The position numbers were made by a program, and so were the translations under genes. This document shows positions 1 through 64,000 of a stretch of DNA of 64,000 bases, one piece after another; position 1 is the first letter of the stretch, and each line of letters begins with the position of its first letter. The stretch lies in the IMG/VR virus record IMGVR_UViG_3300015371_000028, positions 2,932-66,931 of that record, one strand, 5' to 3'. The DNA comes from a virus. The notes under the pieces are model-generated. The model had not been told where the DNA came from. It saw nothing but the letters and a program-made list of their open reading frames with translations, and did no database searches.

Positions 1-801
1 TATACCGGCAGACCCGGACGGATGCTGCGGCTGTTCTGTGTGGATATGGTGTCGCGCGCACCGCTCGGCGTGGTCGAACTCGGTAGCGATCTCCAAAGTC
101 TTAAACTTCGTGATGATTGGATAGGATGGGATAAACGCGAGAAATATGAGCTTGGCGGTCTCCAACGGGTTGCGAATGTAAGCACGTGTGTGCCTATCCA
201 ACCGTTCGGAATTCTGTGTGGCGGCAAATTTATGTCTGACGCGCTCGTGACCGATGATAAAACCTCGGTTGCGTCAAAATGGCGCGCAAAGTACGGCGAT
301 CCGCTGGCATTGCTGACCATCACCTCGCTGTATGGAAAATCGTCGATGTATAACCGACTTCCGACGCTGGAATATCTGGGCACGACGATGGGTCTGGGCA
401 CCGCGCAACTGACGCAGGATGATTACGTCGCGTTGAAGCGCTATGCGTTACAGATCGGCAGAACCGGACGCACGAAAAACCGCACGTTCTTAACCACGAG
501 CCGCAATGACCTCTTAGATGTGATTTGCAGCGAACTCCATGTGCCGCGCGAACGCATCAGCACGAAAACGCCGAAAGGGGTCTATGTGGCATCCTTATGC
601 GCGAATCCGCGTGCGGTGTTGATGGGTCAGGAAGCGCCGATCCCGATCAACCGGACGCAGCAGGACGCGCAGACGTATTACCGGGAGCGGTGGTACCAGA
701 TGCGACTGGCAAAACCGGAGATTCGCGCGCAATTGGACGCATTTGAGCCGGATAGCTACCGGGTCGATGCGCAAATCGAGTTGTGTGATGAGCGGCGGTG
801 A
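1..801 (+). CDS. DUF4338/DruA-like protein, 5'-truncated by the window edge
   Basis: Frame open from base 1 (YTGRPGRMLRLF). Motifs PGRxLxxxxxD, LRDDWIGW, VPIQPFG..GGK and TITSLYGKSSMYNRL recall DUF4338/DruA-like proteins. Confidence 0.65.
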   Translation, partial: YTGRPGRMLRLFCVDMVSRAPLGVVELGSDLQSLKLRDDWIGWDKREKYELGGLQRVANVSTCVPIQPFGILCGGKFMSDALVTDDKTSVASKWRAKYGDPLALLTITSLYGKSSMYNRLPTLEYLGTTMGLGTAQLTQDDYVALKRYALQIGRTGRTKNRTFLTTSRNDLLDVICSELHVPRERISTKTPKGVYVASLCANPRAVLMGQEAPIPINRTQQDAQTYYRERWYQMRLAKPEIRAQLDAFEPDSYRVDAQIELCDERR

Positions 802-1588
802 TCAGCGACCGATTCTCGCGCAGCGGAATTTTGGCGCACCGCGCGGAGCGTATAACGGTCCTCCCGGCGGTGCGGTCTTGCAAGAACGGGCGGAAGCGAT
901 CATTCGTGCGTCAAAAACGGGTGAAACAAGCGAACTCGCACCATTGAATGATCTGCGGCGCGAAAATATGCTCGTCGAAATCGCGTCGCAGTACCTTCGC
1001 GGCGTGCAGATTGTCCATATTGCACAAAATATCGGTGTGGAGCCGATAGATGTCAACAATGAACTCAATCTCTTGCGGAAACGATGGCGAGAAGCGTCGC
1101 TGGCGGATTTTTCGCAGCGACGGGCGGAAGAAGTCGCGAAAATCGACCATTTAGAATCGGTCTATTGGGATGCGTGGCTCGCGTCGCAGAAAACCGAGGT
1201 TCAGCAGACTCGACACGAAGGGTTTGATGGGAGCGGCAACAAACGACCCGCGCGTCATGTCACCAAGCAAACCAGCACGGTCGGCGATGTGCGCTTTCTG
1301 GATGGCGTCTGGAAGTGCATCGAGCGGCGGATTAAGCTGTTGGGGTTAGATGCGGAACAGAAGCACATCGTCGCGGCGACCGTGACCACGGAGACGAACA
1401 CGCATGACCTCGCGGCTCGCATGGAGCGTTATGCCGGACTCTTCGGTTATTCCATCGTCCCTGTTGGAGATGCGGCACCAACTTCTCCTGACGACGGTGC
1501 TGACGAATCCGTGGATACCGCACGATCCCCACGAGCGACAGGCGGACTTTCTGACGTTATTGACGCCGAGTTTCGAGACCGTTCGTGA
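788..1588 (+). CDS. Putative terminase small subunit / HTH DNA-binding protein
   Basis: Immediately upstream of TerL; HTH-like IAQNIGV segment and ERRIKLLGLDA motif. Start chosen at ATG 788. Confidence 0.6.
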   Translation: MSGGDQRPILAQRNFGAPRGAYNGPPGGAVLQERAEAIIRASKTGETSELAPLNDLRRENMLVEIASQYLRGVQIVHIAQNIGVEPIDVNNELNLLRKRWREASLADFSQRRAEEVAKIDHLESVYWDAWLASQKTEVQQTRHEGFDGSGNKRPARHVTKQTSTVGDVRFLDGVWKCIERRIKLLGLDAEQKHIVAATVTTETNTHDLAARMERYAGLFGYSIVPVGDAAPTSPDDGADESVDTARSPRATGGLSDVIDAEFRDRS

Positions 1589-2798
1589 AGCGCTCTACGG
1601 CGGTGCAGCAGGTGGCGGGAAATCGGAAGCGCTGCTGATGGCGGCAGCGCAATACGCGGAAGTTCCCGGCTATTCCGCGTTGCTGTTGCGCAGAACCTTT
1701 CCCGACCTCGCACAACCCGGCGCATTGCTCGACCGCTCGCATGAGTGGTGGGACCAGACCGAAGCACGCTGGACCGAAGACAGCAAAGCGTGGCGCTTTC
1801 CCTCCGGCGCAATCATCAAGTTCGGCCATCTCGAACATCCGTCCGCGCTGCGCAATTACATGGGTGCGGAATATCAATTCATCGGCTTCGACGAAGCGAC
1901 CCAGTTTCCGTTGGAGATGTATACGTACTTGTTTTCCCGGCTGCGCAAGCAGATCGGTCTGCAAGTCCCGCTCCGCTTCCGCGCGGCGAGCAACCCCGGT
2001 GGCGTCGGTCATGAATGGGTCAAGCAGCGTTTCCTGATCGAAGGCGAAGATCGCGGTCGCGTCTTCGTCGCGGCCAAGGTCAGTGACAATCCGTCAATTG
2101 ACGAAGGCGAATACACCGAGAGCTTGAACGAGCTTGATCCGATTACGCGCGCGCAGTTGTTGGAGGGCAACTGGGATGCGGTCGTGCAAGGCACGTCCTT
2201 CCGCCGCAGTTGGTTCGATCCGGTGCTGGACGAGAAACCGCGCGAGTTTGAGCGGTTGGTTCGCTACTGGGACACCGCGAGCACCGCACCCGCACCCGGC
2301 GTGCGCGCGGACTGGACGGTCGGCGTGTTGATGGGGAGGATGCCGAACAAGCGATTCGTGATTCTCGACATCGTGCGCTTTCAGGGGACCGCGAATGACG
2401 TGCAGGCAATGATCCGCGTGGTGAGCCGGACGGATCGCGTGCAGTATGATGATCGCGTCGAAATTTGTATCGAACAAGAACCCGGTGGTGCGGGTAAAGG
2501 CATGATCGACCAGTATGTGACCAAAATCCTCGCGGATTACTACGTGCGCGGTGTTCGCTCAACCGGCAGCAAGGTGGTGCGCGCTGCACCGCTGTCGGCG
2601 CAATGTCAAGCGCACAATGTCAGCATCGTCAGCGGCACGTACCTCTCCAATTTCTTTAATGAGTTGGAAGCATTTCCCTTCGGCGCACACGACGACCAAG
2701 TTGATGCCGTTGCAGGCGCGTACAACGAGTTAGCGTCCGGCAACGAGCTTCGACCCGCTTCCCGCGTGTTGCAGCGCTTGTTCCGGTACCGGAGTTAG
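1404..2798 (+). CDS. terL: Terminase large subunit
   Basis: Walker A LYGGAAGGGKS, Walker B IGFDEATQF, coupling motif ASNPGG, nuclease motif HDDQVDA. True start may be about 1470. Confidence 0.95.
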   Translation: MTSRLAWSVMPDSSVIPSSLLEMRHQLLLTTVLTNPWIPHDPHERQADFLTLLTPSFETVREALYGGAAGGGKSEALLMAAAQYAEVPGYSALLLRRTFPDLAQPGALLDRSHEWWDQTEARWTEDSKAWRFPSGAIIKFGHLEHPSALRNYMGAEYQFIGFDEATQFPLEMYTYLFSRLRKQIGLQVPLRFRAASNPGGVGHEWVKQRFLIEGEDRGRVFVAAKVSDNPSIDEGEYTESLNELDPITRAQLLEGNWDAVVQGTSFRRSWFDPVLDEKPREFERLVRYWDTASTAPAPGVRADWTVGVLMGRMPNKRFVILDIVRFQGTANDVQAMIRVVSRTDRVQYDDRVEICIEQEPGGAGKGMIDQYVTKILADYYVRGVRSTGSKVVRAAPLSAQCQAHNVSIVSGTYLSNFFNELEAFPFGAHDDQVDAVAGAYNELASGNELRPASRVLQRLFRYRS

Positions 2799-2810
2799 GA
2801 GCGCGTCAAC

Positions 2811-4508
2811 ATGCCGACCTTTACGGGCTGGTTTTCGCGTATCTCGCGCAGATACGCGCCGTGGTTGTTTTTCCGCACCTGGGGCGGCGTCGATCAAACC
2901 CTGACCACCAACGAACTCGATGTCCGGCTCTATCGCTATCAGCGACTCTGGGATTATTACCAGGGAACCGCGTTCGATGACATCGAGGCATGGGCGGAAT
3001 ACCGACGCGCGTTCGGTCTCTACCGGCAAATTCGTCTGGTCTGGGATCACGTGCATGCGTTGGTCGAATTCTACGCGACCCACGTCTGGTCCGGCACCCT
3101 TCCCCTCGACGGCAAGCAACTGCCGGACGGGGTAGTCAACGCGATCCCGCTGGCGGAAGACACCCCCGACGATCTGTCCACCGCAATTGGACAGTTATGG
3201 CAGTGGTGGAACTTCCAAGAGACGATGACGATGCTCGTCCGGTACACCGCAACGCTCGGTGAGTTTCTAGTCGAACTGAGCGACGATGTGGAGCGTGGCA
3301 AACTCAATCTGAACCTGATCTGGCCGGGATACGTCACCTATATCGACCTCGATGAAGCAGGCAACGTCAAACACTACGTCCTCGAATACGAAGCATGGGA
3401 TGAAGACGAGCAGCGGTTCTTCTATTTCCGGCGCGAAGTTGACAAGGAGTCATTCCGCACGTTTCGGAGCGACACGATCATCTCGCCGGAAGCGTTTCGA
3501 CAGGTTGCGAGTACGCCGAACCCGTACGGATTTGTGCCTGCGGTCTGGTTCCGTCACATCCGCATCATCGGCAATCACGGCGAACCTGCGCTCTGGGCAA
3601 CCCAATCCGAACTCGATGAGGTTAATGGCCTTTTCTCGCACATTATTGATAAATCGCACGTCAGTTTGAATGCGCCGATTGTGGTTGCGGGGAATATCGC
3701 GCCGACGGTGTTCCAGCGCTCGCTCGACAACATGGTCGCAGCGGCCAAGAACGTCTTTACCGAAGATGCGGACGAACCGCGTGAAGGCCGACAAGACCTC
3801 AATATCCTCGAAGGACCGGCAGGGACCAGCGTCTCCACGATTCAACTCAACGTCACCGATGCGGCCAAGATTCTCGACCGGATCATCGCGGGGATTGAAC
3901 GCAAGGTGCCGGAAGTGACGTTCTACGAGCAGTTGCGCAGTATGACCCAGTTGACCGGACCAGCGGCCTCGCGCTTGCTCGGTGATGTCGAACACAAGTT
4001 GCGCGCGGTGGCGGGAAATTACGACCGCAGCTTGATCAAGTTGTTGCAAATGGGGGTTGCGATTGGCGGATTCCGTCAACGCGAAGGGCTCGCAGGTTGG
4101 TCCGCGCACAATGATCAGCAGGTCAAGTTTGCGCCGTTCACCATCGAGAGCTATCTCGCAGGCGACCTCAATTTTGACATCATGCCGCGCGAGTTGGTCC
4201 CTATGACGCCGCGCGAGCGGTACGAATTGCTGCAACTGAAGAAACTCGTCTTACCCGACCTGCCCGAAGAGCAACTGGCGAAGGAAGGCGGCTATTCGGA
4301 AGAGGCAATCCGCGCGTTCAATATGCCGACCGCAGCGGAGCAGGCGGAATTGCGCGATCTGAAGAACCAGATGTTTACCGAAGGTGGACCCGGTGGACCG
4401 GGCGCGCCCGCACAGCGGTCCGGTGCGCCTGCTGGTGGACCGCAAGGCGGCAATGCGCCGAACCCGAACGGCAAAGAGAGCAGCCCGTTAGCGAGTCAAC
4501 GGCCATGA
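2811..4508 (+). CDS. Portal protein
   Basis: 565 aa directly after TerL; LWDYYQG and NPYGFVPAVWF motifs of SPP1-like portals; AGGAG RBS. Confidence 0.85.
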   Translation: MPTFTGWFSRISRRYAPWLFFRTWGGVDQTLTTNELDVRLYRYQRLWDYYQGTAFDDIEAWAEYRRAFGLYRQIRLVWDHVHALVEFYATHVWSGTLPLDGKQLPDGVVNAIPLAEDTPDDLSTAIGQLWQWWNFQETMTMLVRYTATLGEFLVELSDDVERGKLNLNLIWPGYVTYIDLDEAGNVKHYVLEYEAWDEDEQRFFYFRREVDKESFRTFRSDTIISPEAFRQVASTPNPYGFVPAVWFRHIRIIGNHGEPALWATQSELDEVNGLFSHIIDKSHVSLNAPIVVAGNIAPTVFQRSLDNMVAAAKNVFTEDADEPREGRQDLNILEGPAGTSVSTIQLNVTDAAKILDRIIAGIERKVPEVTFYEQLRSMTQLTGPAASRLLGDVEHKLRAVAGNYDRSLIKLLQMGVAIGGFRQREGLAGWSAHNDQQVKFAPFTIESYLAGDLNFDIMPRELVPMTPRERYELLQLKKLVLPDLPEEQLAKEGGYSEEAIRAFNMPTAAEQAELRDLKNQMFTEGGPGGPGAPAQRSGAPAGGPQGGNAPNPNGKESSPLASQRP

Positions 4509-4846
4509 GTGTCCAGGCGTTCAAAATGCTCGCTGCGGAAGTCGGGGAGCAGACCAAGCAGATTCAACGCCTGACGGATGTGGTCGCGTCGATGCTGGAA
4601 ACGATTAACGATTTACTCGACGCGGAACAGCACTGGCTCGAAGAAGAGCAGCGGAAGAAAGTCGTCCCGGTGACGATGGCGACCGATTGGGGCACCATCG
4701 TCCGTTATGAAGTGCATGAAGATACGTGGTTTGTGTTGCATCTCGACCATGACGGCATGGTTTTGAGACGATTCTTCCAAGATGCGGATGGGCGTCGGAG
4801 GGAAGCGACGGAGCGTGATGGCGTCAGCTACGAGCCTCGCGGTTGA
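4505..4846 (+). CDS. Hypothetical protein
   Basis: ATGA overlap with the portal stop codon. Confidence 0.6.
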   Translation: MSVQAFKMLAAEVGEQTKQIQRLTDVVASMLETINDLLDAEQHWLEEEQRKKVVPVTMATDWGTIVRYEVHEDTWFVLHLDHDGMVLRRFFQDADGRRREATERDGVSYEPRG

Positions 4847-5234
4847 ATCACGCATTTCTGCGTACTTAGCGGTCCTGCCGATCCTGCGGTATTACACCGA
4901 TTTGGTCGGCAAAGATGACGCGGTGTATGAAGTCGTGGCGGACGCCATCCACGCGGTCCGACACGAGCACGACCCCAGTGACAAACTCGCGGCAGCGTTT
5001 CATTGTTTCTCCGAGCGTCGTGATGTGTTACAACGCGTGGTGCATGCGACCGGGACGGGCACGCCGAGCATGAATCCAGCACGGACGCCGCTGGAACGCG
5101 CATTACTCGCGTGTGACGCCGGGTTATGTGCGTCCTTCAATGAGTCGCTGTTCTCGTTGCCGGTCGTGCTCATCCGCGTCGATCTGTTACGCGAGTCGGA
5201 GGACGGTCGTGGAGCCGAACGAGATTCCGTTTGA
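4818..5234 (+). CDS. Hypothetical protein
   Basis: Fills the operon gap; start uncertain (track ORF begins at 4782). Confidence 0.5.
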   Translation: MASATSLAVESRISAYLAVLPILRYYTDLVGKDDAVYEVVADAIHAVRHEHDPSDKLAAAFHCFSERRDVLQRVVHATGTGTPSMNPARTPLERALLACDAGLCASFNESLFSLPVVLIRVDLLRESEDGRGAERDSV

Positions 5235-5463
5235 AGAATGGCTCTGCTCTAGTTGCCGCACGCTGCTGTTGCGGATCGTCCCGGCACCCGGCGTCCACAT
5301 CTCGATTCGCTGTCGTCGTTGTGGCGCAATCATCGAACGCAAAGTCGAAGCGATCAAGAAAAACGGCGTCGAAGAAACCACGAACGAAAAAGTGGTCCAT
5401 CTCTTTCACCGGCTCGACGACAAACTCGATACCGTCCTCGCGCAGATTCACGACGGGGCTTGA
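5209..5463 (+). CDS. Mu Com-like zinc-finger protein
   Basis: GTG start after GGAGG; CSSCRTLLLR..ISIRCRRCG fits the Com CxxC..LL..I.C.RC pattern. Confidence 0.7.
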   Translation: MEPNEIPFEEWLCSSCRTLLLRIVPAPGVHISIRCRRCGAIIERKVEAIKKNGVEETTNEKVVHLFHRLDDKLDTVLAQIHDGA

Positions 5464-5488
5464 CGCTACCGGCGAACGACTGTACGAT
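5460..5488 (+). promoter_or_regulatory. Sigma70-like promoter for the head operon
   Basis: TTGACG-17 nt-TACGAT. Confidence 0.55.
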
Positions 5489-5516
5489 CACTCCGTCACG
5501 CACTCTGCGGACTGTA

Positions 5517-5561
5517 CAGGCCCAGGATAGGCCCAGCGCCTTGCCCTGGGTCTGTTTTTTT
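5517..5561 (+). terminator. Intrinsic terminator / attenuator-like hairpin
   Basis: CAGGCCCAGG pairs with CCTGGGTCTG (one G-U) and is followed by T7. Confidence 0.6.
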
Positions 5562-5593
5562 GGGTCCGGGCAGGGGTGTGGAAAGGATGTTCG

Positions 5594-6286
5594 ATGCTGC
5601 GCGATCCGTTCGGCAATTTACGGGTTGGTTCGTTGTGTTTTCAACAAGAGCAACATGGTGGCGGGGGTCAAGAGCAGCAGCAACAACAGGAAAGCCAGCA
5701 ACAAGAGCAGCAGCAACAGAACGAGAGCGAGCAGCAGCAACTCCAACAGGGGGCTGAATCGTCCTCTGAGCAAAAAGACGAGAAACCCAAGTCTCAAGCC
5801 AAGGTCTATTCCGAACGCGAATTCCGCAACGCGGTTGGTCGAGAGCTTTCGACCAAGGAAGCGGAACTCCGGGCAGCAATCCGCGCTGAAATCGAGACGG
5901 AGCAAGAGCTTGCGGCAGCCAAAAGCTCGGGCGAACTCTCGAAAGTGATTGAGGCTCAGGAGAAGAAGTTACGCGAATTAGAACCGTATCGCACCGAAGT
6001 CGAAGAATTCCGCCGTCTCGCGGAATCGCGCTACCAAGCCGCCTTCGATGGGTTGCCGGAATCAATCAAGGTCTTCGCTCCCGAAGAGAACGCATCGGCG
6101 TTAGAAAAGGAACGGTGGCTTATTGAAAAGGCACTCCCCGCAGCTTCCAAGCTGGGGGCGAGCGATCCCGTCAAGGGATTAAACGGCGAACGGGATGACC
6201 CGCCGAAAAAGAAGAAGTCGCGGGATGACGAACTGTTGTCGATTCGCGACGGTCTCTTAACGACGGGCGACTACCGACCAATGTAG
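5594..6286 (+). CDS. Capsid scaffolding protein
   Basis: Q/E-rich N-terminus and coiled coil; lies before the decoration and capsid genes; GAAAGGA RBS. Confidence 0.75.
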   Translation: MLRDPFGNLRVGSLCFQQEQHGGGGQEQQQQQESQQQEQQQQNESEQQQLQQGAESSSEQKDEKPKSQAKVYSEREFRNAVGRELSTKEAELRAAIRAEIETEQELAAAKSSGELSKVIEAQEKKLRELEPYRTEVEEFRRLAESRYQAAFDGLPESIKVFAPEENASALEKERWLIEKALPAASKLGASDPVKGLNGERDDPPKKKKSRDDELLSIRDGLLTTGDYRPM

Positions 6287-6296
6287 GAGTAGCGTT

Positions 6297-6716
6297 ATGG
6301 CGGAAGTGACCAAGGGGAATACCAAGCCGTCGCTTTCGACCCCGTATCCATCGAAGGAGCATATGGTCACGGGGTTGGTCGCAGGCGAAACCATCGCGCA
6401 GGGCGATGCGTGTTATGTCAATTCTTCAGGAAAAGCGATGAAAGCAACCGGCGCAGCGGCCAACGCCGCCGCGAAGGTGCTCGGATTCGCGGCCATGGAT
6501 GCGGTGTTGGATGACGCGGTGACACTCATGCGCGGGATCAACATCGGTTATCAACCGCTGGTCGGTGGTTCGCCGGTTGCACCGGGCACTGACTTGTTCT
6601 TGTCGGGAACGGTTGCTGGTGGATTGGCAGACGCCGCATCCACAGGCGGCACCGTTCGCATCGCTGTCGTGCTGGATACTGACGGGCGCATTCTCGCGCT
6701 TGGCAACTACAGTTAG
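6297..6716 (+). CDS. Head decoration / capsid cement protein
   Basis: AGETIAQGDACY and FLSGTVAGGL motifs; between scaffold and capsid. Confidence 0.7.
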   Translation: MAEVTKGNTKPSLSTPYPSKEHMVTGLVAGETIAQGDACYVNSSGKAMKATGAAANAAAKVLGFAAMDAVLDDAVTLMRGINIGYQPLVGGSPVAPGTDLFLSGTVAGGLADAASTGGTVRIAVVLDTDGRILALGNYS

Positions 6717-6729
6717 AGGAGATTGAACG

Positions 6730-7827
6730 ATGCCTCGTAACTACGGCACGCTCCAAATCCTCGACGAGTTGTCCACGATTGACGCGGGCAATGTGTTCAA
6801 CTACGGCGAGGATCGACTCTACGCGCACCTCAACGATTTGCTGACGGTGCATAACGCGATGACGCAGGACATCTTCGGCCTGCTCGTCGGCAACACCACC
6901 GATAACATTCGACGCTTCGGCGCACAAACCGTCTCCGGTGATATGGTCGAGGTCGATGAGTTCGGCGCGGCGGACGTGCAGAAGTCCCGCGTCACCGGCT
7001 ACGACATCGGCTTCCCGCTGCGGGATTATCAGTACGCGATTGGCTGGACCCGGAAGTACTTTGAAACCAAGTCACCGGCAGACATCGCGAAGGAATTCGT
7101 CGCCGCGAAAACCGCTGACATCGTGAACCTGAAACGGCAAGCATTGCGCGCGCTCTATCGCGCGACGAACTACAACTTCATCGACCGTCTGGTCAACAGC
7201 CAAACCCTGCCGGTCAAGGCGCTGCAAAACGCGGACGGCTCGCAGATTCCGCTCGATCCCTTCGGTCAATCCTTTAACGGCGCGACTCATACCCATCTCG
7301 TCGGCTATGCAGCGGCCTCCGTGGTCGCAGCGGACATCGTGGCGCTGATCCGCAACGTCATCGAACACGGCGTCAATGGTGGTGTCGTCCGGCTCTATAT
7401 CAACCGCGCGCAAGAAGCAACGATTCGCGGTTTCACCAGCAACTTCGATCCGCTGCAAGCGCCGCTCTTACGACCAGGCGGCGGTTCAACCGCAGACGTT
7501 GTGCTGGCTCCCAATGATCAGCCGTACATGATTGATGATCGTCTGATCGGTATCTGGGACGGCTTCGTTGAAGTCTGGGTGAAACCGTGGGTTCCCGCGA
7601 ACTACTACACCGCCGTTCTGGTCGGTGGCACCAACGACAACGTGGTCGAAATGCGCCGACGCAACATCGCCGGATACGGCAGCTACCGCATGGTCGCGGA
7701 ACATGAACATTTCCCCCTGCGGGCACAGCACTTCGAGCGCGAGTTCGGAATGGGCGTGTGGAACCGTTTGGGCGCAGCTATTCTCTACGGTGGCGGCACG
7801 ACCTATGTCGCACCGACGATTCCATAG
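6730..7827 (+). CDS. Major capsid protein
   Basis: 365 aa, expected position, strong RBS, C-terminal FGMGVWNR..YVAPTI. Confidence 0.85.
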   Translation: MPRNYGTLQILDELSTIDAGNVFNYGEDRLYAHLNDLLTVHNAMTQDIFGLLVGNTTDNIRRFGAQTVSGDMVEVDEFGAADVQKSRVTGYDIGFPLRDYQYAIGWTRKYFETKSPADIAKEFVAAKTADIVNLKRQALRALYRATNYNFIDRLVNSQTLPVKALQNADGSQIPLDPFGQSFNGATHTHLVGYAAASVVAADIVALIRNVIEHGVNGGVVRLYINRAQEATIRGFTSNFDPLQAPLLRPGGGSTADVVLAPNDQPYMIDDRLIGIWDGFVEVWVKPWVPANYYTAVLVGGTNDNVVEMRRRNIAGYGSYRMVAEHEHFPLRAQHFEREFGMGVWNRLGAAILYGGGTTYVAPTIP

Positions 7828-7950
7828 CGCGATTCATCAGGTCTCACCGTCAGCGCCGGTTTGATCGACTGAATTGTGTGTTGACCGGGGACGCAGGTCG
7901 GGAGCAACGTCCCCGGCGCAGCACACAGCATATGCAAGGAGCCTTCCACA

Positions 7951-8232
7951 ATGGGCCGCACATCGGAACAACGTCCGAATCAGCAGAGCACGTCACGCGA
8001 AGAAGTGCGCGCGTCGGAGCAGCCGCTCGATCAGCGCGAGATTCAGCAAGTCGCGATGATGCCGCCGCACGAGTACAAAGGGATCATGCAAGCGAAAGTC
8101 GCGGCAGAAGCGGACAAGATCACGACCAACGAAATCGAAGAAGGCGGCAAGTTTGAAGTCGATGGTGTCATGGTCGATGCCAATGGTCAGCCGCTTGACA
8201 AGAAGAAAGACGACGAGAAGAAAGCGGAATGA
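7951..8232 (+). CDS. Hypothetical virion-associated protein
   Basis: AAGGAG RBS; follows the capsid gene. Confidence 0.6.
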   Translation: MGRTSEQRPNQQSTSREEVRASEQPLDQREIQQVAMMPPHEYKGIMQAKVAAEADKITTNEIEEGGKFEVDGVMVDANGQPLDKKKDDEKKAE

Positions 8233-8678
8233 ACCGGCAAGACGCGCTCGCCTATCTCAACCCACGCTTCGACCACCTGATGCTGGCGGTGTCGCGCACG
8301 GTGGACGACAGTCCGTCCGGCTACGAACCGTCACTCGATGCGTCGTTTGCGCGCTATATCGCCACCGAAGGCTTACCCTCGACGGTGATGGATACGGTGG
8401 TGCCGAACGAAGATTTACCGGGATTTACCACGCTCTTGCACGCAACAACGTACGATCTCTTGCTGCCGATTTACGCGGTGCAAGTGGACATCTCGGTTGA
8501 TGCGCCGTTGACCAATGTCAAGTTCTCGCAAACCTATCGGGCGCTGAAAGACCTGCGCGATCAAGCGTGGGCCGATGCAGCAGCGTTCGGCTATATCTCA
8601 GACGTAAACGCGGATGGTTTCGTCCTGACGTTGACCCATAACGAGCCGAGCGGAGCCGCCTGGCGCGAGTTCGGATAA
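8229..8678 (+). CDS. Putative head-tail adaptor
   Basis: Position and size; ATGA overlap. Confidence 0.5.
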   Translation: MNRQDALAYLNPRFDHLMLAVSRTVDDSPSGYEPSLDASFARYIATEGLPSTVMDTVVPNEDLPGFTTLLHATTYDLLLPIYAVQVDISVDAPLTNVKFSQTYRALKDLRDQAWADAAAFGYISDVNADGFVLTLTHNEPSGAAWREFG

Positions 8679-8684
8679 TCCCAC

Positions 8685-9320
8685 ATGGTACTGGCGTATG
8701 TGCCGCGTCTGCGACAGATACAAAACAGTCTCATGACCGACACCGTGACCACCTTCCGGCACGGGGTGCTCGTCGCATCTGATGTGCCGTGCCGGGTCAC
8801 GGTCTCGCGGTTGTTTGCGGAATCCGCCGATCCCAGCGACGCGAACATGCGTTCGATGAGTGAGTGGGGGTTCACGATGCCGTGGGATGCGGATGTCGCG
8901 ATAGGCGATCAACTCATCTGCGGGCAAATCGACGCGGTGGCGGGTGAGGTCTTGCATGAAGACACGTGGAAAACCGCGATCCGCGTTTGGGCCGCGCGAC
9001 CAAAACTCGCCACCCCGCAAGTCACGGTTACGTTCTATCGTCCCAACAACATCGACAACGACATGCAGACTGTTGGCACCTTCAACGTTCAGATCGTGTT
9101 TGACCGCAATAAACCGGCTGAATCACCGCTGCGCTACGTTCCTGGCGGACGGTCAATGTGGAAAAGTGGCTGGTTTGTGGGCGAGATGGACCTGGCGGTG
9201 GTACGGGTTGAAGATCGCTTCGTTTTTGAAGGTATGGCTGGTGTGATCTACGAAATCTTACCGATCCAGCCGCAACATTTGGAACTGCGCTTCATGCTCG
9301 ACGAAGGCGGTGCGCGCTAA
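8685..9320 (+). CDS. Putative head-closure protein
   Basis: Position; DVPCR and DVAIGDQL beta-rich motifs. Confidence 0.5.
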   Translation: MVLAYVPRLRQIQNSLMTDTVTTFRHGVLVASDVPCRVTVSRLFAESADPSDANMRSMSEWGFTMPWDADVAIGDQLICGQIDAVAGEVLHEDTWKTAIRVWAARPKLATPQVTVTFYRPNNIDNDMQTVGTFNVQIVFDRNKPAESPLRYVPGGRSMWKSGWFVGEMDLAVVRVEDRFVFEGMAGVIYEILPIQPQHLELRFMLDEGGAR

Positions 9321-9835
9321 TGCCTTCGGCTCCGCGACGCGGTGCTATCGGCGGCGCGACCGGTGGCGGTCGCACGGTCAGTATTCGCTGGGACACGCAC
9401 GAACTCAACGGCGCGACGATCATGAAGTACGACCTCGCGACGATCAATCGCTGCAAGCTGCGGATGAAAGAACTGGCGCGGGAGATGAAGTCCGAAGCGC
9501 AGAAGAACCCGCCGTGGACTTCCCATAAGGAACGTCACCCCTCACGCGCCTGGCCGAACCCGCGCACAGCGGCAGAACTGCTCTTTGCGTACGTCCGGGG
9601 GACGCGCGTCATTACCCTGACCTTTACCCACAGTCCCGGCACCATCTGGGTGCGCAAGCGCGACGGCGCGTCGTTCAACTACGGGATTCGCCTCGAAACC
9701 TGGCACGGTGGTCGGTTCGCGGTGATTCAACCAACGATTCGCAAATATGCGCCGTTGATGAGCCGGGTCATGTCGCATACGTTCAACAATGTTCAGGGTC
9801 CGGTTCCTGATGACGCAGGCGTGTTGATGATATGA
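9320..9835 (+). CDS. Neck protein (HK97 gp10-like)
   Basis: AQKNPPWT, YGIRLE and GRFAVIQPT motifs; position. Confidence 0.6.
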   Translation: MPSAPRRGAIGGATGGGRTVSIRWDTHELNGATIMKYDLATINRCKLRMKELAREMKSEAQKNPPWTSHKERHPSRAWPNPRTAAELLFAYVRGTRVITLTFTHSPGTIWVRKRDGASFNYGIRLETWHGGRFAVIQPTIRKYAPLMSRVMSHTFNNVQGPVPDDAGVLMI

Positions 9836-10359
9836 GTGATCTGTTTCGTCACCTTTACGATTACCTGGCGAGCGATACGGTCTTGGTCGGTACGCAAACC
9901 AGTCCGCCGACCGGTCCCTTTTCTGGTGTGTTGACCGGTGGCTTGTGGCGTCGTCCCATCAAACGCTCGTCCGATCCGACCGTGCCCAGCGCAGGCAGTA
10001 CCCCCGGTGCCTTCGGGGGTGAAGGAGCGGAAGCTGGCCGAATTCGCTACGTCGCGACTCTGCTCGATGAGGGCGAACGCACGCACGTCCAAGAATTCGC
10101 GATTCCGACCGCGATGCTGTACACCTTTTGGGTGATGTTCTACGCTCCGGCGCACGATGCGGGAAAAGCGGCAATCAAGAACGCGCAAGAACGGATTTAT
10201 GATCTACTCTATGACTATCGGTTTGTGACCGATAATGGGCCGCTGGCGCGTGTCTTCTATGACGGCAACAGCGGGATCGCAGACTCCGAAGAATTCATCG
10301 GCGCGGTGTCTGATTTCTGTCGGTATCAGGTGGTCTATCGCAAACGGGAGATGGCGTAA
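9832..10359 (+). CDS. Putative tail terminator
   Basis: Position; LYDYLASD N-terminus. Confidence 0.55.
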   Translation: MSDLFRHLYDYLASDTVLVGTQTSPPTGPFSGVLTGGLWRRPIKRSSDPTVPSAGSTPGAFGGEGAEAGRIRYVATLLDEGERTHVQEFAIPTAMLYTFWVMFYAPAHDAGKAAIKNAQERIYDLLYDYRFVTDNGPLARVFYDGNSGIADSEEFIGAVSDFCRYQVVYRKREMA

Positions 10360-10595
10360 TGAGCGACAAGTTCAAAACCGAAGACGACGACGATGTGAAG
10401 CAGGCGCTCGATGAGGGGAAACCGATGCCTCCCGGCACGATTTATTCCCCCTATAACCGGGAAGCGACCGGCAGTCCGCTCCCCGAAGGGATGACGGGCG
10501 ACGAGTTCGCGAAGCAAGCACGCGGTTGGGATGAGCCGACCAAAGCGAAGACGGCCAAAGAGACGAAAGCAACGACCGCGAAGGCGGACTCCTAG
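10359..10595 (+). CDS. Hypothetical protein
   Basis: TAATG translational coupling. Confidence 0.6.
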   Translation: MSDKFKTEDDDDVKQALDEGKPMPPGTIYSPYNREATGSPLPEGMTGDEFAKQARGWDEPTKAKTAKETKATTAKADS

Positions 10596-10597
10596 GT

Positions 10598-11008
10598 ATG
10601 GGCACCCGGTTGCTGAAGTGGCTCGGTGATCCTCCGGCGCTCGACGCGGACAATCTGTGGACGGTGCCGGATTGGAGCTACGAGAACCGGCGACAGATCG
10701 CATTGCCGGGGATTTCCTCCTGCATTGTGACGCCGACCAATATCAAGGGATTGTCGCGGAGCTATCTCTGGGACAAAGACCTGCCGAATTACTTGTTGGA
10801 AGTCGATGAGGGTGACGCGCTGCTCATCCTCGCGGCGGTGCCGCATCAGTTTCGGGATGTGACCAATAATCCCTATCCCGAATTTGTGAAGCACGAGCCG
10901 ATCTATATCCGGCGAAACAAAGTCACCGGTAAGAAAGAAATCGTGAAACCCGATACCAAGCACGGCGAATTCCGCGAACGTGTTGAGGTCAGCCGGGTTG
11001 ACTTCTGA
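10598..11008 (+). CDS. Hypothetical protein
   Basis: Tight operon spacing. Confidence 0.6.
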   Translation: MGTRLLKWLGDPPALDADNLWTVPDWSYENRRQIALPGISSCIVTPTNIKGLSRSYLWDKDLPNYLLEVDEGDALLILAAVPHQFRDVTNNPYPEFVKHEPIYIRRNKVTGKKEIVKPDTKHGEFRERVEVSRVDF

Positions 11009-11228
11009 GGCGCGATTGCGCTGTCCGAGCACAACGGTCGGTATCGCAGTCGCCGCCTCCGGCACCTTCCGGGTTCGCTGTAAAGGCAAATTTTGTAAGG
11101 CTCCCGACGGGAAAGTGACCTTTCACATCTTCGACCTCGCAACCGGCATCCTGCTCCGGACCGAGCATGTGCCATACCGTGATCCTAGCGAGCTTCTAGG
11201 ATTGACTCAGGTCAAGGAGAGTGCCTAA
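10998..11228 (+). CDS. Small Cys/His protein, distant Com-like
   Basis: TTG start after GAGG; LRCP..RVRCKGKFC..FHIFDLATG; coupled to the major tail gene. Confidence 0.6.
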   Translation: MTSEARLRCPSTTVGIAVAASGTFRVRCKGKFCKAPDGKVTFHIFDLATGILLRTEHVPYRDPSELLGLTQVKESA

Positions 11229-11773
11229 TGGCAGCAGTACCGTACGGCGAGCTTCCGTTTGGAATACGTGATTGCAAAATCACGCCGTGGACCAACTCGA
11301 CGACGCTCGGCGCATTTGCCGATCTTCCCCGTATTCGCTCGATTGAAGTCAATGTAACTCGTGACAGTGCCGATCTGGACGGCGATGATGTCCGGATCGC
11401 GACCCATTCGTTCGGCAAGGCCGTTGAAGGGTCGATTGAAGCAGGCGGCATCAACTTGACCGCGCTGGTCGCGCTCGCGGGCGGGACCGCTGGACCGGAA
11501 GTGCCCGGTCCCCCGAAAACCACGACCTACATCGTGCAGGGCAATGATGTCGAAGGCTATTGCAAGATCGAAGGGCAGATGGTCTCCGACGATAAAGGCG
11601 ACCTCCACATCATCGTGTGGCGCGCGAAAGTGACCAATGGTCCCAACCACACCTTCAGCAACGGCGAGTACGCACTCACGTCATGCGATTACGTCGGGGT
11701 CTACGACGCCTCGGTGACACCGAGCCGACTCTACTCGCTCGTCCAGACCGATGCGGTCACGGCAATCACCTAA
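11228..11773 (+). CDS. Major tail protein
   Basis: LPFGIRDCKITP, LDGDD and GDLHIIVWRAK motifs; precedes the chaperone and tape measure genes. Confidence 0.85.
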   Translation: MAAVPYGELPFGIRDCKITPWTNSTTLGAFADLPRIRSIEVNVTRDSADLDGDDVRIATHSFGKAVEGSIEAGGINLTALVALAGGTAGPEVPGPPKTTTYIVQGNDVEGYCKIEGQMVSDDKGDLHIIVWRAKVTNGPNHTFSNGEYALTSCDYVGVYDASVTPSRLYSLVQTDAVTAIT

Positions 11774-11778
11774 ACCGT

Positions 11779-11807
11779 TTGACGCAATGTTAAACGTATG
11801 TTAAAAT
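11779..11807 (+). promoter_or_regulatory. Sigma70-like promoter
   Basis: TTGACG-17 nt-TAAAAT with an extended -10 TG. Confidence 0.55.
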
Positions 11808-11861
11808 TACAATAGTCGCATGAGCGACCCTCATGCGTAGCCCGTAGTGAAGGGGCGTGCA

Positions 11862-12635
11862 ATGGTCGAAGAACCGGTCCGTGGTGCGGCGTCGAGGAGT
11901 GTGACTCCTGACGCCGACATCATTTCCGCCTGGCAGTCCGATTTCGACTCGCTCAAAGCAGGCATCGGTACGGTCGGCAAAGTCGAACTCACCCTTCCCA
12001 CCGGCAAAACGATCAAAGCAATGCGGCTCCCCCTGGTGATGATGATGCAGCAGGGATTGATTCCTGATGCGCTGAGCCTGATGGTGAGTCAGTTCATCGA
12101 AGGGATCGAGGGCGGCGATCCCGCGAAATTGGAAGCCGCGATCCGGCAATCCCTGGAAGAAGGGGATGTGATCGCGAATGCCCAGCGCTTGATCGGCATG
12201 CTCAATTTCGTCTGCGTCAACTGCATTGTGACGCCGCGCTTTGTGATGGAGCAAAGCGAGGCGAAGCCCGAAGAAGGCATCTTCTGGATCGCGCAGATGA
12301 ATTTCTATGACAAGCAATATGTCTTCCAGTGGGCACAGGGGGTGGACCAGTCGGTCCAAGCCTTTCTTCACGAACAGATTGATGCTGTGGGAGCTGCATC
12401 TCATGGCGAAGGAGTACGGCCAACCGCCGAGCAGCTTCTTGCTTCCGGCGACGCCAGCGAATTCCTGGTTCTCATGGCAGATCAATCGCGCGGTGTGGCG
12501 ATGGGGTCGATACGTCCAAGGGAAGATCGACGAGATGATCGAAGTTCCCGCGCCGAAGAGCAAGAAGCAACCAACGATGCGGGTGCCGAAGCACAATCCG
12601 GAACAGATATGGGCACTTCTCACGCAGCCGATTGA
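11862..12635 (+). CDS. Tail assembly chaperone (gpG-like)
   Basis: Between major tail and tape measure; overlapped by a second coding-like frame. Confidence 0.7.
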   Translation: MVEEPVRGAASRSVTPDADIISAWQSDFDSLKAGIGTVGKVELTLPTGKTIKAMRLPLVMMMQQGLIPDALSLMVSQFIEGIEGGDPAKLEAAIRQSLEEGDVIANAQRLIGMLNFVCVNCIVTPRFVMEQSEAKPEEGIFWIAQMNFYDKQYVFQWAQGVDQSVQAFLHEQIDAVGAASHGEGVRPTAEQLLASGDASEFLVLMADQSRGVAMGSIRPREDRRDDRSSRAEEQEATNDAGAEAQSGTDMGTSHAAD

Positions 12636-12741
12636 TGAGATCGGCCAGGGTGCATCGTCCAATGGCAGGAAAGACGGGATCAGCTTGGAGGGACTGGTCT
12701 ACGACGAGCATGAAGGTTGGCAGCAGATCGGCCCATCATGA
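12364..12741 (+). CDS. Tail assembly chaperone frameshift extension (gpT-like)
   Basis: +1 frame reads FFTNRLMLWELHLMAKEYGQPPS..; begins at GCC-TTT-C (12360-12366). Confidence 0.6.
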   Translation, partial: FFTNRLMLWELHLMAKEYGQPPSSFLLPATPANSWFSWQINRAVWRWGRYVQGKIDEMIEVPAPKSKKQPTMRVPKHNPEQIWALLTQPIDEIGQGASSNGRKDGISLEGLVYDEHEGWQQIGPS

Positions 12742-12753
12742 GGGAGGCAACAC

Positions 12754-13392
12754 ATGATTCGGGCACTCCTCGTCGCCGTGATCGTGGTCTGTGCGTTGGG
12801 GGTCTTCGCGCGACCGCAGGAAGCGTCGGCACATCGTGGAACGTATCGAGTCAATGGGGCTTTGGGACTCAATCTCCGAACTGGTCCGGGTGGGAATTAT
12901 GCCCGGATCGAGACAATGGCGAATGGTACTTATGTCAAGGCGCGTGGTCACAGTGGAAATTGGATGTATCTCACGTCCTATGCCACTGGACACACGGGTT
13001 GGGCATGGCTGGCGTATCTGGTGCCAGCAGGAGGCACGAGTACCAGCGCCCCCGCAACGGGAGGCGGAGCAATTTGCCTCACAAACTATTGGGGCGTCTA
13101 TGTCTGTAGCTCGAACGACGTTGGCAACGCGATCAGATATTGGGCGGCGCAGTACGGTTTGGGTTGGTGGAACCTGGCAGCCACCGCTGCGTGTGAATCA
13201 GATTTCTTGCCTGGAGCGTATAACGGTTTGACCGGAGTTTCAGGCATTTTCCAGTTTTTACCGTCAACATTTTACGCCTATGGTGGCGTTAGCCTCTGGG
13301 ATTACTGGGATCAATCCAGAGTGGCTGCGAAAATGTTCTCGCAAGGGTTGGCCTACCACTGGCATTGCGCCAGGTTGTTAGGGATCGCGTAG
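12754..13392 (+). CDS. Secreted SH3b + lysozyme-like transglycosylase protein
   Basis: Signal peptide ending ASA; LNLRTGPG SH3b motif; ACES..GIFQFLPSTF transglycosylase motifs; GGGAGG RBS. Confidence 0.8.
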   Translation: MIRALLVAVIVVCALGVFARPQEASAHRGTYRVNGALGLNLRTGPGGNYARIETMANGTYVKARGHSGNWMYLTSYATGHTGWAWLAYLVPAGGTSTSAPATGGGAICLTNYWGVYVCSSNDVGNAIRYWAAQYGLGWWNLAATAACESDFLPGAYNGLTGVSGIFQFLPSTFYAYGGVSLWDYWDQSRVAAKMFSQGLAYHWHCARLLGIA

Positions 13393-13592
13393 ACGTTGTT
13401 GGTGTGGCAAGGCATGGGGAGGGCGACCGGGCGTCGCCCTCCATTCCCCGACCTGACGTATTGTCATTACGGACATTGGTTGTGTGGCTTCTTTGCGGAA
13501 TGATTAGTCTCTTAGCAGCCGTCGCGCTGGCGGTCGTGATTATCGGACTCTTGTTTCAGTAAGAACCCTTGCTCCCGAAGTAAGGCTCTCCC

Positions 13593-16500
13593 GTGGGATT
13601 CGGCATCGGCGGGACCGGCAACGCTGGCGGCGCGACTGCGTTTCTCTATCTCAATGCGTCCAACTTCTCGCGGGGATTAGCCAAATCTGCGGGTGAGCTT
13701 GACGCATTCTTCAAGAAGGGCGCAGCGTCCGCAGGCGGCGCACCTGGACCGATTGCCCAAGTCACCAGCGCCGCGACGAAGGTCGCTACCTCCGGTCTCG
13801 CGATCATCGGCGTCGCGGCGAAACAGTTCATCGAATTCCAGCAGGCCATGACCAATGCCTTCTCGGTCATGGATGCGTCCGATGCGCAGATCAAAGAGAC
13901 CACCCAAGATGTCCGCGAACTGGCGGTGGAGTTGGGCAAGTCCCCGACCGAACTCGCGGACGGTCTCTACGAAATTGCCCAAGCAGGATTTCAAGCGTCG
14001 GAAGCGACGCAGATTCTCAATGTCGCAGGCAAAGCAGCGACCGCTGGTCTGACGACGGTTGAGTCTGCCGCGAAACCGCTGATCGCGGTGTTGAACGGGT
14101 ACGGGTTAGCCGCGTCCGATGCGACGACCGTCTCCGACAAACTCTTCGTCGGCGTCACCCAAGGTATCTTCACCTTTGAGGAACTGGCGTCGCAGATCGG
14201 TGACAACGTTCCCCTGGCACACGCGCTCGGCGTGTCGCTTGATGATCTGATTACCAGTTACATCGTTCTCACCAAACAAGGCAACTCCCTCTCCGAATCG
14301 ACCACCCAACTCAACGGCGTCATGAACGCGCTGTTGAAGCCATCGGACAAGCTGATCGGCTTGTTGCATCAGATGGGGTTCGAGTCGGGCGAAGACATCC
14401 TCAAACAAAAGGGTCTGATCGGCACCGTTCGCGCCTTGCAACAGGAGTTTGGTCTGACCAACGATCAGTTGGCGGAACTTTTCCCCAACATTCGTGGTCT
14501 ACGCGGTGAAATCGGCCTCCTCAATGTTTCGGAAGCGGACCTCTTGGATACCCAAGAACAGGTCGCGAACTCCGCAGGCAAAACCGAAGAGGTCTTCAAG
14601 AAACAAACCCAGACGGTTGCCTTCCAGTTGAAGGTCGTGCGCGAGCAGGTCCGGGGAGCCGCGATTGATCTGGGTGCGGGGTTCGCGCCGGTGCTGGCCA
14701 AGGTCGCGACGGAAGTCGGGAAAGCAGCGCAGGCATTCAGCAACCTCTCCCCAGCGATCCGTGGCACGGTGTCGAGCGTCGTGCTTGGTGTTACCGGCAT
14801 CGCGAGCCTGCTGGTCGTCGTCGTCAAAGTCACGTCTTCCTTCATCGAAGCGGCTCGTGCGGTCAAGGCATTCACCTTCGCGATGCAAATCTCGAAGTGG
14901 GAAGCTGCGGCCAGCATTCTTGGTCTGATCGCGATTGCGATTGGCGTCTTAGTTGAGCGACACATGCGCTCCGCACGGGCGGCCCAAGAGCATGAAGATA
15001 AGGTCAAGGCACTCAACGAGGAATACATCAAGCTCGGTGATATTGTCAGCGGCCTGCGCCTTGACAAGCTCTTCAAGGAAGCGAACGCGGTCGCGGGGAC
15101 GATGGCGCAAATCCAGGGGACGCAAGCGAGCCAGAACAAGGTCTTCGCGGATGGCGTCGCGCAGATCGCTAAGTATCAAGAACAACTGCGTGAGTTCGGC
15201 ACGATTTCGCCCGTCACCGGCGAACTGGAAATCTTCCCTGGTCTTCCTGCCGACAGCTTAGCCAAAGCGCGGAACATCCAGAACGAACTGAAGAATCTGC
15301 AAAACACCGTCTACGGTCTCGGTGATGCCGATGGAGTGGCGACGGCTGCGACCGGGCTCCTGACCAAAGCGGCCCAAGATCAGCGGGTTGACATCATTAA
15401 GGTCGCTGAAGGCATCGACGCGCTGCTGACTTCCTACAAAGCGCACCTGATCACGGGGCCACAGATCATTGACATGTTCGCGCAAATGGGGGGCACCCTC
15501 GAAAACTACGCGCTCGATACGACGGAAGCAACGGAAGCAGAGCAGGCCAAGAAACTCGCGGATGAAGCGCTCGCCAAACAACAGGCTGACCTGCAAACCT
15601 CGACCGATGAACTGATCGCGTCCACCCTCGACGAAATTCGGGGCTTCAAAGACCTGGTGCCGTGGATGTCCGGGGTGCAGAGCGGTCTCACCCGGATAGG
15701 CGACACCGCCGCCAAAGTCGCGAATCGCATGGCGCGGCAGAAGCTTGGCGGCATTCTCGATCCCGAAGATATGAAGCCGGGTATTTTCAGTGCGCTCCAA
15801 CTCTTGCGCGCGCAAGAAAAAGCGTACGCCCAACTCACCAAAACCGATGATGCGATCAGCCAGAACGCGGACGACATCTCGATGTGGAGCGGGCGGATCG
15901 ACACCGTTACCGATCTGCTCGGTTTCAACACCGACACCCTGACCGAGTGGCGACGCGAACTCGATGCGGGTGAAATCAACCAACAACAGTTCAATGCGGC
16001 AGTCGAAGCCGGGTTCCGGGTCGAAGGGGCGTTGCCCAAACTTGATCGTCTGCGCGAACAAGGCCGGATCACGCGTGAGCAATACAACGATGCGGTCGAA
16101 GCAGGCATCTACCTGACTGAACGGAGTGTGGGCGGCATTCTCGATGAGGAAGCGGCAACCGCAAAGCTGCTCCCTGACTTGGCAAAGTACGTCGAGCTAG
16201 CCGACAAGCGCAATCAGGACATTAAAGACGCAACTCCGCAGCAGCGCCAGTTCATCGCGATGATGAAGACCGAGGGCGCACAAACCGCGATCAACACGCT
16301 GCAACAACTCTCCTACCTCGCGGCGATTGGCGCGATTCCGAAAGAGAAAGTCACCAAGTTCATTGCCGACACCGCTGCGCTCGACCCGGCAATGGAACAA
16401 CTCTTCAAAGACCTGGGTCTGATCGACGAAAAAGGCCATGTCGTCAAGTTTGATGTCGATGAAACCGACTTGACCGATGCGATCAATCGGCTGAACACCA

Positions 16501-17651
16501 GCATCCTGACGCTGCCGACCCTGTTCGGGTATCCGGACATGTCAGACATCGAGAAGGCGCGTGAGGATGCGAAGAAGAAGCCGGTCATCATTCCGAGCCA
16601 GATCGAACCACCGAAGGGGTCCGGTCAGACGAGTGGTCCAGGCGGTCAGGGCGGCAATGTCGCGCCCCCGCCGAGCGATACGACCCCGGCTCCAGTCCAG
16701 CAAATTCCGCCGGTCATTGCGACCACGGTCAAGGTTACGCTCTCGGCGGAAGACACCGCTGCATTGGACCATCTCTATGGCCAGGTCACGAACTGGGTGG
16801 ATTTCGTCACGACGACCTTCGTCTTCAACGGTGGCGGTGAGATCAAAGAAGTCAATGATCTCGACATTAAGCTCGGCAACTGGGACGAGAACAACGCCAC
16901 CGTCGATACGACGTTCAATTTCACCACTGATACCGAGTTCACGACGACGTTCGATAGCCTGACGACCGAAGGTCATGCGGCCCAAGCGAATCTCGACATT
17001 TTGGTGGGAACGCTGCGGGAGAGCTTCGTTGCGATTGCAACGGACGCGTCGAACCTTGGCCTGGCGGCGGGGTCTGGTTTCAAGACCAACTTCACCAGTG
17101 GGGTCGATGGCGCGTCCGTGGTCATGAATGCGGAAGCGGGTGAGATTCGGGGCCAAGCATCGTTCGACCTGTTCAATGAAGGGTTTAATACCGGTCTCTC
17201 GTACGGCGTGGGACTATCCGCTGGTCTCTATTCCCAACTCGGTGCGGTGCAAACAGCGGCGGCAGCGCTGACGGCGGCGGCGCACAGTGCCGCTCAACAA
17301 GAGATTTCGGTACATTCTCCCTCACGAGCATCGTTCTACACCGGAGAGATGTTTGGCGAGGGGTTGATTCAAGGAATGGCTTCTCGCGAACGTGAATTGG
17401 CGTTGCAGTCCGCCTCGCTGGGGAACGCGATGAAATCCGGTCTTTACGGGACGCTCGGTCTCGTCGGGGGCGCAGGTGCAACCGCGACCATCAACTCGGT
17501 CGTGAGCGGCGGCGCACGTCCACAATTGGTGGTGCAGCAGCACAACTACGCCCTCTCTGCGAGTGACATGCAAAAGCTCTTGGGTGAGGCAACGACCGGT
17601 GCGGATTTCGCGCGTTCGTTGACGCACGAACTTGACGTACGACGAGGATAG
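13593..17651 (+). CDS. Tape measure protein
   Basis: 1352 aa, Ala-rich helical; TP901-type core (ELADGLYEIAQAG); VHSPSR near the C-terminus. Confidence 0.9.
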   Translation: MGFGIGGTGNAGGATAFLYLNASNFSRGLAKSAGELDAFFKKGAASAGGAPGPIAQVTSAATKVATSGLAIIGVAAKQFIEFQQAMTNAFSVMDASDAQIKETTQDVRELAVELGKSPTELADGLYEIAQAGFQASEATQILNVAGKAATAGLTTVESAAKPLIAVLNGYGLAASDATTVSDKLFVGVTQGIFTFEELASQIGDNVPLAHALGVSLDDLITSYIVLTKQGNSLSESTTQLNGVMNALLKPSDKLIGLLHQMGFESGEDILKQKGLIGTVRALQQEFGLTNDQLAELFPNIRGLRGEIGLLNVSEADLLDTQEQVANSAGKTEEVFKKQTQTVAFQLKVVREQVRGAAIDLGAGFAPVLAKVATEVGKAAQAFSNLSPAIRGTVSSVVLGVTGIASLLVVVVKVTSSFIEAARAVKAFTFAMQISKWEAAASILGLIAIAIGVLVERHMRSARAAQEHEDKVKALNEEYIKLGDIVSGLRLDKLFKEANAVAGTMAQIQGTQASQNKVFADGVAQIAKYQEQLREFGTISPVTGELEIFPGLPADSLAKARNIQNELKNLQNTVYGLGDADGVATAATGLLTKAAQDQRVDIIKVAEGIDALLTSYKAHLITGPQIIDMFAQMGGTLENYALDTTEATEAEQAKKLADEALAKQQADLQTSTDELIASTLDEIRGFKDLVPWMSGVQSGLTRIGDTAAKVANRMARQKLGGILDPEDMKPGIFSALQLLRAQEKAYAQLTKTDDAISQNADDISMWSGRIDTVTDLLGFNTDTLTEWRRELDAGEINQQQFNAAVEAGFRVEGALPKLDRLREQGRITREQYNDAVEAGIYLTERSVGGILDEEAATAKLLPDLAKYVELADKRNQDIKDATPQQRQFIAMMKTEGAQTAINTLQQLSYLAAIGAIPKEKVTKFIADTAALDPAMEQLFKDLGLIDEKGHVVKFDVDETDLTDAINRLNTSILTLPTLFGYPDMSDIEKAREDAKKKPVIIPSQIEPPKGSGQTSGPGGQGGNVAPPPSDTTPAPVQQIPPVIATTVKVTLSAEDTAALDHLYGQVTNWVDFVTTTFVFNGGGEIKEVNDLDIKLGNWDENNATVDTTFNFTTDTEFTTTFDSLTTEGHAAQANLDILVGTLRESFVAIATDASNLGLAAGSGFKTNFTSGVDGASVVMNAEAGEIRGQASFDLFNEGFNTGLSYGVGLSAGLYSQLGAVQTAAAALTAAAHSAAQQEISVHSPSRASFYTGEMFGEGLIQGMASRERELALQSASLGNAMKSGLYGTLGLVGGAGATATINSVVSGGARPQLVVQQHNYALSASDMQKLLGEATTGADFARSLTHELDVRRG

Positions 17652-20227
17652 TGATGGCAGGTACCGCAAACCAGATCATCGGCAATAAACCATCGACGCG
17701 GGACAGCGATTTCATCAAGCTGGGCACCAACGATGCCATGCGGCTATGCGTGTTCAACCGCGAAACCCGCCCGATGTGGATTCGGGAGATTGGGGCGATT
17801 CTCGGTCGCGCCGGAGCGACTGCGTGCGATTACCGGTTAGTTGCGTATATTTGCGGTACCAGTAGCAGCAAAGAAACTCCACACGTGCGCGCCTGCTATG
17901 TCGGTCTGCGCACGGTCAACAGCGTCATGACGGATAAGGACGGTGGCACCGTCGTCCAGTATCAGATCAGTGTCAGCGACACCGGTCCGCACGCCAGTAA
18001 AGGCGCGCTGATCCCCGCCAACACCTACTACGCGCTGGGTTATGAGCTTGACGCGGGTGGGCCGCTCGGTCATGGCTATCAGAAGTCGTCAACCAGTTAT
18101 GACAACAACGATTTCTATGACATCACTGGGGTTAATCTGCCGCCGACTGCGTTTCCCGGTGATTACAACCACTACGACAAAGGCCACATGTCGGTCTGGG
18201 CGCTGGCGGATGAAAACGAAGCGCCTATGGTGCCAATCAATCGCGCGCCGTCCGGGATCATCACGACCCAGGTGCCGACCTTCCAAGCGACCTTCCGCGA
18301 CAACAACGGTCGCTACCGCTCCAGCACCGATGCCGGTGACGTGGTGTCCAAAATCAACATTCAAGTGCGAAACAATCAGGACACCGCGATTATCTGGAAC
18401 CCAACCTACGATGCCACCGCGACGGAGCAAGCAACCGATGAGATTTCGCGGACCTATACCGGCCCGACGCTCCTCCGTGGTCAAGAATACGCGTGGCGTA
18501 TGCGCTTCCAAGACAGCGCGGGCGAGTGGGGTGAGTATTCCGGCTGGCTCGCAATCCAGCCGTCGCAGACGCAGTATGTGACCCTGACTGCACCGAACGG
18601 CAAGCAGTACACCAAAACACCGACCATCGCCGGTCGCTGGAATTCGTCCTTTCCGTCCGACCAGTATCAGGCGCAACTCTTTGTCGGCGGCAAAATCGTG
18701 GACGATACCAGTATCCGCGCGCTGGTCGTCGCAGCGGGCGCGACCTTCAGCTTTGCCTGGCCCAGCCCCGGATTTCTGCCGCTCGGTTGGGGCATCACCT
18801 ACGATCTGCGGATGCGGATGCACAGCGTTTCTGGCGGTTGGAGCGATTACGCCTCTGTTCCAGGCGGTACCTTTAACACTAATGCGCCGCCGTTGGTCCC
18901 GGATAATCTCTCGCCATCCGGAAACGCGAAACCGAGTACCGCGCCGCTGCTGAAATGTTTGGCGATTGATCCCGACGATCCCGTGGAATCATTGATCGTG
19001 CGCGCCAAACTCTACGATGCGGCGACGAACGTGCAGGTCGGCGCGACTCTGAACATGCCGTACAACCCGTCTACCGGCTATTTTGAGGTTGCGTCTGGTG
19101 TCACGATCAAGAAAGCGTATTACTGGCAAGCGCTCGCCTATGATGGGTATCTCTACTCCGGCGAAGACGCGACGGTGGAAGCGAATGCGAAGCTCAGCCG
19201 CGCGGCCACGTTTACCTTTGTCGATGGTCCTATCGTCACCATCACCAGTCCCACCAACGGTGGCACCATCACCAATAGCGCGACGCCGCTGGTCTGGGTC
19301 TGTTCGACCCAGGCGACCTTCCAGTGGCAGATGTTCCGCACTCGACCGGGGACACCGGAAAAAGCGACGACGCAATTGTTTACGGTCGCCAGTGCAACGA
19401 CCAAGACCTTTACCCCGCCGTCGGGCCTCGCGCGCAAGGGCGATACCGTGCGCTATTACCTGAAGGTGATCGACGGCTCCAATCTCTTCACCGAAATCAG
19501 CACCAGTGTCCTCTTGACCTATGCGCCACCGCCGACGCCGACCAACTTCAGCGCGACCCCGTACAAGGTCAGGTCGGAGCGGCAGCAAACCGCGATTTGG
19601 TTAGCCTGGGATCAGACCGACCAACCAAACTTCATCGCCTATCTCATCTATCGCGATGACAGTCTGGACCCGATTGCCCGGATCGAGAACGCGTTGACGA
19701 CGATCATGGTCGATTACGCCGCCAATTCCGGCGAGAACCACACCTACGAACTGGTGCAGATCGTGCGGTCATCGGACGGGCTGATTGAGAATCCCTCTGA
19801 CCCCGCGACGGCTTCGGCGTACATCAAGTTCAGCGGCATCGTGCTTTACCATGAGAACGATCCCGAAGGCGCGCGCATCGTCCTGGAAGCATGGGATGAG
19901 CGCTCGTCTGATCAATCCGGCAGCGATGTCATCCTCAATCCGTGGAGCGCGAATGCGCCGGTCACGGTGCGCGGTCCTGCGGTCTGGTATCTCTCGCAAC
20001 TGACGCTGCCGTTGATCACGGACGACGCGAGTACGTTCATTCAGAAACGTGACACCGTGATGACCTTGGGTGCCCTTGGCGGACCGCATATCGTCAAGAC
20101 CGGGTACGGCATGGTCCGACGCGTCACGATTCCGAGTGAGCGCGGTGTCTCGATCACCGATGCGCGCAGCGGCTTGATTCGGGTCAGTGTGCAGTTGCGC
20201 GATGAGGCCACGGGGGTCTGGGACTGA
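17651..20227 (+). CDS. Minor tail protein with Ig/FN3-like repeats
   Basis: Follows the tape measure gene; recurring NxAP..P, YAWRMR and YYWQALAYDG beta-sandwich motifs. Confidence 0.7.
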   Translation: MMAGTANQIIGNKPSTRDSDFIKLGTNDAMRLCVFNRETRPMWIREIGAILGRAGATACDYRLVAYICGTSSSKETPHVRACYVGLRTVNSVMTDKDGGTVVQYQISVSDTGPHASKGALIPANTYYALGYELDAGGPLGHGYQKSSTSYDNNDFYDITGVNLPPTAFPGDYNHYDKGHMSVWALADENEAPMVPINRAPSGIITTQVPTFQATFRDNNGRYRSSTDAGDVVSKINIQVRNNQDTAIIWNPTYDATATEQATDEISRTYTGPTLLRGQEYAWRMRFQDSAGEWGEYSGWLAIQPSQTQYVTLTAPNGKQYTKTPTIAGRWNSSFPSDQYQAQLFVGGKIVDDTSIRALVVAAGATFSFAWPSPGFLPLGWGITYDLRMRMHSVSGGWSDYASVPGGTFNTNAPPLVPDNLSPSGNAKPSTAPLLKCLAIDPDDPVESLIVRAKLYDAATNVQVGATLNMPYNPSTGYFEVASGVTIKKAYYWQALAYDGYLYSGEDATVEANAKLSRAATFTFVDGPIVTITSPTNGGTITNSATPLVWVCSTQATFQWQMFRTRPGTPEKATTQLFTVASATTKTFTPPSGLARKGDTVRYYLKVIDGSNLFTEISTSVLLTYAPPPTPTNFSATPYKVRSERQQTAIWLAWDQTDQPNFIAYLIYRDDSLDPIARIENALTTIMVDYAANSGENHTYELVQIVRSSDGLIENPSDPATASAYIKFSGIVLYHENDPEGARIVLEAWDERSSDQSGSDVILNPWSANAPVTVRGPAVWYLSQLTLPLITDDASTFIQKRDTVMTLGALGGPHIVKTGYGMVRRVTIPSERGVSITDARSGLIRVSVQLRDEATGVWD

Positions 20228-22371
20228 TGAGCGATCCAAGCGATGCCTTGATCTTTTATCCCGATACGACGGCGCACGTCGTGATCAGCACCAGCGCCGA
20301 CACGGAGTATTACTACGATCCCGCCGAATCGCTGCGCGTCGATATTCTGGCGAGCGACATCAATGTGCCGGACAACACCGCGAACTACCTCGAAAAGACC
20401 GAGTGGGTTGCGGTGACTGCCGGTCATACCTACCGTGCCCAAACGTGGTGGTCTACCGCCGCGCGGAACTGGTACGGCACCGTCGGCGTTGGCTGGTACG
20501 ACGATATGGGCCTGTTGATCGGTGAAGATATTGTCCCGCCGATGACGTTCGTGCTCGAACGGGAATGGCGCTTTATCTTCGGTTCGGTGGTCGCGCCGAC
20601 GGGAGTTGCCTACGCCTCATTACGGTTCCATTTGGTCACGGGATCACCAAATGCCACGGATACCGTCTGGTTCGATCATGACGCGCTGAATGATCAACTC
20701 AACGACCTCGCGTTGCCGATCACGAATCCCGGTTTTGAATCGGGCATGACCGGCTGGACCTTCGTTCCTGATCCTACGACCGCGATTGCCGATAGCACCG
20801 CAGTCGTCGATGCGACGATGGGCGCGAACGGGTCCGCGCATGCGTTGAAGATGACCTGGGGGCCGAGCCAGATCGACCAACGTCGCGGCATGTGCTACGT
20901 GCAAGCTGGCCCGCGCTTCCCGGCTGAAGAAGGGCATTACTACCATCTCCAAGGATGGTTTCGCTGGGATAGCGCGCTCGGCGGAACCACGGTCGTGCCG
21001 GGCATTGAATGTTTCGATGGAAACGGCAACCGCACCGGCCTGTCCTGGATCAACATTGACCCCGCTGACTATCCCCCGAATGTGTGGCATTTCATCGAAA
21101 ATGACGCCATTGTCAACGCCGGATCGGTCGAAGCACACCTGGTTGCCGTGCTCTCACTGAACAGCGATGTCGTTCTCGGCACCACGGTCAATGGCTGGGT
21201 CGATGATGTCGCGGTGATTGACCCCGATCACATTGAGCGCTGGGGCATTCTGCGCTTAGGTGATGCGCCGGATGTCGATGCAACGGCGGTGCTCGATCCA
21301 GATTTGTCGTTCGACAACGTGGTTGGCAGCTTACGGGTAGACATCACACACAGCAACATCGGCGGTCGTCCTGGCGGGAATGATCCCTTTCAAAATATTG
21401 AACTGACCGAACGTATTGCCGTGCCCCAAGGAGCCACGAATATCCGGTTTCGGTATCGGGGTTGGGTTCGTTCCGAGGGCGGGTTTTGGAGTGGCTCGAT
21501 TGGCTCCTTTTATTACCAGGCCGACGGAACCTATAACGGCAACCAGTGGGTCCAAGTCCCTCCGGTGACACCGGGCGAATGGACGTTTGTTGATGCCATC
21601 TTGACTGCGGTCGGGACGAATCCGTGGCTCTCCCTCATCATGGTGTTCACGCCCGTTGTGCCGTATCCTGCGCCGACCGATACGGTCTGGTTCGATGGAA
21701 TCACTCTGGCCGACGCCGCGCTCGCTGGTGAGTTGCCCGATCTACCGTGGGCGCAGTTCGGCCCTGGTGGGAACATCGACGGTTGGGTCTATGGCAATGA
21801 CAATCTGACGACGGTGATTACCGGAAACGTCAGCTTTGACGATACGGCACAGCCGTACCCGATGTCCCAAGGCACGATCAAGCTCGTGGTGACAGGGGGG
21901 ACTGGTCTCCCGGCGAGTCCGATCTATGCGCGCGATACGTATGACACCCCGCGCTACGCGGTCACTCCGGGCAACGTCTACTTCGTGGATTGCGAATTTC
22001 GCAGCGATTCCACCAGTATCGGCGGCATGATCGGCGCAAGCTGGTATGACAGCGGCAATGCGCTGTTGAGCGCGACCTACGACGATCCATCCACCCAAGC
22101 GGTCGGCAATCTGACGCGGTGGACGCTGACCGCGCCTGCGAATGCGGCAACGCTGGAGTTGCGGATTGGCGCGACCCGGCTGACGAACAACAGCGCGACT
22201 GGAAATGTTTGGTTCGGCAGCATGCAGCTTTATGATCCCACCGGTCCGGCGCTTGCCGCTGTCCCGGCTGATGTGCTTCCCCCGGATTCCACCGAAAACG
22301 CAGGCGTGATGATCCGCGTGCTCCCGCCGCGCTGGTCTACGAACTTTATGGTGGTGGAGGGCTATCCATGA
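20227..22371 (+). CDS. Tail protein with repeated carbohydrate-binding-like modules
   Basis: NPGFES..GW and recurring (V)WFD motifs. Confidence 0.65.
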   Translation: MSDPSDALIFYPDTTAHVVISTSADTEYYYDPAESLRVDILASDINVPDNTANYLEKTEWVAVTAGHTYRAQTWWSTAARNWYGTVGVGWYDDMGLLIGEDIVPPMTFVLEREWRFIFGSVVAPTGVAYASLRFHLVTGSPNATDTVWFDHDALNDQLNDLALPITNPGFESGMTGWTFVPDPTTAIADSTAVVDATMGANGSAHALKMTWGPSQIDQRRGMCYVQAGPRFPAEEGHYYHLQGWFRWDSALGGTTVVPGIECFDGNGNRTGLSWINIDPADYPPNVWHFIENDAIVNAGSVEAHLVAVLSLNSDVVLGTTVNGWVDDVAVIDPDHIERWGILRLGDAPDVDATAVLDPDLSFDNVVGSLRVDITHSNIGGRPGGNDPFQNIELTERIAVPQGATNIRFRYRGWVRSEGGFWSGSIGSFYYQADGTYNGNQWVQVPPVTPGEWTFVDAILTAVGTNPWLSLIMVFTPVVPYPAPTDTVWFDGITLADAALAGELPDLPWAQFGPGGNIDGWVYGNDNLTTVITGNVSFDDTAQPYPMSQGTIKLVVTGGTGLPASPIYARDTYDTPRYAVTPGNVYFVDCEFRSDSTSIGGMIGASWYDSGNALLSATYDDPSTQAVGNLTRWTLTAPANAATLELRIGATRLTNNSATGNVWFGSMQLYDPTGPALAAVPADVLPPDSTENAGVMIRVLPPRWSTNFMVVEGYP

Positions 22372-25300
22372 GTGTCGGCAATCGGCTGGGCGGGCAGAAT
22401 CGCTGCACCAATCCGAGCTTTGAAACCAATCTGACCAGTTGGAATATCCGCGCCGGGACCACTGCCACCGTTTCTACGGAGCAAGCCAAGTTCGGGACAA
22501 GCAGCGCCAAGCTCGTGACGGGGAGTGGCGGCAATCAAGGGATGTACCTCGCAGCCTCCACCGCTGGGGTCACGCTGACCGGGGTCACGCATCTGGTCAG
22601 CAGCAAAATGTGGGTCTACGCCGCCGCTCCGTTGACGTTTCTTCGCATCCAGCATCAAGTCAACTACACGGATGCCAGCACCGTCAGCACCTATGTGGAT
22701 GTGGGCTTAGGGGGCAAAGGGTGGCAGGAAGTGACCATCCCGCCGTTCAGCACCGATCCGGCCAAGACCATACAGATTTTGTATCTCCAAGTGCTGACCG
22801 TGACGGGCCACACGGGAGCCACGCTCTACGTCGATGGCGTCGATTGTCGCGTCGATGAAATTGCCTGCGATACCTACATCGACGGCAGTTTAGGCGCGGG
22901 GTATGCGTGGCTCGGTACGGCGCACAACAGCGCCAGCACACGATCCGCGATCATGACGCCGTTCGTGCCCAATCCAGTGACACGTGGTGGGCGCAATCGC
23001 TTCAGTAACCCATCCGCTGAAACGAACGCTGCCGCGTGGTCGCCCCAAATCGGCGGGGCGCACGTCGTAGCGAGCACCGATGCGGCCTGGGTGGGGAATC
23101 AAGCGGTGCGGCTGGTCCTGGGCACGCCCAACAATTCGCAACTATTCTGCGCTGCCGATATGACTGGCCTGCCGACGACGGGCATTCCGTTGACGATGAC
23201 GGCCAAGTATCGGATTTGGGCACCACTGGGCATGACGTTCAAGGCGCAACTCTATTTTCGCTACACCCCATCTGGGGCCGACGTGCAGCAAGTGGGGCCA
23301 TTCACCGGCACTGGCGCGTGGCAAGAAATCACGCTGGGTCCGTTTACCAGCAATCCGGCCAATGTCTGTAACGGTCTGTTCGTCTATCCGGTGATCACGG
23401 GCGTGGTCAACAGTAATGCTTGGGTGTGCTACCTCGATGGCATGGACGTGCGGATCGGTGAACCCGATGCGGACGACTACATCGACGGTTCGCTCGGCAC
23501 CCGCTACACGTGGGTCGGAACGGCCCATGCGAGCGCCAGTATCCGCGCGGCTCAACCTGACGCGTTCGCGCGGCGGGAACAGATCGTCCGTGGTGGCCGG
23601 AATAACGTGCTCAATCCCAGTTTTGAAGTCGATACGGCAAGCTGGTCGCTCACGGGAGCGGCAGGATCGTCGATGGTCAAAGATACCCAGCAGGTCTGGG
23701 TGGGCTCTTCCAGCTTGCTGGTGAATTTCACGGCAACCAGTCAGGATCGCATATCGACCACGATCCCGCTTGGGCCGCTGGCGGCAACCGGGCAGAAACA
23801 CCAAGTTCGGGCGCAGCTTCGTGCCTGGATTCCGTTGGGGATGAAAATTCCCCGTGTTTTGCTCCGCACCAACTACAGCGATGGGGCAGTCGATACGGTT
23901 GTCGATAACGTGGTCGGTACGGGTGACTGGCAAACGATCACGTTGCCGCTGACTTCAACTGATCCTGCACGGACGTTGGTGAGTTTTCTGTTTTATCCGC
24001 TCTATAACGTCGCGGCGCAACCGGGGTCGTGGTACTGCTGGATCGACGGACTCGACGTGCGTTTCAACGAGCCAGATGTCGATGAGTTCATTTCGGGATC
24101 ATTAGGCACCGGCTACGCGTGGACCGGTACCGTTCACAACAGCGCGTCTACTCGTGCTTCCGTGCAGCCACCCCACGCGGTCGCCCCGCCCAGTCGCGGT
24201 GGGCGGAATCGCATCAAGAATCCCAGCGCGGAAACCAACGTCTCGTTGTTCGGGCAGCAGGGCGGCATGATCGTGTTGTCCTCAGACGATATTGCCTGGG
24301 TGGGGACCAAGAGCCTGAAATGTGTCGTCCAGGCGGCAGTCAACACAATACTCTACCAAGCGGCTGATCTGACCAGCATTCCCGTGATTGCGACCAGTGT
24401 CGATCCGCATTTGATCCACGGGCGCATCCGTTTCTGGGCACTGAACAATGTCCGCGTCGGACGCTTCCTCTTTCGCACGGCATATAACACCGCAGGCGTC
24501 GTCAGCTATGACGACAAGATCATTGATGGTTTAATCGGCACCAGCGATTGGCAGACCGTGGTGTTCCCCGCGACTGTGACCGATCCCGCGAAGACGATTT
24601 CTGCCGTTTATCTCTATCACTACACGGCCACGCTGACGAACGTCGATGCGCCGTACGTCATTTATCTCGATGGCTTCGATGTGCGTATTGATGAGCCGGA
24701 CATCGACGACTACATCGACGGCTCGCTCGGCACACGCTATGCCTGGACCGGTGCGGCGCACGCGTCGATGTCTACGCGCCTGGCCAAGCCGCTCCCGGTC
24801 CCACCCGATCCCTTCGCGATTACCGCTGGCAAAAACTGGATCGCTAATCCCTCGGTCGAAGTGAAATCGGACGACATCGGTCTGCAAGGCAGCGCGAAGC
24901 AGGCGATGAGCGCAGACGCGTCGGTCTACGGCACGAAGTCGCTGAAGGTCGTCACCCATCCCACCGCGCAGTATTCCGGCCCGTATTTTCCGGCGAGCAT
25001 GAGCGGGATCAGTGCGGGATCGCACGTGCTCCGGGCGCGCTTCAACATCTTGCTCGGTGCCGGTGTCCTCCATCCCGGCGTCTCCCTGCGCGTGACCTTC
25101 GTCGGAGTCAACGTTCCCGCTGAGGCCGTCACCAAAACGGTTGTCGGTACCGGGGAATGGCAGACTGTCGATTTAGAGATGACCACCAGCGCCAGCAAAA
25201 CCATCGCCGGGGTTTCGGTGATCTTCAACATGGGGACGGTGACACGCACGATCATCTTCTTCGTTGATGGCGTCGATCTGCGGGTCGATGCGCCGATGGA

Positions 25301-26516
25301 CGGCTACATCGACGGCAGTTTGAGTCCTCGCTATAGCTGGACCGGAACCAAACACAACAGTCCCAGTCTGCGTGCCGCGATTACGGTGACGTTGCCGAAG
25401 CTGCCGAAAACGGGACCGATTACCCTCTCCGGCGAATTGTGGAAATGCACGGTCGGCGGGTCGCTACTGGAAGACATCTCGCGTGAAGTCCTGAGCGGCA
25501 GAATTACTTGGAGTGCGGATCGCTCCGATCCCGGTTCCTCCGGTGGGACGCAGATGTCTGCCGAATTCGTGCTGCGTCATCCCGAACGGCTCCTGCCGTA
25601 TATGGACTTCATTACGCCGTTTCTCAATGTCGATTATGGCAACGGCGACACGATCCGCCAGCAACTCGGTATCTACCTGACCGATATTCCGAATAAGGAT
25701 TTCTACCCAACCGAATCGCAAGCCCAGGTCCGGGGGAAAGACCTGACGTGGATCATGGCGAACTCAGTCCCGACCGGGGGCTATCACGCCTTGGTCGGTC
25801 AGGACTTTTCGTTCTATCTGCGCCAGATCGTGCTCGCGTCGGGGTTGAGCCTGACCAATATCCGCGACAGCACGCGCGCGCTCGGCTACACCCGCAGCTT
25901 CACGCCGGGGATGAGCTATCTGGAAATGTTCAACAAGCTCGCAGGCGGGATCGGCTGGTACCCCGCGTTCATGGATATGGCGGGGAACATCGTCAGTCTG
26001 CCGTATCGCATCTTCACCGACAACACCCCGGTCGCGACGGTGACGACCGGCCAAGTCGTCAACATCGTCAAGTCCACTCCGGAGACGACCGGGATCGGCA
26101 ACGTCTGCGTGGTGATTAAAGACAACGGCGCAAAACCGCCCTATGTCGTCATCCGCAAGAACCAAGACCCGCGATCCGCCATCAGCATCCCCAACGTGGG
26201 CCGGGAAATCATGATCGACGGTGCGCCGATTCGGAACGGTGACATCGAGGCATTGGGTGATGCGAAGGCACTTGCGAAATACAAAATCCAACTTGGCGCG
26301 TCCTACACCGATACCCTCGATCTGGAGATTTTGCCTGATCCTCGTCAGGGTACGTACCGGACGCTCGAACTCGATCTGGGCGACTTCTGGTCCGATCTGG
26401 CCGGTCGCTATTGGGTCAAGAGTTGGGAGATTGGCTTTACGCCCGAAGATGGTCCGACCAAACTCAAAGTGGCGCGGGTGGTCAACGTGTCGGACGATCT
26501 GGATGAGGAAACGTAA
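22368..26516 (+). CDS. Tail/baseplate hub protein with five N-terminal CBM-like repeats
   Basis: Five ~200-aa units running from N..NPSxE to YIDGSL..Y.W.G..H.S.S.R; C-terminal hub-like domain (QQLGIYL). Confidence 0.75.
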   Translation: MSVGNRLGGQNRCTNPSFETNLTSWNIRAGTTATVSTEQAKFGTSSAKLVTGSGGNQGMYLAASTAGVTLTGVTHLVSSKMWVYAAAPLTFLRIQHQVNYTDASTVSTYVDVGLGGKGWQEVTIPPFSTDPAKTIQILYLQVLTVTGHTGATLYVDGVDCRVDEIACDTYIDGSLGAGYAWLGTAHNSASTRSAIMTPFVPNPVTRGGRNRFSNPSAETNAAAWSPQIGGAHVVASTDAAWVGNQAVRLVLGTPNNSQLFCAADMTGLPTTGIPLTMTAKYRIWAPLGMTFKAQLYFRYTPSGADVQQVGPFTGTGAWQEITLGPFTSNPANVCNGLFVYPVITGVVNSNAWVCYLDGMDVRIGEPDADDYIDGSLGTRYTWVGTAHASASIRAAQPDAFARREQIVRGGRNNVLNPSFEVDTASWSLTGAAGSSMVKDTQQVWVGSSSLLVNFTATSQDRISTTIPLGPLAATGQKHQVRAQLRAWIPLGMKIPRVLLRTNYSDGAVDTVVDNVVGTGDWQTITLPLTSTDPARTLVSFLFYPLYNVAAQPGSWYCWIDGLDVRFNEPDVDEFISGSLGTGYAWTGTVHNSASTRASVQPPHAVAPPSRGGRNRIKNPSAETNVSLFGQQGGMIVLSSDDIAWVGTKSLKCVVQAAVNTILYQAADLTSIPVIATSVDPHLIHGRIRFWALNNVRVGRFLFRTAYNTAGVVSYDDKIIDGLIGTSDWQTVVFPATVTDPAKTISAVYLYHYTATLTNVDAPYVIYLDGFDVRIDEPDIDDYIDGSLGTRYAWTGAAHASMSTRLAKPLPVPPDPFAITAGKNWIANPSVEVKSDDIGLQGSAKQAMSADASVYGTKSLKVVTHPTAQYSGPYFPASMSGISAGSHVLRARFNILLGAGVLHPGVSLRVTFVGVNVPAEAVTKTVVGTGEWQTVDLEMTTSASKTIAGVSVIFNMGTVTRTIIFFVDGVDLRVDAPMDGYIDGSLSPRYSWTGTKHNSPSLRAAITVTLPKLPKTGPITLSGELWKCTVGGSLLEDISREVLSGRITWSADRSDPGSSGGTQMSAEFVLRHPERLLPYMDFITPFLNVDYGNGDTIRQQLGIYLTDIPNKDFYPTESQAQVRGKDLTWIMANSVPTGGYHALVGQDFSFYLRQIVLASGLSLTNIRDSTRALGYTRSFTPGMSYLEMFNKLAGGIGWYPAFMDMAGNIVSLPYRIFTDNTPVATVTTGQVVNIVKSTPETTGIGNVCVVIKDNGAKPPYVVIRKNQDPRSAISIPNVGREIMIDGAPIRNGDIEALGDAKALAKYKIQLGASYTDTLDLEILPDPRQGTYRTLELDLGDFWSDLAGRYWVKSWEIGFTPEDGPTKLKVARVVNVSDDLDEET

Positions 26517-27352
26517 TGTCAGATTTAGGCAATCAGGCCGCCAATCTGTTGCGGGAACAACTGAAGAAAACCCAAGACCGCTCGACCTTGCAATGGGGCG
26601 TTGTCACCGCTGTCAGCGCCAATGGCGTGAAGTTTCGGCCCTTGGCAGCGGACACCCCGACGGAAGAAGAGTTCGCCTGGATAGCCGGACAGATTCCCGC
26701 GATTGGCGATAACGTCGCCTATGCGCTGATGGGTTCGACCTGGATCGTGCTCGGTGTGATCGGCGGGAGTGGCGGGAGTGGCGGTGGCGGTACGGCCCCA
26801 ACGTACATGACCGATCTGCTCGATGTCAGCGATACCGCAGGCACCCCGAACCAAATCCTCGTCATGATTGGGAGCGTCTGGACGCCGAGTGATCCGCTGT
26901 GGGTGCCGTACACCGGGGGAACGATCACCGGCAATCTCACCGTCACCGGAAATACCGACATTGATCACTTGGTCGGCGTCAGCAGCACGATCCCGGTGGT
27001 CAATCAATATCTGCGCTGGAACGGCACCGAGTACGCGCCCTCTGCGTTTATTCCCGACCTGACCTCAACCTCCATCAAGGCGTTCATGGATGTCTCCGAT
27101 GTAACGCCGGGGTTGAATCAAACCCTGATCTGGGATGGCAGTCAGTACGCGCCGCGAGCGATTAGCTCCACCTTTGTCCAAGGAACGGCCCAAGCAACGT
27201 GGGTGATTGATCACGCACTGGCGTTCCAACCAAATGTCGCGATTGTCGATTCGGCAGGGGATCAAGTCGAAGGCGCGGTGACGTACACCAGCGCAACCAG
27301 AGTCACCGTCCAGTTTTCTGCTGCCTTTGCAGGCACCGCTTACCTGTCATGA
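26516..27352 (+). CDS. Minor tail protein
   Basis: OB-fold-like N-terminus (GVVTAV..PAIGDNV), DLLDV repeats, WVIDHAL C-terminal domain. Confidence 0.7.
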   Translation: MSDLGNQAANLLREQLKKTQDRSTLQWGVVTAVSANGVKFRPLAADTPTEEEFAWIAGQIPAIGDNVAYALMGSTWIVLGVIGGSGGSGGGGTAPTYMTDLLDVSDTAGTPNQILVMIGSVWTPSDPLWVPYTGGTITGNLTVTGNTDIDHLVGVSSTIPVVNQYLRWNGTEYAPSAFIPDLTSTSIKAFMDVSDVTPGLNQTLIWDGSQYAPRAISSTFVQGTAQATWVIDHALAFQPNVAIVDSAGDQVEGAVTYTSATRVTVQFSAAFAGTAYLS

Positions 27353-27374
27353 GGTTTGAGTTAGGAGTGCGACG

Positions 27375-28580
27375 ATGAGCCGGAAGTTCTTAACGCCGAT
27401 TGATCTGGCGAAGAACGAACTCCAAAACGCGACGGTCGGCAATCTCGCCGCTGCTCCATCGTCGCCGGTGAAGGGGTTGCTCTACTTCAATTCTACGGAC
27501 AATACGTTGTATTGGTACAACGGGAGCACGTGGGTCGCAGCCCAAGGTGGCGCGGGCGCAACCCCCGCATCGACCGTCACGACCGCCGCAATCGGTGACG
27601 CGGCGGTCGTTGGCACCGGGGCCAACTTCGCCCGTGAAGACCATAAACACGGCATGCCTGCTTTTGGGACCGTGACCGCGCAGACTGCATTCGGAGCCGC
27701 CTCCGGAAGTGGTGCGAGTACCAGCATCGCGCGCACCGATCACACGCACGGCACCCCGACCCATCTGACCGCCGATCACAGTGCGGTCCTGCTCTCCGGT
27801 CTCGCGGCTCCCACCGCCGCCGTCAACATGAATAACCAGTTAGTGACCAACGTTGCGAATCCGGTCTCAGCCACCGATGCGGCCAACAAGAGCTATGTCG
27901 ATAACGCGGTGGCTGGGTTGTCATGGAAAGACACGGTGCGCGTCGCGACCACCGCCAATATCACGCTCTCCGCTGCGCAGACGATTGATGGCGTCAGTGC
28001 GGTCGTCGGTGATCGCGTCTTGGTCAAGAACCAAACCACCCAGTCAGCCAATGGTATCTACCTTGTCGCGGCAGGCGCATGGACCCGGACCACGGACGCA
28101 GATGTCGCGGCAGAACTGGAAGGGGCAGCGGTCTATGTGAACGAGGGCACCACCCAGGCGGATACCGCGTGGGTTATGACCGCGAACGCTCCGATTACTG
28201 TGGGCACCACGAACCTGACCTGGGTTCAGTTCGCGGGTGGTGGGACCGTGGTTGGCGGCGCTGGTCTGACCATGACCGGCAACACCCTCGATGTTGGGGC
28301 GGGAACCGGTATCAGTGTCGCGGCGGATACGGTCGCACTCGATACCACGTACTCAGATGCGCGCTATACACGCAAGTTCAGCCTCTCCGTCGGCGGCTCA
28401 GTCAGTTCGGTGGTGACGCATAATCTCAACAGCCGCGATGTGCTGGTCGATGTCTACCGGGTGGCGAGTCCGTTCGATACGGTTGACTGCGATGTGGAGC
28501 GCACGGACGCCAACAACGTCACGCTGCGGTTCACCGTCGCCCCGGCAGCGAGTGAATATCGCTGCGTGGTGGTGGGCTAA
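27375..28580 (+). CDS. Tail fibre protein
   Basis: DAANKSYVD, RVATTANITLS, GDRVLVKNQT and VTHNL motifs. Confidence 0.8.
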   Translation: MSRKFLTPIDLAKNELQNATVGNLAAAPSSPVKGLLYFNSTDNTLYWYNGSTWVAAQGGAGATPASTVTTAAIGDAAVVGTGANFAREDHKHGMPAFGTVTAQTAFGAASGSGASTSIARTDHTHGTPTHLTADHSAVLLSGLAAPTAAVNMNNQLVTNVANPVSATDAANKSYVDNAVAGLSWKDTVRVATTANITLSAAQTIDGVSAVVGDRVLVKNQTTQSANGIYLVAAGAWTRTTDADVAAELEGAAVYVNEGTTQADTAWVMTANAPITVGTTNLTWVQFAGGGTVVGGAGLTMTGNTLDVGAGTGISVAADTVALDTTYSDARYTRKFSLSVGGSVSSVVTHNLNSRDVLVDVYRVASPFDTVDCDVERTDANNVTLRFTVAPAASEYRCVVVG

Positions 28581-29230
28581 TGACACGGAAGATTCTGGTG
28601 CCGTTGGTGCTCCCCGCTGATCCTGCGGCAGCATTGGAAGCAGCAACCAAACAGTACGTAGATGCGCGTGTTGCCGATACCGGCGACACCATGACCGGGG
28701 CGCTCTTGATCCATGCGACCGGAGTCGGATTTCGCAATCGACAGGCAAACGGGACCACCGAAGGGGTCGTCATCGACAGCACGACCAGTAACGGTGGCAT
28801 CCAGACGCGGAACGGCTTAAATCTCGCCACCTATTCGGACAATGCCGGCGCGACGATGACCTTCCGCGTGAACGGAGCCGATGGATCGCATTACGGGGGA
28901 GGGTCCGCACCGACGATTGCGCCTGCGGCGGCGCTGGGAACGACGGCAACCGCTACGATTCAGTGGGCAAATGATGCTTGGATGTATGTCATTCTCAATC
29001 CCAACGGCACCGGATTAGCGACTGGTACCCTGGCAACAGTGACATTCGCAACTGCCCGCACCAGTGCGAACTACGGCGTCTGGGTCCAACCCAACTCTGC
29101 GAATGCGGTCGATTTCGCGAAATGGTACGCCGGTACCTATCTCGCCGGGAGTTTTGCGATCATCGGACGCACGGTCCCGACTGCCGGACAGACGTATCAC
29201 TTGTTGTTGTGGGTGGGAGGTATGGCGTAA
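28580..29230 (+). CDS. Minor tail / fibre protein
   Basis: AATKQYVD..GDTMTGAL motif. Confidence 0.7.
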   Translation: MTRKILVPLVLPADPAAALEAATKQYVDARVADTGDTMTGALLIHATGVGFRNRQANGTTEGVVIDSTTSNGGIQTRNGLNLATYSDNAGATMTFRVNGADGSHYGGGSAPTIAPAAALGTTATATIQWANDAWMYVILNPNGTGLATGTLATVTFATARTSANYGVWVQPNSANAVDFAKWYAGTYLAGSFAIIGRTVPTAGQTYHLLLWVGGMA

Positions 29231-29565
29231 TGAGTGTCCCCGCGCATCCCTTTCAACGCAAAGCAATGATGGCTGGGGTGCAAGCAGCCAACGTCAGCGA
29301 TTGCTACGCCTGGCTCCAGTCCGATACGGTGCGCGATCTGCGGGTGCGTCCAACGCGGTTAGAGGCTGGGCCTGCGGCGTTTGCCGTGCTCGGCGGTGGA
29401 CCGGTGCTGCGCGTCCCCGCGACTGCCGCAAATCCCGAACGCTTTCCCTGCGGGGAGCGGCGAACACCGCAAGATGATCTGACCTTTGTGTTGAATCAAG
29501 CATCCGACCTGGCCGGTGATGTGGTCTATGTGATGCAACAGCAACCGCCCGGTGAGCAAACATAA
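29230..29565 (+). CDS. Hypothetical protein
   Basis: TAATG coupling; GGGAGG RBS. Confidence 0.55.
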   Translation: MSVPAHPFQRKAMMAGVQAANVSDCYAWLQSDTVRDLRVRPTRLEAGPAAFAVLGGGPVLRVPATAANPERFPCGERRTPQDDLTFVLNQASDLAGDVVYVMQQQPPGEQT

Positions 29566-29621
29566 AGTCGAACAGGTACTCTATACGAAGGCGTTTGCAT
29601 TTCATGAGAAAGGACGACGCA

Positions 29622-29903
29622 ATGAGTGATCCAGCGACCAATCAATCCGGCGATGAGGAAGGGACGAACCGCGTGACTGATCCCATTGCCACCCAAGAAG
29701 AAGCAGATGGCCTGCGAGCATCGTTGCAGGAGCGACAGGCGATTCCGCCTGCGGAGATGACACCAGTGCAGGAAGACGCTATCGCCCTCGATCAATCGCG
29801 GCTCGCACAATGGGATGCGGACAATCCGGTGCCTGCATCGCCCCCGGAGACGGATGACGTACCGACGGAGGCTGCCGATGACACCGAAGAAGCAGACCTC
29901 TAA
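29622..29903 (+). CDS. Acidic hypothetical protein
   Basis: GAAAGGA RBS. Confidence 0.55.
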   Translation: MSDPATNQSGDEEGTNRVTDPIATQEEADGLRASLQERQAIPPAEMTPVQEDAIALDQSRLAQWDADNPVPASPPETDDVPTEAADDTEEADL

Positions 29904-30816
29904 TCTCGTCTTTGGCCAACTGAAACATCCTCCGTTTCAAGATCGCTTGATTCCTGATGCGCAGAACCATGCCTGGGACAATCTCGGTCAGCGCCGCGTG
30001 TACGGGGTCGCCCAACATACGATGGTCGGGTCGCTCTGGGGCACCGATCAGTGGTTCCGACGTGGCTGGGACAGTAACGGGCTGACCGATTATGGGATCG
30101 GAGATGTCAGTGATGGCGCAGGCAATGACGGCATCATCTTTCGTTGGAACGATCCAACTGGTCGGCCTCACCCCGGCGTCTCCCCGAATCGTTGGGGTTG
30201 GGCCTCTGGTCCGTGTAACGGCATGGAAGGGGACGGCCCCGCCTTCGTCCATAAGTACGGGGCCAATGCCGTCAACGGCTATCTCGTCAGCATCGAACGA
30301 TCCGACGGCGGCAACCCGGAGCGCGCACCGTCCGACAAGTATTTGGAATCGTTCTGTCAACTAACGGCGTACTGGGCCGATCAAGCCAGGATTCCGTGGG
30401 ATCAATTCCCGATCAATCCCGCGACCGGCCTCACGTTCTACTACGGTCACTTTGAATTCAGCACCAAGTCCTGTCCCGGCTATGCAGTCCGAGCCACGAT
30501 TCCCGCGTCGATTGAGCGGATTCGCGCGATCCTCAAAGCAGCACAAGTGCAAGCGGCTCCTGAACCAGCACCGGAGGATGATCCCTTGGCTGATTTCCCC
30601 AAGTCCAACGTCGTCTTGAACAGCGATACGATCTGGCCGAGCTACGGCGGTGGCAAAGTCAGTCAAGCCTGGGCCGAGTACGGCGCACGGACAGGTATCT
30701 TCAATCCACCCGGCCAGCCGTGGGGAACAGATGAAACGCAGAGCGCCAAGATTTACTGCTTCGAGGGTGGACCCTGTTTCGATGAGCAGGGCAAACTGAT
30801 CGTCAAGGTCAAGTGA
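29878..30816 (+). CDS. Endolysin (Amidase_2-like)
   Basis: QHTMVG (His), SIE, GHFEF..KSCPG zinc-ligand pattern; follows the tail genes. Confidence 0.75.
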   Translation: MTPKKQTSNLVFGQLKHPPFQDRLIPDAQNHAWDNLGQRRVYGVAQHTMVGSLWGTDQWFRRGWDSNGLTDYGIGDVSDGAGNDGIIFRWNDPTGRPHPGVSPNRWGWASGPCNGMEGDGPAFVHKYGANAVNGYLVSIERSDGGNPERAPSDKYLESFCQLTAYWADQARIPWDQFPINPATGLTFYYGHFEFSTKSCPGYAVRATIPASIERIRAILKAAQVQAAPEPAPEDDPLADFPKSNVVLNSDTIWPSYGGGKVSQAWAEYGARTGIFNPPGQPWGTDETQSAKIYCFEGGPCFDEQGKLIVKVK

Positions 30817-31025
30817 TGCAACCCAGCGAAACGGCATCCGGACAGACCGTGATGGCGGTGACGACCTTGCGTGATGTTGTGGAGAAGCTGGTCGCGGCGC
30901 AGCAAGGGCACAGTTCGTCCCTCGATGAGCTGCTGGCCGAGGCGACGAGTCATCTCGATCAGGCATGGACGATCCTGCAGAAAAAGATTGACGACATGAC
31001 CGCACCGGCAAGTCGGGTAACGTGA
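30813..31025 (+). CDS. Hypothetical protein
   Basis: Overlaps the endolysin stop codon. Confidence 0.5.
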   Translation: MMQPSETASGQTVMAVTTLRDVVEKLVAAQQGHSSSLDELLAEATSHLDQAWTILQKKIDDMTAPASRVT

Positions 31026-31186
31026 GTGACTTGCTCCAGCTCGGCTTCCTTGGCCTGCTCCTGGTCGTGCTCTTCGGCGTGATTAGCTGGCTGGTCAGAC
31101 GGCTCAACGCCTGCGAGGAACGCTGCCGCCAGTTAGAGGACACACTGTCCATGATTCGCCCGCACGAGGGGGAACGGTGGGATTAA
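31022..31186 (+). CDS. Small TM + coiled-coil protein (holin-like), 54 aa
   Basis: Hand translation MSDLLQLGFLGLLLVVLFGVISWLVRRLNACEERC..; GTGA overlap. Confidence 0.6.
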   Translation: MSDLLQLGFLGLLLVVLFGVISWLVRRLNACEERCRQLEDTLSMIRPHEGERWD

Positions 31187-31196
31187 GGAGAACGCA

Positions 31197-31328
31197 ATGC
31201 TCACCTTGCTCAATCTGAATGCCGCGAACGACACACTCTTTAGCGTTTTCTTGGTGGCTGGGATCGTCTATTTCTGTGTCGGTGTGATCGCGTTTTTGCT
31301 CGGTCGTCCGTGGGGTCCGCGTCCGTAG
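31197..31328 (+). CDS. Small membrane protein, 43 aa
   Basis: AAGGAG RBS; MLTLLNLNAANDTLFSVFLVAGIVYFCVGVIAFLLGRPWGPRP. Confidence 0.6.
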   Translation: MLTLLNLNAANDTLFSVFLVAGIVYFCVGVIAFLLGRPWGPRP

Positions 31329-31329
31329 C

Positions 31330-31422
31330 ATGAACTGGAGCGGGATGACGGTGCTGATCATCGCCTTCATGATCTGGCTCATCATCTTTCTCTGGTGGTT
31401 GTACTCGGAAGGATTGCGCTGA
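31330..31422 (+). CDS. Small membrane protein, 30 aa
   Basis: MNWSGMTVLIIAFMIWLIIFLWWLYSEGLR; abuts neighbouring ORFs. Confidence 0.5.
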   Translation: MNWSGMTVLIIAFMIWLIIFLWWLYSEGLR

Positions 31423-31544
31423 TGCCATTCAAATCGCGCAAGCAGCAGCGCTTCATGTACGCCAAGCACCCGACCATTGCGAAGCGATGGCAGGCGACAT
31501 ACGGCAATCCGCGCACGCAACGACGCAAGAAACGGAAACGCTGA
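31422..31544 (+). CDS. Small basic protein, 40 aa
   Basis: TGATG coupling; MPFKSRKQQRFMYAKHPTIAKRW.., resembling a common small phage protein. Confidence 0.7.
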   Translation: MPFKSRKQQRFMYAKHPTIAKRWQATYGNPRTQRRKKRKR

Positions 31545-31615
31545 TGTATATAGGCGGCGGTGTGTTGGTGCTGATTTTGATTATCGTGATCGTGGTGCTG
31601 TTGCTGCGTGGCTAG
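31544..31615 (+). CDS. Small membrane protein, 23 aa
   Basis: TGATG coupling; MYIGGGVLVLILIIVIVVLLLRG. Confidence 0.55.
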   Translation: MYIGGGVLVLILIIVIVVLLLRG

Positions 31616-31618
31616 CGC

Positions 31619-31687
31619 ATGTCCGACAGCGCCAAGATCGCGCTGGTGATTTTCATCATCGTATTGATCTGGATGTTGGTTTCATAA
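31619..31687 (+). CDS. Small membrane protein, 22 aa
   Basis: MSDSAKIALVIFIIVLIWMLVS; fills the gap exactly. Confidence 0.45.
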   Translation: MSDSAKIALVIFIIVLIWMLVS

Positions 31688-31698
31688 AGGAGGCGGTG

Positions 31699-31935
31699 AT
31701 GGCAGTTCTGACCACGCGCCGCAGAAAGAAACTGCGCAAATCGACGTTCGGTCTCCCCGGTTCGCGCAAGTACCCAATGCCGGATAAGCGACATGCCGCG
31801 AATGCGAAAGCGCGCGCCAAGCAGCAGCTTAAGAAAGGCAATCTGTCGCGGTCGAGTTATAACAAGATCGTCGCCAAGGCAAACCGCATCTTGAAAAAAG
31901 GAAAGACCACGCGCCGGAAGAAGAAAGGCTCATGA
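31699..31935 (+). CDS. Small basic phage protein
   Basis: AAGGAGG RBS; FGLPGSRKYPMPDKRHAANAKAR, resembling a common phage family. Confidence 0.75.
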   Translation: MAVLTTRRRKKLRKSTFGLPGSRKYPMPDKRHAANAKARAKQQLKKGNLSRSSYNKIVAKANRILKKGKTTRRKKKGS

Positions 31936-32117
31936 CGAAACGCAAGGTCGATAGCCAACTCCTGATCAACGGTTGGCTGATGACGGTGATCGACCTGCTG
32001 AATCGCGCCCTTGACGAACAAGACAACGAACGCTTGCGCCAGGCTCGCGATCTGGTGTTCGCGGTGGCGCTCCCGGAGAAGCAACTCCAACCAGACGCAT
32101 CTGCCGACGCGGAGTAG
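31932..32117 (+). CDS. Hypothetical protein
   Basis: ATGA overlap; last gene of the rightward late block. Confidence 0.55.
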   Translation: MTKRKVDSQLLINGWLMTVIDLLNRALDEQDNERLRQARDLVFAVALPEKQLQPDASADAE

Positions 32118-32178
32118 AATAGGACCGAGGACCGTCGCGTACTTTGTAGGGCGAGGTATAGGCAGACGGTCCTGTCCC

Positions 32179-33297
32179 CTACCGACGCCGACGTTTCTTC
32201 TGATTCGTCGGCGTCGGCTTTGTTATTTCACGCCACATTTCTGGACCCCGGTAGGTCTCGTCCCGTTCGATCCGTGTGACTCGGCTCTTGCGCTCGGTTT
32301 CGGGATCAACTTGGTAATCCTTCCGCGTCTCGCCGCTGCTCTTCAGGCCGCGCGCATGTCCCTCGATCCAAAACGTTCCAACCCCGTCACTGAGCCGACC
32401 GAAGCGCGGCGCGGACTCCCGGTAGGTGACGGGATGCCCGCGCACGGTGTGGAACGGCATCGTAAATCCGGTTGGTTGTGACTTGCTGGACTGTTGGTAG
32501 TTCTTGCCCGCCGAGAGGGGACGGACGACGAGCGTGTGATAGGAGACGAAGGGCGGCTTTTTGCGCCGGATTCTCGCTTGTTGTAACTTTGGCGGGCGTG
32601 TAATAACCTCGGTGCTGATGTTGCGGATATTGAGCAACCCAACCCCGCAGTAGAGCGGCATGATGTAGTTCGTGGCGATGAACGCTTGCACCTGCACATC
32701 GCTCCCGAACCCGGCGTCGCGACAGTATTCGACGATGGTCTCGCTCATCGGCACGATGTGAATGAGCAGATGGTCGCGGTCGTCATCTTCCCCGGCAAAG
32801 GTACCGTCCGCGCGCAAACCGAGCACCCAGGAGGCAATCGGTCCCGCTGGAATGGTCCCCGCACGGGAGTTCCCCCACGAACAAAAGAGCGTCCCGACAT
32901 GGACGGTGGCGACCGCATCGTCCTCCCACAGTCCATCCATGTAATTCCACTCGGTCATCAGATCGGCGGCATCAGCTTCTTCGACATACATCCCCCAGGC
33001 GAGTGACATCCCGTGGATTTCTTGGGCGAGGTCACTCTTGACTTTGCTCATGTCGGCCTTCTCATGACATTCAAACCAACAGGCGCGGAAGGGGAGTCGG
33101 AAGCTCGGCAGATCATTGAGGGAGAGTTCGCGGTTGAGAAACTTCACTCCTGCCGGTGAGACATCAAAGACCTGCACCCGGTCATCCTGGGCAATGCGGT
33201 CGATCATCGTTTCCACCGACTGCCAATTGAAATGGACTGCTTTGTACGGATCGCTGATGACGCCGTACTCGCGGATTTCATCAAGCAGGAGACTCAT
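32179..33297 (-). CDS. Hypothetical protein
   Basis: 372 aa; RLPFRACWFE and HTVRGH..FWIEGHARG motifs seen in phage hypotheticals. Confidence 0.7.
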   Translation of the reverse strand: MSLLLDEIREYGVISDPYKAVHFNWQSVETMIDRIAQDDRVQVFDVSPAGVKFLNRELSLNDLPSFRLPFRACWFECHEKADMSKVKSDLAQEIHGMSLAWGMYVEEADAADLMTEWNYMDGLWEDDAVATVHVGTLFCSWGNSRAGTIPAGPIASWVLGLRADGTFAGEDDDRDHLLIHIVPMSETIVEYCRDAGFGSDVQVQAFIATNYIMPLYCGVGLLNIRNISTEVITRPPKLQQARIRRKKPPFVSYHTLVVRPLSAGKNYQQSSKSQPTGFTMPFHTVRGHPVTYRESAPRFGRLSDGVGTFWIEGHARGLKSSGETRKDYQVDPETERKSRVTRIERDETYRGPEMWREITKPTPTNQKKRRRR

Positions 33298-33313
33298 GTC
33301 GCCCTTCTCCTGA

Positions 33314-33667
33314 CTAACTCTCGACCGGATGGATCAGCGGCACGAACTGACTGTAGGCGGTAAAGATCGCGATTCGTTCCTCCTGCGTGAACGTTTTCGT
33401 TTCCAGTTCACAGAGCGGCATCCCGTTGACGTACATGATGTCGCTGAGCCGGTCGATCACGCGCGTGCGGAGATCGTGATCGGAGATCGCCTGCACGATC
33501 TTCATCCATTGCGACGGACGCGTGACGAGCGCGACGTTCGCTGCCGTCACCATCTCGTCCATGACCGCTGTCGATGGTGTCCCGTCCCAGATGCCCTGAT
33601 GCAGTCGCACCAGCGCCTTCCTGAAGCTCTCTTCTAAGTCGTCTTGCCCCGGTGGTTTCTTGCTCAT
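33314..33667 (-). CDS. Hypothetical protein
   Basis: Coupled in the leftward operon. Confidence 0.6.
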   Translation of the reverse strand: MSKKPPGQDDLEESFRKALVRLHQGIWDGTPSTAVMDEMVTAANVALVTRPSQWMKIVQAISDHDLRTRVIDRLSDIMYVNGMPLCELETKTFTQEERIAIFTAYSQFVPLIHPVES

Positions 33668-34272
33668 ACGTGTGCCTGTTTCTTGTCGCTTTCAATCGTG
33701 CGCTTCAAGCCGAACGCGATAATGGACCGTGGTTCTTTCAATGCGAGGGAGAGCCACCATTTCCCCGATGGTTGCCGCAACAACGCGCGTTCGGTCCGCA
33801 AGAGCAACGCTTCCATCCGCTCGGCGCGAACGGATGACATCGTGCCTGCTTGGACCGCGATCTGGTAGCTGATGATCTGCTGGCGTATCTCTTCGCGGAG
33901 CATCGGGACAATCCGCGTACGCACGCGTTCGCCGTCGAAGCGTTCGTCGCGCGTGCCGGTCAACGGGGGAAGTTGACCGGTGAGCGCTCGCTGGCGCTCC
34001 TTCTCTAGCGCTTTCTGACAATTCATGCACAGTTCACCGGCAATGCGGTTCCGGATACCGGAGCGGTCTGCGGGCGGGTGACGCTTCAGATTATGGCCGA
34101 CGGTGTGGCCGCAGCAATGCAGTATCTCAGTGAGGTCAGACTTCGGCTTATCCGATGTTTTGGGTTTCGGTGGTTTGACGGCTTGTTGTTGCTCGTAGGT
34201 TCTATCACCGTGCAATCGTTTCTGCGCGCCTATTTTCTTATGGTCTTCGTAGGTTAGCTTGCGTTGTCTCAT
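33664..34272 (-). CDS. Hypothetical protein with CCGH..CMNC metal motif
   Basis: ATGA overlaps; Cys/His pattern. Confidence 0.6.
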   Translation of the reverse strand: MRQRKLTYEDHKKIGAQKRLHGDRTYEQQQAVKPPKPKTSDKPKSDLTEILHCCGHTVGHNLKRHPPADRSGIRNRIAGELCMNCQKALEKERQRALTGQLPPLTGTRDERFDGERVRTRIVPMLREEIRQQIISYQIAVQAGTMSSVRAERMEALLLRTERALLRQPSGKWWLSLALKEPRSIIAFGLKRTIESDKKQAHV

Positions 34273-34469
34273 GCCTGATGAACTCCTTGGTCGTAGAGCG
34301 CTCGCTCGTCCTGACTTTCATGGAACGTAATGGCACAGGCTTTGTGGCCCATCGCGAGAATCATCTGCATCTCATGGAGTGCATCCTCCTTGTCCTGTTG
34401 CGCGGTGACGTGCCACGCTCCAGTCTCTTTGTCTTTCCAGACGACGAGAAAATACGTGCCGTTCGTCAT
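34269..34469 (-). CDS. Hypothetical protein
   Basis: ATGA overlaps on both sides. Confidence 0.55.
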   Translation of the reverse strand: MTNGTYFLVVWKDKETGAWHVTAQQDKEDALHEMQMILAMGHKACAITFHESQDERALYDQGVHQA

Positions 34470-34789
34470 GACTGGGCCTGCCTCTCGGCGCTATCGAGCA
34501 TGTCATCCACCTGACTGGCGCTCATGATGCGGATAATGCGGTGCTCGGTGCCTTTGAGAAAATGAAGCCTGGTTAATCGGTCATAACCACACTCCTCTGA
34601 GAGGGCGGCGTATTTCTCGTCTGAGATGACGACCAGAACCTCTTCACCCGGCGGACCACCGAGCACGCCACTCGCCTCTAGCCCAACCTTGAAGTCATCA
34701 AGCATTGGCGTTGTGCCGGGGGCGGGAAGATTGACCGACGTTTCGTAGGGGCCGTCTGCTTTCAGCCGGTTCTTTTTCTTCTTCGCCAT
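34466..34789 (-). CDS. Hypothetical protein
   Basis: Start chosen at MAKKKK. Confidence 0.55.
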   Translation of the reverse strand: MAKKKKNRLKADGPYETSVNLPAPGTTPMLDDFKVGLEASGVLGGPPGEEVLVVISDEKYAALSEECGYDRLTRLHFLKGTEHRIIRIMSASQVDDMLDSAERQAQS

Positions 34790-34820
34790 CGCCCACTCAC
34801 TTTCTGCGGTAATATTGGCA

Positions 34821-35279
34821 TTACACCGCTGAAATGTCCCACTCACCGGGAAACTGCCAAAGATGCCAAACATACTGTGCGACGTTGACGTATTTTTCGT
34901 GTTTGGGATGCACCTGAATCACATCGACATCGGGCGGGAAGAACGCATCGCGCAACGCGTTCATTTCACTCCAGGTCGGCTCCCGGTCGGGAAACTTAAT
35001 CGAGATGTGAAAGATGTTGAGACCGCTCGCGCGTTCGCGGGTTTCTCCGGCGAAGACGCGAATGCCACAACCTTCATAGACCGCGAGGCCGAGTCCTTGC
35101 TTGACGATGGGAATCTGTTCAATGCCCCAGCCGATGCGCGGGTGATAGACAACCTTCTGCTTGCGTGCCTCATCGACACTGATGTCGTAGTCAGCGCGTC
35201 TCAATTCGCCGTTGAAGGGTGGCCCGAGGGGAACGTTCCCCTCGGGCACCTTGATCCGTTTGATCTTGGCGATTCTCAC
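34821..35279 (-). CDS. Conserved phage hypothetical protein
   Basis: HISI..DREPTWSEM..QVHP..YVN..HLW pattern; GTGA overlap. Confidence 0.6.
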   Translation of the reverse strand: MRIAKIKRIKVPEGNVPLGPPFNGELRRADYDISVDEARKQKVVYHPRIGWGIEQIPIVKQGLGLAVYEGCGIRVFAGETRERASGLNIFHISIKFPDREPTWSEMNALRDAFFPPDVDVIQVHPKHEKYVNVAQYVWHLWQFPGEWDISAV

Positions 35280-36028
35280 GCCCTGACCTCTAGCAGATCG
35301 TCGTAGAGCGTGACCACGCTCGGCCACACATCGTCGGTGGGGAACGTGTGTCCATCCACGAGGCCGATCAGATTATTGAATTCGTGGCTGACCGAAAATC
35401 GCGGCGTGATGAGGCGATCTGGCCCCACCGTTTGTCGCATCATGACTTCGAGAAAATCGAGTTCGCCGCTGATTTCATGGCTTCGCTGCGGGAATGAGGC
35501 GATATTCGTGAACCGTTCGCTCTCGCTCAGGCGGTCCAGTTCCCGGCGCAACTGCACTTGCTTGCGCCGGGCTTCGTTCATTGCATCATCGTCGTGCTGA
35601 TGTACGAAATTCGTGTTGTACCAGTCCATCATCGCCGGACCGATCAACTTGTCTTCCAACGCGATGTGCAACGCCTTGCCGGTAAACTCGTTCCGCAATC
35701 GCTCGTAGAGGATCACAACGCGCTTCCGCTTGATGTCGATTGGCTCATCCGCCGTTCCCACCATCTTCGGGACCAACGGGATCATCTCCTGTCGGACCAA
35801 CTCCGGCGCGTTGTCATTGATGTAAATCCCGAAGCCCATCAGACTGTCATCGACACAGCGGGGCGAATCGCCCCACGGCAGATCGCACACCCAACTGACT
35901 GCTTCCATGACGCACATCTTGTAGTCGCGATTCCCACGACTCGGCGGGTTGTGAGCGCCCTGGTCGAGTTCGGTTACGCGTGCGAGTCGATAAGGGCTGA
36001 TTCCTTGCTCGTTCAGTATCAGCGGCAT
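35276..36028 (-). CDS. Hypothetical protein
   Basis: MCVMEAVSW..D.PRCV..IND motif of a recurrent phage family. Confidence 0.65.
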   Translation of the reverse strand: MPLILNEQGISPYRLARVTELDQGAHNPPSRGNRDYKMCVMEAVSWVCDLPWGDSPRCVDDSLMGFGIYINDNAPELVRQEMIPLVPKMVGTADEPIDIKRKRVVILYERLRNEFTGKALHIALEDKLIGPAMMDWYNTNFVHQHDDDAMNEARRKQVQLRRELDRLSESERFTNIASFPQRSHEISGELDFLEVMMRQTVGPDRLITPRFSVSHEFNNLIGLVDGHTFPTDDVWPSVVTLYDDLLEVRA

Positions 36029-36122
36029 AATGTTCCCCGTTTCTTGCTAATGTTGACTGCCGAGAATCCCTGCGATGTGCCTCCCGTTCGGTGCATCACC
36101 CCCTTTCCCGTGATCGCCACAC

Positions 36123-36872
36123 TCAAATGTGGGCGTCAATCAAAACTGCATAACAGTTGGTATGACCGGAAACAACCTCATAACGTTCGGCGTCCCAATC
36201 CTGTGGCTCCTTCTTATTTATGGACATTGCCCAATAACCCATTTGGCCCTTCTCGTGCCACTCACCGTCCTCGGTCACAATCGCCCAGACGCTCCAATCT
36301 GCGGGCAACTCCGTGACCTTGACGATGTATTGGTCGGCACCGTCCCAGCCTTCCCAGCGACCATTGATCGTCCACCAATCCCAGCGGCTCTTCGGGTTGT
36401 ACCGACTCGTGTATCTGCCCTTCCCGAAGCAGGACTGACAGGTGGGATCGGGCGCGTCTTTGAGCGGATGCGTCTCAAAGTAGGCGCGTTCCGTCGCTTC
36501 CCACGGTTTCAGCATCTCGTTCCACAGGGCTTGAAGTTTCTGGTTGTACGCGTCGAGTTCATCGAAGAAGGCATCTTTTTGTTCATCGCTGGCGAATTCG
36601 GTCGGTTGTTCGGGATAGGTCCAGCCGCGTTCTTCCACGACCTTCCGATGAGCGATGCGCAGGTCATCAATGGTGCCGTTGATCTGGGATGCGTACGTGT
36701 GCGCTGCCTCTTTCGCTGCGCGTCCGATGCAATAACAGATGCGGTCGTATTCCGGCACTTCCTTGTTCTCGTCGTATTCCGCGAGCCGTTCGTTAATCGC
36801 CATTTCGACAGCATCACTGTCGTTAATATCAGTGTCGCCGGGAATCAGCACCATCAAACCAAAATGCGTCAC
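36123..36872 (-). CDS. Hypothetical protein
   Basis: THF N-terminus, YNPKSRWDWWTINGRW, DGEWHEKG, C-terminal DAHI. Confidence 0.7.
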   Translation of the reverse strand: MTHFGLMVLIPGDTDINDSDAVEMAINERLAEYDENKEVPEYDRICYCIGRAAKEAAHTYASQINGTIDDLRIAHRKVVEERGWTYPEQPTEFASDEQKDAFFDELDAYNQKLQALWNEMLKPWEATERAYFETHPLKDAPDPTCQSCFGKGRYTSRYNPKSRWDWWTINGRWEGWDGADQYIVKVTELPADWSVWAIVTEDGEWHEKGQMGYWAMSINKKEPQDWDAERYEVVSGHTNCYAVLIDAHI

Positions 36873-37252
36873 GACGTGCCCCCTTTCGTTGTCAGGTAGC
36901 GGATTGCCGCTCCCACCAATTCGACCGCCTGCTTGTGCCCTTCGCGGGCGTCAGCGGCAGTTACATACCGCTGTTGGTATTCAAACAACGGATGATCCTC
37001 GGGCACGCCGAAGATCATCGTTTCAAAGAGCATTGGTGGCCCTTCCCAGGCATGATCGAGCGCGAGAAACACGGTCGAGACCCAAATGTGCTCATCGGTT
37101 GCGGTCTCCACCCACGCGTCCGGCACCAGCATGGTCGTCAGATCGACCCGTGCTTGGTCGCGATCTTCAAACGAGCCGAATTGGAAGTTCGCAACCGGGT
37201 AGACGGCATCAGTTTGTCGATCCCATGCGTAATACGTTGGTCGGTGATCCAT
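36869..37252 (-). CDS. Hypothetical protein
   Basis: VSTVFLALDH..PMLFETMIFG..RY.T..A..GH phage motif. Confidence 0.7.
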   Translation of the reverse strand: MDHRPTYYAWDRQTDAVYPVANFQFGSFEDRDQARVDLTTMLVPDAWVETATDEHIWVSTVFLALDHAWEGPPMLFETMIFGVPEDHPLFEYQQRYVTAADAREGHKQAVELVGAAIRYLTTKGGTS

Positions 37253-37291
37253 GTGCCGTCTCCCCGGTCACGTGCTCTCCCACCAGTTTAT

Positions 37292-37320
37292 AGTCTAACA
37301 TACGTGTGAGCTTATGTCAA
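37292..37320 (-). promoter_or_regulatory. Sigma70-like promoter
   Basis: Minus strand TTGACA-17 nt-TAGACT with an extended -10 TG. Confidence 0.6.
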
Positions 37321-38097
37321 GTCAGGTGAGGTGAGGGGCGCAAAGGTCTGACCCAGGCCGACATACGCATCGACCAGGGCGTGATCGAATGCTCGCTTGG
37401 TGAGCGGCATCCGGCCTTCTCCGAGCTTGATGATGTTGTCGGTCGGCGCGGCAACGAGGAAGGTGAAGAAGTCGTCATCGAGCCAGGATGGAACCCAGGC
37501 ACCGGAACGGCAGACGAAGATCGCATCGAAGACCGGAAGATTGCGAAAGGTGGCACGACCGGTCAGCTTGCGGTCATAGGTGAAGAGCAGATTATCCAGC
37601 GCCTCCTGACTGAGCGCGATCCTATCCAGGTCGGCATGTCTGCGATGCCAACTTGGATAGCGGATATGGACGGTTGGCTGAACATAGACCGCGTACCAGA
37701 GGAGCCAGGAGCCGCATTCGATGATGCCGTTTCGCACGTTGTCGAGCGCATCGTCGTAGTAGCCGAGGTCATGGTGCGCGTCGAAACTCCAGATCACCGG
37801 TTCGTCGGTGTCCCACACCATCGGCTCGTAGATACGAGAATCGACCGCAAACGCGTGCGATTCCGCGACATAGAGCGGCGCATCGGGCACGCACTTGATT
37901 CCCTCCCAAAACCAGGTCTCATGGCCGGTCGTGCGCGGCAGTTTCACTCCCGCGTTGTGAAATGCCGCTGCCCGAATTTCCCAGAGATCATTGATGAAGA
38001 GCGGCGCTTCACGATGGCCCCAATCATAGAGAAAGCCTTTTTCGTAGCCATCCCGATCCGCAAAGAAAAAATCCCAATCGACGCTCAAAAGGTTCAC
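37312..38097 (-). CDS. Arginase/deacetylase-fold (UPF0489-like) protein
   Basis: LSVDWDFF, ESH, FDAHHD and CRS.WVP motifs. Confidence 0.6.
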   Translation of the reverse strand: MNLLSVDWDFFFADRDGYEKGFLYDWGHREAPLFINDLWEIRAAAFHNAGVKLPRTTGHETWFWEGIKCVPDAPLYVAESHAFAVDSRIYEPMVWDTDEPVIWSFDAHHDLGYYDDALDNVRNGIIECGSWLLWYAVYVQPTVHIRYPSWHRRHADLDRIALSQEALDNLLFTYDRKLTGRATFRNLPVFDAIFVCRSGAWVPSWLDDDFFTFLVAAPTDNIIKLGEGRMPLTKRAFDHALVDAYVGLGQTFAPLTSPDLT

Positions 38098-38288
38098 CGC
38101 CGCCTCCTATTTTTGCGGGTGATGGGGATGCTCGGCTTCTCGTCATCCTGCGCAGCGACGGCGAGCATGGCGGCCCGTAACGCGTCGAGCACGCGGAAGA
38201 AGCGATCCCAGTCTGCTGCCGTCATATCGGTCGTCGTGGAAATCGTGACCGTGTGCACAGGAGTCACAGGTATCCGGATGTGCCTCAT
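38094..38288 (-). CDS. Hypothetical protein
   Basis: Overlapping start/stop coupling. Confidence 0.5.
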   Translation of the reverse strand: MRHIRIPVTPVHTVTISTTTDMTAADWDRFFRVLDALRAAMLAVAAQDDEKPSIPITRKNRRRR

Positions 38289-38668
38289 TGCTGATCTTTG
38301 CGCAGATTCCGACGCATATCAGCGGCGCGTTTTGCGTCGATCATCGCTTTCGCTTGCGGTGCCTCGCCGTCAAGCATCATCACCCCCGGTTCGGCCTCAC
38401 TCGCGTCATAGAACGACACCAGGACATACGCGACCTGGCGTTCATCGAGTCCAGTTGTGTCGATGCAGACGAGTTTGAGGCCGTCTCCGACCGAGAGTCT
38501 TCCCAGGTGTCCTTCGAGCCACGGGTGTTCGGTCAGGTTGAAATGCCGTTCCACGAGTGCCCACCGGCCCGGTGTGCAACAGTGCATTGATCCTTCCTCG
38601 TGCTCGACTTTGGCTTGTTCTGCCGTGATGTCGGTGATGTGATCGTCATGCTGATCTGTCATTGTCAC
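38285..38668 (-). CDS. Hypothetical protein
   Basis: GAGG RBS; starts just after array A1. Confidence 0.55.
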   Translation of the reverse strand: MTMTDQHDDHITDITAEQAKVEHEEGSMHCCTPGRWALVERHFNLTEHPWLEGHLGRLSVGDGLKLVCIDTTGLDERQVAYVLVSFYDASEAEPGVMMLDGEAPQAKAMIDAKRAADMRRNLRKDQQ

Positions 38669-38685
38669 TACCTCGTCGAAGCAGG

Positions 38686-39010
38686 TTGCCCTGCCTTACC
38701 GCGCCAAGCCCTACCGGGCCATGCCATGCCTGGCCTCGCCTCGTCTCACCATGCCGAGCCATGCCATACCGAACCTAACCTAGCCATGCCCGACCGGGCC
38801 TTGCCTCACCGGACCTTGCCTCACCGGACCTTGCCAAGCCATACCTAGCCCTGCCTCACCCGACCTCACCAAACCGGGCCTCAGCGAACCGTGCCATACC
38901 CGATCACGCCTCACCGCACCGGTCCACACCGCTCCATGCCGTGCACGACCTAGCCATACCTTGTCGGACCCTGCCTTGCCATACCGCGCCACGCCAAGTC
39001 CGACCCTGCC
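38686..39010 (-). repeat. GGY-NN pentamer array A1 (65 units), candidate guide ncRNA
   Basis: Plus strand reads NN-RCC in exact 5-nt register with no indels; 57 of 65 units canonical by hand count. Confidence 0.92.
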
Positions 39011-39046
39011 TCGGTTGGCTCCCGGCTGCGCTATCACCTGCAACCG

Positions 39047-39111
39047 GAACCACGCCATGCCTTACCGTACCGGACCCTGCCTGACCGAGCCTTGCCCGAC
39101 CCCGCCACGCC
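39047..39111 (-). repeat. GGY-NN pentamer array A2 (13 units), candidate guide ncRNA
   Basis: 13 of 13 units canonical; begins 7 nt after the RAMP-like gene stop. Confidence 0.9.
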
Positions 39112-39118
39112 TTGATTT

Positions 39119-39760
39119 TTAAGGCTCTACTGCTATGGTGATTGCGGTTACTGAGAACCGACCGAATGTTGGCCTAAAATCGCACAACCCAACGAGCCGA
39201 CCGGCTTGGTTAATGAGATGGGTCATCACGGGCAACGGTAGATATTCCGGTGTCGTGATCAACAACTCGAACGTCAACTGCCAACCCTCACGCATTGCGG
39301 GGCGAACGCGGGTGATACCGTTTCGCTGAACGGTCACACGACGACTATCCTCATAATCCCAACTCGCCGTCTTCGGTTGGAATTGAGCCACCACATCAAG
39401 CGCGATCACCCCGGCTTTTGCGAGGTCAAACGCGCTCTTGCGCGGCGATCTTGGGTCTTGCATGAACTTCGCGCTTTGCTGAATCGACGCTGCGAAGTTT
39501 TGCCCAGGAACACCGAGATAACCATCGGCATCCCGGTAGACATAACTTTCCAAGTCATCGGATTTCTTCGCCTTCGACCCTTTGGCTGCTGCTGCTTTCC
39601 CGGCCACTGATGCGACGTTCCAGGCGTGAAACAGCAACGGACTCACCCCGATGATACTGGCGGTGAGTCGGTACGGTTGTCCTTGAACAATGCTATCTGA
39701 GCCACCGTTCGTGACTTGTTGCTCATCAACTGCGAGTTTCTGATCTGCTGCTACAGGCAT
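39119..39760 (-). CDS. Stand-alone Cas7/RAMP-like protein
   Basis: IIGVSPLLFH first strand, GYLGVPGQNFAASI helix start, R.RP..W.LTF, and C-terminal Gly-rich loop AG..VGLCDFRPTFGRF; GAAAGGA RBS. Confidence 0.75.
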   Translation of the reverse strand: MPVAADQKLAVDEQQVTNGGSDSIVQGQPYRLTASIIGVSPLLFHAWNVASVAGKAAAAKGSKAKKSDDLESYVYRDADGYLGVPGQNFAASIQQSAKFMQDPRSPRKSAFDLAKAGVIALDVVAQFQPKTASWDYEDSRRVTVQRNGITRVRPAMREGWQLTFELLITTPEYLPLPVMTHLINQAGRLVGLCDFRPTFGRFSVTAITIAVEP

Positions 39761-39791
39761 TCCCCGTTCCTTTCATAACCTCGCCACAAAA

Positions 39792-39971
39792 AAACCACGC
39801 CATGCCCTGTCTTACCGTGCCGGACCGCGCCGGACCGAACCGCGCCAGACCGTGCCATGCCTCGCCTCGCCTTGCCGGGCTTGACCTTGGCTCACCGGGC
39901 CTCGCCTCACCAGACCATGCCTCGCCTGACCTAGCCTGGGCATACCAAGCCTCGCCCTGTTATGTCATGCC
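39792..39971 (-). repeat. GGY-NN pentamer array B (36 units), candidate guide ncRNA
   Basis: 30 of 36 units canonical; starts at the upstream stop codon and ends in a T8 tract on the minus strand. Confidence 0.92.
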
Positions 39972-40225
39972 TTTCCACCTCCTCGCTTAATCGCGTCGGC
40001 AATTCGTGATAAGAAGCGATCTGGATATTTATCTGGTGCCCCTAAGAGGTCGTGATAATGAATTAGCTCAGAAATAAAGTCCTCACGGTCATCGGGATCG
40101 AGCCGTGCCCAATAGCCGATCAGAATCTCGCGCAACTCGTGGTTCGTCATATTGCGCAATCGGCAACGTACGAGATTGTTAGAACGTGTGTAACTTAACT
40201 CAACCGCAACTTCTGGCTTGTCCAT
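39965..40225 (-). CDS. Small hypothetical protein linked to the RAMP/array locus
   Basis: 86 aa, AAGGGG RBS, AT-rich codons; matched by array B. Confidence 0.65.
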   Translation of the reverse strand: MDKPEVAVELSYTRSNNLVRCRLRNMTNHELREILIGYWARLDPDDREDFISELIHYHDLLGAPDKYPDRFLSRIADAIKRGGGKA

Positions 40226-40231
40226 TGCCCC

Positions 40232-40642
40232 TTACCACTCCAATTGGAATTCCCGGTGCTGGATCGCGGCTCCCGCAATCACCAGGGAGAAGAATTCCCG
40301 GACACCGATGGTGATGGTGCCGTCGAGGTCATCGCCTTTGACTTCCCCGTTTAAGGTCAGGTTATTGCCCTCAACATCAACGTCTGCGGCCCAATTGCTG
40401 CCCGCGACGAAGATGTGATCGTTCTCGATGTTCAGCATCACGGTGAACGCACCAACGCGCCAGGAAATGTGATGCGGTTCAATCACGCGGGCGTTCATCT
40501 CCGCGTCCGTGGTTCCGTACACGATCTGGGCTGCTTTCAGTAACCGTGCTGCTGCATCAGCGGCGTGCGTTAGTCCCGGTGTCAGTTGACTCGACACAAT
40601 GTTGGTCCCCCAAGGACGAGCTACCGGTGGCGTCATGGTCAT
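40232..40642 (-). CDS. Hypothetical protein
   Basis: First gene of the leftward block; start uncertain. Confidence 0.55.
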   Translation of the reverse strand: MTMTPPVARPWGTNIVSSQLTPGLTHAADAAARLLKAAQIVYGTTDAEMNARVIEPHHISWRVGAFTVMLNIENDHIFVAGSNWAADVDVEGNNLTLNGEVKGDDLDGTITIGVREFFSLVIAGAAIQHREFQLEW

Positions 40643-40840
40643 GGAGAGCAGATTTCCACAAGCCAGTATGCCCCCTGAACGAAGGAATCGAGCGGCGCTG
40701 TATCGGTTTCCTGACAGCGCACACTCGATTCGGAGCGCCGAGCACGGGACCAACGTGCGTCTCCCGGCTGGAGGACCGGGCGTCTAGGGTACTGGACCGT
40801 CGGCGCATGAGACCGGGGTTTGACCCCCGACCTTGACCCC

Positions 40841-40869
40841 ATTGTACGTACGCCCACGATCAGTGTCAA
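40841..40869 (-). promoter_or_regulatory. Leftward sigma70-like promoter
   Basis: Minus strand TTGACA-17 nt-TACAAT; would drive the array/RAMP block. Confidence 0.65.
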
Positions 40870-40917
40870 GCACTAAATTTGAGCGCCAGCATGTACTAAA
40901 AGCACGGATGCACTGAC

Positions 40918-40946
40918 TTGACATACGCGTCTCCGCGTGATACCAT
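40918..40946 (+). promoter_or_regulatory. Rightward sigma70-like promoter (divergent pair)
   Basis: TTGACA-17 nt-TACCAT with an extended -10 TG. Confidence 0.65.
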
Positions 40947-41086
40947 TGCACCAGGTGGTGCAAGGTTGAACCAGAGAAAAGGCCGGTGGGGGCGAAGCCA
41001 CCGGTCCTTTCCAACGGGGAATTACCGAACGTCCCACCGAGGCACATGGAGCAGGACACGCTGAGTCTAGCAACGGGAGCGACGCC

Positions 41087-41350
41087 ATGCAACATCCTGA
41101 ACCCGCACGCGACGGCAAGATGATTCAATTCACTTCGTATCCCCGTGATGAGTTTCCGCCGCCGCGACCACGCTGTCGCGTCTGTCATCGCCGGTTGCGG
41201 TCGCAGCCGTGGAGCACGCTGATGATCGGCCCGATCTGCGCGCGCAAGCAACCGGCGTTACTGGCGATGATCCGCAACGAATTCGCGCAGGCAGACAAAG
41301 CACCAGAGTTTGCGAAGCTGTTGGAGAATACCGGGTTAGCGGTGTCATGA
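41087..41350 (+). CDS. DUF6011-like zinc-finger protein
   Basis: CRVCHRRL..S..IGPIC pattern. Confidence 0.65.
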   Translation: MQHPEPARDGKMIQFTSYPRDEFPPPRPRCRVCHRRLRSQPWSTLMIGPICARKQPALLAMIRNEFAQADKAPEFAKLLENTGLAVS

Positions 41351-41615
41351 GTTCGGCGCTGCGCTCGCTCTGGTCGAGCTACATTCCCAATCGGTACGGC
41401 GCGTTCGGGACGGTGTTGCGCATACCGCTGACACCGGGGCAAACAATGGAGGAAGGAATTGACGTATGGATGAACCGGTTGAACGCGAACGATTCAATGC
41501 CTCAGACCACCTCACTGACCTTCGGGGTCGGGCCTACCTCGAAGCTGCAACGGGGCAGTTATCCCTACACAACGAAACCGGCGCTGCTCGATAAGTGCTA
41601 AGAAAGGACAATTCG

Positions 41616-42299
41616 GTGGCTGAAGTTGAACGAGTACGATTTCGACCAGAGGACCACATCACCGACATTCGCGGCGCTGCCTATATCGAAGTGAAGTGGC
41701 GTTTAGTGTGGTGTCACGACTACGCGGAAGCTCATGGCTATCGTTTAGAACTGGATACGCAACACATCGCGATGGACACCACTTTCGCCGCGTTCAAAGC
41801 GACAGCGCGGTTGCTCGATGAGAACGGGATGGTCGTCAAGGCCGCATCCGGGTACGGCACCGAGCAATCGCAAGACTTCGGAGATTTCATCGAAAAGGCC
41901 GAGACGAAAGCGCTCGGTCGCGCCCTGGCCGCGTGCGGCTTTGGCACTCAGTTCTGCGAGGACTATGACTTCGGGTCCGAGCACGGGTACGTCGTCGATA
42001 GCCCAGTCGAGCAGCGCTCTGTGCGCACCAGCAGCGGCGGCAGCAATCGCAATGCGGTCGTGACCAACATCAACGGCGGCAGCCGGGGCACGCCGAACGA
42101 TCTTCTCACACCACGTCAGGCGAGCTACATCGAATCCCTCTTGAACGAATACGGCCAACGCGGGAATGACGTGAGCGAACACCTGCGCATCTTCGGCACC
42201 CTCTCCCGTGCCACCGCGTCACAGTGGGTCGATCAGATGACCAAAGAACGGGTGCTGCCACTCCTCCCAAAAGCACCGAGCGCGGCGAACCCGGCTTAG
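41616..42299 (+). CDS. Rad52/Sak-like single-strand annealing protein
   Basis: YIEVKWRL, ASGYG and EKAETKALGRALA..GFG motifs; GAAAGGA RBS. Confidence 0.7.
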   Translation: MAEVERVRFRPEDHITDIRGAAYIEVKWRLVWCHDYAEAHGYRLELDTQHIAMDTTFAAFKATARLLDENGMVVKAASGYGTEQSQDFGDFIEKAETKALGRALAACGFGTQFCEDYDFGSEHGYVVDSPVEQRSVRTSSGGSNRNAVVTNINGGSRGTPNDLLTPRQASYIESLLNEYGQRGNDVSEHLRIFGTLSRATASQWVDQMTKERVLPLLPKAPSAANPA

Positions 42300-42610
42300 A
42301 CCCCGATCTTCGGTCGCGCTTGGAAACCGATAACGATAAAAGCCGGGTGGTGTGGGGGAACATCGTCCGTCATGTGGGCGATGATAATCTAACGTGGGTG
42401 AATCTGATGGACATCGCGACCGGCGCGGCGCTCGTTGCGTCCGATCCGTTGGAGCATGCCTTCAAGTTCGCGATTCTCGCGGAGTGTGCGCCGACCGCAC
42501 AGTTCGTGGACATGATCTACACCAACGCGCGCAATTGTGGCGCAATGACGCCGGACATCGAAGAAATTGTCGAACGGCGATTAACGAGGGAGTTTAGTCG
42601 GACCACCTGA
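42224..42610 (+). CDS. Hypothetical protein
   Basis: Fills the operon gap; start uncertain. Confidence 0.45.
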   Translation: MGRSDDQRTGAATPPKSTERGEPGLDPDLRSRLETDNDKSRVVWGNIVRHVGDDNLTWVNLMDIATGAALVASDPLEHAFKFAILAECAPTAQFVDMIYTNARNCGAMTPDIEEIVERRLTREFSRTT

Positions 42611-42620
42611 GAGGGCACGC

Positions 42621-42908
42621 ATGGTCCCGAACATGCAGGTGCCGCTGTCGAAGAAGCAGAAACTCGTGCTCTACTGCTTGACTGACAACGCGGCACGCAA
42701 TGGCCCCGGTAGCGAACGGGAGGTTGTGATGCGACGCAAGCAGATCATGGATGCCACCGGGTTGTCCGAGCGTCACGTCCCCTATGTGTTACGGAAGCTG
42801 GAGTCATTGGGCTACATCACGACGATTCCGCAACGTCGTCCGGACGGCAGCGCTGATGCCAATTGTTACGTCGTCCACGATCTTGACGAGCGGAGAGCCG
42901 AAATCTAA
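42621..42908 (+). CDS. Winged-helix DNA-binding protein
   Basis: IMDATGLSERHV..LRKLESLGYI..ANCY. Confidence 0.7.
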   Translation: MVPNMQVPLSKKQKLVLYCLTDNAARNGPGSEREVVMRRKQIMDATGLSERHVPYVLRKLESLGYITTIPQRRPDGSADANCYVVHDLDERRAEI

Positions 42909-43390
42909 GCTGGGAGCGGGCGCTGTGGGACAACGGTCGCCCGGAGACAACCCTCTCCCTCCTGGCGATGATTCTTGCGCAACAGAGTCATCGTCGGCTC
43001 AACAATGCGCCGGGCCTCTGCAACGACCCGGCGCATTTCCCTTCCCTTGACTCCCGGTTGGCAGCCGAGGGAGTGGCCACATCATAGCAAAGCCGGATTG
43101 ATCTACGAGTTGCCTTGAACACTTGTCGGGTGTAGGCTACCTAAAAGCGAAACCCCAGACCGAAGTCTGGGGTCGCACGGCTCTTAAATTGTCGGACTCC
43201 AAAGGGGGCTACCAAAAGAGTCCTTAGCTGGGGGCTTGGGAGCACCCGTTCAGATGAGGGGCTGGGGAGCACCCTATCTGGTTTTCACACTACCACGTGC
43301 AAAGTCGTTTCGTCAAGTCCCTTTGTTGTTGCTCCCAGGCATAAGGGACACCGGGATTCGTAGCAAGCTGCACAAAAAGGGGGGCACATC

Positions 43391-44245
43391 GTGATCGTGA
43401 CGCAGAAGACCGTCATCGAGATTCTGTCAGACAACTCCGTTCCTCTGACCGCCCGCGTGGTCTACGTCAAGCTCGTTGACTACTGCACGAGAGAGCGCGG
43501 CTGCTTCCCCGGCGAACAACGCATCGCAGATGATCTGAGCCTTTCGCTTCGGACGGTACGTCGTGCGTTGCGGGAATTGATCGACATGGCGTGGATTAAA
43601 TGCACGCACCGTGGTGCAACAAAGACCAACGTCTACGCCTTGAATCGGTACGTCGATGGTCTGGAAGTGACCGGTCAAAATGACCCATCACATGCACGGC
43701 AAGCGGTCAAAATGACCGGTCATGATGGGTCAAAACGACCGGTCATGACCGGTCAAAATGACCGCCAAACTAAATTAGAAGAACGTAATAAAGAAGAACT
43801 ACCTACCGGTACTATCGTACCGGTAGCACCGCCCCCCGAAATCCCCAAACCAAAATCGAAGGCAAGTGAGAAACCTGCTCCCGCGAATTACGTGCTGATG
43901 TCAAAGTTCCATCAATTGCGCGGAACAGAAATTCCGGCGCGCGACAGCACATCGTTCGGAACCGAAATCACGCAAGCAAGTCGTCTCGTCAAAGACGGTG
44001 TTACCGCAGATGATCTTCCGGCACTGATCGAGCATGCGTCAACTTGGGCGAAGCGGGGAATCACGTTGGGCGTACTGGTATCCGATGTTGCTCAGTGGCG
44101 TGATAGCACGAACGGAAAGGTGCAGCCCACTAAGAGCAAGAATGAACGCGTGTTCGATGAGTTTTATCGCATGATGGGGAAGCCCCGCGACGGTGCTGCA
44201 ACCGTGAGCGATGTCTTTGAGGCGCAAGGACGAGTGGTGTCATGA
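43391..44245 (+). CDS. Replication initiator (N-terminal wHTH)
   Basis: CFPGEQRIADDLSLSLRTVRRALREL..TNVY; contains internal iterons. Confidence 0.8.
   Translation: MIVTQKTVIEILSDNSVPLTARVVYVKLVDYCTRERGCFPGEQRIADDLSLSLRTVRRALRELIDMAWIKCTHRGATKTNVYALNRYVDGLEVTGQNDPSHARQAVKMTGHDGSKRPVMTGQNDRQTKLEERNKEELPTGTIVPVAPPPEIPKPKSKASEKPAPANYVLMSKFHQLRGTEIPARDSTSFGTEITQASRLVKDGVTADDLPALIEHASTWAKRGITLGVLVSDVAQWRDSTNGKVQPTKSKNERVFDEFYRMMGKPRDGAATVSDVFEAQGRVVS
43673..43763. repeat. Iterons of a putative replication origin
   Basis: GGTCAAAAYGACC at 43673, 43705, 43728 and 43751, followed by an A-rich tract. Confidence 0.75.
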
Positions 44246-44793
44246 GTGATCGGCTTACTGAGGCGTTGGAGATTATGTTTGAGGTGATGCCGTCTTCGCA
44301 GGAAGCGACGCCCCGCATGATTGCGACCTACGCAGATCGCCTCAGTAATCTCCCTGAAGATGCGGTGCGCGAGGCGATTGCCCTCTTGATTGATACCAAG
44401 ACGTTCCGCCCGACGATTGCGGAGATTCGCTCAACCGTGGCAGAAACCAGTTTATTCGTGCGGAACAAGAAGATCGGGGAAGAGGCATGGCAGGAGGTAG
44501 TTCAGCAAGCGAGTGCGGTGGGCTTCACCGAAAACCGGCCAGAGTTGCGCGTCTTTTCGGGTGGTCGGTTCCACGACCCACCTAGGCCTATGTTCAGTGA
44601 CCCGATGATTGAGAAAGCGGCCTACCTCGTCGGGTGGCGTCGTATCTGTCAGCACGACGTGGAGAAAGAAGGGCCGTTTATCAGAAAGGAGTTTTTGCGT
44701 ATTTACGGAGAGCTTTTCTCGGCAGAAGTCCAGGCGTTGCAGAGTGGCGCAATAGCATTGTCGGAGGGCGAGGACAATGAGCGAGCCGTTTGA
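44242..44793 (+). CDS. Helicase loader/inhibitor-like protein (G39P-like)
   Basis: Follows the initiator; L..LP...VREAI..FRPTIAEIR. Confidence 0.6.
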   Translation: MSDRLTEALEIMFEVMPSSQEATPRMIATYADRLSNLPEDAVREAIALLIDTKTFRPTIAEIRSTVAETSLFVRNKKIGEEAWQEVVQQASAVGFTENRPELRVFSGGRFHDPPRPMFSDPMIEKAAYLVGWRRICQHDVEKEGPFIRKEFLRIYGELFSAEVQALQSGAIALSEGEDNERAV

Positions 44794-45292
44794 ATGGACC
44801 AGCAACCGGCCACCGACGCCGGAAGAGCAAGTGGCGATTCAGGATGTGTACGACCTCGCGGTGGGATTTATCAACGACGACACATCACTCGAAGAAATCC
44901 GTGCTGCTTCCACCGGAAAGCAACGCGCGGTGGCGATGAAGTTTACGAAGCACCCCCAGCACCCGATGAAACCGGCATTGCGGATGATGATTGACGCGTT
45001 GGTTGAGGACCAAGACGGCATCATCACGACTGAAAAGCATCTCACGTTCACGACTGCCGATCTTGCCGAATATCAGGCGATTCTGGTGACGAAGAACGGG
45101 CGGCGTGTGCTTCAGTTTCCGTTCAAACATCCGTGGGAGAAGAAGCCAGACAAGGATGGGATGGGCGGTGTTCGTGGCCGTCCACTCTATCGCGACAAAG
45201 ACGCGATTTACAACCGTGAAACACAGGCAGCACCGTACGAACCGGAGTGGTGGGAAGAAGAAAAGCCGCCGAATGACAACGAGTTGACATAA
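44777..45292 (+). CDS. Hypothetical protein
   Basis: GAGGA RBS; 171 aa. Confidence 0.6.
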   Translation: MSEPFEWTSNRPPTPEEQVAIQDVYDLAVGFINDDTSLEEIRAASTGKQRAVAMKFTKHPQHPMKPALRMMIDALVEDQDGIITTEKHLTFTTADLAEYQAILVTKNGRRVLQFPFKHPWEKKPDKDGMGGVRGRPLYRDKDAIYNRETQAAPYEPEWWEEEKPPNDNELT

Positions 45293-45617
45293 CAATCTAG
45301 CACGGGTGTAATGGGACCGGGAACCACCTGGTCCCATTCGCACGAAAGGGGGCAGCGCATGAAGGAGAAGCGCCGCCGATCCGACATCCGCGCGAACGCG
45401 GTTTCGTGTCAGGGCAAGACGGCCTTCGTCACGTTCGGGGAGGCCGAACGGAACCGGAAGCATCTGCGCTATGACATCGGAATCAGGGAGCCGATGACGA
45501 CCTATCGCTGTGAGGCATGTCATGCGTATCACATCGGTCGGATCGCGGAACAGCAGCAACGCAAGCGGCGGATGTTCCGTCGCTGGAAACGATGTCTGAT
45601 GATGGAGGCACAGGACA

Positions 45618-45956
45618 GTGAGCGCGGTACGGGCGGACGAGCCAAAAGCACGACACGATTTCGCCGCTATGTGGGGCGAAAAGAGCAAGAAGTTGGACGA
45701 GAATATCGCGCAATTCGTCGAATCAACCGGCTTGAAGTCGCGCCGGGATGCTGATTGCATGGACCCCCCGATTGCCAACGGCCAGCGCATGATCGTGATC
45801 GCCGGGGACGGAACGCGCAGGCCCGATCTGGTCGGGATTACCGGTAGCGTCGAGAAGAAGACCATCCAACGGCAGACCTACTATCTCTTCATGCTCGACA
45901 ACGGCGAAGTCGTGACCTCAGACGATGTGTGGTGGCGGCGTGAGTCGGGTGTGTGA
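45618..45956 (+). CDS. Hypothetical protein
   Basis: CAGGA RBS; coupled to the next ORF. Confidence 0.5.
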   Translation: MSAVRADEPKARHDFAAMWGEKSKKLDENIAQFVESTGLKSRRDADCMDPPIANGQRMIVIAGDGTRRPDLVGITGSVEKKTIQRQTYYLFMLDNGEVVTSDDVWWRRESGV

Positions 45957-46273
45957 TGACGGAAAAGCATCTACCGCTGGCAGAAGAACTGTTGCTGGTT
46001 TGCCCAGTGTGCGGAGACACCTACCAGCATCACACGACCGTCACGATCTTCGACCGGTTGGGCGGCGAGGACGGTCAGAGTATGGCCATGAACTCGGCGC
46101 ACGGAACGTGGGTGGCGATAGCGAACGCAGACAACCCATCGTCGCGCCGCGATGCGGTTCGGGTCCATTTCTGGGGCGAGTGCGGGCACACCTGGAGTCT
46201 CGATTTCGTCCAGCACAAAGGGCAGACGTTCGTCACCGCGAACCTGATGATCGGCGCTGAGACATCGACTTGA
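45953..46273 (+). CDS. Zinc-ribbon hypothetical protein
   Basis: CPVCG..NPSSRR..ECG..QHKGQT. Confidence 0.65.
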   Translation: MMTEKHLPLAEELLLVCPVCGDTYQHHTTVTIFDRLGGEDGQSMAMNSAHGTWVAIANADNPSSRRDAVRVHFWGECGHTWSLDFVQHKGQTFVTANLMIGAETST

Positions 46274-46298
46274 CATCGCGTCGGTTATTTGATAAGAT
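46270..46298 (+). promoter_or_regulatory. Sigma70-like promoter
   Basis: TTGACA-17 nt-TAAGAT with an extended -10 TG. Confidence 0.55.
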
Positions 46299-46330
46299 AC
46301 ACGTATACGAAAGTTAGGACAGGAGGAGCA

Positions 46331-46639
46331 ATGGCAGATCAGGAAACTTCGAGCGCGTTGACCGAGCAAGAACGCGCGTACATCGCATCGTTGCCGCCGA
46401 TCACGTACGTCTCCGCGAACGATCTGACGCCGGAATTGCAGGCGCGGCGCGCCGAGGACATGCGCAATATGTACTACGATCCGGAGAACCCGATGTCGAT
46501 GATTGACATCGGCATCGTCTACGGATTGACCCGCGAACGGGTGCGCCAGATATTCAAGCAATTCGACATTCCGGTCAGACCTCGGCCTGAGGCACGGGCG
46601 ATTGCCCAGCGGCGGCGGGAAAAGATCGCGGCAGGATGA
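46331..46639 (+). CDS. Sigma-70 region 4-like HTH protein
   Basis: IGIVYGLTRERVRQI; AGGAGG RBS. Confidence 0.75.
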   Translation: MADQETSSALTEQERAYIASLPPITYVSANDLTPELQARRAEDMRNMYYDPENPMSMIDIGIVYGLTRERVRQIFKQFDIPVRPRPEARAIAQRRREKIAAG

Positions 46640-46811
46640 GTTGGTCTGACTTCTTCTGGGGGCTGGTCATCGTAATCGCGTTGACGGTCTGGATGCGCGG
46701 TGTCAGTAACCACAACCACCGCTGGCATTTCTACGAGTACCTGTTCAGCGGGTGCTTGTTGACCGTGCTGCTGGTCGCCGCACGGCAGTTTTTTTAACGG
46801 GGAGAACCAAC

Positions 46812-47315
46812 ATGCGCTTCACGGCGATGTACATCGCAGACATCTCGCGACTGGGCGAGCAGTCGGTTGATGAGCTATACGACTCGATGGAGGGCAAAGA
46901 ACGCGCCGGGAAAGGGATCGTCGATGAGTGGATTGACGAGCACTTCAACAAGACCGTGCGCTGCATGGTCTGTGGCACCCGTGGTCGCGTCAACCCGAAT
47001 GACGACAACGATATGGTCATCACGATCAGCAGCGAAGGTGGCGTCATCATCGCTTGTGATGAGTGCTTGGGGATGTTCTGTTACACCGCGATCCTCGGCA
47101 TGCGCGACAAGCAATCGGGCGAAGTCGTCGGCAGGATCACGACCGATCTGGTCAAGCGCACGATCACCGGGGCCGAAGAAAAGCTGGCGAATTCGATGGG
47201 GGGGTTGATCGCGTTGCAGCAAGCCGCCAATCTGTACCAGCGAACGACGCGGGAGGACGATAGCCCGGAAGCGAAAATGAAATGGTTCGCGGAAAAGCTC
47301 AACTATCAGGCGTAG
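46812..47315 (+). CDS. Hypothetical protein (two CxxC)
   Basis: GGGAG RBS; CMVC..CDEC. Confidence 0.6.
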   Translation: MRFTAMYIADISRLGEQSVDELYDSMEGKERAGKGIVDEWIDEHFNKTVRCMVCGTRGRVNPNDDNDMVITISSEGGVIIACDECLGMFCYTAILGMRDKQSGEVVGRITTDLVKRTITGAEEKLANSMGGLIALQQAANLYQRTTREDDSPEAKMKWFAEKLNYQA

Positions 47316-47586
47316 GTTGCGGCGGAATACGCAGGGACATGGGCGCAGAATGCGGCGAGATTGTGGGCGCACATTGGAACGGGACATGATGGTCGTCAGA
47401 ACAGCCGATCATGAATGGCAACTGTTGCGCAATGCACTGGACGAGCGCGATGCGGCGAATGCGCGCGCCGACCATGCGGAACGCCGACTCCACCATGCGA
47501 ACCGTCTCTTGACGATTGCGTGTTGTGGTCTCGTCGGCTTGTGGTTGGTGTTCATGCTGGTGCTGCTGTCGTGAAAGGGCGAGTCG

Positions 47587-48063
47587 ATGAAAGTGACCAA
47601 GAAGCGCACCATCGGCGGGGTGATCGAAGTAGACAAATTTGACGATGCGGAGCCGGTGCGTCATGCGACGGTGGATTGGACCGGGTTGACGGACGCGCCA
47701 CCGGTTGAAGGCGCTCTGACCACCACGTTTCCGGTCGAAGATGAGGTCAAAGCCGCCGCGACGCTCGTCCGCGATTGGCTCAAACGCTATGAGCAATGGA
47801 ACGCGGACGCGATTCCGGTCATGCTGCGTCACGCGCATGTGCCTGACGAGACCAAGCACGAAATCTTTGACGCCTACCGCAACTCCATCGGGATATTAGG
47901 GTCACTCCAAATGGCGATGGACTTGATTATCAATGGCATGTCGGTCGAGGCTTTAGTCGATCCTGTCTTGGCGCGGGCGATGCGGTCGGCAGCGCGCACC
48001 GCCGACACCCCCGCCGACGAGGACTTCGAGGCCGACCTCTCCCGGCCTGACGACGGCGAGTAA
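47587..48063 (+). CDS. Hypothetical protein
   Basis: 158 aa directly upstream of array C. Confidence 0.6.
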   Translation: MKVTKKRTIGGVIEVDKFDDAEPVRHATVDWTGLTDAPPVEGALTTTFPVEDEVKAAATLVRDWLKRYEQWNADAIPVMLRHAHVPDETKHEIFDAYRNSIGILGSLQMAMDLIINGMSVEALVDPVLARAMRSAARTADTPADEDFEADLSRPDDGE

Positions 48064-48096
48064 CCCGGCATCCGTTTGAGCGTTCACATTCGCCAC

Positions 48097-48411
48097 GGTG
48101 TGCCGAGGCATGGCTCGGCAAGGCGGGACATGGCGGGGTTTGGCAGGGCATGGTATGGCCGGGCGTGCTCCGGTCAGGCGAGGCATGGTTTGGCCCGGTT
48201 TGGCGCGCTCCGGTTAGGCGAGTCGTGGTACGGCGAGGCAAGGTCAGGCGAGGCAAGGTCAGGCGAGGCGCGGCGCGGTCAGGTCTGGTGAGGCAAGGCG
48301 GGACGTGGTGCGGGAAGGCGAGGTCCGCTGAGTTGGGGCTTGGTTAGGCACGGCAAGGCTCGGCTCGGTAGTGCGTGGTAGGGCGGGGTATGACATGGCA
48401 TGGTGAGGCCG
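48097..48411 (+). repeat. GGY-NN pentamer array C (63 units), candidate guide ncRNA
   Basis: 52 of 63 units canonical, exact register, intergenic, GGY on the locally transcribed + strand. Confidence 0.92.
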
Positions 48412-48470
48412 AGCCGATCCCGTATGGGAACGTAACGTAACGCCGTACGGCGAGCAATATCGCCCTCGCG

Positions 48471-48499
48471 TTGACATTCTGATGTTATGAGAGTATAAT
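48471..48499 (+). promoter_or_regulatory. Consensus sigma70 promoter
   Basis: TTGACA-17 nt-TATAAT. Confidence 0.8.
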
Positions 48500-48542
48500 A
48501 CGTACGTGCGAACGCGCACACACCATTAGAAAAGCGGTTCTG

Positions 48543-50732
48543 ATGGTCGGGCAGCGAAAGGAGTTGCGAGTGGCAGAAGCGGAGGAATTACCAATCTTAC
48601 CGATCCTGCAAGTAGGCACCGAACAAGCGTTCACGGGCGAGGAATGTGTTTATGTGCTGACGCGTTACTTGGCGGGTAACTGCGACGGTGCGCACCGACC
48701 GGATGGCGTGGGATTCAACCGAGTCCAAACGGCGTTCGGTCATCAAATGGCAGAGCAACCGTTTCGATACTGGACGCCACGTCAAACGTGGGCCATGTAT
48801 CGGGTGTTGCAAACCTACAAGAACACGCAGTTGGCACCGTGGTGGGACTTGGTGCCGGAGATACCGGAGCCGGTCAATCCCAACGCCCAGCGCGAAGCGG
48901 AGTACGCGGAGTGGCGACGGAAGAAGGAACCAACCTACGAGCCGCCGAAGCAGTTTCGCAAGATGGTGACGACCACCATCAACGGCCAATCGTTCATCGA
49001 GCTACAGCAAAACTACGATCCCGGCTTGATCGAACGGATCAAGATGCTGCCGCAGCGTCGGTACCTCAAAGAGCGGCAATGCTGGGTCGTGCCGATTCAT
49101 TTGGACGCGTTGGAAGCCGTGACCTCGTTCGCGATGGAGTACGGCTACGAGATTGAACCGGAAGTCGAAGCGGCGATCACCGAAACGATGGATGCGTTCG
49201 CGGCACGGATCGAGTTGTCGCATGCGTCTGATGGCGAGTACCAGATCGCGCTGCCACCGGGACTGGAGTTGTATCCCTTCCAGAAGATCGGCGTGCAGTA
49301 CGCGGAGCAGGTAGGCAACGTCCTGATCGCGGATCAAATGGGTCTCGGCAAGACCGTGCAAGGGCTCATGACCGTGGCGGTGACGCACTCGTTTCCGACC
49401 ATTGTCCTCTGCCCTGCAAGTCTGAAGCACAACTGGTTTCGCGAAACGCAGAAGTGGATTCCCGGCAAGCGGGTCGCGATCCTGAACGGGGGCCAATCGC
49501 AACCACTGACGCGGGTCAACGGCGATCCGATGTTCGATGTGGTCATCATCAACTACGACATCCTCGGCAAGTGGATGGAAGAGTTGACGTTGCTCAAACC
49601 GAAAGCCCTGATCGCGGATGAGTGTCACGCGGTCAAGTCTCCGAAAGCCCAGCGGACCAAGAATGTGAAGGTGCTGATCGACGCGTGCCCTGGGATGCGT
49701 CGCATCTTCCTCTCCGGAACGCCGGTCGTGAACCGGCCAATGGAATTCTGGACGCTGATTTCCTTGCTCGGCTACAGCAAAGAAATGGGTGGCCTCATAG
49801 ATTACAAGCGTCGCTACGAGAACGCGTGGCAGTCGCGCTTGCATGAGTTGAACACCAGGGCGCGGACCTACTTCATGATCCGGCGTTTGAAGGTCGATGT
49901 TCTCAAAGAACTGCCGGACAAACAGCGGACGATGGTGCCCATCGACATCGACAATCGTAAGGAATATGACGCGGCGGTCAACGACATCGCGGGCTACTTC
50001 GCGACCAAGAAGATTCAAGGCGACGAATACGACGCGGTGAAGATGTCGCTGATGGCGCAAGCGATCAGTCAGGGCATGCTCGGTGACGAAGGCATGAAGT
50101 GGGTCAACGAGCAGATGCGCACGCAGTTCGGCGCGGACTACAGCAAGTTCTACCTAATCGCGGCACAGAACGAAGAGTTGCTGCGGTGGGAAGCGCTGAA
50201 GCAACTGGCGGTCGAAGGGAAGATGGCCGGGGTCTACGCCTGGCTCGATGAATTTATGGAATCGGACGAGAAAGTGGTGGTGTTCGGCCTGCACACGTCG
50301 GTGATCGAACGGATCGCGCGACGCTACAACGCCCCGTACATTCACGGCAGCGTCAAGATCGAGCACCGGCAGTATCACGTGGATCGGTTTCAGACCGATC
50401 CCAAGTGCCGGATGATTGTCGGCAACATGCAAGCAATGGGGGAAGGATTGACCCTGACAGCGGCGAGCAACGTCGCGTTTGTTGAGTACGGCTGGAACCC
50501 GAAGACCCACGATCAGGCAGAAGATCGCTGTCACCGCATCGGGCAAAAAGATGCGGTCATGATCTGGAACCTGACGGCGGAAGACACCATCGACGAAGAA
50601 TTGGCGGCGATGATCGAGAAGAAACGAATGGTGGCGGATGCGATCCAAGACGGAGCCGGGGTCGCGAATCAGATGGAGATGATGCGCGAACTGCGGGAAA
50701 CGCTCGGCAAGAAATTGGGACGCGTCCTCTAA
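48543..50732 (+). CDS. SNF2-family (SMARCAL1-like) helicase
   Basis: LIADQMGLGKT, DECH, LSGTP, GEGLTL and QAEDRCHRIGQ motifs. Confidence 0.92.
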   Translation: MVGQRKELRVAEAEELPILPILQVGTEQAFTGEECVYVLTRYLAGNCDGAHRPDGVGFNRVQTAFGHQMAEQPFRYWTPRQTWAMYRVLQTYKNTQLAPWWDLVPEIPEPVNPNAQREAEYAEWRRKKEPTYEPPKQFRKMVTTTINGQSFIELQQNYDPGLIERIKMLPQRRYLKERQCWVVPIHLDALEAVTSFAMEYGYEIEPEVEAAITETMDAFAARIELSHASDGEYQIALPPGLELYPFQKIGVQYAEQVGNVLIADQMGLGKTVQGLMTVAVTHSFPTIVLCPASLKHNWFRETQKWIPGKRVAILNGGQSQPLTRVNGDPMFDVVIINYDILGKWMEELTLLKPKALIADECHAVKSPKAQRTKNVKVLIDACPGMRRIFLSGTPVVNRPMEFWTLISLLGYSKEMGGLIDYKRRYENAWQSRLHELNTRARTYFMIRRLKVDVLKELPDKQRTMVPIDIDNRKEYDAAVNDIAGYFATKKIQGDEYDAVKMSLMAQAISQGMLGDEGMKWVNEQMRTQFGADYSKFYLIAAQNEELLRWEALKQLAVEGKMAGVYAWLDEFMESDEKVVVFGLHTSVIERIARRYNAPYIHGSVKIEHRQYHVDRFQTDPKCRMIVGNMQAMGEGLTLTAASNVAFVEYGWNPKTHDQAEDRCHRIGQKDAVMIWNLTAEDTIDEELAAMIEKKRMVADAIQDGAGVANQMEMMRELRETLGKKLGRVL

Positions 50733-50746
50733 CAGAGGGAACAACG

Positions 50747-51274
50747 ATGGCGTTAGTGATGGAGCGGAGAGAACGAACGGAACCGGCAGAGGTCGTGGAT
50801 TTAGTGTGGCTCGGCGGGTTTCTCGATGCGCGTGGCTCATTGATGACGAAGGGCATTCCCCGACTCATCATTCGCCACGAGGACGAGGACATCGCCCGAC
50901 GGATTGCGCGTCTGACCGGGGGCACGCTCAAAGGCCCGAAGCGGGATCAGTTTCCGGATCGGGACAAACCGGGCGCACCCTACTGGCTGGTGACGCTCTT
51001 CAACTACGAGAGCCTGAAAAACCTGTTTGACCGAATCAAACCGTACATCAGTGAGGCTCGGTACAACGAAGTGACGGCAGCGCTAGCGGGGTACGATCCG
51101 CCGAACGCGAAGAAGGTCGAGTTTAGCCAAGAAACCTGCGGGTATTACGATGTGATTCGCCCGAATGCGTCGGGCTATGTCGCGCACAAGCGACGCGGTG
51201 ACGAACCCTGCCGGTTGTGTACCGAATGTCAACGCGCGTACTACCGGCAGATGCGATCACGGAGAGCGGAATGA
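50747..51274 (+). CDS. LAGLIDADG-like endonuclease with C-terminal Cys/His motif
   Basis: WLGGFLDARGSL..IKPY; CG..GY..H.RRGDEPC..C. Confidence 0.65.
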   Translation: MALVMERRERTEPAEVVDLVWLGGFLDARGSLMTKGIPRLIIRHEDEDIARRIARLTGGTLKGPKRDQFPDRDKPGAPYWLVTLFNYESLKNLFDRIKPYISEARYNEVTAALAGYDPPNAKKVEFSQETCGYYDVIRPNASGYVAHKRRGDEPCRLCTECQRAYYRQMRSRRAE

Positions 51275-51621
51275 ACGCGCGCAGGGCACGCCGCAACCAG
51301 ATGTATCAATTTGTCTGTGCGTACTACGAGGCGAACAAGCAAGCGCCGTCGTACCGCGACATCATGACCGCGCTTGGCTATCGCTCGGTCTGCGGCGTGC
51401 AACATCAACTGCGGAAGTTGGAGGCGGATGGTTTGCTCACGCTTCAGCCTGGCATGGCGCGCGGGATCGTAATCAATGCCCACCAACCGCCGCCTGATGA
51501 CGAACTGGAACGGCTCGCGCGTCAGGTCGTGGTGTGCTGGGAAGACGGCGCGCTCGGCCCCGCGATCCGCGAACTCGCCGGGTACTTACAGGGTCTTGAT
51601 GAAAGGAGGCATGATTTGTAA
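51271..51621 (+). CDS. LexA-type DNA-binding domain repressor (no peptidase domain)
   Basis: APSYRDIMTALGYRS..VQHQLRKLEADG..ARGI. Confidence 0.75.
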   Translation: MNARRARRNQMYQFVCAYYEANKQAPSYRDIMTALGYRSVCGVQHQLRKLEADGLLTLQPGMARGIVINAHQPPPDDELERLARQVVVCWEDGALGPAIRELAGYLQGLDERRHDL

Positions 51622-51625
51622 CGTC

Positions 51626-51654
51626 TTGACATTCACATACGCGCGTGATACCAT
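51626..51654 (+). promoter_or_regulatory. Sigma70-like promoter with operator-like spacer
   Basis: TTGACA-17 nt-TACCAT; spacer contains TCACATACGCGCGTGA. Confidence 0.7.
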
Positions 51655-51696
51655 ATAATATCACCTGGAGAGACGTGAGAGGAGGGCACCAATGAA

Positions 51697-51987
51697 ATGA
51701 ACGACATGGACTGGCAGAAGTGCGTGCGACTCTTTGCGCGGGCGAATGAAGAGAAGCTGTCATTACTGCCACATCCGACGCTGGCGAACACCGCGATGGT
51801 GCGCAGCGTCAAACATCCCGGCACGATCTACGTCGTAGATCAGTACCGCTGCACGTGCCCCGCACGGGGTCAATGCAAACACCGGGCGCTCTTCGCGTTC
51901 AAATGGCCGGGGATGTTGCTCCGGATCGTAGACCCGCTGACCTTACCGGGCATGGAACCGGAGGAAGGAGTCGAAGCAACGGCATGA
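51697..51987 (+). CDS. SWIM zinc-finger protein
   Basis: YVV..CTCP..CKH. Confidence 0.7.
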   Translation: MNDMDWQKCVRLFARANEEKLSLLPHPTLANTAMVRSVKHPGTIYVVDQYRCTCPARGQCKHRALFAFKWPGMLLRIVDPLTLPGMEPEEGVEATA

Positions 51988-52149
51988 GGGACTACATCGT
52001 CATCACGGGCGAGGAAATACCGAGCGTCACACAGGCGTTGGACGAACAGTTTGCCGCCGTCTACCACGAGAAGGATCGGTCGTTGCGGCGGCAGTTACGA
52101 GCGGGATGGTTTGCGGCATGGGACCGCTTTCATGCAGAGGCGAGGGAAG

Positions 52150-52866
52150 ATGAGGCGCACGGAGGGCAGGGCGAAGCACGATCCGATCTTTCGCCGGTCG
52201 GTGGGGGAGATTGTTTCCGCAGTCGAGGAGCAGCCGATCACGACGCTCCCGTATCGGGAGCCGGACAGTCCCCATCCGATCACCGAGTTTTTTAGTGAGC
52301 GGGCGCGCTACAACGCGGCGACGATGGAGTGTCGGTCTGGTGCGGTGGCGTACCTGATCAATGTCAGCGAAGGCATGTTCTACTCGACGAAAGCAACCCG
52401 GCCACCGAACCCGGCCTTCTTCTTTGAGACGGAAATTCCCTATCCGGTTGGGTTCCGTGACTACAACGGCTCGTCGATGTCGTTCGGCTGGACGCCGCTG
52501 GCGTACATGCTCTACTACGACCGCGCTAACTCGCCGTCGAAGGCGCTGAAAGCACTGTGGAACGCGAGCCACGAACGGTACGCGCGTGATTTGTGGTGCG
52601 CGTTTCTGCGGAAGGGCATGTTGCTCAAATTTGATAGCAGCATGCACATGCTGTCCAAGATCGTCGGCTACACCGATCCCCCGATTGAGTGGCTGATTGA
52701 CTTGCTGTGGGAACCGGAGAGTGAGCAGCGCCAGAACGGTGAGGCGATGGTCGCGTTCGAGACGGCAGCGCGCGATTTTCAATTCAAGTGGAATTGCGGC
52801 GAGTGGTTTGATCCGAATTCCAATGCCCGAACGACGAGTGCATTACGGAAGGCGCTAGCGATTTAA
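52150..52866 (+). CDS. Hypothetical protein
   Basis: Long ORF in the operon; start uncertain. Confidence 0.55.
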   Translation: MRRTEGRAKHDPIFRRSVGEIVSAVEEQPITTLPYREPDSPHPITEFFSERARYNAATMECRSGAVAYLINVSEGMFYSTKATRPPNPAFFFETEIPYPVGFRDYNGSSMSFGWTPLAYMLYYDRANSPSKALKALWNASHERYARDLWCAFLRKGMLLKFDSSMHMLSKIVGYTDPPIEWLIDLLWEPESEQRQNGEAMVAFETAARDFQFKWNCGEWFDPNSNARTTSALRKALAI

Positions 52867-52880
52867 GGAGGCACACACCA

Positions 52881-53372
52881 ATGGTCTGCAACGAGAGGGC
52901 CGCAGCGCGCGAAATCGAGGCGCTGGACAAGAGGATCGCGGGGTTCGGCAAACGACCGACCACGTTCGCGAAAGGAGGCACGCCGCCATCCGTGAAGAGC
53001 ACGGACACGGCGCAAGTCGAGAAGATCAACCGGGAAGTCGCGGCGATCCACAAGATCGCAGACGGTATCTTGGCGGACGTGACGAAGATCACCAAGGATG
53101 CCGCTGATCACAAGCGGATGCACCTCGTGTCCTGGGCGAAGAACGGGTGCCCGAATGATCCCGACGACGAAGACGCCGTTGGGATCGAGTTAGGAGATGT
53201 ATTGGAAGATGCCCTGAAAACGCGCAGAGAGGCCGTAGAAGCGGTGAAAGCCCGGTTATTGGGGAATCTCCCCATTGTCGAGGAAATCGCGCCGCACAAT
53301 CAAGATTCTGAGCTAACGGATGAGCAGCTACTCGCCATCGCTAGAGAAGCGTTGGCGAACAAGTCACGCTAG
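52881..53372 (+). CDS. Hypothetical protein
   Basis: AAGGAGG RBS. Confidence 0.65.
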   Translation: MVCNERAAAREIEALDKRIAGFGKRPTTFAKGGTPPSVKSTDTAQVEKINREVAAIHKIADGILADVTKITKDAADHKRMHLVSWAKNGCPNDPDDEDAVGIELGDVLEDALKTRREAVEAVKARLLGNLPIVEEIAPHNQDSELTDEQLLAIAREALANKSR

Positions 53373-53389
53373 AAAGGACACACCGCATC

Positions 53390-53857
53390 ATGGAGGCACA
53401 AATCATTGTCACGGTCAGTCAGGACGAACGCCGAGTCGCGGTCTATCACAATCCCGATACTGGCTATTACTTCTGGATGATCTATCAAATCAATACCCCA
53501 GCCAAGCAAGTCAGTCAGACCGAGTATCCCGATCTGTTCGGCGCAATGCTGTCCGGGTTCGGCGTGGCGAGCAAAGACCTCGAAGGCGATGACGAGTCCG
53601 ACGATGAGGGCAGCGACGAACGAGAGCCGCTTGACAGCGTTGACGACCGTGAGGCCATCGAAGAACCCACACCGGTCGAATCGCCGAAGAAGCTGAAGTC
53701 GGGTGATCCCGGCTACTGGACGCCGGAGCGGAGAGCAGCCCACAGCTTGACGATGAAGAAGCGCTTCGCCAGCCCGGAAACCCGCAAGAAGATCAGCGAA
53801 GGCATGCGCAAGAGTTACGAGCGCCGCAATAACGCGCTCTCATCCCAGCGCACCTAG
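53390..53857 (+). CDS. Protein with NUMOD3-like DNA-binding tail
   Basis: SPETRKKISEGMRK; GAAAGGA RBS. Confidence 0.6.
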   Translation: MEAQIIVTVSQDERRVAVYHNPDTGYYFWMIYQINTPAKQVSQTEYPDLFGAMLSGFGVASKDLEGDDESDDEGSDEREPLDSVDDREAIEEPTPVESPKKLKSGDPGYWTPERRAAHSLTMKKRFASPETRKKISEGMRKSYERRNNALSSQRT

Positions 53858-53928
53858 CTCGGATCGGCCTGGCACCTGGGGTGCGATCCCGGTGCCAGGT
53901 GTTGCTAGATAGCAATCTCGCCAGTGTC

Positions 53929-53957
53929 TTGACTTTCACGCGCGTATGTGATACAAT
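53929..53957 (+). promoter_or_regulatory. Sigma70-like promoter with operator-like spacer
   Basis: TTGACT-17 nt-TACAAT; spacer contains TCACGCGCGTATGTGA. Confidence 0.7.
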
Positions 53958-54029
53958 AGACTTGTCGGAATTGATTCGACACCCGGCGGGAACGGTTCTT
54001 CCCGGCGTTCTCTGGAGGGAACAGCGGCA

Positions 54030-54623
54030 ATGGCAAAGGCAATCGTGACACCGGAAGAGGCAATCGCGGAGATCGAAGAGTTAGTCGAAGAGAAGGCGGC
54101 AGCGGACGCCGCTGAAGAAGAAGAGATGAAGAAGGGCATGGCTGATGTCCGTCGCGATGAGATGTCGGCAACCTGGTGGGAGGCGTTTGACGAGGACGGC
54201 AATCCGATCCACGTCGGTCAGATCGTCGGCCTCTGCGAGTTCGTGATCCACGAGGGCAAGGACGACAAGGAGCAGCCAGCCTATTCATCCAGCATGTTCA
54301 AGAATCCGCAGGATGATCTGGAAACGGCACTGGGGTACAGCTTCAAGAACGTCGCCCAGCGGGCCTTCAAGAAGCGCTGGAACGAGTTGTTCCCGCCCGA
54401 AAAGCGGAAGCAGATGACGCGCGAGAAGCAGGCAGAGAAGATCGCGCGTCTGCAAAGCGAAACTCAGATCGAGCGCCAGGAAAAAGAGATCGCGCTGCTT
54501 CAGGGTCAAGTTATGGCGACTGCGATGGCCGCAGGGAAGATGCCGACCGTCGAAGACTTCGCGGAAGTCGGCGTTCCCGTTCCCGAATATCTGCAAGCGG
54601 CGTTGGGCCTGAGCGCCGCCTAA
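54030..54623 (+). CDS. Hypothetical protein
   Basis: GGAGG RBS. Confidence 0.65.
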   Translation: MAKAIVTPEEAIAEIEELVEEKAAADAAEEEEMKKGMADVRRDEMSATWWEAFDEDGNPIHVGQIVGLCEFVIHEGKDDKEQPAYSSSMFKNPQDDLETALGYSFKNVAQRAFKKRWNELFPPEKRKQMTREKQAEKIARLQSETQIERQEKEIALLQGQVMATAMAAGKMPTVEDFAEVGVPVPEYLQAALGLSAA

Positions 54624-54692
54624 GACGCGCTGGTGGTTGCGGGGCGGTCCCAATTGGGACCGCCCGTCGTCATCTCTGGAGGGATACGGCAC

Positions 54693-55052
54693 ATGACTAA
54701 AGGCACCGTGCGCGTCGATTTGGAACTCGCGGAAATCGGGCAGAAGTTGCTCCAACTGAACGAGCAGAAGCGGCAGATCGAGCGCGAAATCCATGAGTGG
54801 GAAACCCGGCAAAGCACGCGCTTGAAGCTGATCGCCGGATTGGATCACGTTCATAATTTCCCGACCAAGGATCAGGCCCAGTTGATCACGACGTTCAAGT
54901 TGGCGATGAGTCAGTCAAATCCGATCTTGTTGACGGTGGCGTTCAATCTCTGCACGCAGACCGGCGCAGACAAAACGAACTGGCGTACGGAGCACGGCGA
55001 ATCAGTCGCGGTCGCGTATCAACGACGGCTCGCGGAATTGGAGAGCAAATGA
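54693..55052 (+). CDS. Hypothetical protein
   Basis: GGAGG RBS; coiled coil. Confidence 0.6.
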   Translation: MTKGTVRVDLELAEIGQKLLQLNEQKRQIEREIHEWETRQSTRLKLIAGLDHVHNFPTKDQAQLITTFKLAMSQSNPILLTVAFNLCTQTGADKTNWRTEHGESVAVAYQRRLAELESK

Positions 55053-55300
55053 GCACAGGCGACGGCACTAACATCTATGAAGAATTAAGTGCGGCGGACA
55101 TCAAGGCGGTGTCCGAAGCGGTCGGCGTGCTCCGCTTCACCGTGCTTCCGTTTCTGGAGGCACACAAAACGCACGGCGCACATTGCCCGTACAACCATCC
55201 GGTTCTGCGCAAGCGCTTCAGCGATGCCGAGGAAGCACTCTCGGCACTAGTCGAAGGCGACATGGAAATCCAGCGCCGGTTGGAGGAGAAGCATGGATAA
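55049..55300 (+). CDS. Hypothetical protein
   Basis: ATGA overlap; HGAHCPY motif. Confidence 0.55.
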   Translation: MSTGDGTNIYEELSAADIKAVSEAVGVLRFTVLPFLEAHKTHGAHCPYNHPVLRKRFSDAEEALSALVEGDMEIQRRLEEKHG

Positions 55301-55595
55301 GGGATTGCCGGATCGCATGAGCGGCGCGATCACTCTGCAAGATGCGGCGACGCTCGATCTGGCGCGGATGGTGGTCGAGGAAAAGGTGTTTGCCTTCATG
55401 CTCGCCCACAGTGACCACGATCCCCGGCATTGTCCGTACGCCGATCCGGAAATTATCGACGCGGTGACGACCACGATGGCAATGCTGCGGGCACTGGTCG
55501 ATGCGTTCAATGTCGAGCGCCGGGAAAAGGGAAAGGACGAATTCGTCTCCTTCGATAGCGGCAGCGTGCGTGTGGACGAGGGCTTCGATGCGTGA
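55293..55595 (+). CDS. Hypothetical protein
   Basis: GGAGGAG RBS; HDPRHCPY motif. Confidence 0.55.
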   Translation: MDKGLPDRMSGAITLQDAATLDLARMVVEEKVFAFMLAHSDHDPRHCPYADPEIIDAVTTTMAMLRALVDAFNVERREKGKDEFVSFDSGSVRVDEGFDA

Positions 55596-56451
55596 GCACA
55601 CGTTTCACGAGCCGACGTTGCACCATCCCTTGACCAGAGGGCCGCTCTACGTCGTGTTGACCGAGGACGGCAGCGGTCCCTATGGGCGTCAGATCGACGA
55701 GGAACCGTTTTGGGCTGGCGAATGGCTCCACGCGTCAATCCCGCCAACCCGAATGAAGCCGACCAACGGATTCCGCGTCAGTACCGAACCGTGGGATGCG
55801 TGGGCGTTTGAGGATATGCGCGTCTATGAAGTGGCAATCAACGGGAAATCGGTCTGGTTTGAACTGGATCATGCCTGGTATGTGCAGGCTGTCCAACTGG
55901 TGCGGCCAGCGGCGAATCCGCTCTGGTTCGAGGCCGTCCGGGAATTTGTGGCGGTGGACATCGCCACGATAGACCTGCTGCAACCGGACCGGCTCGGCAA
56001 GGTGCGCTCCCAACGATTCCAGTCGTCCGAATCCTGGCTCGACGCGATTATTAAAGCCCGTATTACCGCCCGTGGCGATGACGACATCCTGTCGTGTTCG
56101 TACTTGTCGCGGTGTGCCTACAACGTGCGTTCGGCCTTCCCGCACAACGTCCGCCAAACCCCGTATGCGCTCTTCAATTACACGGCGCGGCGCAGCATGA
56201 AGAAGCGGCTGTCGTCGTCTCAGGTACTCGGCCCGGCGACCGAGCGCATCATCTTGAACATGCAAGCGGCAGCAGGCGCAATGGCGACGATGCTGATCTA
56301 CGAGCAGATCGCGGCCTCGGAGCTACACGACGATCTCGATACGATCCGGGCGTGCTGGGCCACCATCGCCAGTGGCTACGCACTGGTCGGGGTGACGATT
56401 GATGGCGTCCCGTTAGTCGCGGCGGGACCACGGCAGGAGGCGGTGCGATGA
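55588..56451 (+). CDS. Hypothetical protein
   Basis: Long ORF overlapping its neighbours. Confidence 0.6.
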   Translation: MREHTFHEPTLHHPLTRGPLYVVLTEDGSGPYGRQIDEEPFWAGEWLHASIPPTRMKPTNGFRVSTEPWDAWAFEDMRVYEVAINGKSVWFELDHAWYVQAVQLVRPAANPLWFEAVREFVAVDIATIDLLQPDRLGKVRSQRFQSSESWLDAIIKARITARGDDDILSCSYLSRCAYNVRSAFPHNVRQTPYALFNYTARRSMKKRLSSSQVLGPATERIILNMQAAAGAMATMLIYEQIAASELHDDLDTIRACWATIASGYALVGVTIDGVPLVAAGPRQEAVR

Positions 56452-56999
56452 CCACCTGGCAAGAACGGACCGAAATCTTCGTCGCGAATGTCGGCACGCG
56501 TATGCTCCTGACTGACACCGGGCCACTGAATCGGGAGTGGTATACGTTCAGTGAAAATGGAAACTGGCTCCAGAATTATCGTACCCTCCAGAACGCGATC
56601 TATCCCGGCGACGCGGTGCTGGTCGCATCGGCGCACATCGAACGGAGCGCTGTCGCGTTGTTGCGCGCGACCCGACTCGGGCGTGGCGATGAAGCGCTCG
56701 ATCTGGCGCGGGTCGCGTTTCAAGTCGCGCGGCGGCGGACCGAATTCCGAGTCGTCTTCGGTCAAGACACCGGCTACGACATTCGTGAAGTCTATGCGAC
56801 CGATGCGTACAACATGACCCTGGTGACGGCGATCAGCGATGCGCCGGGATCACTCGACACGCAGCGCTCCCTGCACTGGATTCGCTCGGCCTGGCAGGTC
56901 TGGGAGCACGGCTTCTGCCGGATCGGTCATCTGCTCTATCCCGACGGCAGCGACAAGATCGCGGTCGTCTCTGGGTACAGCGCCCTGGCAATGCAATGA
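56448..56999 (+). CDS. Hypothetical protein
   Basis: AGGAGG RBS; ATGA overlap. Confidence 0.6.
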   Translation: MTTWQERTEIFVANVGTRMLLTDTGPLNREWYTFSENGNWLQNYRTLQNAIYPGDAVLVASAHIERSAVALLRATRLGRGDEALDLARVAFQVARRRTEFRVVFGQDTGYDIREVYATDAYNMTLVTAISDAPGSLDTQRSLHWIRSAWQVWEHGFCRIGHLLYPDGSDKIAVVSGYSALAMQ

Positions 57000-57232
57000 G
57001 CCGGATGGAAGTGACACTGTTCCGCGTGATCTGTGACGACTGCGGCGTCACGCGTGAGATGACGCCGACCCGACCGGCTGATTTGCACGGCTGGGTGTCG
57101 ATGGCACCGAACGATCCCCGTCGTCTTCTCTGGCAAACGGTAGACTACTGCCCTTCCTGTTGGCAACAGCGAGGGGCAGACAATGGTCACGCTCAAACCA
57201 AAGACCGAGCGGGAATTAATGGCCGAGATTAA
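56996..57232 (+). CDS. Small zinc-finger protein
   Basis: CDDCG..GW..DYCPSC. Confidence 0.6.
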   Translation: MSRMEVTLFRVICDDCGVTREMTPTRPADLHGWVSMAPNDPRRLLWQTVDYCPSCWQQRGADNGHAQTKDRAGINGRD

Positions 57233-57527
57233 ACGCGCAGCCCAGGAACTCGGCTTTCTGGCCTATCACAATCTTTATTCGGTCGGCTCCGATCCCGGCT
57301 TCCCCGATCTGACGATCAGTGGGCCGATAGATTGGCCGACCGCGACGATGTTTTACGAAGTCAAGGGGCCACGGGGGAAACCGACCGACCGGCAACTGCT
57401 CTGGCTGGCGACGCTGCACGCGCAGGGCTTTATCGCGCGGTTGGTCCGTGAAGAAAATGTGGGCGATGTGTATGACGACCTCGCGACGGCCTACGCGCGA
57501 GCACTCGAACGGAGGCAACGGGGATGA
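57183..57527 (+). CDS. VRR-NUC (PD-(D/E)xK) nuclease
   Basis: SDPGFPDL..YEVK..GK.T..Q..W. Confidence 0.8.
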   Translation: MVTLKPKTERELMAEIKRAAQELGFLAYHNLYSVGSDPGFPDLTISGPIDWPTATMFYEVKGPRGKPTDRQLLWLATLHAQGFIARLVREENVGDVYDDLATAYARALERRQRG

Positions 57528-58288
57528 AACGAGAACCGAGGCAACACGAGTTGGACGAGTTGATCGCGTTACAAGACCGGAACCCACGGCTGAAAGCGAA
57601 AGCCGACGCGCTGATGACGCTGCTCAACCTTAATATTGCCGAACTCTGTTGTGAAATTGAAGAAGGGTTTAACTCCCGGCGTCTGGTGCGCGAGTTGACC
57701 GACGACGCGCTGACGACGATGGCAGCCGGAGTCGAGAAGCACGTCAAGAAAATGGCACGGGAACAACCGTACGCGACGGTCTTACTGGTTGCGCAAGAGG
57801 CGTTGCAAAAAGAAGCAGTCCGGCGTGGCCTCCGCATCCCGGAAGTCATCGTCGTGCATGATGCCGATGTTTCGGATCGCAGTCTCAGCTTGGATCGGTT
57901 CAAGCAGGTGCAGGCCGAGCTTGGCATTGATGGTCAGGTGAGCCTCTCCGACTTGCTCTTTAGCCAGATCGTGCATCATGCACTGGCGATCATGACACCG
58001 GTCCTTGACGACCAGGCACCGATCCGTCCGTTGCTGGAGCCGCTGACGAGCTACAAGGTGGAAAACCTCGCGGTCTTCTTCAATGTCTGCCTCGACATCA
58101 TCGCGGAAGAGGGGGACGAAATGGCCGCACTCTTCGGAGACATCAATGTGCTGTCCTTTCTGCCGCAGATGAAAGCGATGCTCGCGATCTGTTGTGATGT
58201 GTTGGCAGAGCGGGGTGCGCCCGTTCCCAAGCAGATCACCCTGGAGCGGCGCATGATGGTGCCCTCATCCGGTCAGTTCCAGGCGTAA
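57524..58288 (+). CDS. Hypothetical protein
   Basis: ATGA overlap; 254 aa. Confidence 0.6.
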   Translation: MKREPRQHELDELIALQDRNPRLKAKADALMTLLNLNIAELCCEIEEGFNSRRLVRELTDDALTTMAAGVEKHVKKMAREQPYATVLLVAQEALQKEAVRRGLRIPEVIVVHDADVSDRSLSLDRFKQVQAELGIDGQVSLSDLLFSQIVHHALAIMTPVLDDQAPIRPLLEPLTSYKVENLAVFFNVCLDIIAEEGDEMAALFGDINVLSFLPQMKAMLAICCDVLAERGAPVPKQITLERRMMVPSSGQFQA

Positions 58289-58305
58289 GTGCTCGCCAGG
58301 AAGAC

Positions 58306-58334
58306 TTGCAGCCGGGACGGGGCTGTGTTATAAC
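58306..58334 (+). promoter_or_regulatory. Possible sigma70-like promoter
   Basis: TTGCAG-17 nt-TATAAC with an extended -10 TG. Confidence 0.4.
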
Positions 58335-58379
58335 AAAGAGACAGTCAGGTGACTGTGACAACAGTAAAGGAGGGCACGC

Positions 58380-58799
58380 TTGACCAGACTGGGCTTTACC
58401 GGAACGCAGCACGGCATGACTCAGGACCAACGGGAGATGGCGCGCGAAATCGTCAAGATCATGGAGCCGACCGAGGTCCATCACGGGTGCTGTGAGGGTG
58501 CAGATCAGCAGATCGGCGTGATCGCGCGTGACATGCGGATTCGGGTGATCGCGCATCCGCCGCTGGATGAATCGAAGATGGCCTTCTGTCCCAGCGACGA
58601 GCAGCGACCACCGAAGGCGTACATGGCGCGCAATCAGGACATCGTGGATGAATGCGACGTGCTGATGGCGGCTCCGAAAGGGATGAAGGAAGAACTGCGC
58701 TCTGGAACGTGGGCAACCGTGCGGCGCGCACGCAAATCGGAGCGACGGATCGTGATCGTGTGGCCGGATGGGACGTGGAAAAGCGAAGGGCGGTGGTAA
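58380..58799 (+). CDS. SLOG-superfamily (DprA/YspA-like) protein
   Basis: GFTG, HHG..GAD, RNQDIVD and SGTWATV motifs; AAGGAGG RBS. Confidence 0.75.
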   Translation: MTRLGFTGTQHGMTQDQREMAREIVKIMEPTEVHHGCCEGADQQIGVIARDMRIRVIAHPPLDESKMAFCPSDEQRPPKAYMARNQDIVDECDVLMAAPKGMKEELRSGTWATVRRARKSERRIVIVWPDGTWKSEGRW

Positions 58800-59038
58800 G
58801 TGGACGAGTTTGATGTCGAGGCGGTCTTCACCTTTCAGGCGAAGTCCATCGACGATGCGATCCGCCAGGCGGAAGCCCTGGTCAGTTGGCTCGCAGAACA
58901 CGCGGACGCGCTGGAGGAGGCGACCATCGACCTGATCGGCGTGCTTCTGCCGAGCGACGAGGAACCAGGCGCAGATTGAAACGAGGCGCAGGTCACGACT
59001 GGGCGTAGGTTGCAACGAGGCGCAGAAGGAGACTGGGC

Positions 59039-59311
59039 GTGGATTCCGACTGGTTCTGGCGGGGTCTCTATCTCTTGACTATCGGGGTGCAAGTGTTTGC
59101 GCTGTATCACCAACGGCGAACCATCCGCGAACAGGGCACCGTGATTGACGATCTGCTCGATGACCTGCATACGGGCGGTGATCTGCTCTCGCGGCAACGC
59201 GACACGATAGTCATCCTCAGTGAGCAGTACGAACTCCTGGCTCATCACTGCCTCGGCCCATCGGATCAGCAGAACGCGCAGCGCAGCAAACCGAACATTT
59301 GTCCAAATTAG
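59039..59311 (+). CDS. Small membrane/coiled-coil protein
   Basis: AAGGAG RBS; N-terminal hydrophobic helix. Confidence 0.5.
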   Translation: MDSDWFWRGLYLLTIGVQVFALYHQRRTIREQGTVIDDLLDDLHTGGDLLSRQRDTIVILSEQYELLAHHCLGPSDQQNAQRSKPNICPN

Positions 59312-59321
59312 GAGGCACCCA

Positions 59322-59564
59322 ATGACGGTCCAACCAACGGGGAAAAGCGGCAAGATTGGCGAACTCGAAAACGCGGCAATCCCGGATCATGACGTTGCCT
59401 ACATCATGGCGCGGCTCGATGACATGCTGCGGCAAGCGCTGTTCTATGAGCCGGATGTGATCGTGCTCGAAATGGAGCGCCGCAACGGACGCTGGGACGT
59501 GCGGACGCTGGTGGACGCCGAAATTGCGGCGGTCAATCCGATCCGTCCCACCAAGAAAGGATGA
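59322..59564 (+). CDS. Hypothetical protein
   Basis: AGGAGG RBS. Confidence 0.55.
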   Translation: MTVQPTGKSGKIGELENAAIPDHDVAYIMARLDDMLRQALFYEPDVIVLEMERRNGRWDVRTLVDAEIAAVNPIRPTKKG

Positions 59565-60029
59565 CCTTGATGGCTCTTGGTTGACGCGCGCATGCGTTGG
59601 CCAACGGCCATATACCCCAGGCTTGTCGCGTTTGCTGTCTGGTCTGCACGGCACCGCGTCTGCCATACTTCGGGCACCGCGCGTTCGGCTTTGGCCAGCG
59701 GGCAGCGCGGCCCACCTCGGCGCGGCACGGCAGCAATGCTGATGCCGCGTCGTTGTGTGCTGCATCGGATCGGCCTGGCACGGCACCCATGCAAGGACAC
59801 GGTGCTGGCGGGGCGCGGCACGGCGCACCTTGATCCGCTGCCGCGCTCCCCGCGCCGAAACGACGGGGCCGTGCCACGCCGCGCCGATGATCGCACAGAC
59901 CGCCGTGCCCCGCCGATGGACGGACCCGTAAGACCGCCACGCCACGCCGGAGTAGTACACCGAGTCCGCCGTGCTGATGCAGATGCACGGACGCCCCGTA
60001 CGTGCGGCGATATTGCTCGCCGGGAACCC

Positions 60030-60058
60030 TTGCGCCAGTGATCTGGCAATGTTATAAT
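60030..60058 (+). promoter_or_regulatory. Sigma70-like promoter
   Basis: TTGCGC-17 nt-TATAAT with an extended -10 TG. Confidence 0.6.
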
Positions 60059-60149
60059 AAGCGCACGTACCGATTAAAGAGAGAACAGAAAGGGGGACCA
60101 ACCGGGGAAAGCTGGCAGACCGGGTTCACGTGAAGGGAGCGGCAGCAGG

Positions 60150-60887
60150 ATGCACAGAGATGATTGGGCATATATCCCGCAGTATCGAATCGCGGTCGAG
60201 GAAACCGGCACGCGCATCCTCGACATCATCGGTGACGGTGATTTCCTGCATGCTGGTGAGGATGAGAAGCCGGGACCGCTGGGATGGGAAGAGATTCATC
60301 TCGCATTTCCATTGCCGGATCGGATCGCGAAGTATTTCTCGGCAGACGTGCTGATGCGAGTCGCGGGCCAGCACATGTATGCCGATCAGTCAGGGGAGCA
60401 ATTCCTCTACATCAAACCGTGGTCCAGCGGGCATTCGGTTGCGGTCGATGTCCTCTCAGCATTGCTGTACTACAGCGACAAACTGCCGGGACCGAGCTAC
60501 TTCTTCGTCAATGCTGAGGACCGGGAACGGATGGAGCGTGGCACCATTGATGATGTGTCGCTCGATTACCGTGACCCGCAAACCAAGGCAGCGCTGCACG
60601 GTATCTACGATGCTGAGGAAGCGCAGTCCCGCATCTGGGCAGTGGACGCAGCAAAACTGCTGTGCGGACACCAACCGTTCAAAAACCTGGCAGACCTGAC
60701 CAGTGACGAGATGTCAAAGATCGACCACTGTGCGGCAGACCTGGTGACGCTGACGATGCCGTACGACGCACAAGCGACCGGCATCTGCACCTATCTCACG
60801 CGCTGCGCGCATGTCGGCCGACAGCGGGAATACGACGACTGGCAGATCGAGCGCGAACGCTTGTTCGCAGCACGACGCGCACGCTAG
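60150..60887 (+). CDS. Hypothetical protein
   Basis: 245 aa ORF downstream of the promoter. Confidence 0.6.
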   Translation: MHRDDWAYIPQYRIAVEETGTRILDIIGDGDFLHAGEDEKPGPLGWEEIHLAFPLPDRIAKYFSADVLMRVAGQHMYADQSGEQFLYIKPWSSGHSVAVDVLSALLYYSDKLPGPSYFFVNAEDRERMERGTIDDVSLDYRDPQTKAALHGIYDAEEAQSRIWAVDAAKLLCGHQPFKNLADLTSDEMSKIDHCAADLVTLTMPYDAQATGICTYLTRCAHVGRQREYDDWQIERERLFAARRAR

Positions 60888-60942
60888 CGGCATTCGCGGG
60901 GAGCAGGAATTCCTGCTCCCCTCAGCAAAAGGGGGCACAATC

Positions 60943-61644
60943 TTGGCAGAGCAAAAGCTGAAGCTCGACGAAATCTATGACAAGCTGGCAAAACTGAAAG
61001 CGCTGGAAGAGCGCGCAGGCACCCCGCATGAAGCGGAGCAAGCAGCAGCAGCCGCGACGCGCTTGATCGCGCGTTTCAATCTGGACGAAGCAGCGTTGCG
61101 GCAAAAGCTCGGCAAGAAAGCGCAACCGCTCTCGTTTGTCGAGCAGAAACTCGACGGCATCAAGTTCTCGTGGCAACGCAGTTTGCTCTACGTCTGCGCG
61201 ACGCATAACCAGTGCATGTCATTGTCGTTTGTCGGCACCAAAACCGCCTCGGTCTTCGGTCCCGCGACTGCGGTGCCGCTGGTGGTGACGCTCTATCGCT
61301 CGTTGGAAAAGACGGTCGAGCATCTGACCCGGCAGGGATTCCTGGCAGAGCGTCACATCTACACGACACCGAAGCTCTGGAAGACTTCTTACCGGCTGGG
61401 ATGCGTCTCCGGAATCAACCAAGCGCTGAAAGCCGCGTTCGAGGTCGCGGTCGAGCAGACCGAGAACGGCAGCGCGCTGGTGCTGGTGACGCAGGAACAA
61501 CTTCAGCAGGAATTTACGAACACGTTCGGCAAGACGCGGACGCTGGCAACACCAGATTTCGACCAAGCGGCCTACGCGTCCGGCTACCGGGATGGACGCA
61601 ATGTCAACGTCGCGAGTCGCGGCGACCTGGAAGGAGGCAACTAA
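60943..61644 (+). CDS. DUF2786-like protein
   Basis: KL.KL.AL..TPHEAEQA..A.RL..FNL N-terminus; SYRLG; AYASGYRDG. Confidence 0.7.
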   Translation: MAEQKLKLDEIYDKLAKLKALEERAGTPHEAEQAAAAATRLIARFNLDEAALRQKLGKKAQPLSFVEQKLDGIKFSWQRSLLYVCATHNQCMSLSFVGTKTASVFGPATAVPLVVTLYRSLEKTVEHLTRQGFLAERHIYTTPKLWKTSYRLGCVSGINQALKAAFEVAVEQTENGSALVLVTQEQLQQEFTNTFGKTRTLATPDFDQAAYASGYRDGRNVNVASRGDLEGGN

Positions 61645-62412
61645 ATGACCGCAGATAAGGCAGGGAACCTGTTCCGGCGCGTGGTCGCGAAGGAAATGCT
61701 GGAGGGCAAACATACCCAGCAGCACGATCCCCAGCGGTGGGGCTACATGCTGCGCACGGGCTTCGGGTCCAACGCGGCACCGTTGGAGTACACCCTGGTC
61801 GGCCTGATCGTGGACACGTACTTAGAAGTGGCGAACGATGAGCACTACTTCTGGAAGGTGGCGAATGCGACCGATCCGATCCCGGCAGACTGGTACTACA
61901 GCGTGACGCAGGATGCGCGCGCGGGGTACGGCCTCACGTTTACGGCCCCGAAGGAGGTGTACGACCTGTTCAATGACGGCAACCTGACGATTGGCGAAGT
62001 CGAAGCGTGGCAGAACCGTGGAGTCAGTTTCGAGGAAGCGGGCAGGAGGATTTGGAGTACGGTGAGCTACGGCTACTACTGCACGCGCTGCGAGAACCTG
62101 GGCAGCTTCGCTGATCCGATGGATGCAGCAGTCGGGTTCGATTCCGGCACTGATGCGTACTGCTTGTGTCCCATCGGCCAGGATGCGAAGGCAGAGCAAG
62201 AGGAACGCGACGAGCACGATGCGGCAATCGAGGACATCGACCGCTTCCTCACGGCAGACGATCTGGTCGCATCCCATCTCGCGGCGAACGATCCCGATGC
62301 ACTCGATGATGTCGTGATCAGCGAGGCAGTGATGGATGCCATCGACGCGGATTTTGCCAAGAAGTTCGATGCGGCACTGGAGAAGTTTCACGCAGAGAAG
62401 GAGGGCAAGTAA
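61645..62412 (+). CDS. Hypothetical protein (CxxC..CxC)
   Basis: AAGGAGG RBS. Confidence 0.6.
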   Translation: MTADKAGNLFRRVVAKEMLEGKHTQQHDPQRWGYMLRTGFGSNAAPLEYTLVGLIVDTYLEVANDEHYFWKVANATDPIPADWYYSVTQDARAGYGLTFTAPKEVYDLFNDGNLTIGEVEAWQNRGVSFEEAGRRIWSTVSYGYYCTRCENLGSFADPMDAAVGFDSGTDAYCLCPIGQDAKAEQEERDEHDAAIEDIDRFLTADDLVASHLAANDPDALDDVVISEAVMDAIDADFAKKFDAALEKFHAEKEGK

Positions 62413-62802
62413 ATGTCACGGTTCATCATGCTCCTCGCGGCACTCGTTATTGTCGTGACCTTCACCAGCATTGGTGAAGGTCATAGCTCGGCACATCAAA
62501 CCCGACCATGCCCGTATGCGATGGGCGAACCCTGTCCCGCGCATTACGGCCACGACTTCTGCAATTCCCTGGTCTATGACCTGGGCACGGCGGCTGATGT
62601 CTACGATGTGGATTTCGTGCTGCACTCCGCAGGCTGCGATCAAAACCCGGACGGCACCTGGTCCCCAATCCGGCACAACGCGTGTGAGCGGCGCGCATTT
62701 CATCTCGTGTTCCGACGCGGCTATTCGATCCTGCGCACCCGGCAGATGCTCCTCCATCGCGGCTGCATCCAATTCGAGGACGGCACCTATGGAACCAACT
62801 AA
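62413..62802 (+). CDS. Secreted Cys-rich hypothetical protein
   Basis: Signal peptide; internal repeat GCDQNPDGTW / GCIQFEDGTY. Confidence 0.6.
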   Translation: MSRFIMLLAALVIVVTFTSIGEGHSSAHQTRPCPYAMGEPCPAHYGHDFCNSLVYDLGTAADVYDVDFVLHSAGCDQNPDGTWSPIRHNACERRAFHLVFRRGYSILRTRQMLLHRGCIQFEDGTYGTN

Positions 62803-63133
62803 GCCTGTCGGAACCACCGGCTGTTTCTGGCTCCTCGGCATCGTCGTCCTCCTGACGCTCGGCCTGTACGTCCTGATCGGCGTCGGCACCAGTGACCCGC
62901 AGTCAACGGGCTACGATCCCCCGGCCACACGTGCGCCGTCTGATCAGACCCTCGACCGGGGGGACGGCACCGGACCCAGCGGGTACCCCACCTTCGACGA
63001 GGCATGCACGGAAATGGCCTCCGATTTCCTCCGGTTCGGCGTCTCGACCGAGGCGTCGATTGTCGCGGATATGCTGACGCAGAACTGCCTGTACACTGGC
63101 GGAAACCAGTACCGGTACATTGGCGATTCGTAG
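62789..63133 (+). CDS. Membrane-anchored hypothetical protein
   Basis: GCFWLLGIVVLLTLGLYVLIGV transmembrane helix. Confidence 0.6.
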   Translation: MEPTKPVGTTGCFWLLGIVVLLTLGLYVLIGVGTSDPQSTGYDPPATRAPSDQTLDRGDGTGPSGYPTFDEACTEMASDFLRFGVSTEASIVADMLTQNCLYTGGNQYRYIGDS

Positions 63134-64000
63134 GGAGGTTACGCGGAAGAGGGCACGGCGAGTGACCTGAACCAGAGGTACCACCCGGCAGGAGCGCTCC
63201 TGCCGGGTTCTCTTTGTGCATTTCGCACGCAGTTCACGGCTGGGCGCAGCACCCAGCGGGTACCCGAACAGATACCCCGGTTACGTTTCAGGCGCAGATT
63301 GCGGCGAGACGAAAACCAGGCGCAGTTTGCCCAGAGCATTTCAGGCGCAGACTCCAGCGGGTCAGGCGTGGACCGGCACGGCGTTCTGTTCTTGATACAG
63401 ATCATGGCAAGAATGCTATCGTACGTACACCGGCATTGACACGGGTGTGTATGCTGGGTGGCGTAGGGCGGGGGTGTGGGGAGGATCAGGCAAGGCTCCG
63501 ACACCGAGCCGCTGCAACAACCCAATACGGCGTTGACCAGCACGGCCTAGCGATACGGGTCGTGCGTGATTTTTGCCGCGCATTCTGCACTAGTGCAATC
63601 TCCACTCCCCGGACCGGCTCGGCCTGCGCTTTCGTCCGCTCTCGCGTGTTCCTCGGCAATCAGGGGTGCAGAACGACCGCGCTGCCAGCAACGCGCGTTC
63701 CCCTCCGGCTCGGCGGTTTCCGTTCGCCACACCGACGCGTTCCCCTCCGGCTGGGCTCGGCGTCCGCTCGCCACCCGCGACCGCAGCATGATGATGATCG
63801 CCGTGCCGTGCCAGAGATCTCTTACTTTGCCACATATATATACTTAGGCTTGCCAGCGGTGCTGACCTCGTGTGCGGGCGCGGCGCGGCTCGCCCCCGCG
63901 CGCGGGCCTGCTCCGCACGGGCGCGGCCTGGCACCCGCGCGCCAGCCCCGCGCGCCCGCCCCCGGTGCGCCGCGCCCTGCCCCCGCGCCCTGCCCCCGCC

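Follow-up and report, generated by a model that had tools for sequence, protein, structure and literature searches.

A probable VIPR system of a tailed phage, with a short guide that appears to be aimed at the vipr genes of rivals

What could be the role of a single Cas7-like gene which, in a phage genome, is embedded between long arrays of the pentamer GGYNN? This question is raised by a stretch of viral DNA of 64,000 nucleotides (the window; positions 2,932 to 66,931 of the IMG/VR record IMGVR_UViG_3300015371_000028), which had at first been interpreted by a model from its letters and open reading frames (ORFs). That sequence-only reading had proposed that each protomer of a RAMP/Cas7-like protein binds one GGY and presents the two adjoining bases for pairing, the arrays serving as guides with a non-contiguous code, and had pointed to a resemblance to phage 'VIPR' systems. 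The source record comprises 66,931 bases, is estimated to be 94% complete and contains the terminase, major head, tape-measure, and tail genes of a phage genome. The locus is very probably a VIPR (Viral Interference Programmable Repeat) system of a tailed phage of approximately 67 kb, the 13-unit guide of which would act against the vipr genes of rivals. VIPR is described in three 2026 preprints (bioRxiv 10.64898/2026.04.26.720920, 10.64898/2026.04.26.720927, and 10.64898/2026.10.15.759431), most of its members residing in viruses or proviruses. Thus, the resemblance is real, while the class is already in print and the locus is not a new system; the proposed mechanism is supported, albeit not novel.

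The features of the locus are compiled in the table. The ORF and array calls agree with the earlier description of a minus-strand gene flanked by arrays of 36 and of 13 plus 65 units, each of which is gap-free within itself. Tandem GGYNN (YNNGG) runs of at least four units, by which a VIPR system is recognized, are found on both sides of vipr and on its strand. By a stricter call, the upstream array is composed of 33 units (39956-39792), 29 of them perfect; the first three units of the longer call overlap the end of an 86-aa ORF (stop codon 39965-39967). Within the 65-unit array, Tandem Repeats Finder reports 2.9 copies of a 3-unit block, at 38793-38835. A fourth array, which is absent from the sequence-only reading, is co-directional with a rightward operon and is located between an ORF at 47587-48063 and an SNF2 helicase gene at 48543-50732.

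Features of the VIPR locus, with positions numbered from the first letter of the window
Feature	Position	Strand	Remarks
Segment missing in natural variant, 1,101 bases	38793..39893		vipr, 13-unit array, parts of both long arrays
Downstream vrRNA array	38686..39010	-	65 units, single register, 57/65 perfect
Spacer, 36 nt, non-repeat	39011..39046	-	separates 13-unit from 65-unit array; inverted repeat; register shift of 1
13-unit array, downstream of vipr	39047..39111	-	13/13 units perfect
Units 11-13 of 13-unit array	39047..39061	-	likely constant 3'-terminal module, outside targeting
Targeting part, units 1-10 of 13-unit array	39062..39111	-	against vipr codons 189-198, G-loop segment LVGLCDFRPT
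vipr gene, 213 aa	39119..39760	-	RAMP/Cas7-like; predicted to polymerise on GGYNN repeats
Own-vipr site matched imperfectly by 13-unit guide	39168..39197	+	17/20
Upstream vrRNA array	39792..39971	-	36 units, 30/36 perfect GGY
Sigma-70-like promoter TTGACA-17-TACAAT	40841..40869	-	11/12 matches; candidate driver of leftward operon with the locus
Distal vrRNA array	48097..48411	+	63 units, 52/63 perfect; about 8 kb away, strand opposite to vipr

Of the 177 units in total, 173 begin with G, 158 have G as their second base, and 174 carry C or T in third place. The GGY which had been taken as constant is so in 152 units (86%); the remaining 25 (14%) are degenerate. At the NN positions, 15 of the 16 dinucleotides are used, with an entropy of 3.7 of 4 bits. 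The longest run of perfect units is 27; when the window was shuffled 100 times with its dinucleotides preserved, the longest run was 3 in 77 shuffles, 4 in 22, and 5 in one. The last six or seven units of the upstream array are nearly identical to the 3' end of the 13-unit array, and a unit block GGTA.G.CA.GGC is common to all four arrays near their 3' ends. The occurrence of GGCATGGCGTGGTT as a clade-wide array end, with at most two mismatches at 40 of 345 distinct ends against a rough expectation of about 26, is a weak signal.

Co-transcription of the arrays with the leftward operon, which we infer, would start from the promoter candidate listed in the table; terminator-like sites were not found between 38200 and 40900. 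Structure at the 3' ends of the four arrays was no better than in shuffles (z -1.32, -0.97, 0.06, and -0.44), and the 36-nt spacer forms a local hairpin in a minimum-free-energy fold that is likewise not better than shuffles (z -1.32). Searches for Rfam families, ribozymes included, gave no match in the window.

The assignment of the 213-aa protein rests on homology as well as on fold. In a phmmer search it matches the 'SUSP1 Vipr protein' of known structure (PDB 36pp_D) with an E-value of 8.7e-5, and a profile of 36 homologues matches SUSP1 Vipr at 4.7e-14 over 176 of 213 positions. In fold it comes nearest to Csm3 and type VII Cas7, which bears out its earlier description as Cas7/RAMP-like. 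The GGY-reading residues H17, R138, D177, W178, and R179 of SUSP1 align to H45, R153, D194, F195 (also aromatic), and R196, respectively; H45, R153, D194, and R196 are invariant in the homologue alignment. Opposite E71, M72, and K33 of SUSP1, the residues of its pyrimidine pocket and of its contact to the skip base, the profile alignment places Q87, N88, and an Ala-rich stretch; this region is loosely aligned, and conserved counterparts are not apparent in it.

The protein belongs to a very large clade: a cutoff of E <= 0.001 gives 6,775 relatives, clustering at 50% identity gives 1,028 clusters, and the members are spread over Planctomycetota, Proteobacteria, Actinobacteria, Cyanobacteria, and others. 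The closest Vipr relatives share 70-79% identity with it. A query with the single protein against viral contigs yielded no relatives; an alignment query was needed to find them. As the sequence-only reading had suggested should be checked, period-5 GGY arrays do stand beside the homologues: adjacent same-strand arrays are present in 126 of 138 loci (73 of 80 viral, 53 of 58 genomic). Opposite-strand arrays, such as the distal one, are found in only two of these 138 loci. In the cultured phage DSL-LC04, 20, 11, and 10 units lie upstream of a Vipr homologue, and long arrays are common in the clade, examples being 109 plus 159 and 146 plus 84 units.

From the homology with SUSP1 VIPR, the following scenario can be drawn. 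The arrays would be transcribed with their host operons and processed; one Vipr protomer would bind each GGYNN unit, whereby GGY would be sequestered and NN displayed. The resulting filament would bind double-stranded DNA matching the pattern NN-x-NN-x and block its transcription.

For the 13-unit array, a natural target compatible with this code is found in silico. [quoted passage not shown] It scores 20/20 on the vipr gene of locus L178 (frame offset 0), 19/20 on those of L082 and L149, and three matches less than the maximum on its own gene; in every alignment of this guide, the skip bases fall on codon wobble positions. Units 11-13 match 0, 0, and 1 per unit on every target examined. In a scan of 1.19 Mb, windows scoring at least 17/20 numbered 37 with a skip of 1, compared with 12, 8, and 15 with skips of 0, 2, and 3, respectively, the last count being that obtained after setting aside matches of the arrays to themselves; unit-shuffled arrays gave 4-15 windows at 17 and 0-2 at 18. 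The excess at skip 1 arises because the 13-unit array matches vipr antisense. Among 151 distinct G-loop segments, the mean guide match increases from 14.8 to 18.5 with rising amino-acid identity to the decapeptide. Exact 10-unit and 9-unit motifs of the guide gave no match each in the viral collection. For one of the four arrays, the non-contiguous code put forward earlier, in its published 1-nt-skip form, leads to a natural target that is fully matched and wobble-aligned.

As the G-loop segment holds the GGY-recognizing residues, the expected effect of the guide would be to silence vipr in related rival phages. As judged from these alignments, one guide appears to be aimed at rival phages' copies of vipr. 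The phage's own copy may be exempt through synonymous recoding: its only mismatches are at L189 (CTC versus TTN), L192 (TTG versus CTN), and R196 (AGG versus CGN), all three of which are synonymous switches between Leu or Arg codon families. A vipr-directed block is present in five of 316 distinct arrays, compared with one shuffled array-gene pair. Locus L151 likewise has a 13-unit, G-loop-directed array just downstream of vipr and AGR as its own Arg codons; the association with AGR (Fisher p 0.026) is based on two carriers, the loci not being independent. From clade codon frequencies it is estimated that a family member taken at random has a probability of about 0.17 of differing from the own gene of this phage at all three six-fold codon sites.

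It has to be considered whether the 13-unit guide is instead an autoregulator, exerting negative feedback on vipr and the downstream arrays, with the matches in other phages as a by-product of G-loop conservation. The guide directly follows the gene it matches and spells the phage's own decapeptide exactly, and among 203 vipr ORFs scored with this guide the own gene takes 17th place. The self match amounts to 17/20 (85%) over 10 units and 18/26 (69%) over all 13; the former passes the 80% NN threshold given in the accessible parts of the VIPR preprints and the latter does not, so that self-exemption cannot be regarded as established. On the other hand, better targets exist elsewhere, namely the three loci named above, and the equivalent guide of L151 fits its own gene worse than 174 of 202 others. 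In all four testable cases the self score lies below the best non-self score, and the purely synonymous nature of the self-mismatches is as selection for avoidance would give. Furthermore, self-targeting at 80% or more is absent from the clades of the discovery paper (bioRxiv 10.64898/2026.04.26.720920), as far as its accessible part goes. Autoregulation is thus considered unlikely, and a guide directed against rivals remains the preferred reading.

Further guides against competitors, about a dozen in number, are probably encoded by the remaining arrays of approximately 160 units. For the 36-, 65-, and 63-unit arrays, no target was found in 2,482,753 bases (own genome and 218 loci) at 16/16, 18/20, 21/24, or 24/28; shuffles gave 0-1 matches in the same search. 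In the viral collection, an exact motif made of units 1-9 of the 65-unit array gave no match. The corresponding motif of the distal array gave a single one, in a tryptophan-halogenase-like gene of an AT-rich contig; it is not wobble-aligned, stops at unit 9, and was judged to be due to chance. Fixed-length guides with constant boundary units in long arrays were rejected, the maximum z for a super-period or boundary units being 2.0 over 30 lags (57 arrays, 2,879 units). Both results are compatible with the view that the long arrays are mostly repeat DNA which decays or expands by slippage and recombination, only a small part being functional. The 14% of degenerate units, the 3-unit duplications inside arrays, the recombination of arrays with one another (see below), and the length of the vrRNAs characterized in print (9-16 units plus tail) point in the same direction. 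However, the maintenance of GGY in 86% of the units while NN is near-random argues for selection of a scaffold over the whole length. Moreover, arrays of such length are frequent in the clade, 9-14-unit vipr-directed blocks are found elsewhere inside arrays of 20-60 units, and contiguous arrays termed 'staggered' are mentioned in the accessible part of the discovery paper (bioRxiv 10.64898/2026.04.26.720920, fig. S18 legend). Predominantly non-functional arrays are, on balance, improbable.

With regard to accessory genes, a vap gene is 'typically' situated beside vipr according to the VIPR preprints, where six vap genes are named for seven VIPR types, from which it follows that a vap-less type may exist. 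In the present case, a conserved accessory vap gene next to vipr was not found. Setting aside ORFs that read through arrays, none of the flanking ORFs, 39 in number, had homologues adjacent to vipr among 80 loci, and the largest cluster of neighbours covers 13 of these loci. A tblastn search with seven flanking proteins against 218 other loci gave one distant match; the 86-aa ORF was set aside as a vap candidate, having one homologue elsewhere among 5.8 billion proteins.

The earlier statement that a CRISPR array, cas1/cas2, and a nuclease gene are missing from the neighbourhood agrees with the searches made here. Tandem Repeats Finder detected no CRISPR-like repeat-spacer array, its only hits, with periods of 13-40 nt, lying inside GGYNN arrays or at four other, unrelated places, and no Rfam CRISPR family matched. 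Cas1 (PF01867), the only cas family searched by name, gave no match in the whole 66,931-base record, while control genomes matched. When 24 and 23 ORFs, neighbouring or major ones, were scanned with Pfam and PHROG, respectively, neither a cas gene nor a nuclease appeared in the vicinity of the locus. A degenerate or minimal CRISPR-Cas remnant, in which a lone Cas7 gene lies by repeats unrelated to guides, would fit the fold nearest to Csm3 and type VII Cas7, but can practically be dismissed in view of the missing repeat-spacer array and Cas1, of a Vipr rather than a Cas protein as the direct sequence relative among solved structures, and of the arrays beside the great majority of homologues.

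Two natural variants were compared. One is 99.9% identical over 13,122 bases, with 11 differences, none of which is in vipr or the arrays, and is therefore uninformative on array turnover. In the other, a 29,029-nt contig, position 38792 is joined to 39894 with nine shared letters, and the joint is in register, giving a fused array of 37 units. Judging from this joint, vipr appears to have been lost when the two arrays that flank it recombined in register; one sample (metagenome) contains both forms. A comprehensive reading can be put forward tentatively, as a possibility that falls somewhat short of an even chance. A VIPR-armed phage would possess a dedicated anti-VIPR guide directed at the GGY-reading G-loop codons; since the guide would hit the very residues with which Vipr reads GGY, rivals could not escape without disabling their own effector. 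Self and non-self would be distinguished purely by the choice of synonymous Leu and Arg codon families (AGR for CGN, TTG for CTN, and CTC for TTN). The same arrays would drive the in-register deletion of vipr, giving rise to array-only 'freeloaders' which would occur side by side with the armed form and could draw on the Vipr of a co-infecting phage.

Since the VIPR class is in print, the main value of the present analysis is one of confirmation: a real RNA-guided system was recovered by a reader of raw sequence. Several features would extend the published picture. These are a VIPR-positive phage whose guide appears to strike rival vipr genes at their functional core, possibly with self-exemption through synonymous recoding, an architecture in which neither vap nor structured tails were found and which has very long contiguous arrays, and a natural vipr-null derivative produced by recombination between arrays.

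Compared with the backbone of CRISPR class 1 effectors (Csm3 of type III-A and Cas7 of type VII), VIPR shares the RRM core, the thumb hairpin, and the glycine-rich loop, as well as the principle of one protomer per fixed step of guide RNA. The step in VIPR is 5 nt, however, and the guide is non-contiguous; the published VIPR target is double-stranded DNA, which is silenced and not cleaved, and at the present locus a CRISPR array, adaptation genes, or other cas genes were not found.

The closest described systems are the type II VIPRs of SUSP1 and Pseudomonas fulva (bioRxiv 10.64898/2026.04.26.720920 and 10.64898/2026.04.26.720927). Common features are a single small RAMP protein borne by a phage, the GG-reading residues, GGYNN repeats flanking the gene on its own strand, the 1-nt-skip, wobble-aligned target logic, and the orientation of some guides against other VIPR systems. 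In contrast, the sequence similarity is distant (direct E 8.7e-5) and no vap gene was found here. While the published vrRNAs are separate entities of 9-16 units, each with a conserved pseudoknot tail, the arrays described here are gap-free runs of 13-65 units, with a short shared unit block near their ends in place of significant 3' structure, and include an extra array 8 kb away on the other strand. Comparable in this respect are the 'staggered' arrays, which are likewise contiguous and tail-less between vrRNAs, the next vrRNA beginning where the previous one ends; in the accessible part of 10.64898/2026.04.26.720920, confirmation by sRNA-seq is given for two architectures, the single-vrRNA and the ribozyme-interspersed, with the implication that the staggered type is not so confirmed.

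Finally, the accessible part of 10.64898/2026.10.15.759431 (section 8) describes VIPR-null phages with solo vrRNAs targeting vipr. To the extent of that description, both cases have in common the wobble alignment, self match scores below those of non-self, and a loss of approximately 1.1 kb comprising vipr with retention of arrays (1,114 bp, compared with 1,101 here). They differ in that the vipr-directed guide of the present locus is carried by a phage which has retained vipr, appears to be aimed at the G-loop codons, and is mismatched to its own gene purely by synonymous codon-family switches, and in that the deletion would be a crossover, in register, between the flanking arrays, both forms being found in one sample.

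The locus is well supported as a genuine VIPR system, that is, as a member of a class that has already been described. The 213-aa protein Vipr finds no match in Pfam and falls into the unnamed PHROGs family phrog_4652 (E 1.7e-19). Among the sequences of solved structures, its only real match is the 'SUSP1 Vipr protein' (36pp_D), with an E-value of 8.7e-5 for the single sequence and of 4.7e-14 for a profile of 36 homologues (profile positions 33-208, chain residues 4-190 of 202). In SUSP1 Vipr, according to the preprint on its structure, the two guanines are read by H17, D177, R138, and W178, and R179 touches the pyrimidine (10.64898/2026.04.26.720927). These residues align to H45, D194, R153, F195, and R196 in the profile alignment, and H45, D194, R153, and R196 are invariant in the 36 homologues, whereas the aromatic position F195 is not; counterparts of K33, E71, and M72 are not clear-cut. 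An AlphaFold model based on the 36-homologue alignment (pLDDT 83.9, pTM 0.75) is matched by Foldseek to type VII Cas7 and to Csm3 with an E-value of 2e-6, and the 101 matches at E <= 1e-3 are exclusively Cas7-type CRISPR backbone subunits, so that the RAMP/Cas7 fold proposed in the sequence-only reading is also predicted by the model. The resemblance to VIPR, suggested there, proved correct, since the class is described in three 2026 preprints and SUSP1 Vipr is a homologue; VIPR is also mentioned in a fourth preprint (10.64898/2026.10.21.760802).

The gene is flanked on the minus strand by the three arrays that had been noticed at the outset, to which a fourth array, not mentioned then, has to be added, situated at a distance of 8.3 kb on the plus strand.

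Features of the VIPR locus and its GGYNN arrays
Feature	Position	Strand	Description
86-aa ORF	39965-40225	-	ends in the first array units
Upstream array	39971-39792	-	36 five-base units, 30 perfect GGY; overlaps the 86-aa ORF's end with its first three units
vipr ORF	39119-39760	-	213 aa
13-unit array, 3' of vipr	39111-39047	-	13/13 units perfect
Spacer between 13- and 65-unit arrays		-	36 nt
65-unit array	39010-38686	-	one register, 57 perfect
Distal fourth array	48097-48411	+	63 units, 52 perfect; between unknown ORF and SNF2 helicase gene

Over all four arrays, GGY is perfect in 152 of the 177 units, and the NN positions vary almost at random, with 15 of the 16 dinucleotides present and an entropy of 3.7 out of 4 bits. 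Perfect GGY units form runs of up to 27, compared with longest runs of 3-5 in 100 shuffles that preserve dinucleotides. Within arrays, three-unit blocks (15 nt) recur at 96-100% identity (2.9 copies at 38793-38835, 2.5 at 48232-48269), which suggests that the arrays grow by local duplication.

The record of 66,931 bases, most of which is covered by the window, has an estimated completeness of 94% and encodes terminase, major head, tape-measure, tail, replication-initiator, and SNF2-helicase genes. Cas1, already reported as lacking near the locus, was looked for in the virus record and not found. The vipr locus belongs to a leftward operon with a near-consensus sigma-70 promoter upstream (40869-40841) and without terminator-like sites within 38200-40900; the distal array sits in a rightward operon and is directly followed by a perfect consensus promoter (48471-48499) and then the helicase gene. 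No Rfam family, and therefore no hammerhead ribozyme, was found within the window. Inside the replication-initiator gene (43391-44245), a 23-nt tandem repeat of 2.7 copies (43704-43764) looks like the iterons of a replication origin.

The Vipr family is large: a 90%-clustered collection holds 6,775 members at E <= 0.001, and 1,028 clusters were counted at 50% identity; the closest relative is 79% identical. As would be expected from the initial proposal, GGY arrays with six or more units adjoin the homologue on its own strand in 73/80 viral loci (the best 80 of 378 relatives) and in 53/58 loci from prokaryote genomes and MAGs, while arrays on the opposite strand occur at 2 of these 138 loci. 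In the cultured phage DSL-LC04 (OR003939.1, 22429-23046; locus L081), the homologue is recorded as a helix-turn-helix (HTH) transcriptional regulator and is directly preceded by a 320-nt gap with 20+11+10 = 41 same-strand GGYNN units. In a Dormiibacterota MAG (L120:7500-8150), six opposite-strand arrays (99 units) diverge from vipr, with 29 same-strand units downstream, the only such case among the 58 genomic loci. A cyanobacterial (Stenomitos) scaffold carries two homologues (L098 and L100), separated by about 100 kb and each with a 9-unit downstream array.

For target search, NN-x strings from the four arrays were scanned in windows of 10 units over 1.19 Mb, comprising the first 80 loci as well as the genome of the phage itself. 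At a cut-off of at least 17/20 matches, skips of 0, 1, and 2 nt gave 12, 37, and 8 windows, and a skip of 3 nt gave 15, self-matches of the arrays being set aside; with the units of the arrays shuffled, the counts were 4-15 at 17 and 0-2 at 18. The excess at skip 1 was traced to the 13-unit array, whose first ten NN pairs are antisense to vipr codons 189-198 (L-V-G-L-C-D-F-R-P-T), the GGY-reading G-loop segment containing D194, F195, and R196. Against the 151 distinct G-loop segments of all loci, the guide scores 14 to 20 of 20, rising with amino-acid identity to the decapeptide. The match is complete (20/20) on the vipr gene of L178, whose Vipr is about 57% identical, followed at 19/20 by L149 and by L082, the closest relative among the loci (70% identical); the phage's own vipr reaches 17/20. 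Since no target is matched by units 11-13 and an invariant block (GGTA.G.CA.GGC), found near the 3' ends of all four arrays, starts at unit 10 of this array, the guide proper may consist of nine units plus a constant terminal module, in which case it would fit L082, L144, and L178 perfectly and its own vipr with two mismatches. By homology and by this in-silico target, the mechanism first put forward, in which one Vipr would bind each GGY and present NN as a non-contiguous guide, appears to be right.

The own gene departs from the guide at L189 (CTC versus expected TTN), L192 (TTG versus CTN), and R196 (AGG versus CGN), the only residues of the decapeptide whose codon positions 1-2 can change synonymously. 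In the clade, CGN is used at R196 in 64/78 genes and CTN at L192, where Leu, in 39/44. Blocks directed at vipr (at least 17/18) were found in 5 of 316 distinct arrays from all loci, compared with one shuffled array-gene pair; they span 9-14 units at the start or end of 13-60-unit arrays, and wherever the comparison could be made (four cases), the guide scores lower on its own vipr than on its best foreign target (17 vs 20, 18 vs 22, 20 vs 24, 14 vs 17). In a distant phage (L151:1400-1464, Vipr 57% identical), a 13-unit array directly after vipr is likewise aimed at the G-loop, with 22/22 on five other vipr genes and at least 20/22 on 150/203, compared with 18/22 (rank 175 of 203) on its own, which uses AGR for both Arg residues of the G-loop instead of the CGN that would fit the guide. 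A self-exemption through synonymous recoding of the own vipr is suggested by these codons rather than demonstrated: there are only two such carriers among 203 loci that are not independent (Fisher p 0.026), and the chance of a random family member differing from the phage's vipr at all three sites is estimated from clade codon frequencies at about 0.17. The 13-unit guide may, alternatively, be an autoregulator of its own vipr; this reading is viable because 17/20, counting matching units alone, surpasses the 80% threshold of the preprints, but over all 13 units the match of 18/26 falls below it. In the preprints, other VIPR systems are targets of some vrRNAs, the VIPR guide RNAs (10.64898/2026.04.26.720920), and non-self match scores exceed self scores (10.64898/2026.10.15.759431).

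The phage or variants close to it turned up in several metagenome runs from soil, rhizosphere, and mine samples, and in no RNA run. Over 13,122 bases, L140, a contig from an independent metagenome, shares 99.9% identity with the phage, and neither its arrays nor its vipr show a change. In run X1, a 29,029-nt contig connects 38792 to 39894 with nine letters common at the joint, skipping 1,101 bases, so that vipr and the 13-unit array are missing, along with a portion of each of the two long arrays. Its depth is 11.5, that of the short vipr-form contigs, which show no differences, 2-4.9 (one figure per contig). The upstream and 65-unit arrays differ by one in register, and 1,101 divided by 5 likewise leaves a remainder of 1, so that the two halves fuse seamlessly into a 37-unit array (33 perfect). 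The apparent deletion looks like an in-register crossover between these arrays, by which vipr would be removed and guides left. A parallel is provided by the published VIPR-null phages that have lost vipr and the accessory gene vap1 and kept solo vrRNAs, some against vipr (10.64898/2026.10.15.759431); the joint described here is derived from assembled contigs.

According to the preprints, vrRNAs consist of 9-16 YNNGG repeats and a 3' tail and act with the RAMP protein Vipr, binding double-stranded DNA under a 1-nt-skip rule and silencing transcription of competing mobile elements; seven types, six vap genes, and array variants including 'staggered' contiguous arrays are distinguished (10.64898/2026.04.26.720920), and wobble-aligned targeting is described as an anti-escape device (10.64898/2026.10.15.759431). 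Different from the characterised systems, a vap-like gene is lacking among the neighbours examined: homologues of the flanking ORFs were not found beside vipr at other loci, among 5.8 billion proteins, just one homologue of the 86-aa ORF was found (69% identical), encoded on a contig that equals in length the one with the closest Vipr relative, and the widest-spread neighbour family reaches 13/80 loci at most. A structured tail was not detected at the four array ends, which fold no better than shuffles. The arrays are, furthermore, long and gap-free, a super-period that would mark internal guide boundaries was not found, and an additional distal array is present on the other strand. Summarizing, the leads specific to this locus are modest extensions of the published VIPR picture.

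What the first reader, a model, noticed from the sequence alone, without database searches (positions are those of the whole stretch)
39062..39196. Array A2 dinucleotides spell the RAMP gene's own Gly-loop codons, skipping every third base
Seen: the plus-strand NN of units 39062-39113 read TT GT GG CT TG GA TT CG CC AC TT (the last TT lies just outside the final unit). The gene's codons at 39196-39164 are CTC GTT GGG TTG TGC GAT TTT AGG CCA ACA TTC (LVGLCDFRPTF). Eight of 11 dinucleotides equal codon positions 1-2. The three mismatches are single bases at Leu (TT/CT), Leu (CT/TT) and Arg (CG/AG), all compatible with synonymous swaps. The array RNA would be gapped-antisense to the coding strand. 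Inference: the code is 'pair two, skip one' in register with wobble positions. The guide would hit the most conserved motif of a rival's homologous effector, while this phage escapes through first-position synonymous codons (TTG, AGG) that look atypical for this GC-rich genome. Attenuated autoregulation is an alternative.
Basis: partly seen in the sequence, partly recalled or inferred. Interest (0 to 1): 0.95.

Follow-up and report, generated by a model that had tools for sequence, protein, structure and literature searches.

The report
VIPR guide RNA aimed at vipr
The repeat array next to this phage gene is a guide RNA of the recently described VIPR system, and its variable letters spell the most conserved part of the VIPR protein gene itself, so it is probably a weapon against rival phages that carry the same system.

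Summary
The 11 variable dinucleotides of array A2 match positions 1-2 of codons L189-F199 of the adjacent gene in 19 of 22 bases. All three mismatches are Leu/Leu/Arg codon-family switches. It is the best gapped match in the whole window, and no shuffle reached its codon-compatible score (0 of 100).

The kind is already in print. The locus is a VIPR system, a Vipr RAMP protein plus GGY/NN vrRNAs that read DNA by a "1-nt skip" rule aligned to wobble positions (bioRxiv 10.64898/2026.04.26.720920). The protein folds like Cas7 and aligns to SUSP1 Vipr (98% probability). The targeted peptide is the G-loop that reads GGY.

In about 160 related loci the skip rule gives 207 exact 8-unit hits against 2 expected, and none is a self hit.

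A2 is most likely an anti-vipr guide. It scores 20-21/22 on other vipr genes, and no perfect target was found. The 86% self-match is unusual: it is the only score of 19/22 or more in 132 loci. Self-escape by synonymous recoding is plausible but untested, and autoregulation is not excluded.

The scan has met VIPR on other DNA many times (474 findings hold the search words).

The parts
39119..39760 (-). vipr gene: 213-aa stand-alone RAMP (Cas7-like) protein, phrog_4652
   Evidence: ORF. PHROG hit E 1.7e-19 and no Pfam hit. AlphaFold2 model with pLDDT 82.6. Foldseek top hits are Cas7/Csm3 of type VII and III-A complexes, E 2e-6, TM about 0.5. hhalign to the SUSP1 195-aa protein gives 98% probability, E 1.8e-13.
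39164..39196 (-). Near-target of vrRNA A2: codons L189-F199 (LVGLCDFRPTF), the G-loop of Vipr. Paired bases span 39165-39196.
   Evidence: 19/22 bases matched. This is the most conserved block of the family: D194, R196 and P197 are invariant and C193 nearly so. It aligns with SUSP1 C173/D177/W178/R179, which contact the GGY bases.
39060..39114 (-). vrRNA A2, units 1-11 (YNNGG): the variable guide part that matches the vipr G-loop codons in antisense
   Evidence: The NN on the RNA strand read AA GT GG CG AA TC CA AG CC AC AA.
39048..39061 (-). Last two repeat units plus TT: a 14-nt element shared exactly by the 3' ends of A2 and array B and not part of the target match. Candidate start of the 3' handle.
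   Evidence: There are two perfect copies in the window, at 39048-39061 and 39793-39806.
39022..39047 (-). 8-bp hairpin (one G-U pair) directly after the repeat tract: candidate vrRNA 3' tail
   Evidence: RNA fold of 38990-39125. The region z-score is only -2.0. There is no Rfam match.
38686..39010 (-). Array A1: 65 further GGY-NN units downstream, with no target found
39792..39966 (-). Array B: 35 units between orf86 and vipr. Its first 18 units near-match the phage's own orf86.
39965..40225 (-). orf86: 86-aa gene upstream of array B, a possible accessory (vap-like) gene of unknown family
   Evidence: No Pfam or PHROG hit. No homologue in the fetched loci. Residues 51-68 are near-matched by array B at 28/36 bases.
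48105..48410 (+). Array C: 62 GGY-NN units on the + strand, 8 kb away

Best explanation
The locus is a VIPR system. The 213-aa gene is vipr. Array A2 encodes one vrRNA: 13 YNNGG units and then a hairpin tail, transcribed in the same direction as vipr (inferred).

Vipr protomers bind the GGY bases, one protomer per unit, and present the NN pairs. These pair with DNA two bases at a time and skip every third base. This mechanism was shown for SUSP1 and P. fulva in the preprints and is inferred here by homology.

Decoded by that rule, units 1-11 of A2 specify the coding-strand sequence of the Vipr G-loop (L189-F199). The guide-specified codons encode exactly the same peptide as the phage's own gene.

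The most likely role is to silence the vipr genes of competing phages at a site they cannot change without losing guide-RNA binding. The phage's own gene differs from the guide at three first-codon positions (CTC, TTG and AGG against guide TT, CT and CG). Two of these are internal to the guide. This may lower self-binding without changing the protein (inferred, untested).
For: System identity:
- 72 of 80 viral loci and 67 of 80 genome loci that encode a homologue carry period-5 GG arrays on the gene's coding strand.
- The unit consensus is G 92%, G 85%, Y 87%, N, N.
- The fold is Cas7-like.
- hhalign to SUSP1 Vipr gives 98% probability, and the RNA-contact residues are conserved as H45, R153, D194, F195 and R196.

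The code works in this family:
- 207 exact 8-unit gapped seed hits between arrays and non-array DNA of the loci, against a mean of 2.0 in 20 shuffles.
- 159 seeds remain on 130 diagonals after dropping the loci that were fetched with the guide pattern. None is a self hit. All 7 diagonals inside vipr genes put the skipped base on the wobble position.

This guide:
- It is the best hit in the window and is 11/11 codon-compatible, with 0 of 100 shuffles at 10/11 or better.
- All 24 hits of 19/22 or more made by this locus's guides in 907 kb of related loci are A2 on the vipr G-loop. The null at 19 or more is 0 in 5 shuffles.
- L106, the closest relative with DNA available (70% identity), matches 9 consecutive inner units perfectly and scores 20/22. 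L095 scores 21/22.

Parallels:
- Guides in L070 and L065 hit another conserved vipr motif at 22/22 and 21/22 in other loci, but only 18/22 and 16/22 in their own gene.
- Vipr-targeting guides are in print.
- At two of the three mismatches the guide follows the majority codon family of homologues and the phage's own gene the minority: CGN 56 against AGR 12 at the Arg, and CTC/CTG/CTT 32 against TTG 4 at the second Leu.
Against: - No perfect 11-unit target exists in viral contigs or metagenome contigs. The 9-unit core has 0 hits in viral contigs and only 4 vipr hits among 23 in metagenome contigs.
- The phage's own gene (19/22) matches as well as most homologues (15-21/22). The margin between self and rival is only 1-2 bases.
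- 19/22 is 86%, above the 80% cut-off by which the preprints call natural targets. They report no self hit at that level in three clades.
- At the first Leu the guide has the minority family: TTR 16 against CTN 47.
- TTG is 20% of Leu codons in this phage, so it is not an unusual codon.
- Family-wide recoding is weak. TTR/Leu is 22.6% in vipr genes against 15.4% in neighbouring genes. AGR/Arg is equal at 10.7% against 10.8%.
- AGR at R196 is 18%, against 7-15% at the other conserved Arg sites.
- Expression and processing of A2 were not tested.
- The effect of mismatches on VIPR binding is not given in the main texts I read. The word 'mismatch' has 0 occurrences in the structure preprint.
Confidence: 0.6

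Rival explanations
1. Attenuated autoregulation. A2 binds the phage's own vipr 3' end weakly. From there it dampens read-through into the downstream vrRNA arrays, or vipr expression itself, as a negative feedback loop.
For: The self-match is 86%, above the preprints' 80% target threshold. It is the highest own-locus score among 132 non-redundant loci. The site lies 50-80 nt upstream of A2 itself, on the same transcription path. Array B likewise near-matches the phage's own orf86 at 28/36 bases, with 0 of 500 shuffles as good.
Against: The feature is not conserved. In 68 related loci the best match of any guide to its own G-loop codons is 13/22. No other locus reaches 19/22 against its own DNA. 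The other two anti-vipr guides match foreign genes better than their own. Some foreign genes match A2 better than the phage's own gene does. All mismatches are silent, which fits selection to keep the protein while lowering pairing.
Confidence: 0.25
2. Relic guide. A2 was once matched to a vipr allele, its own or a rival's. The guide or the gene has since drifted, so it has no present function on vipr.
For: No perfect target was found. One mismatch is on the guide side, against the family majority. Arrays in this family are long and turn over fast: L106 carries a different guide at the same place.
Against: The guide still encodes the exact peptide across all 11 units. Random drift would also hit non-degenerate positions. 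It keeps 20-21/22 on several homologues.
Confidence: 0.1
3. Chance resemblance between a 22-base code and the neighbouring gene.
For: Unit-order shuffles reach 19/22 somewhere in the 64-kb window in 16 of 300.
Against: The hit lies in the adjacent gene, spans exactly the variable units of one vrRNA, and falls in codon register with the skipped base on wobble. It is 11/11 codon-compatible, with 0 of 100 shuffles at 10/11 or better. The same rule gives about a 100-fold excess of hits across related loci.
Confidence: 0.03

Closest known systems
VIPR systems, reference type II of Escherichia phage SUSP1 and the P. fulva prophage (bioRxiv 10.64898/2026.04.26.720920; structures in 10.64898/2026.04.26.720927)
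   Same: Both have a small stand-alone RAMP protein, with the G-loop, thumb and beta-sheet contact residues conserved. Both have GGY/NN pentamer vrRNAs on the gene's strand, upstream and downstream. Both recognise targets with a 1-nt skip aligned to wobble positions, and both target other mobile elements, including other VIPR systems.
   Different: The protein is only about 27% identical over the hhalign match, and tblastn did not find SUSP1. The arrays here are long and almost uninterrupted (65, 35 and 62 units), rather than discrete vrRNAs each followed by a pseudoknot tail (compare). The neighbouring 86-aa gene is not a recognisable vap. I could not assign the VIPR type, because the classification rests on figures and supplements that I could not see.
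vipr-targeting solo vrRNAs of VIPR-null SUSP1-family phages (bioRxiv 10.64898/2026.10.15.759431, section 8 and Discussion read)
   Same: [quoted passage not shown] They are wobble-aligned and target protein-determining bases that cannot change freely.
   Different: Those phages have lost vipr and so have no self to protect. Here the guide sits in a VIPR-positive phage, directly after its own vipr, and matches that gene at 86%. The June preprint does mention VIPR-positive prophages whose vrRNAs target other VIPR systems, but the details are in fig. S15 and data S3, which I could not see.
Class 1 CRISPR Cas7 backbone with crRNA
   Same: Both use an RRM/RAMP protomer with a thumb that interrupts guide-target pairing periodically, and both form a filament along the guide. 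These are the Foldseek top hits.
   Different: There are no CRISPR repeats or spacers, no cas1 or cas2, and no other cas genes. The period is 5 nt of RNA for 3 nt of DNA, instead of 6 for 6.

Membership tests
VIPR (Vipr + vrRNA) | Small stand-alone RAMP protein homologous to characterised Vipr | tested here: met
   Foldseek gives Cas7/Csm3 hits at E 2e-6. hhalign of the family alignment A1 to the SUSP1 195-aa ORF (NC_028808 28474-29061, minus strand) gives 98% probability and E 1.8e-13 over 172 columns. I identified that ORF as Vipr because its C173, D177, W178, R179, H17 and R138 are the residues named in the structure preprint.
VIPR (Vipr + vrRNA) | Residues that read the GGY bases (beta-sheet His, thumb Arg, G-loop Asp-aromatic-Arg) | tested here: met
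   H45, R153, D194, F195 and R196 align to SUSP1 H17, R138, D177, W178 and R179. H45, R153, D194 and R196 are invariant in 28 homologues.
VIPR (Vipr + vrRNA) | Tandem YNNGG/GGYNN repeats with variable NN on the gene's strand, flanking vipr | tested here: met
   In the window. In 72 of 80 viral loci and 67 of 80 genome loci. Positional composition.
VIPR (Vipr + vrRNA) | Discrete vrRNA of 9-16 repeats followed by a structured 3' tail | tested here: inconclusive
   A2 has 13 units followed by an 8-bp hairpin. The tail is not shown to be conserved, and A1, B and C are much longer tracts. Neither expression nor RNA ends were tested, and no RNA holder was listed.
VIPR (Vipr + vrRNA) | NN strings match foreign DNA under the 1-nt skip rule, with the skip on wobble and no self targets | tested here: met
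   207 seed hits against 2.0 in the null. There are 0 self seeds, and 7 of 7 hits inside vipr genes put the skip on wobble. The exception is this window's 19/22 near-self match.
VIPR (Vipr + vrRNA) | Accessory vap gene next to vipr | tested here: inconclusive
   orf86 has no Pfam or PHROG hit and no homologue in the fetched loci.
VIPR (Vipr + vrRNA) | RNA-guided dsDNA binding and transcriptional silencing | not testable with these tools
   Shown for SUSP1 and P. fulva only.
CRISPR-Cas (class 1) | Repeat-spacer array and further cas genes | tested here: not met
   No such array appears among the tandem repeats. There is no Rfam hit in 38400-40400. The neighbouring ORFs have no cas families.

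The most novel reading that the evidence does not exclude
A VIPR-positive phage aims a guide at the G-loop codons of vipr, the very part of the protein that reads guide RNAs. It protects its own copy only by switching codon family at six-fold-degenerate residues (Leu CTN/TTR, Arg CGN/AGR).

This would be a silent self/non-self mark. It would also be a loophole in the published argument that skipping the wobble base makes synonymous escape impossible.

The word 'synonymous' occurs only in the wobble or non-synonymous sense in the two preprints I searched. Only four papers in the library hold the word vrRNA.
Probability: 0.35. Interest if true: 0.55.

Novelty: new member of a known kind. Interest (0 to 1): 0.35.

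Why it matters
The system and its gapped code were published in 2026, so the finding does not reveal a new mechanism. It does show that the code can be read from raw sequence.

It adds one concrete case that the preprints' main texts do not describe: a guide in a VIPR-positive phage that matches the phage's own vipr gene at 86%, with all differences silent. If the three silent changes are enough to prevent self-silencing, they give a simple, testable rule for mismatch tolerance and self-immunity in VIPR. They would also show that Leu, Arg and Ser codons are weak points of wobble-skipping guides. This matters both for phage-phage conflict and for designing VIPR tools.

Tried and rejected
I therefore could not fetch the DNA of the closest homologues (P0002-P0012, 70-79% identical), which would be the best place to look for a perfect target.

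Searches that found no relative. A single-protein scan of viral contigs and of genome contigs found no relative.

Pattern searches. The full pattern has 0 hits in viral contigs and metagenome contigs. The 9-unit core has 0 hits in viral contigs.

Own-motif test in relatives. No other locus has a guide against its own G-loop codons. The best is 13/22 among 68 loci, and 3 of 69 reach p<0.05, counting the window.

Own-locus scan. 7 of 68 loci reach p<=0.05 and 5 of 64 do. This is no clear excess.

Family-wide recoding. The evidence is weak or mixed.

Other blanks. Rfam has no match in 38400-40400. The terminator scan found none. No RNA holder was listed. The laid contigs showed no variant at the guide or at the target. 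Neither orf86 nor its two neighbouring ORFs has a homologue in the fetched loci.

Not done. I did not fold or search orf86, did not look for targets of arrays A1 and C beyond, and did not assign a VIPR type. Supplements were not opened; data S3 and fig. S15 of 10.64898/2026.04.26.720920 and the tables of 10.64898/2026.10.15.759431 may already list guides like this one.

Script errors.
- crashed with a KeyError and was redone.
- read some vipr genes out of frame. Its numbers are discarded and were redone.
- The shuffle part summed booleans wrongly. It is discarded and was redone.

Full report
WHAT IS THERE. The window is a 64-kb part of a 66.9-kb uncultivated virus record with 58.7% G+C.

A 213-aa ORF on the minus strand (39119-39760) is flanked by gap-free period-5 arrays whose minus strand reads GGY-NN:
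- B, upstream: 39792-39966, 35 units.
- A2: 39047-39116.
- A1: 38686-39010, 65 units.
- C, on the plus strand: 48105-48410, 62 units.

Read on the gene's strand, A2 starts five bases after the stop codon. It has 13 YNNGG units, then TT, then an 8-bp hairpin. Its last two units plus TT form a 14-base element. That element recurs exactly once more in the window, at the 3' end of array B.

THE OBSERVATION. The match is 19 of 22 bases and 8 of 11 dinucleotides. The three mismatches are first-position bases of Leu189, Leu192 and Arg196. The matched units are units 1-11 of the vrRNA. The two unmatched units belong to the shared 3' element.

I scanned all 136 eleven-unit windows of the four arrays against both strands and all frames of the window, 17.4 million comparisons. 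This hit is the single best. Shuffling unit order gives 19 or more somewhere in the window in 16 of 300 trials, so the raw score alone is only borderline.

Three further facts make chance unlikely:
- The hit lies in the adjacent gene.
- The hit is in codon register, with the skipped base on wobble.
- Every guide dinucleotide can encode the residue it faces (11/11). No shuffle reached even 10/11 (0 of 100).

WHAT THE GENE IS.
- It has no Pfam family, and phrog_4652 has unknown function.
- The protein database holds 6775 homologues.
- An AlphaFold2 model (pLDDT 82.6) matches Cas7/Csm3 subunits of type VII and III-A complexes (E 2e-6, TM about 0.5).
- The most conserved block of the family is the C-terminal AGRLVGLCDFRPTYGRF.

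THE LITERATURE. A full-text search found three 2026 preprints. I read the following parts.

10.64898/2026.04.26.720920: Results, Discussion and three Methods sections. It describes VIPR systems.
- A phage-borne ancestral RAMP, Vipr, works with vrRNAs of 9-16 YNNGG repeats and a 3' tail.
- The NN pairs recognise double-stranded DNA with one skipped base per unit.
- The skip usually falls on codon wobble positions, and targets lie on either strand.
- No self hit at 80% NN match or more was found in three clades.

10.64898/2026.04.26.720927: passages only. One protomer binds one repeat. The G-loop residues D177, W178 and R179, with H17 and R138, hold the GGY bases.

10.64898/2026.10.15.759431: outline, section 8, one Methods section and passages. 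[quoted passage not shown] It argues that escape needs changes at amino-acid-determining positions.

MEMBERSHIP. I fetched SUSP1. A 195-aa ORF there is flanked by GGY arrays with repeated tails. The family alignment matches that ORF at 98% probability. The contact residues align to H45, R153, D194, F195 and R196 of the window's protein. The neighbouring SUSP1 gene does not match.

The peptide that A2 spells is therefore the G-loop that reads the GGY motif.

THE CODE IN THIS FAMILY. I fetched 80 viral loci and 80 genome loci, many from Phycisphaerae and other Planctomycetota MAGs.
- 72 and 67 of them carry GG-phased period-5 arrays on the gene's strand.
- Exact 8-unit gapped seeds between arrays and non-array DNA number 207, against a mean of 2.0 in 20 shuffles.
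- After removing the 23 loci that had been fetched with A2's own pattern, 159 seeds remain on 130 diagonals from 31 guide positions.
- None of these is a self hit. 122 diagonals fall in the flanking genes of other loci and 7 fall in vipr genes. All 7 have the skip on wobble.
- Near-identical loci inflate these counts. The number of distinct guide positions, 31, is the safer figure.

IS A2 AN ANTI-VIPR GUIDE? Against 130 unique vipr genes, only three guides reach 20/22: A2 of this window and one guide each in L070 and L065. The null is 0 in 3 shuffles.
- The L070 guide is 22/22 on L038 and 18/22 on its own gene.
- The L065 guide is 21/22 on others and 16/22 on its own gene.
- Both spell the conserved KKTDD-ESYVY block, and in both cases the locus's own gene differs in amino acids.

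A2 scores 19/22 or more on about 18 vipr genes, and all 24 such hits of this locus's guides are at the G-loop. It scores 20/22 on L106, the closest relative with DNA available, where the nine inner units are perfect and only the two end units mismatch. It scores 21/22 on L095. On its own gene the longest perfect run is three units.

Results against this reading:
- The full 11-unit pattern has no exact hit in viral contigs or metagenome contigs.
- The 9-unit core has none in viral contigs and 23 in metagenome contigs. Of those, 4 are vipr genes, 13 are an unrelated gene encoding VGLCEFRPTQ, and 6 are other sequences.
- The own-gene score equals that of many homologues, so the self/rival margin is 1-2 bases.
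- 19/22 is 86%, which the preprints' criterion would call a target.

THE ESCAPE IDEA. In homologues the Arg codon is CGN in 56 and AGR in 12 of 68. The second Leu is CTC, CTG or CTT in 32 and TTG in 4. The first Leu is CTN in 47 and TTR in 16. Four of those 68 sequences had been fetched by the pattern itself. So the phage's own gene is the odd one at two sites, and the guide is the odd one at the third.

In this phage TTG is 20.1% of 1491 Leu codons, so it is not atypical. AGG is 3.7% of 1367 Arg codons, and it is the only AGG among the 13 Arg codons of vipr.

Family-wide evidence is mixed:
- vipr genes use TTR for Leu somewhat more often than neighbouring ORFs do (22.6% against 15.4%, paired p = 0.007, equal GC3).
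- AGR for Arg is no more frequent (10.7% against 10.8%).
- AGR at R196 is 18%, against 7-15% at the other conserved Arg sites.

These figures are compatible with escape by silent recoding but do not show it.

AUTOREGULATION. The self near-match is the highest among 132 non-redundant loci. The others reach at most 18/22. No relative has a guide against its own G-loop codons (best 13/22). A conserved feedback loop is therefore unlikely, but a lineage-specific one is not excluded.

Array B adds a second near-self match. Its first 18 units equal positions 1-2 of codons 51-68 of orf86 in 28 of 36 bases, in sense polarity. 14 of the 18 units are codon-compatible, and 0 of 500 shuffles did as well. 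Both guides next to vipr thus spell genes of their own cassette imperfectly. This fits guides aimed at sister cassettes.

VERDICT. Self-escape by silent codon-family switches is a reasonable hypothesis, not yet in print as far as my searches go, and untested.

The system is a new member of a known kind. The scan has reported VIPR loci on other DNA many times: 474 findings hold the search words, in at least 365 genomes. One of them is an orphan guide against vipr.

Noticed in passing
window 39877-39966 (array B) and 40022-40075 (orf86): The first 18 units of array B, read on the RNA strand, equal positions 1-2 of orf86 codons 51-68 in 28 of 36 bases (11 units exact, 14 codon-compatible). The polarity is sense, so the guide would pair with the template strand. 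No shuffle out of 500 reached this score in the 1.6-kb neighbourhood.
   Followed up: partly
window 38793-39893: In run X1 a 29-kb contig (depth 11.5) joins 38792 directly to 39894. This skips 1101 bases holding vipr, A2 and parts of A1 and B. Short contigs of depth 2-5 in the same run carry the vipr form without differences. This looks like a vipr-less variant that keeps a fused array, reminiscent of the 1,114-bp vipr-vap1 deletion reported for SUSP1-like phages. An assembly artefact is not excluded.
   Followed up: no
L070:2833-2968 and L065:2821-2991: Two other loci of the family carry guides that spell the conserved KKTDD-ESYVY block of vipr genes. They score 22/22 and 21/22 on foreign genes but 18/22 and 16/22 on their own gene, where the own gene differs in amino acids.
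   Followed up: partly
L001-L185, flanks of vipr: Most cross-locus guide hits (122 of 130 diagonals) fall in genes upstream or downstream of vipr in other loci, not in vipr itself. One example is the L111 guide, which hits a site about 1.5 kb upstream of vipr in some 20 loci. I did not identify the target genes.
   Followed up: no
L081-L103 (metagenome contigs): The 9-unit core of the A2 code also matches an unrelated, conserved gene encoding ...VGLCEFRPTQSIGSGHAMGY in 13 contigs, several from gut metagenomes. This is probably a chance peptide resemblance.
   Followed up: no
window 48105-48410 (array C) against 34381-34412 and 35766-35797: Array C's best own-window matches are 18/22 at two sites 13 kb away. 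About 0.75 hits of 18 or more are expected per window scan, so these may be chance.
   Followed up: no
window 39048-39061 and 39793-39806: An identical 14-base element ends both A2 and B. B then runs into a T7 tract before the vipr start, and A2 runs into a hairpin. It is possibly a processing or handle element for this clade.
   Followed up: partly
L186 (SUSP1) 27480-28040: The SUSP1 record annotates both the 195-aa Vipr and the 146-aa neighbour as hypothetical proteins. It leaves the three downstream vrRNAs, with their repeated tails, unannotated.
   Followed up: no

Follow-up and report, generated by a model that had tools for sequence, protein, structure and literature searches.

A 63-unit GGY-NN array distant from the vipr gene of a phage: a candidate guide array of the VIPR kind

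A vipr gene and the arrays beside it

The window analysed here is a stretch of 64,000 nucleotides, bases 2932-66931 of a 66,931-base IMG/VR record that is estimated to be 94% complete. An array caller applied to the whole record finds exactly four arrays of five-base GGY-NN units, called at 61, 33, 13 and 65 units, for which we adopted bounds of 63 (array C), 36 (array B), 13 (array A2) and 65 units (array A1). Arrays B, A2 and A1 lie on the minus strand beside a gene that we assign to vipr and that is read from the same strand; array C lies on the plus strand (Table 1). The A1 array runs directly into the ribosome-binding site of an ORF at 38285-38668.

Table 1. Features of the vipr region and of the region around array C, in window coordinates.
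Feature	Position	Strand	Description
Array A1	38686-39010	-	65 units, single register, 57 strict GGY
Candidate hairpin	39011-39046	-	Between A2 and A1; possible 3' tail of A2; z -1.4, weak
Array A2	39047-39111	-	Immediately downstream of vipr; 13 units, all perfect GGY-NN; rival vipr genes are the predicted target
vipr gene	39119-39760	-	213 aa (P0001); RAMP protein related to SUSP1 Vipr, from structure match and model
Array B	39792-39971	-	33-36 units, upstream of vipr
Promoter-like site	40841-40869	-	11/12; could drive a leftward operon B-vipr-A2-A1
Promoter-like site	46270-46298	+	10/12, TG extended; could drive ORFs 46289-48063, reading through into C
158-aa ORF	47587-48063	+	No known family; immediately upstream of array C
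Array C	48097-48411	+	Candidate vrRNA array; 63 GGY-NN units, single register, 52 strict GGY
Candidate hairpin	48418-48452	+	3' of C; possible 3' end structure, weak
Consensus sigma-70-type promoter	48471-48499	+	TTGACA-17-TATAAT, 12/12; precedes the helicase gene
SNF2-family helicase gene	48543-50732	+	Behind the 12/12 promoter

Systems of the VIPR kind (Viral Interference Programmable Repeat) have been known since April 2026, in preprints only. In the published description they pair a minimal RAMP protein, Vipr, with vrRNAs made of 9-16 YNNGG repeats followed by a structured 3' tail; the NN pairs read double-stranded DNA with one base skipped per unit, and the transcription of competing phages and satellites is silenced (10.64898/2026.04.26.720920). 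Seven types are distinguished there, including staggered and ribozyme-interspersed arrays, and the loci are said 'typically' to carry a vap gene in the operon (10.64898/2026.04.26.720920). The Vipr filament is reported to contain one protomer per repeat, with natural vrRNAs of up to 30 repeats (10.64898/2026.04.26.720927).

The protein P0001, encoded by the gene between B and A2, matches the PDB entry 36pp_D ('SUSP1 Vipr protein') with an E value of 8.7e-5 and 25.8 bits over residues 130-206. The G-loop motif aligns in the C-terminal part (P0001 GLCDFRPTFGRFSV, SUSP1 GVGDWRPRFGRFSV), with D194-F195-R196 of P0001 on the D-W-R of SUSP1, an aromatic F replacing W, and both D194 and R196 are invariant across 36 relatives of P0001. 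The corresponding residues of SUSP1 Vipr, D177, W178 and R179, are described as binding GGY (10.64898/2026.04.26.720927). P0001 belongs to phrog_4652 (1.7e-19), a family of unknown function, and no Pfam family was found for it. An AlphaFold model, built with the 36 relatives, has a pLDDT of 80.6. In a Foldseek search its top matches are Cas7/Csm3 proteins of type III and type VII CRISPR complexes (best E 7e-6); there are 83 structural matches at E ≤ 0.001, and the TM scores by query length are 0.39-0.49 among the matches listed.

We conclude, on the strength of the alignment and the predicted structure, that the effector is a Vipr protein; its relationship to the SUSP1 Vipr studied so far is only distant, and so it probably belongs to another of the seven types. 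A Vipr-related minimal RAMP protein is thus present at this locus, its G-loop residues for GGY are present by alignment, and GGY/NN arrays stand beside vipr on its own strand (B, A2 and A1, all minus). The Vipr relationship and the flanking GGY-NN arrays together imply that the locus is a VIPR system, phage-borne like those described and with the same RAMP fold and D-aromatic-R motif in the G-loop (10.64898/2026.04.26.720920). No conserved vap gene lies by vipr, but this does not exclude membership because vap is only 'typically' present. The likeness to class 1 CRISPR complexes is one of architecture, with RAMP protomers along a guide RNA whose bases are flipped out periodically, and the Cas7/Csm3 proteins that give the best structural matches to the P0001 model belong to such complexes. 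This contrasts with the absence here of a repeat-spacer array and of other cas genes (no cas-like gene other than vipr was found within 36-52 kb), a period of 5 nt rather than 6 nt, and a gapped code. The SNF2 helicase apart, no informative Pfam or PHROG match was found for the ORFs that neighbour vipr or array C.

Array C, its setting and its variation between strains

Array C is 315 nt long, and 52 of its 63 five-base units have the strict form GG[C/T]NN, the other 11 departing from GGY. The first position of the unit is G in 62/63 and the second in 54/63, and the third is C or T in 62/63. At positions 4 and 5 the bases are mixed: 15 NN pairs occur, and the array contains 32 distinct units. 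In the array the period-5 power of G rises to 5.9, whereas its median over the window is 0.16 and its 99th percentile 1.3; elsewhere in the window a 5-nt period shows only as C-strand signals at 38681-39131 and 39781-39981. The original prediction, which had placed 63 GGY-NN units here on the plus strand, proved correct in every detail that could be checked, and the unit grammar that it saw shared between C and the arrays beside the effector is indeed found in all four arrays.

Tandem Repeats Finder reports periods of 5, 10, 15, 20 and 40 only, and the array contains internal duplications of 15 nt and of 40 nt. It has none of the 20-50 nt direct repeats with unique spacers that would identify a CRISPR array, only short periods being found. 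Nor is it a copy of A1, A2 or B, with which its longest common strings are 14, 12 and 18 nt; the maxima for unit-shuffled arrays are 17-23 nt, and C is thus not a recent copy, since the sequence that it shares with the other three is no greater than for shuffled arrays. A protein-coding reading was likewise rejected, because no frame can be maintained at a period of 5 nt and the ORFs that overlap the array are only 65-71 aa long. An Rfam scan of the arrays (E ≤ 1, hammerhead ribozymes included) gave no match to any of them, with one chance-level hit elsewhere in 37500-49500, and a Pfam search gave no hit bearing on array C.

The array is intergenic, in the replication block of the phage, between the 158-aa ORF and the 12/12 promoter of the helicase gene. 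Five plus-strand ORFs, the last ending at 48063, follow the promoter-like site at 46270-46298, and no terminator-like site was found between these ORFs and the array. This context fits read-through transcription of C from the upstream operon, which the arrangement of ORFs and predicted sites would allow. The sequencing runs that contain parts of the stretch are DNA runs, with no RNA run among those listed. On the 3' side, the 74-nt flank of C folds with a predicted -28.7 kcal/mol (z -1.7), a weak signal that 10/200 shuffles equal in stability, and it shows no sequence similarity to the regions 3' of A1, A2 or B. For all four arrays the GGY strand is the strand of the flanking ORFs. The positions that had been proposed for C, about 60 nt before a consensus promoter and 8 kb from the effector, agree with measured distances of 59 nt and 8,337 nt, and the claim that GGY tracks the transcribed strand accords with the orientation of the flanking ORFs in 4/4 arrays.

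The DNA runs containing parts of the stretch are labelled as soil, rhizosphere and mine metagenomes, and contigs from four of them were compared with the window. A 29-kb contig of run X1 tracks the window closely, with 47 differences in the 2.9 kb to the left of C. It lacks 38793-39893, with nine shared bases at the joint; the deletion removes vipr, all of A2, part of A1 and part of B. It fuses B and A1 in register, since the 1,101 bases lost are a multiple of 5 plus 1 and the registers of the two arrays differ by 1. The same contig keeps array C with two differences. At 48221-48271 it has 11 nt in place of 51 nt, a net change of -40 nt (8 units) that is found also in a contig of run X5, and after 48335 it carries an insertion of 30 nt (6 units). 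Array C is therefore retained in a near-identical strain that lacks vipr, and it evolves by whole units with its register kept. A low-depth contig of run X4 joins 47998 to 48261 through 12 other letters and hints at a shorter form of C.

Related loci, the NN-x code and the search for targets

At E ≤ 0.001 the Vipr family comprises 6,775 of 7,385 candidate proteins. Relatives of Vipr occur in MAGs of many phyla. We examined 237 related loci (80 from IMG/VR, 77 from GTDB genome contigs and 80 from JGI metagenomes, not dereplicated), each spanning up to 10 kb on either side of vipr and many of them shorter on one or both sides; together with phage DSL-LC04 and the window they yield 206 distinct vipr DNAs. 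The Vipr proteins of rivals are only 45-79% identical. One JGI metagenome locus (L162) represents the same phage, being 99.9% identical over 30300-43421 of the window and ending before C. Apart from this, the closest Vipr with fetched DNA is that of L085, at 70% identity, and the best identity in IMG/VR is 58%. In the closest cultured phage, DSL-LC04, the Vipr is 53% identical, its gene is annotated as an HTH regulator and arrays are present only upstream of it. A megablast search of the phage collection for close relatives that include C gave no match.

Across the 237 loci the arrays share the strand of vipr and are nearly always no more than about 1.5 kb away from it. Opposite-strand arrays occur in one locus (L133), where they are adjacent to vipr, and arrays more than 5 kb from vipr in only four (L017, L137, L138 and L222). 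Long arrays are common in the clade, with 71 (L005), 113 (L051), 116 (L071) and 137 units (L141). In many relatives (L005, L006, L016, L021, L043 and L140 among them) adjacent arrays stand exactly 1 nt out of step, which fits the '1 nt overlapping positions' of the staggered vrRNA arrays in the legend to fig. S18 of the first preprint (10.64898/2026.04.26.720920); C and A1, in contrast, have no register shift. No conserved accessory (vap) gene was seen beside vipr in the related loci. Ten ORFs around vipr or C, the SNF2 helicase apart, have homologues in none of these loci (tblastn, E 1e-4), and because the neighbouring ORFs lack homologues there, vipr and its arrays behave as a small mobile cassette.

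Does the NN-x code of the studied systems also apply to this clade? The four arrays were scanned against the phage's own genome and 160 loci (2.24 Mb in all) with 0, 1, 2 or 3 bases skipped per unit, by ungapped local scoring (+1 for a match, -2 for a mismatch). With three bases skipped, nothing but the trivial self-match comes up. At skip 1, array A2 reaches a score of 18, with nine perfect units on L085, and further skip-1 matches on L054, L145, L114, L107 and L083; all of these are antisense-strand matches to the 3' end of vipr. The top A2 scores at skips 0, 2 and 3 are 13, 12 and 12, the skip-3 value excluding the self-match of 26. Against the 206 distinct vipr genes it matches L202 over ten perfect units (score 20), compared with tops of 10-13 at other skips. 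Read as codons, the A2 units give L-V-G-L-C-D-F-R-P-T, a motif that is invariant in the family. At the A2 site (39168-39205) the phage's own vipr agrees at 18/26 positions; the ten-unit core contains three mismatches, each of them a change at the first position of a six-fold degenerate Leu/Arg codon, with CTC, TTG and AGG in the gene against TTn, CTn and CGn in the guide.

We conclude that A2 is a predicted guide against rival vipr genes, since its skip-1 matches on the rivals exceed that on its own gene, which would escape through synonymous codons. Guides against rival vipr genes with a lower match to self have been described in SUSP1-like phages (10.64898/2026.10.15.759431). As far as the preprints describe them, the likeness of this locus to published VIPR systems extends to GGY-NN units that flank vipr on its strand, to A2 matches that follow the NN-x rule, and to targets that lie in coding sequence, where the skipped base falls on the wobble position. 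More widely, four of the 232 arrays scanned reach a score of at least 16 on vipr genes at skip 1, compared with none at skip 2 and one at skip 0. One of these four matches consists of units 19-29 of a 30-unit array (L071); a match inside a longer array implies that guide segments can be embedded in longer arrays. The NN-x code, judged by these matches, works in this clade. Array B gives a lesser signal, in that its units 3-18 match the ORF just upstream of it (40022-40069) in frame at 26/32 positions, with two of the six mismatches being Leu synonyms; that B targets this ORF is a hint, since 3/100 shuffles score as well.

Array C itself yielded no target. In the 2.24 Mb its top skip-1 score is 14, the same as at skips 0 and 2. 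A local NN-x scan of the phage's own genome gives a top score of 13, equalled by 15/100 unit shuffles, which bears out the earlier remark that this long array has no convincing self-match; a peptide-level scan of the same genome gives 5.5, compared with a shuffle mean of 5.8-5.9. In IMG/VR, exact seeds made of units 31-40, of units 7-17 (unit 14 as wildcard) and of units 48-58 (unit 55 as wildcard) each gave 0 hits, and units 31-40 also gave 0 hits in the GTDB representative genomes. Shorter seeds were found 12 times in IMG/VR (units 33-40) and, in GTDB genomes, five times (units 7-15) and 10 times (units 48-56). On extension of these 27 hits, six units on each flank match at 0-7/12, the chance level, and none extends. 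The seeds are weak tests because they cover about 36 of the 63 units and allow zero mismatches. No multi-copy match of the kind expected for a decoy was seen in the phage's own genome or, with the 9-unit seeds, in GTDB genomes. The original prediction had turned on gapped matches of C above controls; none was obtained, in searches that were small or confined to exact matches, and so its idea is not refuted.

Interpretation of array C

How does array C compare with the vrRNAs described so far? Published type II arrays have 9-16 repeats (up to 30), as the preprints give them, whereas C and A1 have 63 and 65 units in a single register, and C has no shared invariant 3' tail or pseudoknot. The layout differs from that of the published loci, as the preprints present them, in that one array lies 8.3 kb off on the opposite strand, apart from the missing vap. 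The text of the three VIPR preprints contains no second, opposite-strand array in another operon of a vipr-bearing phage that we could find, no single-register tail-less arrays of 63-137 units (the array caller of 10.64898/2026.10.15.759431 stops at 40 units), and no soil-type Vipr clade.

A closer parallel, also from the parts of the preprint that describe them, is offered by the solo vrRNAs of satellites and VIPR-null phages, which redirect a helper VIPR to host sites that serve as decoys (10.64898/2026.10.15.759431). Like these, C is a GGY-NN array away from the vipr operon (10.64898/2026.10.15.759431); in a natural variant of the phage a deletion that runs between the flanking arrays has removed vipr, and arrays are retained; and the phage carries a predicted anti-vipr guide, A2, that matches its own gene less well than those of rivals. 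The differences are that the solo vrRNAs are short, with a conserved 40-nt tail, whereas C has 63 units and no recognisable tail, and that the phage is of another lineage, from soil, rhizosphere or mine habitats by its run labels. The preprint defines a solo array as one with no Vipr on the contig or with the nearest beyond 20 kb (10.64898/2026.10.15.759431), and C is not solo by this rule because vipr lies 8,337 nt away on the same record. The name 'orphan' that the original prediction gave to C does not hold in the published sense of a solo array, with a Vipr gene inside the 20-kb limit (10.64898/2026.10.15.759431).

Our preferred interpretation, to which we assign a probability of about 0.7, is that C is a guide array of the vrRNA type used in trans by Vipr, probably made up of several segments directed against elements outside the search space. 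Rightward transcription would include C as an untranslated 3' end to the early operon, which ends at 48063. Vipr, made from a gene 8.3 kb away on the other strand, would bind the C RNA in trans, one protomer per GGY; the exposed NN pairs would then read double-stranded DNA with one base skipped per unit, and the bound gene would be silenced. In this way C could serve as a bank of guides, its segments set end to end, against genes of competing phages, satellites or prophages. Several segments are most likely because there are 63 units in one register. We infer from sequence and context the transcription of C, its loading by Vipr, its segmentation and the kind of target. The action in trans as RNA with NN-x targets that the original prediction put forward, working from the letters alone, equals the published VIPR mechanism as the preprints set it out, but C itself gave no target, so that part of the claim stands for the system and not for this array.

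The retention of C in the near-identical X1 strain, which lacks 38793-39893 and vipr with it, could also mean that the array is not a weapon of the phage's own Vipr but an RNA for decoy or hijacking: a long transcript with 63 Vipr-binding sites that would soak up the Vipr of co-infecting rivals or redirect it, or else a bank for whatever Vipr the cell contains. The solo vrRNAs of satellites and VIPR-null phages provide a precedent (10.64898/2026.10.15.759431, in the part that deals with them), the distance of C from vipr and its place in another operon leave its expression uncoupled, and the target search found nothing. We nevertheless consider this unlikely: vipr is intact here, 8.3 kb away, C fails that preprint's definition of a solo array as its text words it (10.64898/2026.10.15.759431), the own genome and the 9-unit GTDB seeds revealed no multi-copy decoy-like match, and with rival Viprs only 45-79% identical the loading of foreign arrays would be conjectural. 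Somewhat less credible still is the view of C as a relic, part of a VIPR array that recombined into the early region and drifts there without function. The loss of GGY in 11/63 units, the internal duplications of 15 and 40 nt, the lack of a tail and of a target, and a distal, opposite-strand position that is rare among relatives would all agree with decay. However, A1 beside vipr has a similar share of imperfect units (8/65), so this feature does not set C apart; C holds its register throughout the 315 nt and differs between strains by multiples of 5 nt, which neutral decay would not preserve; C lies on the transcribed strand; and the strings of 12-18 nt that it shares with A1, A2 or B, against a null of 17-23, argue that it is not a recent copy of them.

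It is very improbable, finally, that C is no RNA guide at all but a DNA-level element, such as a G-rich two-tetrad quadruplex or a protein-binding array for replication or transcription of the early region, or a short coding sequence. In principle a GG at intervals of 5 nt could give rise to G-quadruplexes, which counts for such a view, as do the position of C in the replication block and the ORFs of 65-71 aa that overlap it. Against it, the same grammar flanks vipr here and in hundreds of relatives, the variable positions of C are exactly the NN of the published code, a reading frame cannot be kept with a 5-nt period, and neither an Rfam family nor a Pfam hit bears on C; nothing specific speaks in favour of this view.

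Returning to C as a guide array for Vipr, a bolder version would have it as a stand-alone bank of guides that is kept with or without vipr, is expressed from the replication operon and is loaded by the phage's own or a rival's Vipr. Taken jointly these propositions are doubtful, and we offer them tentatively. The filaments could then contain up to 63 protomers and cover about 190 bp of DNA; alternatively, several guides could be cut from one precursor by a route that needs no tail. If true, this clade makes and uses vrRNAs in a way that the studied type II systems lack, and guides are uncoupled from their effector within a single phage population.

Array C leaves the known VIPR mechanism unchanged. 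Since their description in 2026, in the accounts given by the preprints, these systems have been studied mainly in enterobacterial and Pseudomonas phages; the same grammar is found here in a distant, soil-type Vipr clade with another layout, namely long tail-less arrays and an extra array on the opposite strand. A natural strain that deletes vipr yet keeps guides bears on the separate inheritance or exchange of guides and effector. The findings bear also on how long arrays become working guides, and on how a phage avoids its own anti-vipr guides, the route here appearing to be synonymous Leu/Arg codons.

Finally, the variable positions of C have a composition of their own. N4 is purine-rich (G in 24 and A in 19 of 63) and N5 is G-poor (10/63), a base bias that resembles that of codon positions 1 and 2. 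Random re-pairing of N4 and N5 gives the same codon score, and the codon-like NN could equally reflect a binding constraint, because the base make-up at N4 and N5 alone explains the score. The NN string read as sense codon starts has a log-likelihood of +10.6 bits, compared with -6.7 (sd 4.6) for a background null, and the sense reading beats the antisense reading by 14.6 bits. Relative to the genome background this composition is real, and as a pointer to coding targets it offers a weak hint.

Array A2 and the vipr genes of rival phages

Under the code in which the NN pairs of a GGY-NN array are read against DNA with one base skipped per unit, array A2 matches the vipr genes of rival loci over 9-10 perfect units (nine in L085, ten in L202), with further hits in L054, L145, L114, L107 and L083. 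The segment matched in these rivals is the conserved 3' end of vipr, which codes for LVGLCDFRPT, and array A2 is predicted to be a guide against it. For the phage's own vipr site, only 18 of 26 positions agree with array A2. The three core mismatches are all synonymous, falling at the first position of Leu and Arg codons, and this recoding has the appearance of self-avoidance of the A2 guide.

An in-frame match is found for array B, units 3-18 of which agree at 26 of 32 NN positions with a segment of the ORF directly upstream; at two of the positions that differ, the codons are synonymous for Leu. An equal score was obtained in 3 of 100 shuffles, and array B could either be directed at the versions of this ORF carried by rivals or match it by chance.

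Features discussed, in window coordinates unless a locus is named
Feature	Position	Strand
Array A2	39047-39111	-
Own vipr site compared with A2	39168-39205	
Segment matched by array B	40022-40069	
ORF upstream of array B	39965-40225	-
Deletion in run X1 contig	38793-39893	
Replacement in run X1 contig	43381-45279	
Replication-initiator-like gene	43391-44245	
23-nt repeats	43704-43764	
Tandem repeats, periods 17/34 and 13	58963-59045 and 63934-63999	
L133 arrays	7486-7970	-
L133 vipr	8122-8751	+
DSL-LC04 Vipr homologue	19968-20585	

Array layout in related loci

Among the related vipr loci, only L133 carries arrays on the strand opposite to vipr. These 97 units form three blocks staggered by 1 nt and are flanked by two + strand ORFs, so that the GGY strand there differs from that of the flanking genes. 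A one-base offset between neighbouring arrays, creating a 6-nt junction, is also seen in L005, L006, L016, L021, L043, L140 and others, and the junctions of such staggered arrays are probably vrRNA boundaries. The largest array, in L141, comprises 137 nearly perfect units, with GGY in 135. The cultured lake phage DSL-LC04 (OR003939.1; L001) encodes a Vipr homologue of 53% identity, annotated as a 'helix-turn-helix transcriptional regulator', and the ∼41 GGY-NN units upstream of its gene carry no annotation in the record.

A vipr-deleted strain and the replication module

A 29-kb contig in metagenome DNA run X1 comes from a near-identical strain that has lost 1,101 nt between arrays A1 and B; 9 nt are common to both sides of the joint. 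The deletion takes out vipr and joins the two arrays in register. As read from this contig, the strain is a natural VIPR-null variant retaining its arrays, C among them.

The same contig has 1.9 kb of the replication module swapped for 2.6 kb of different sequence, a mosaic exchange beginning at the initiator gene. Within that gene in the window lie 2.7 tandem copies of a 23-nt unit, CGGTCAAAATGACCGGTCATGAC, and these repeats resemble lambda O-type origin iterons. Other tandem repeats occur at two further places in the window.
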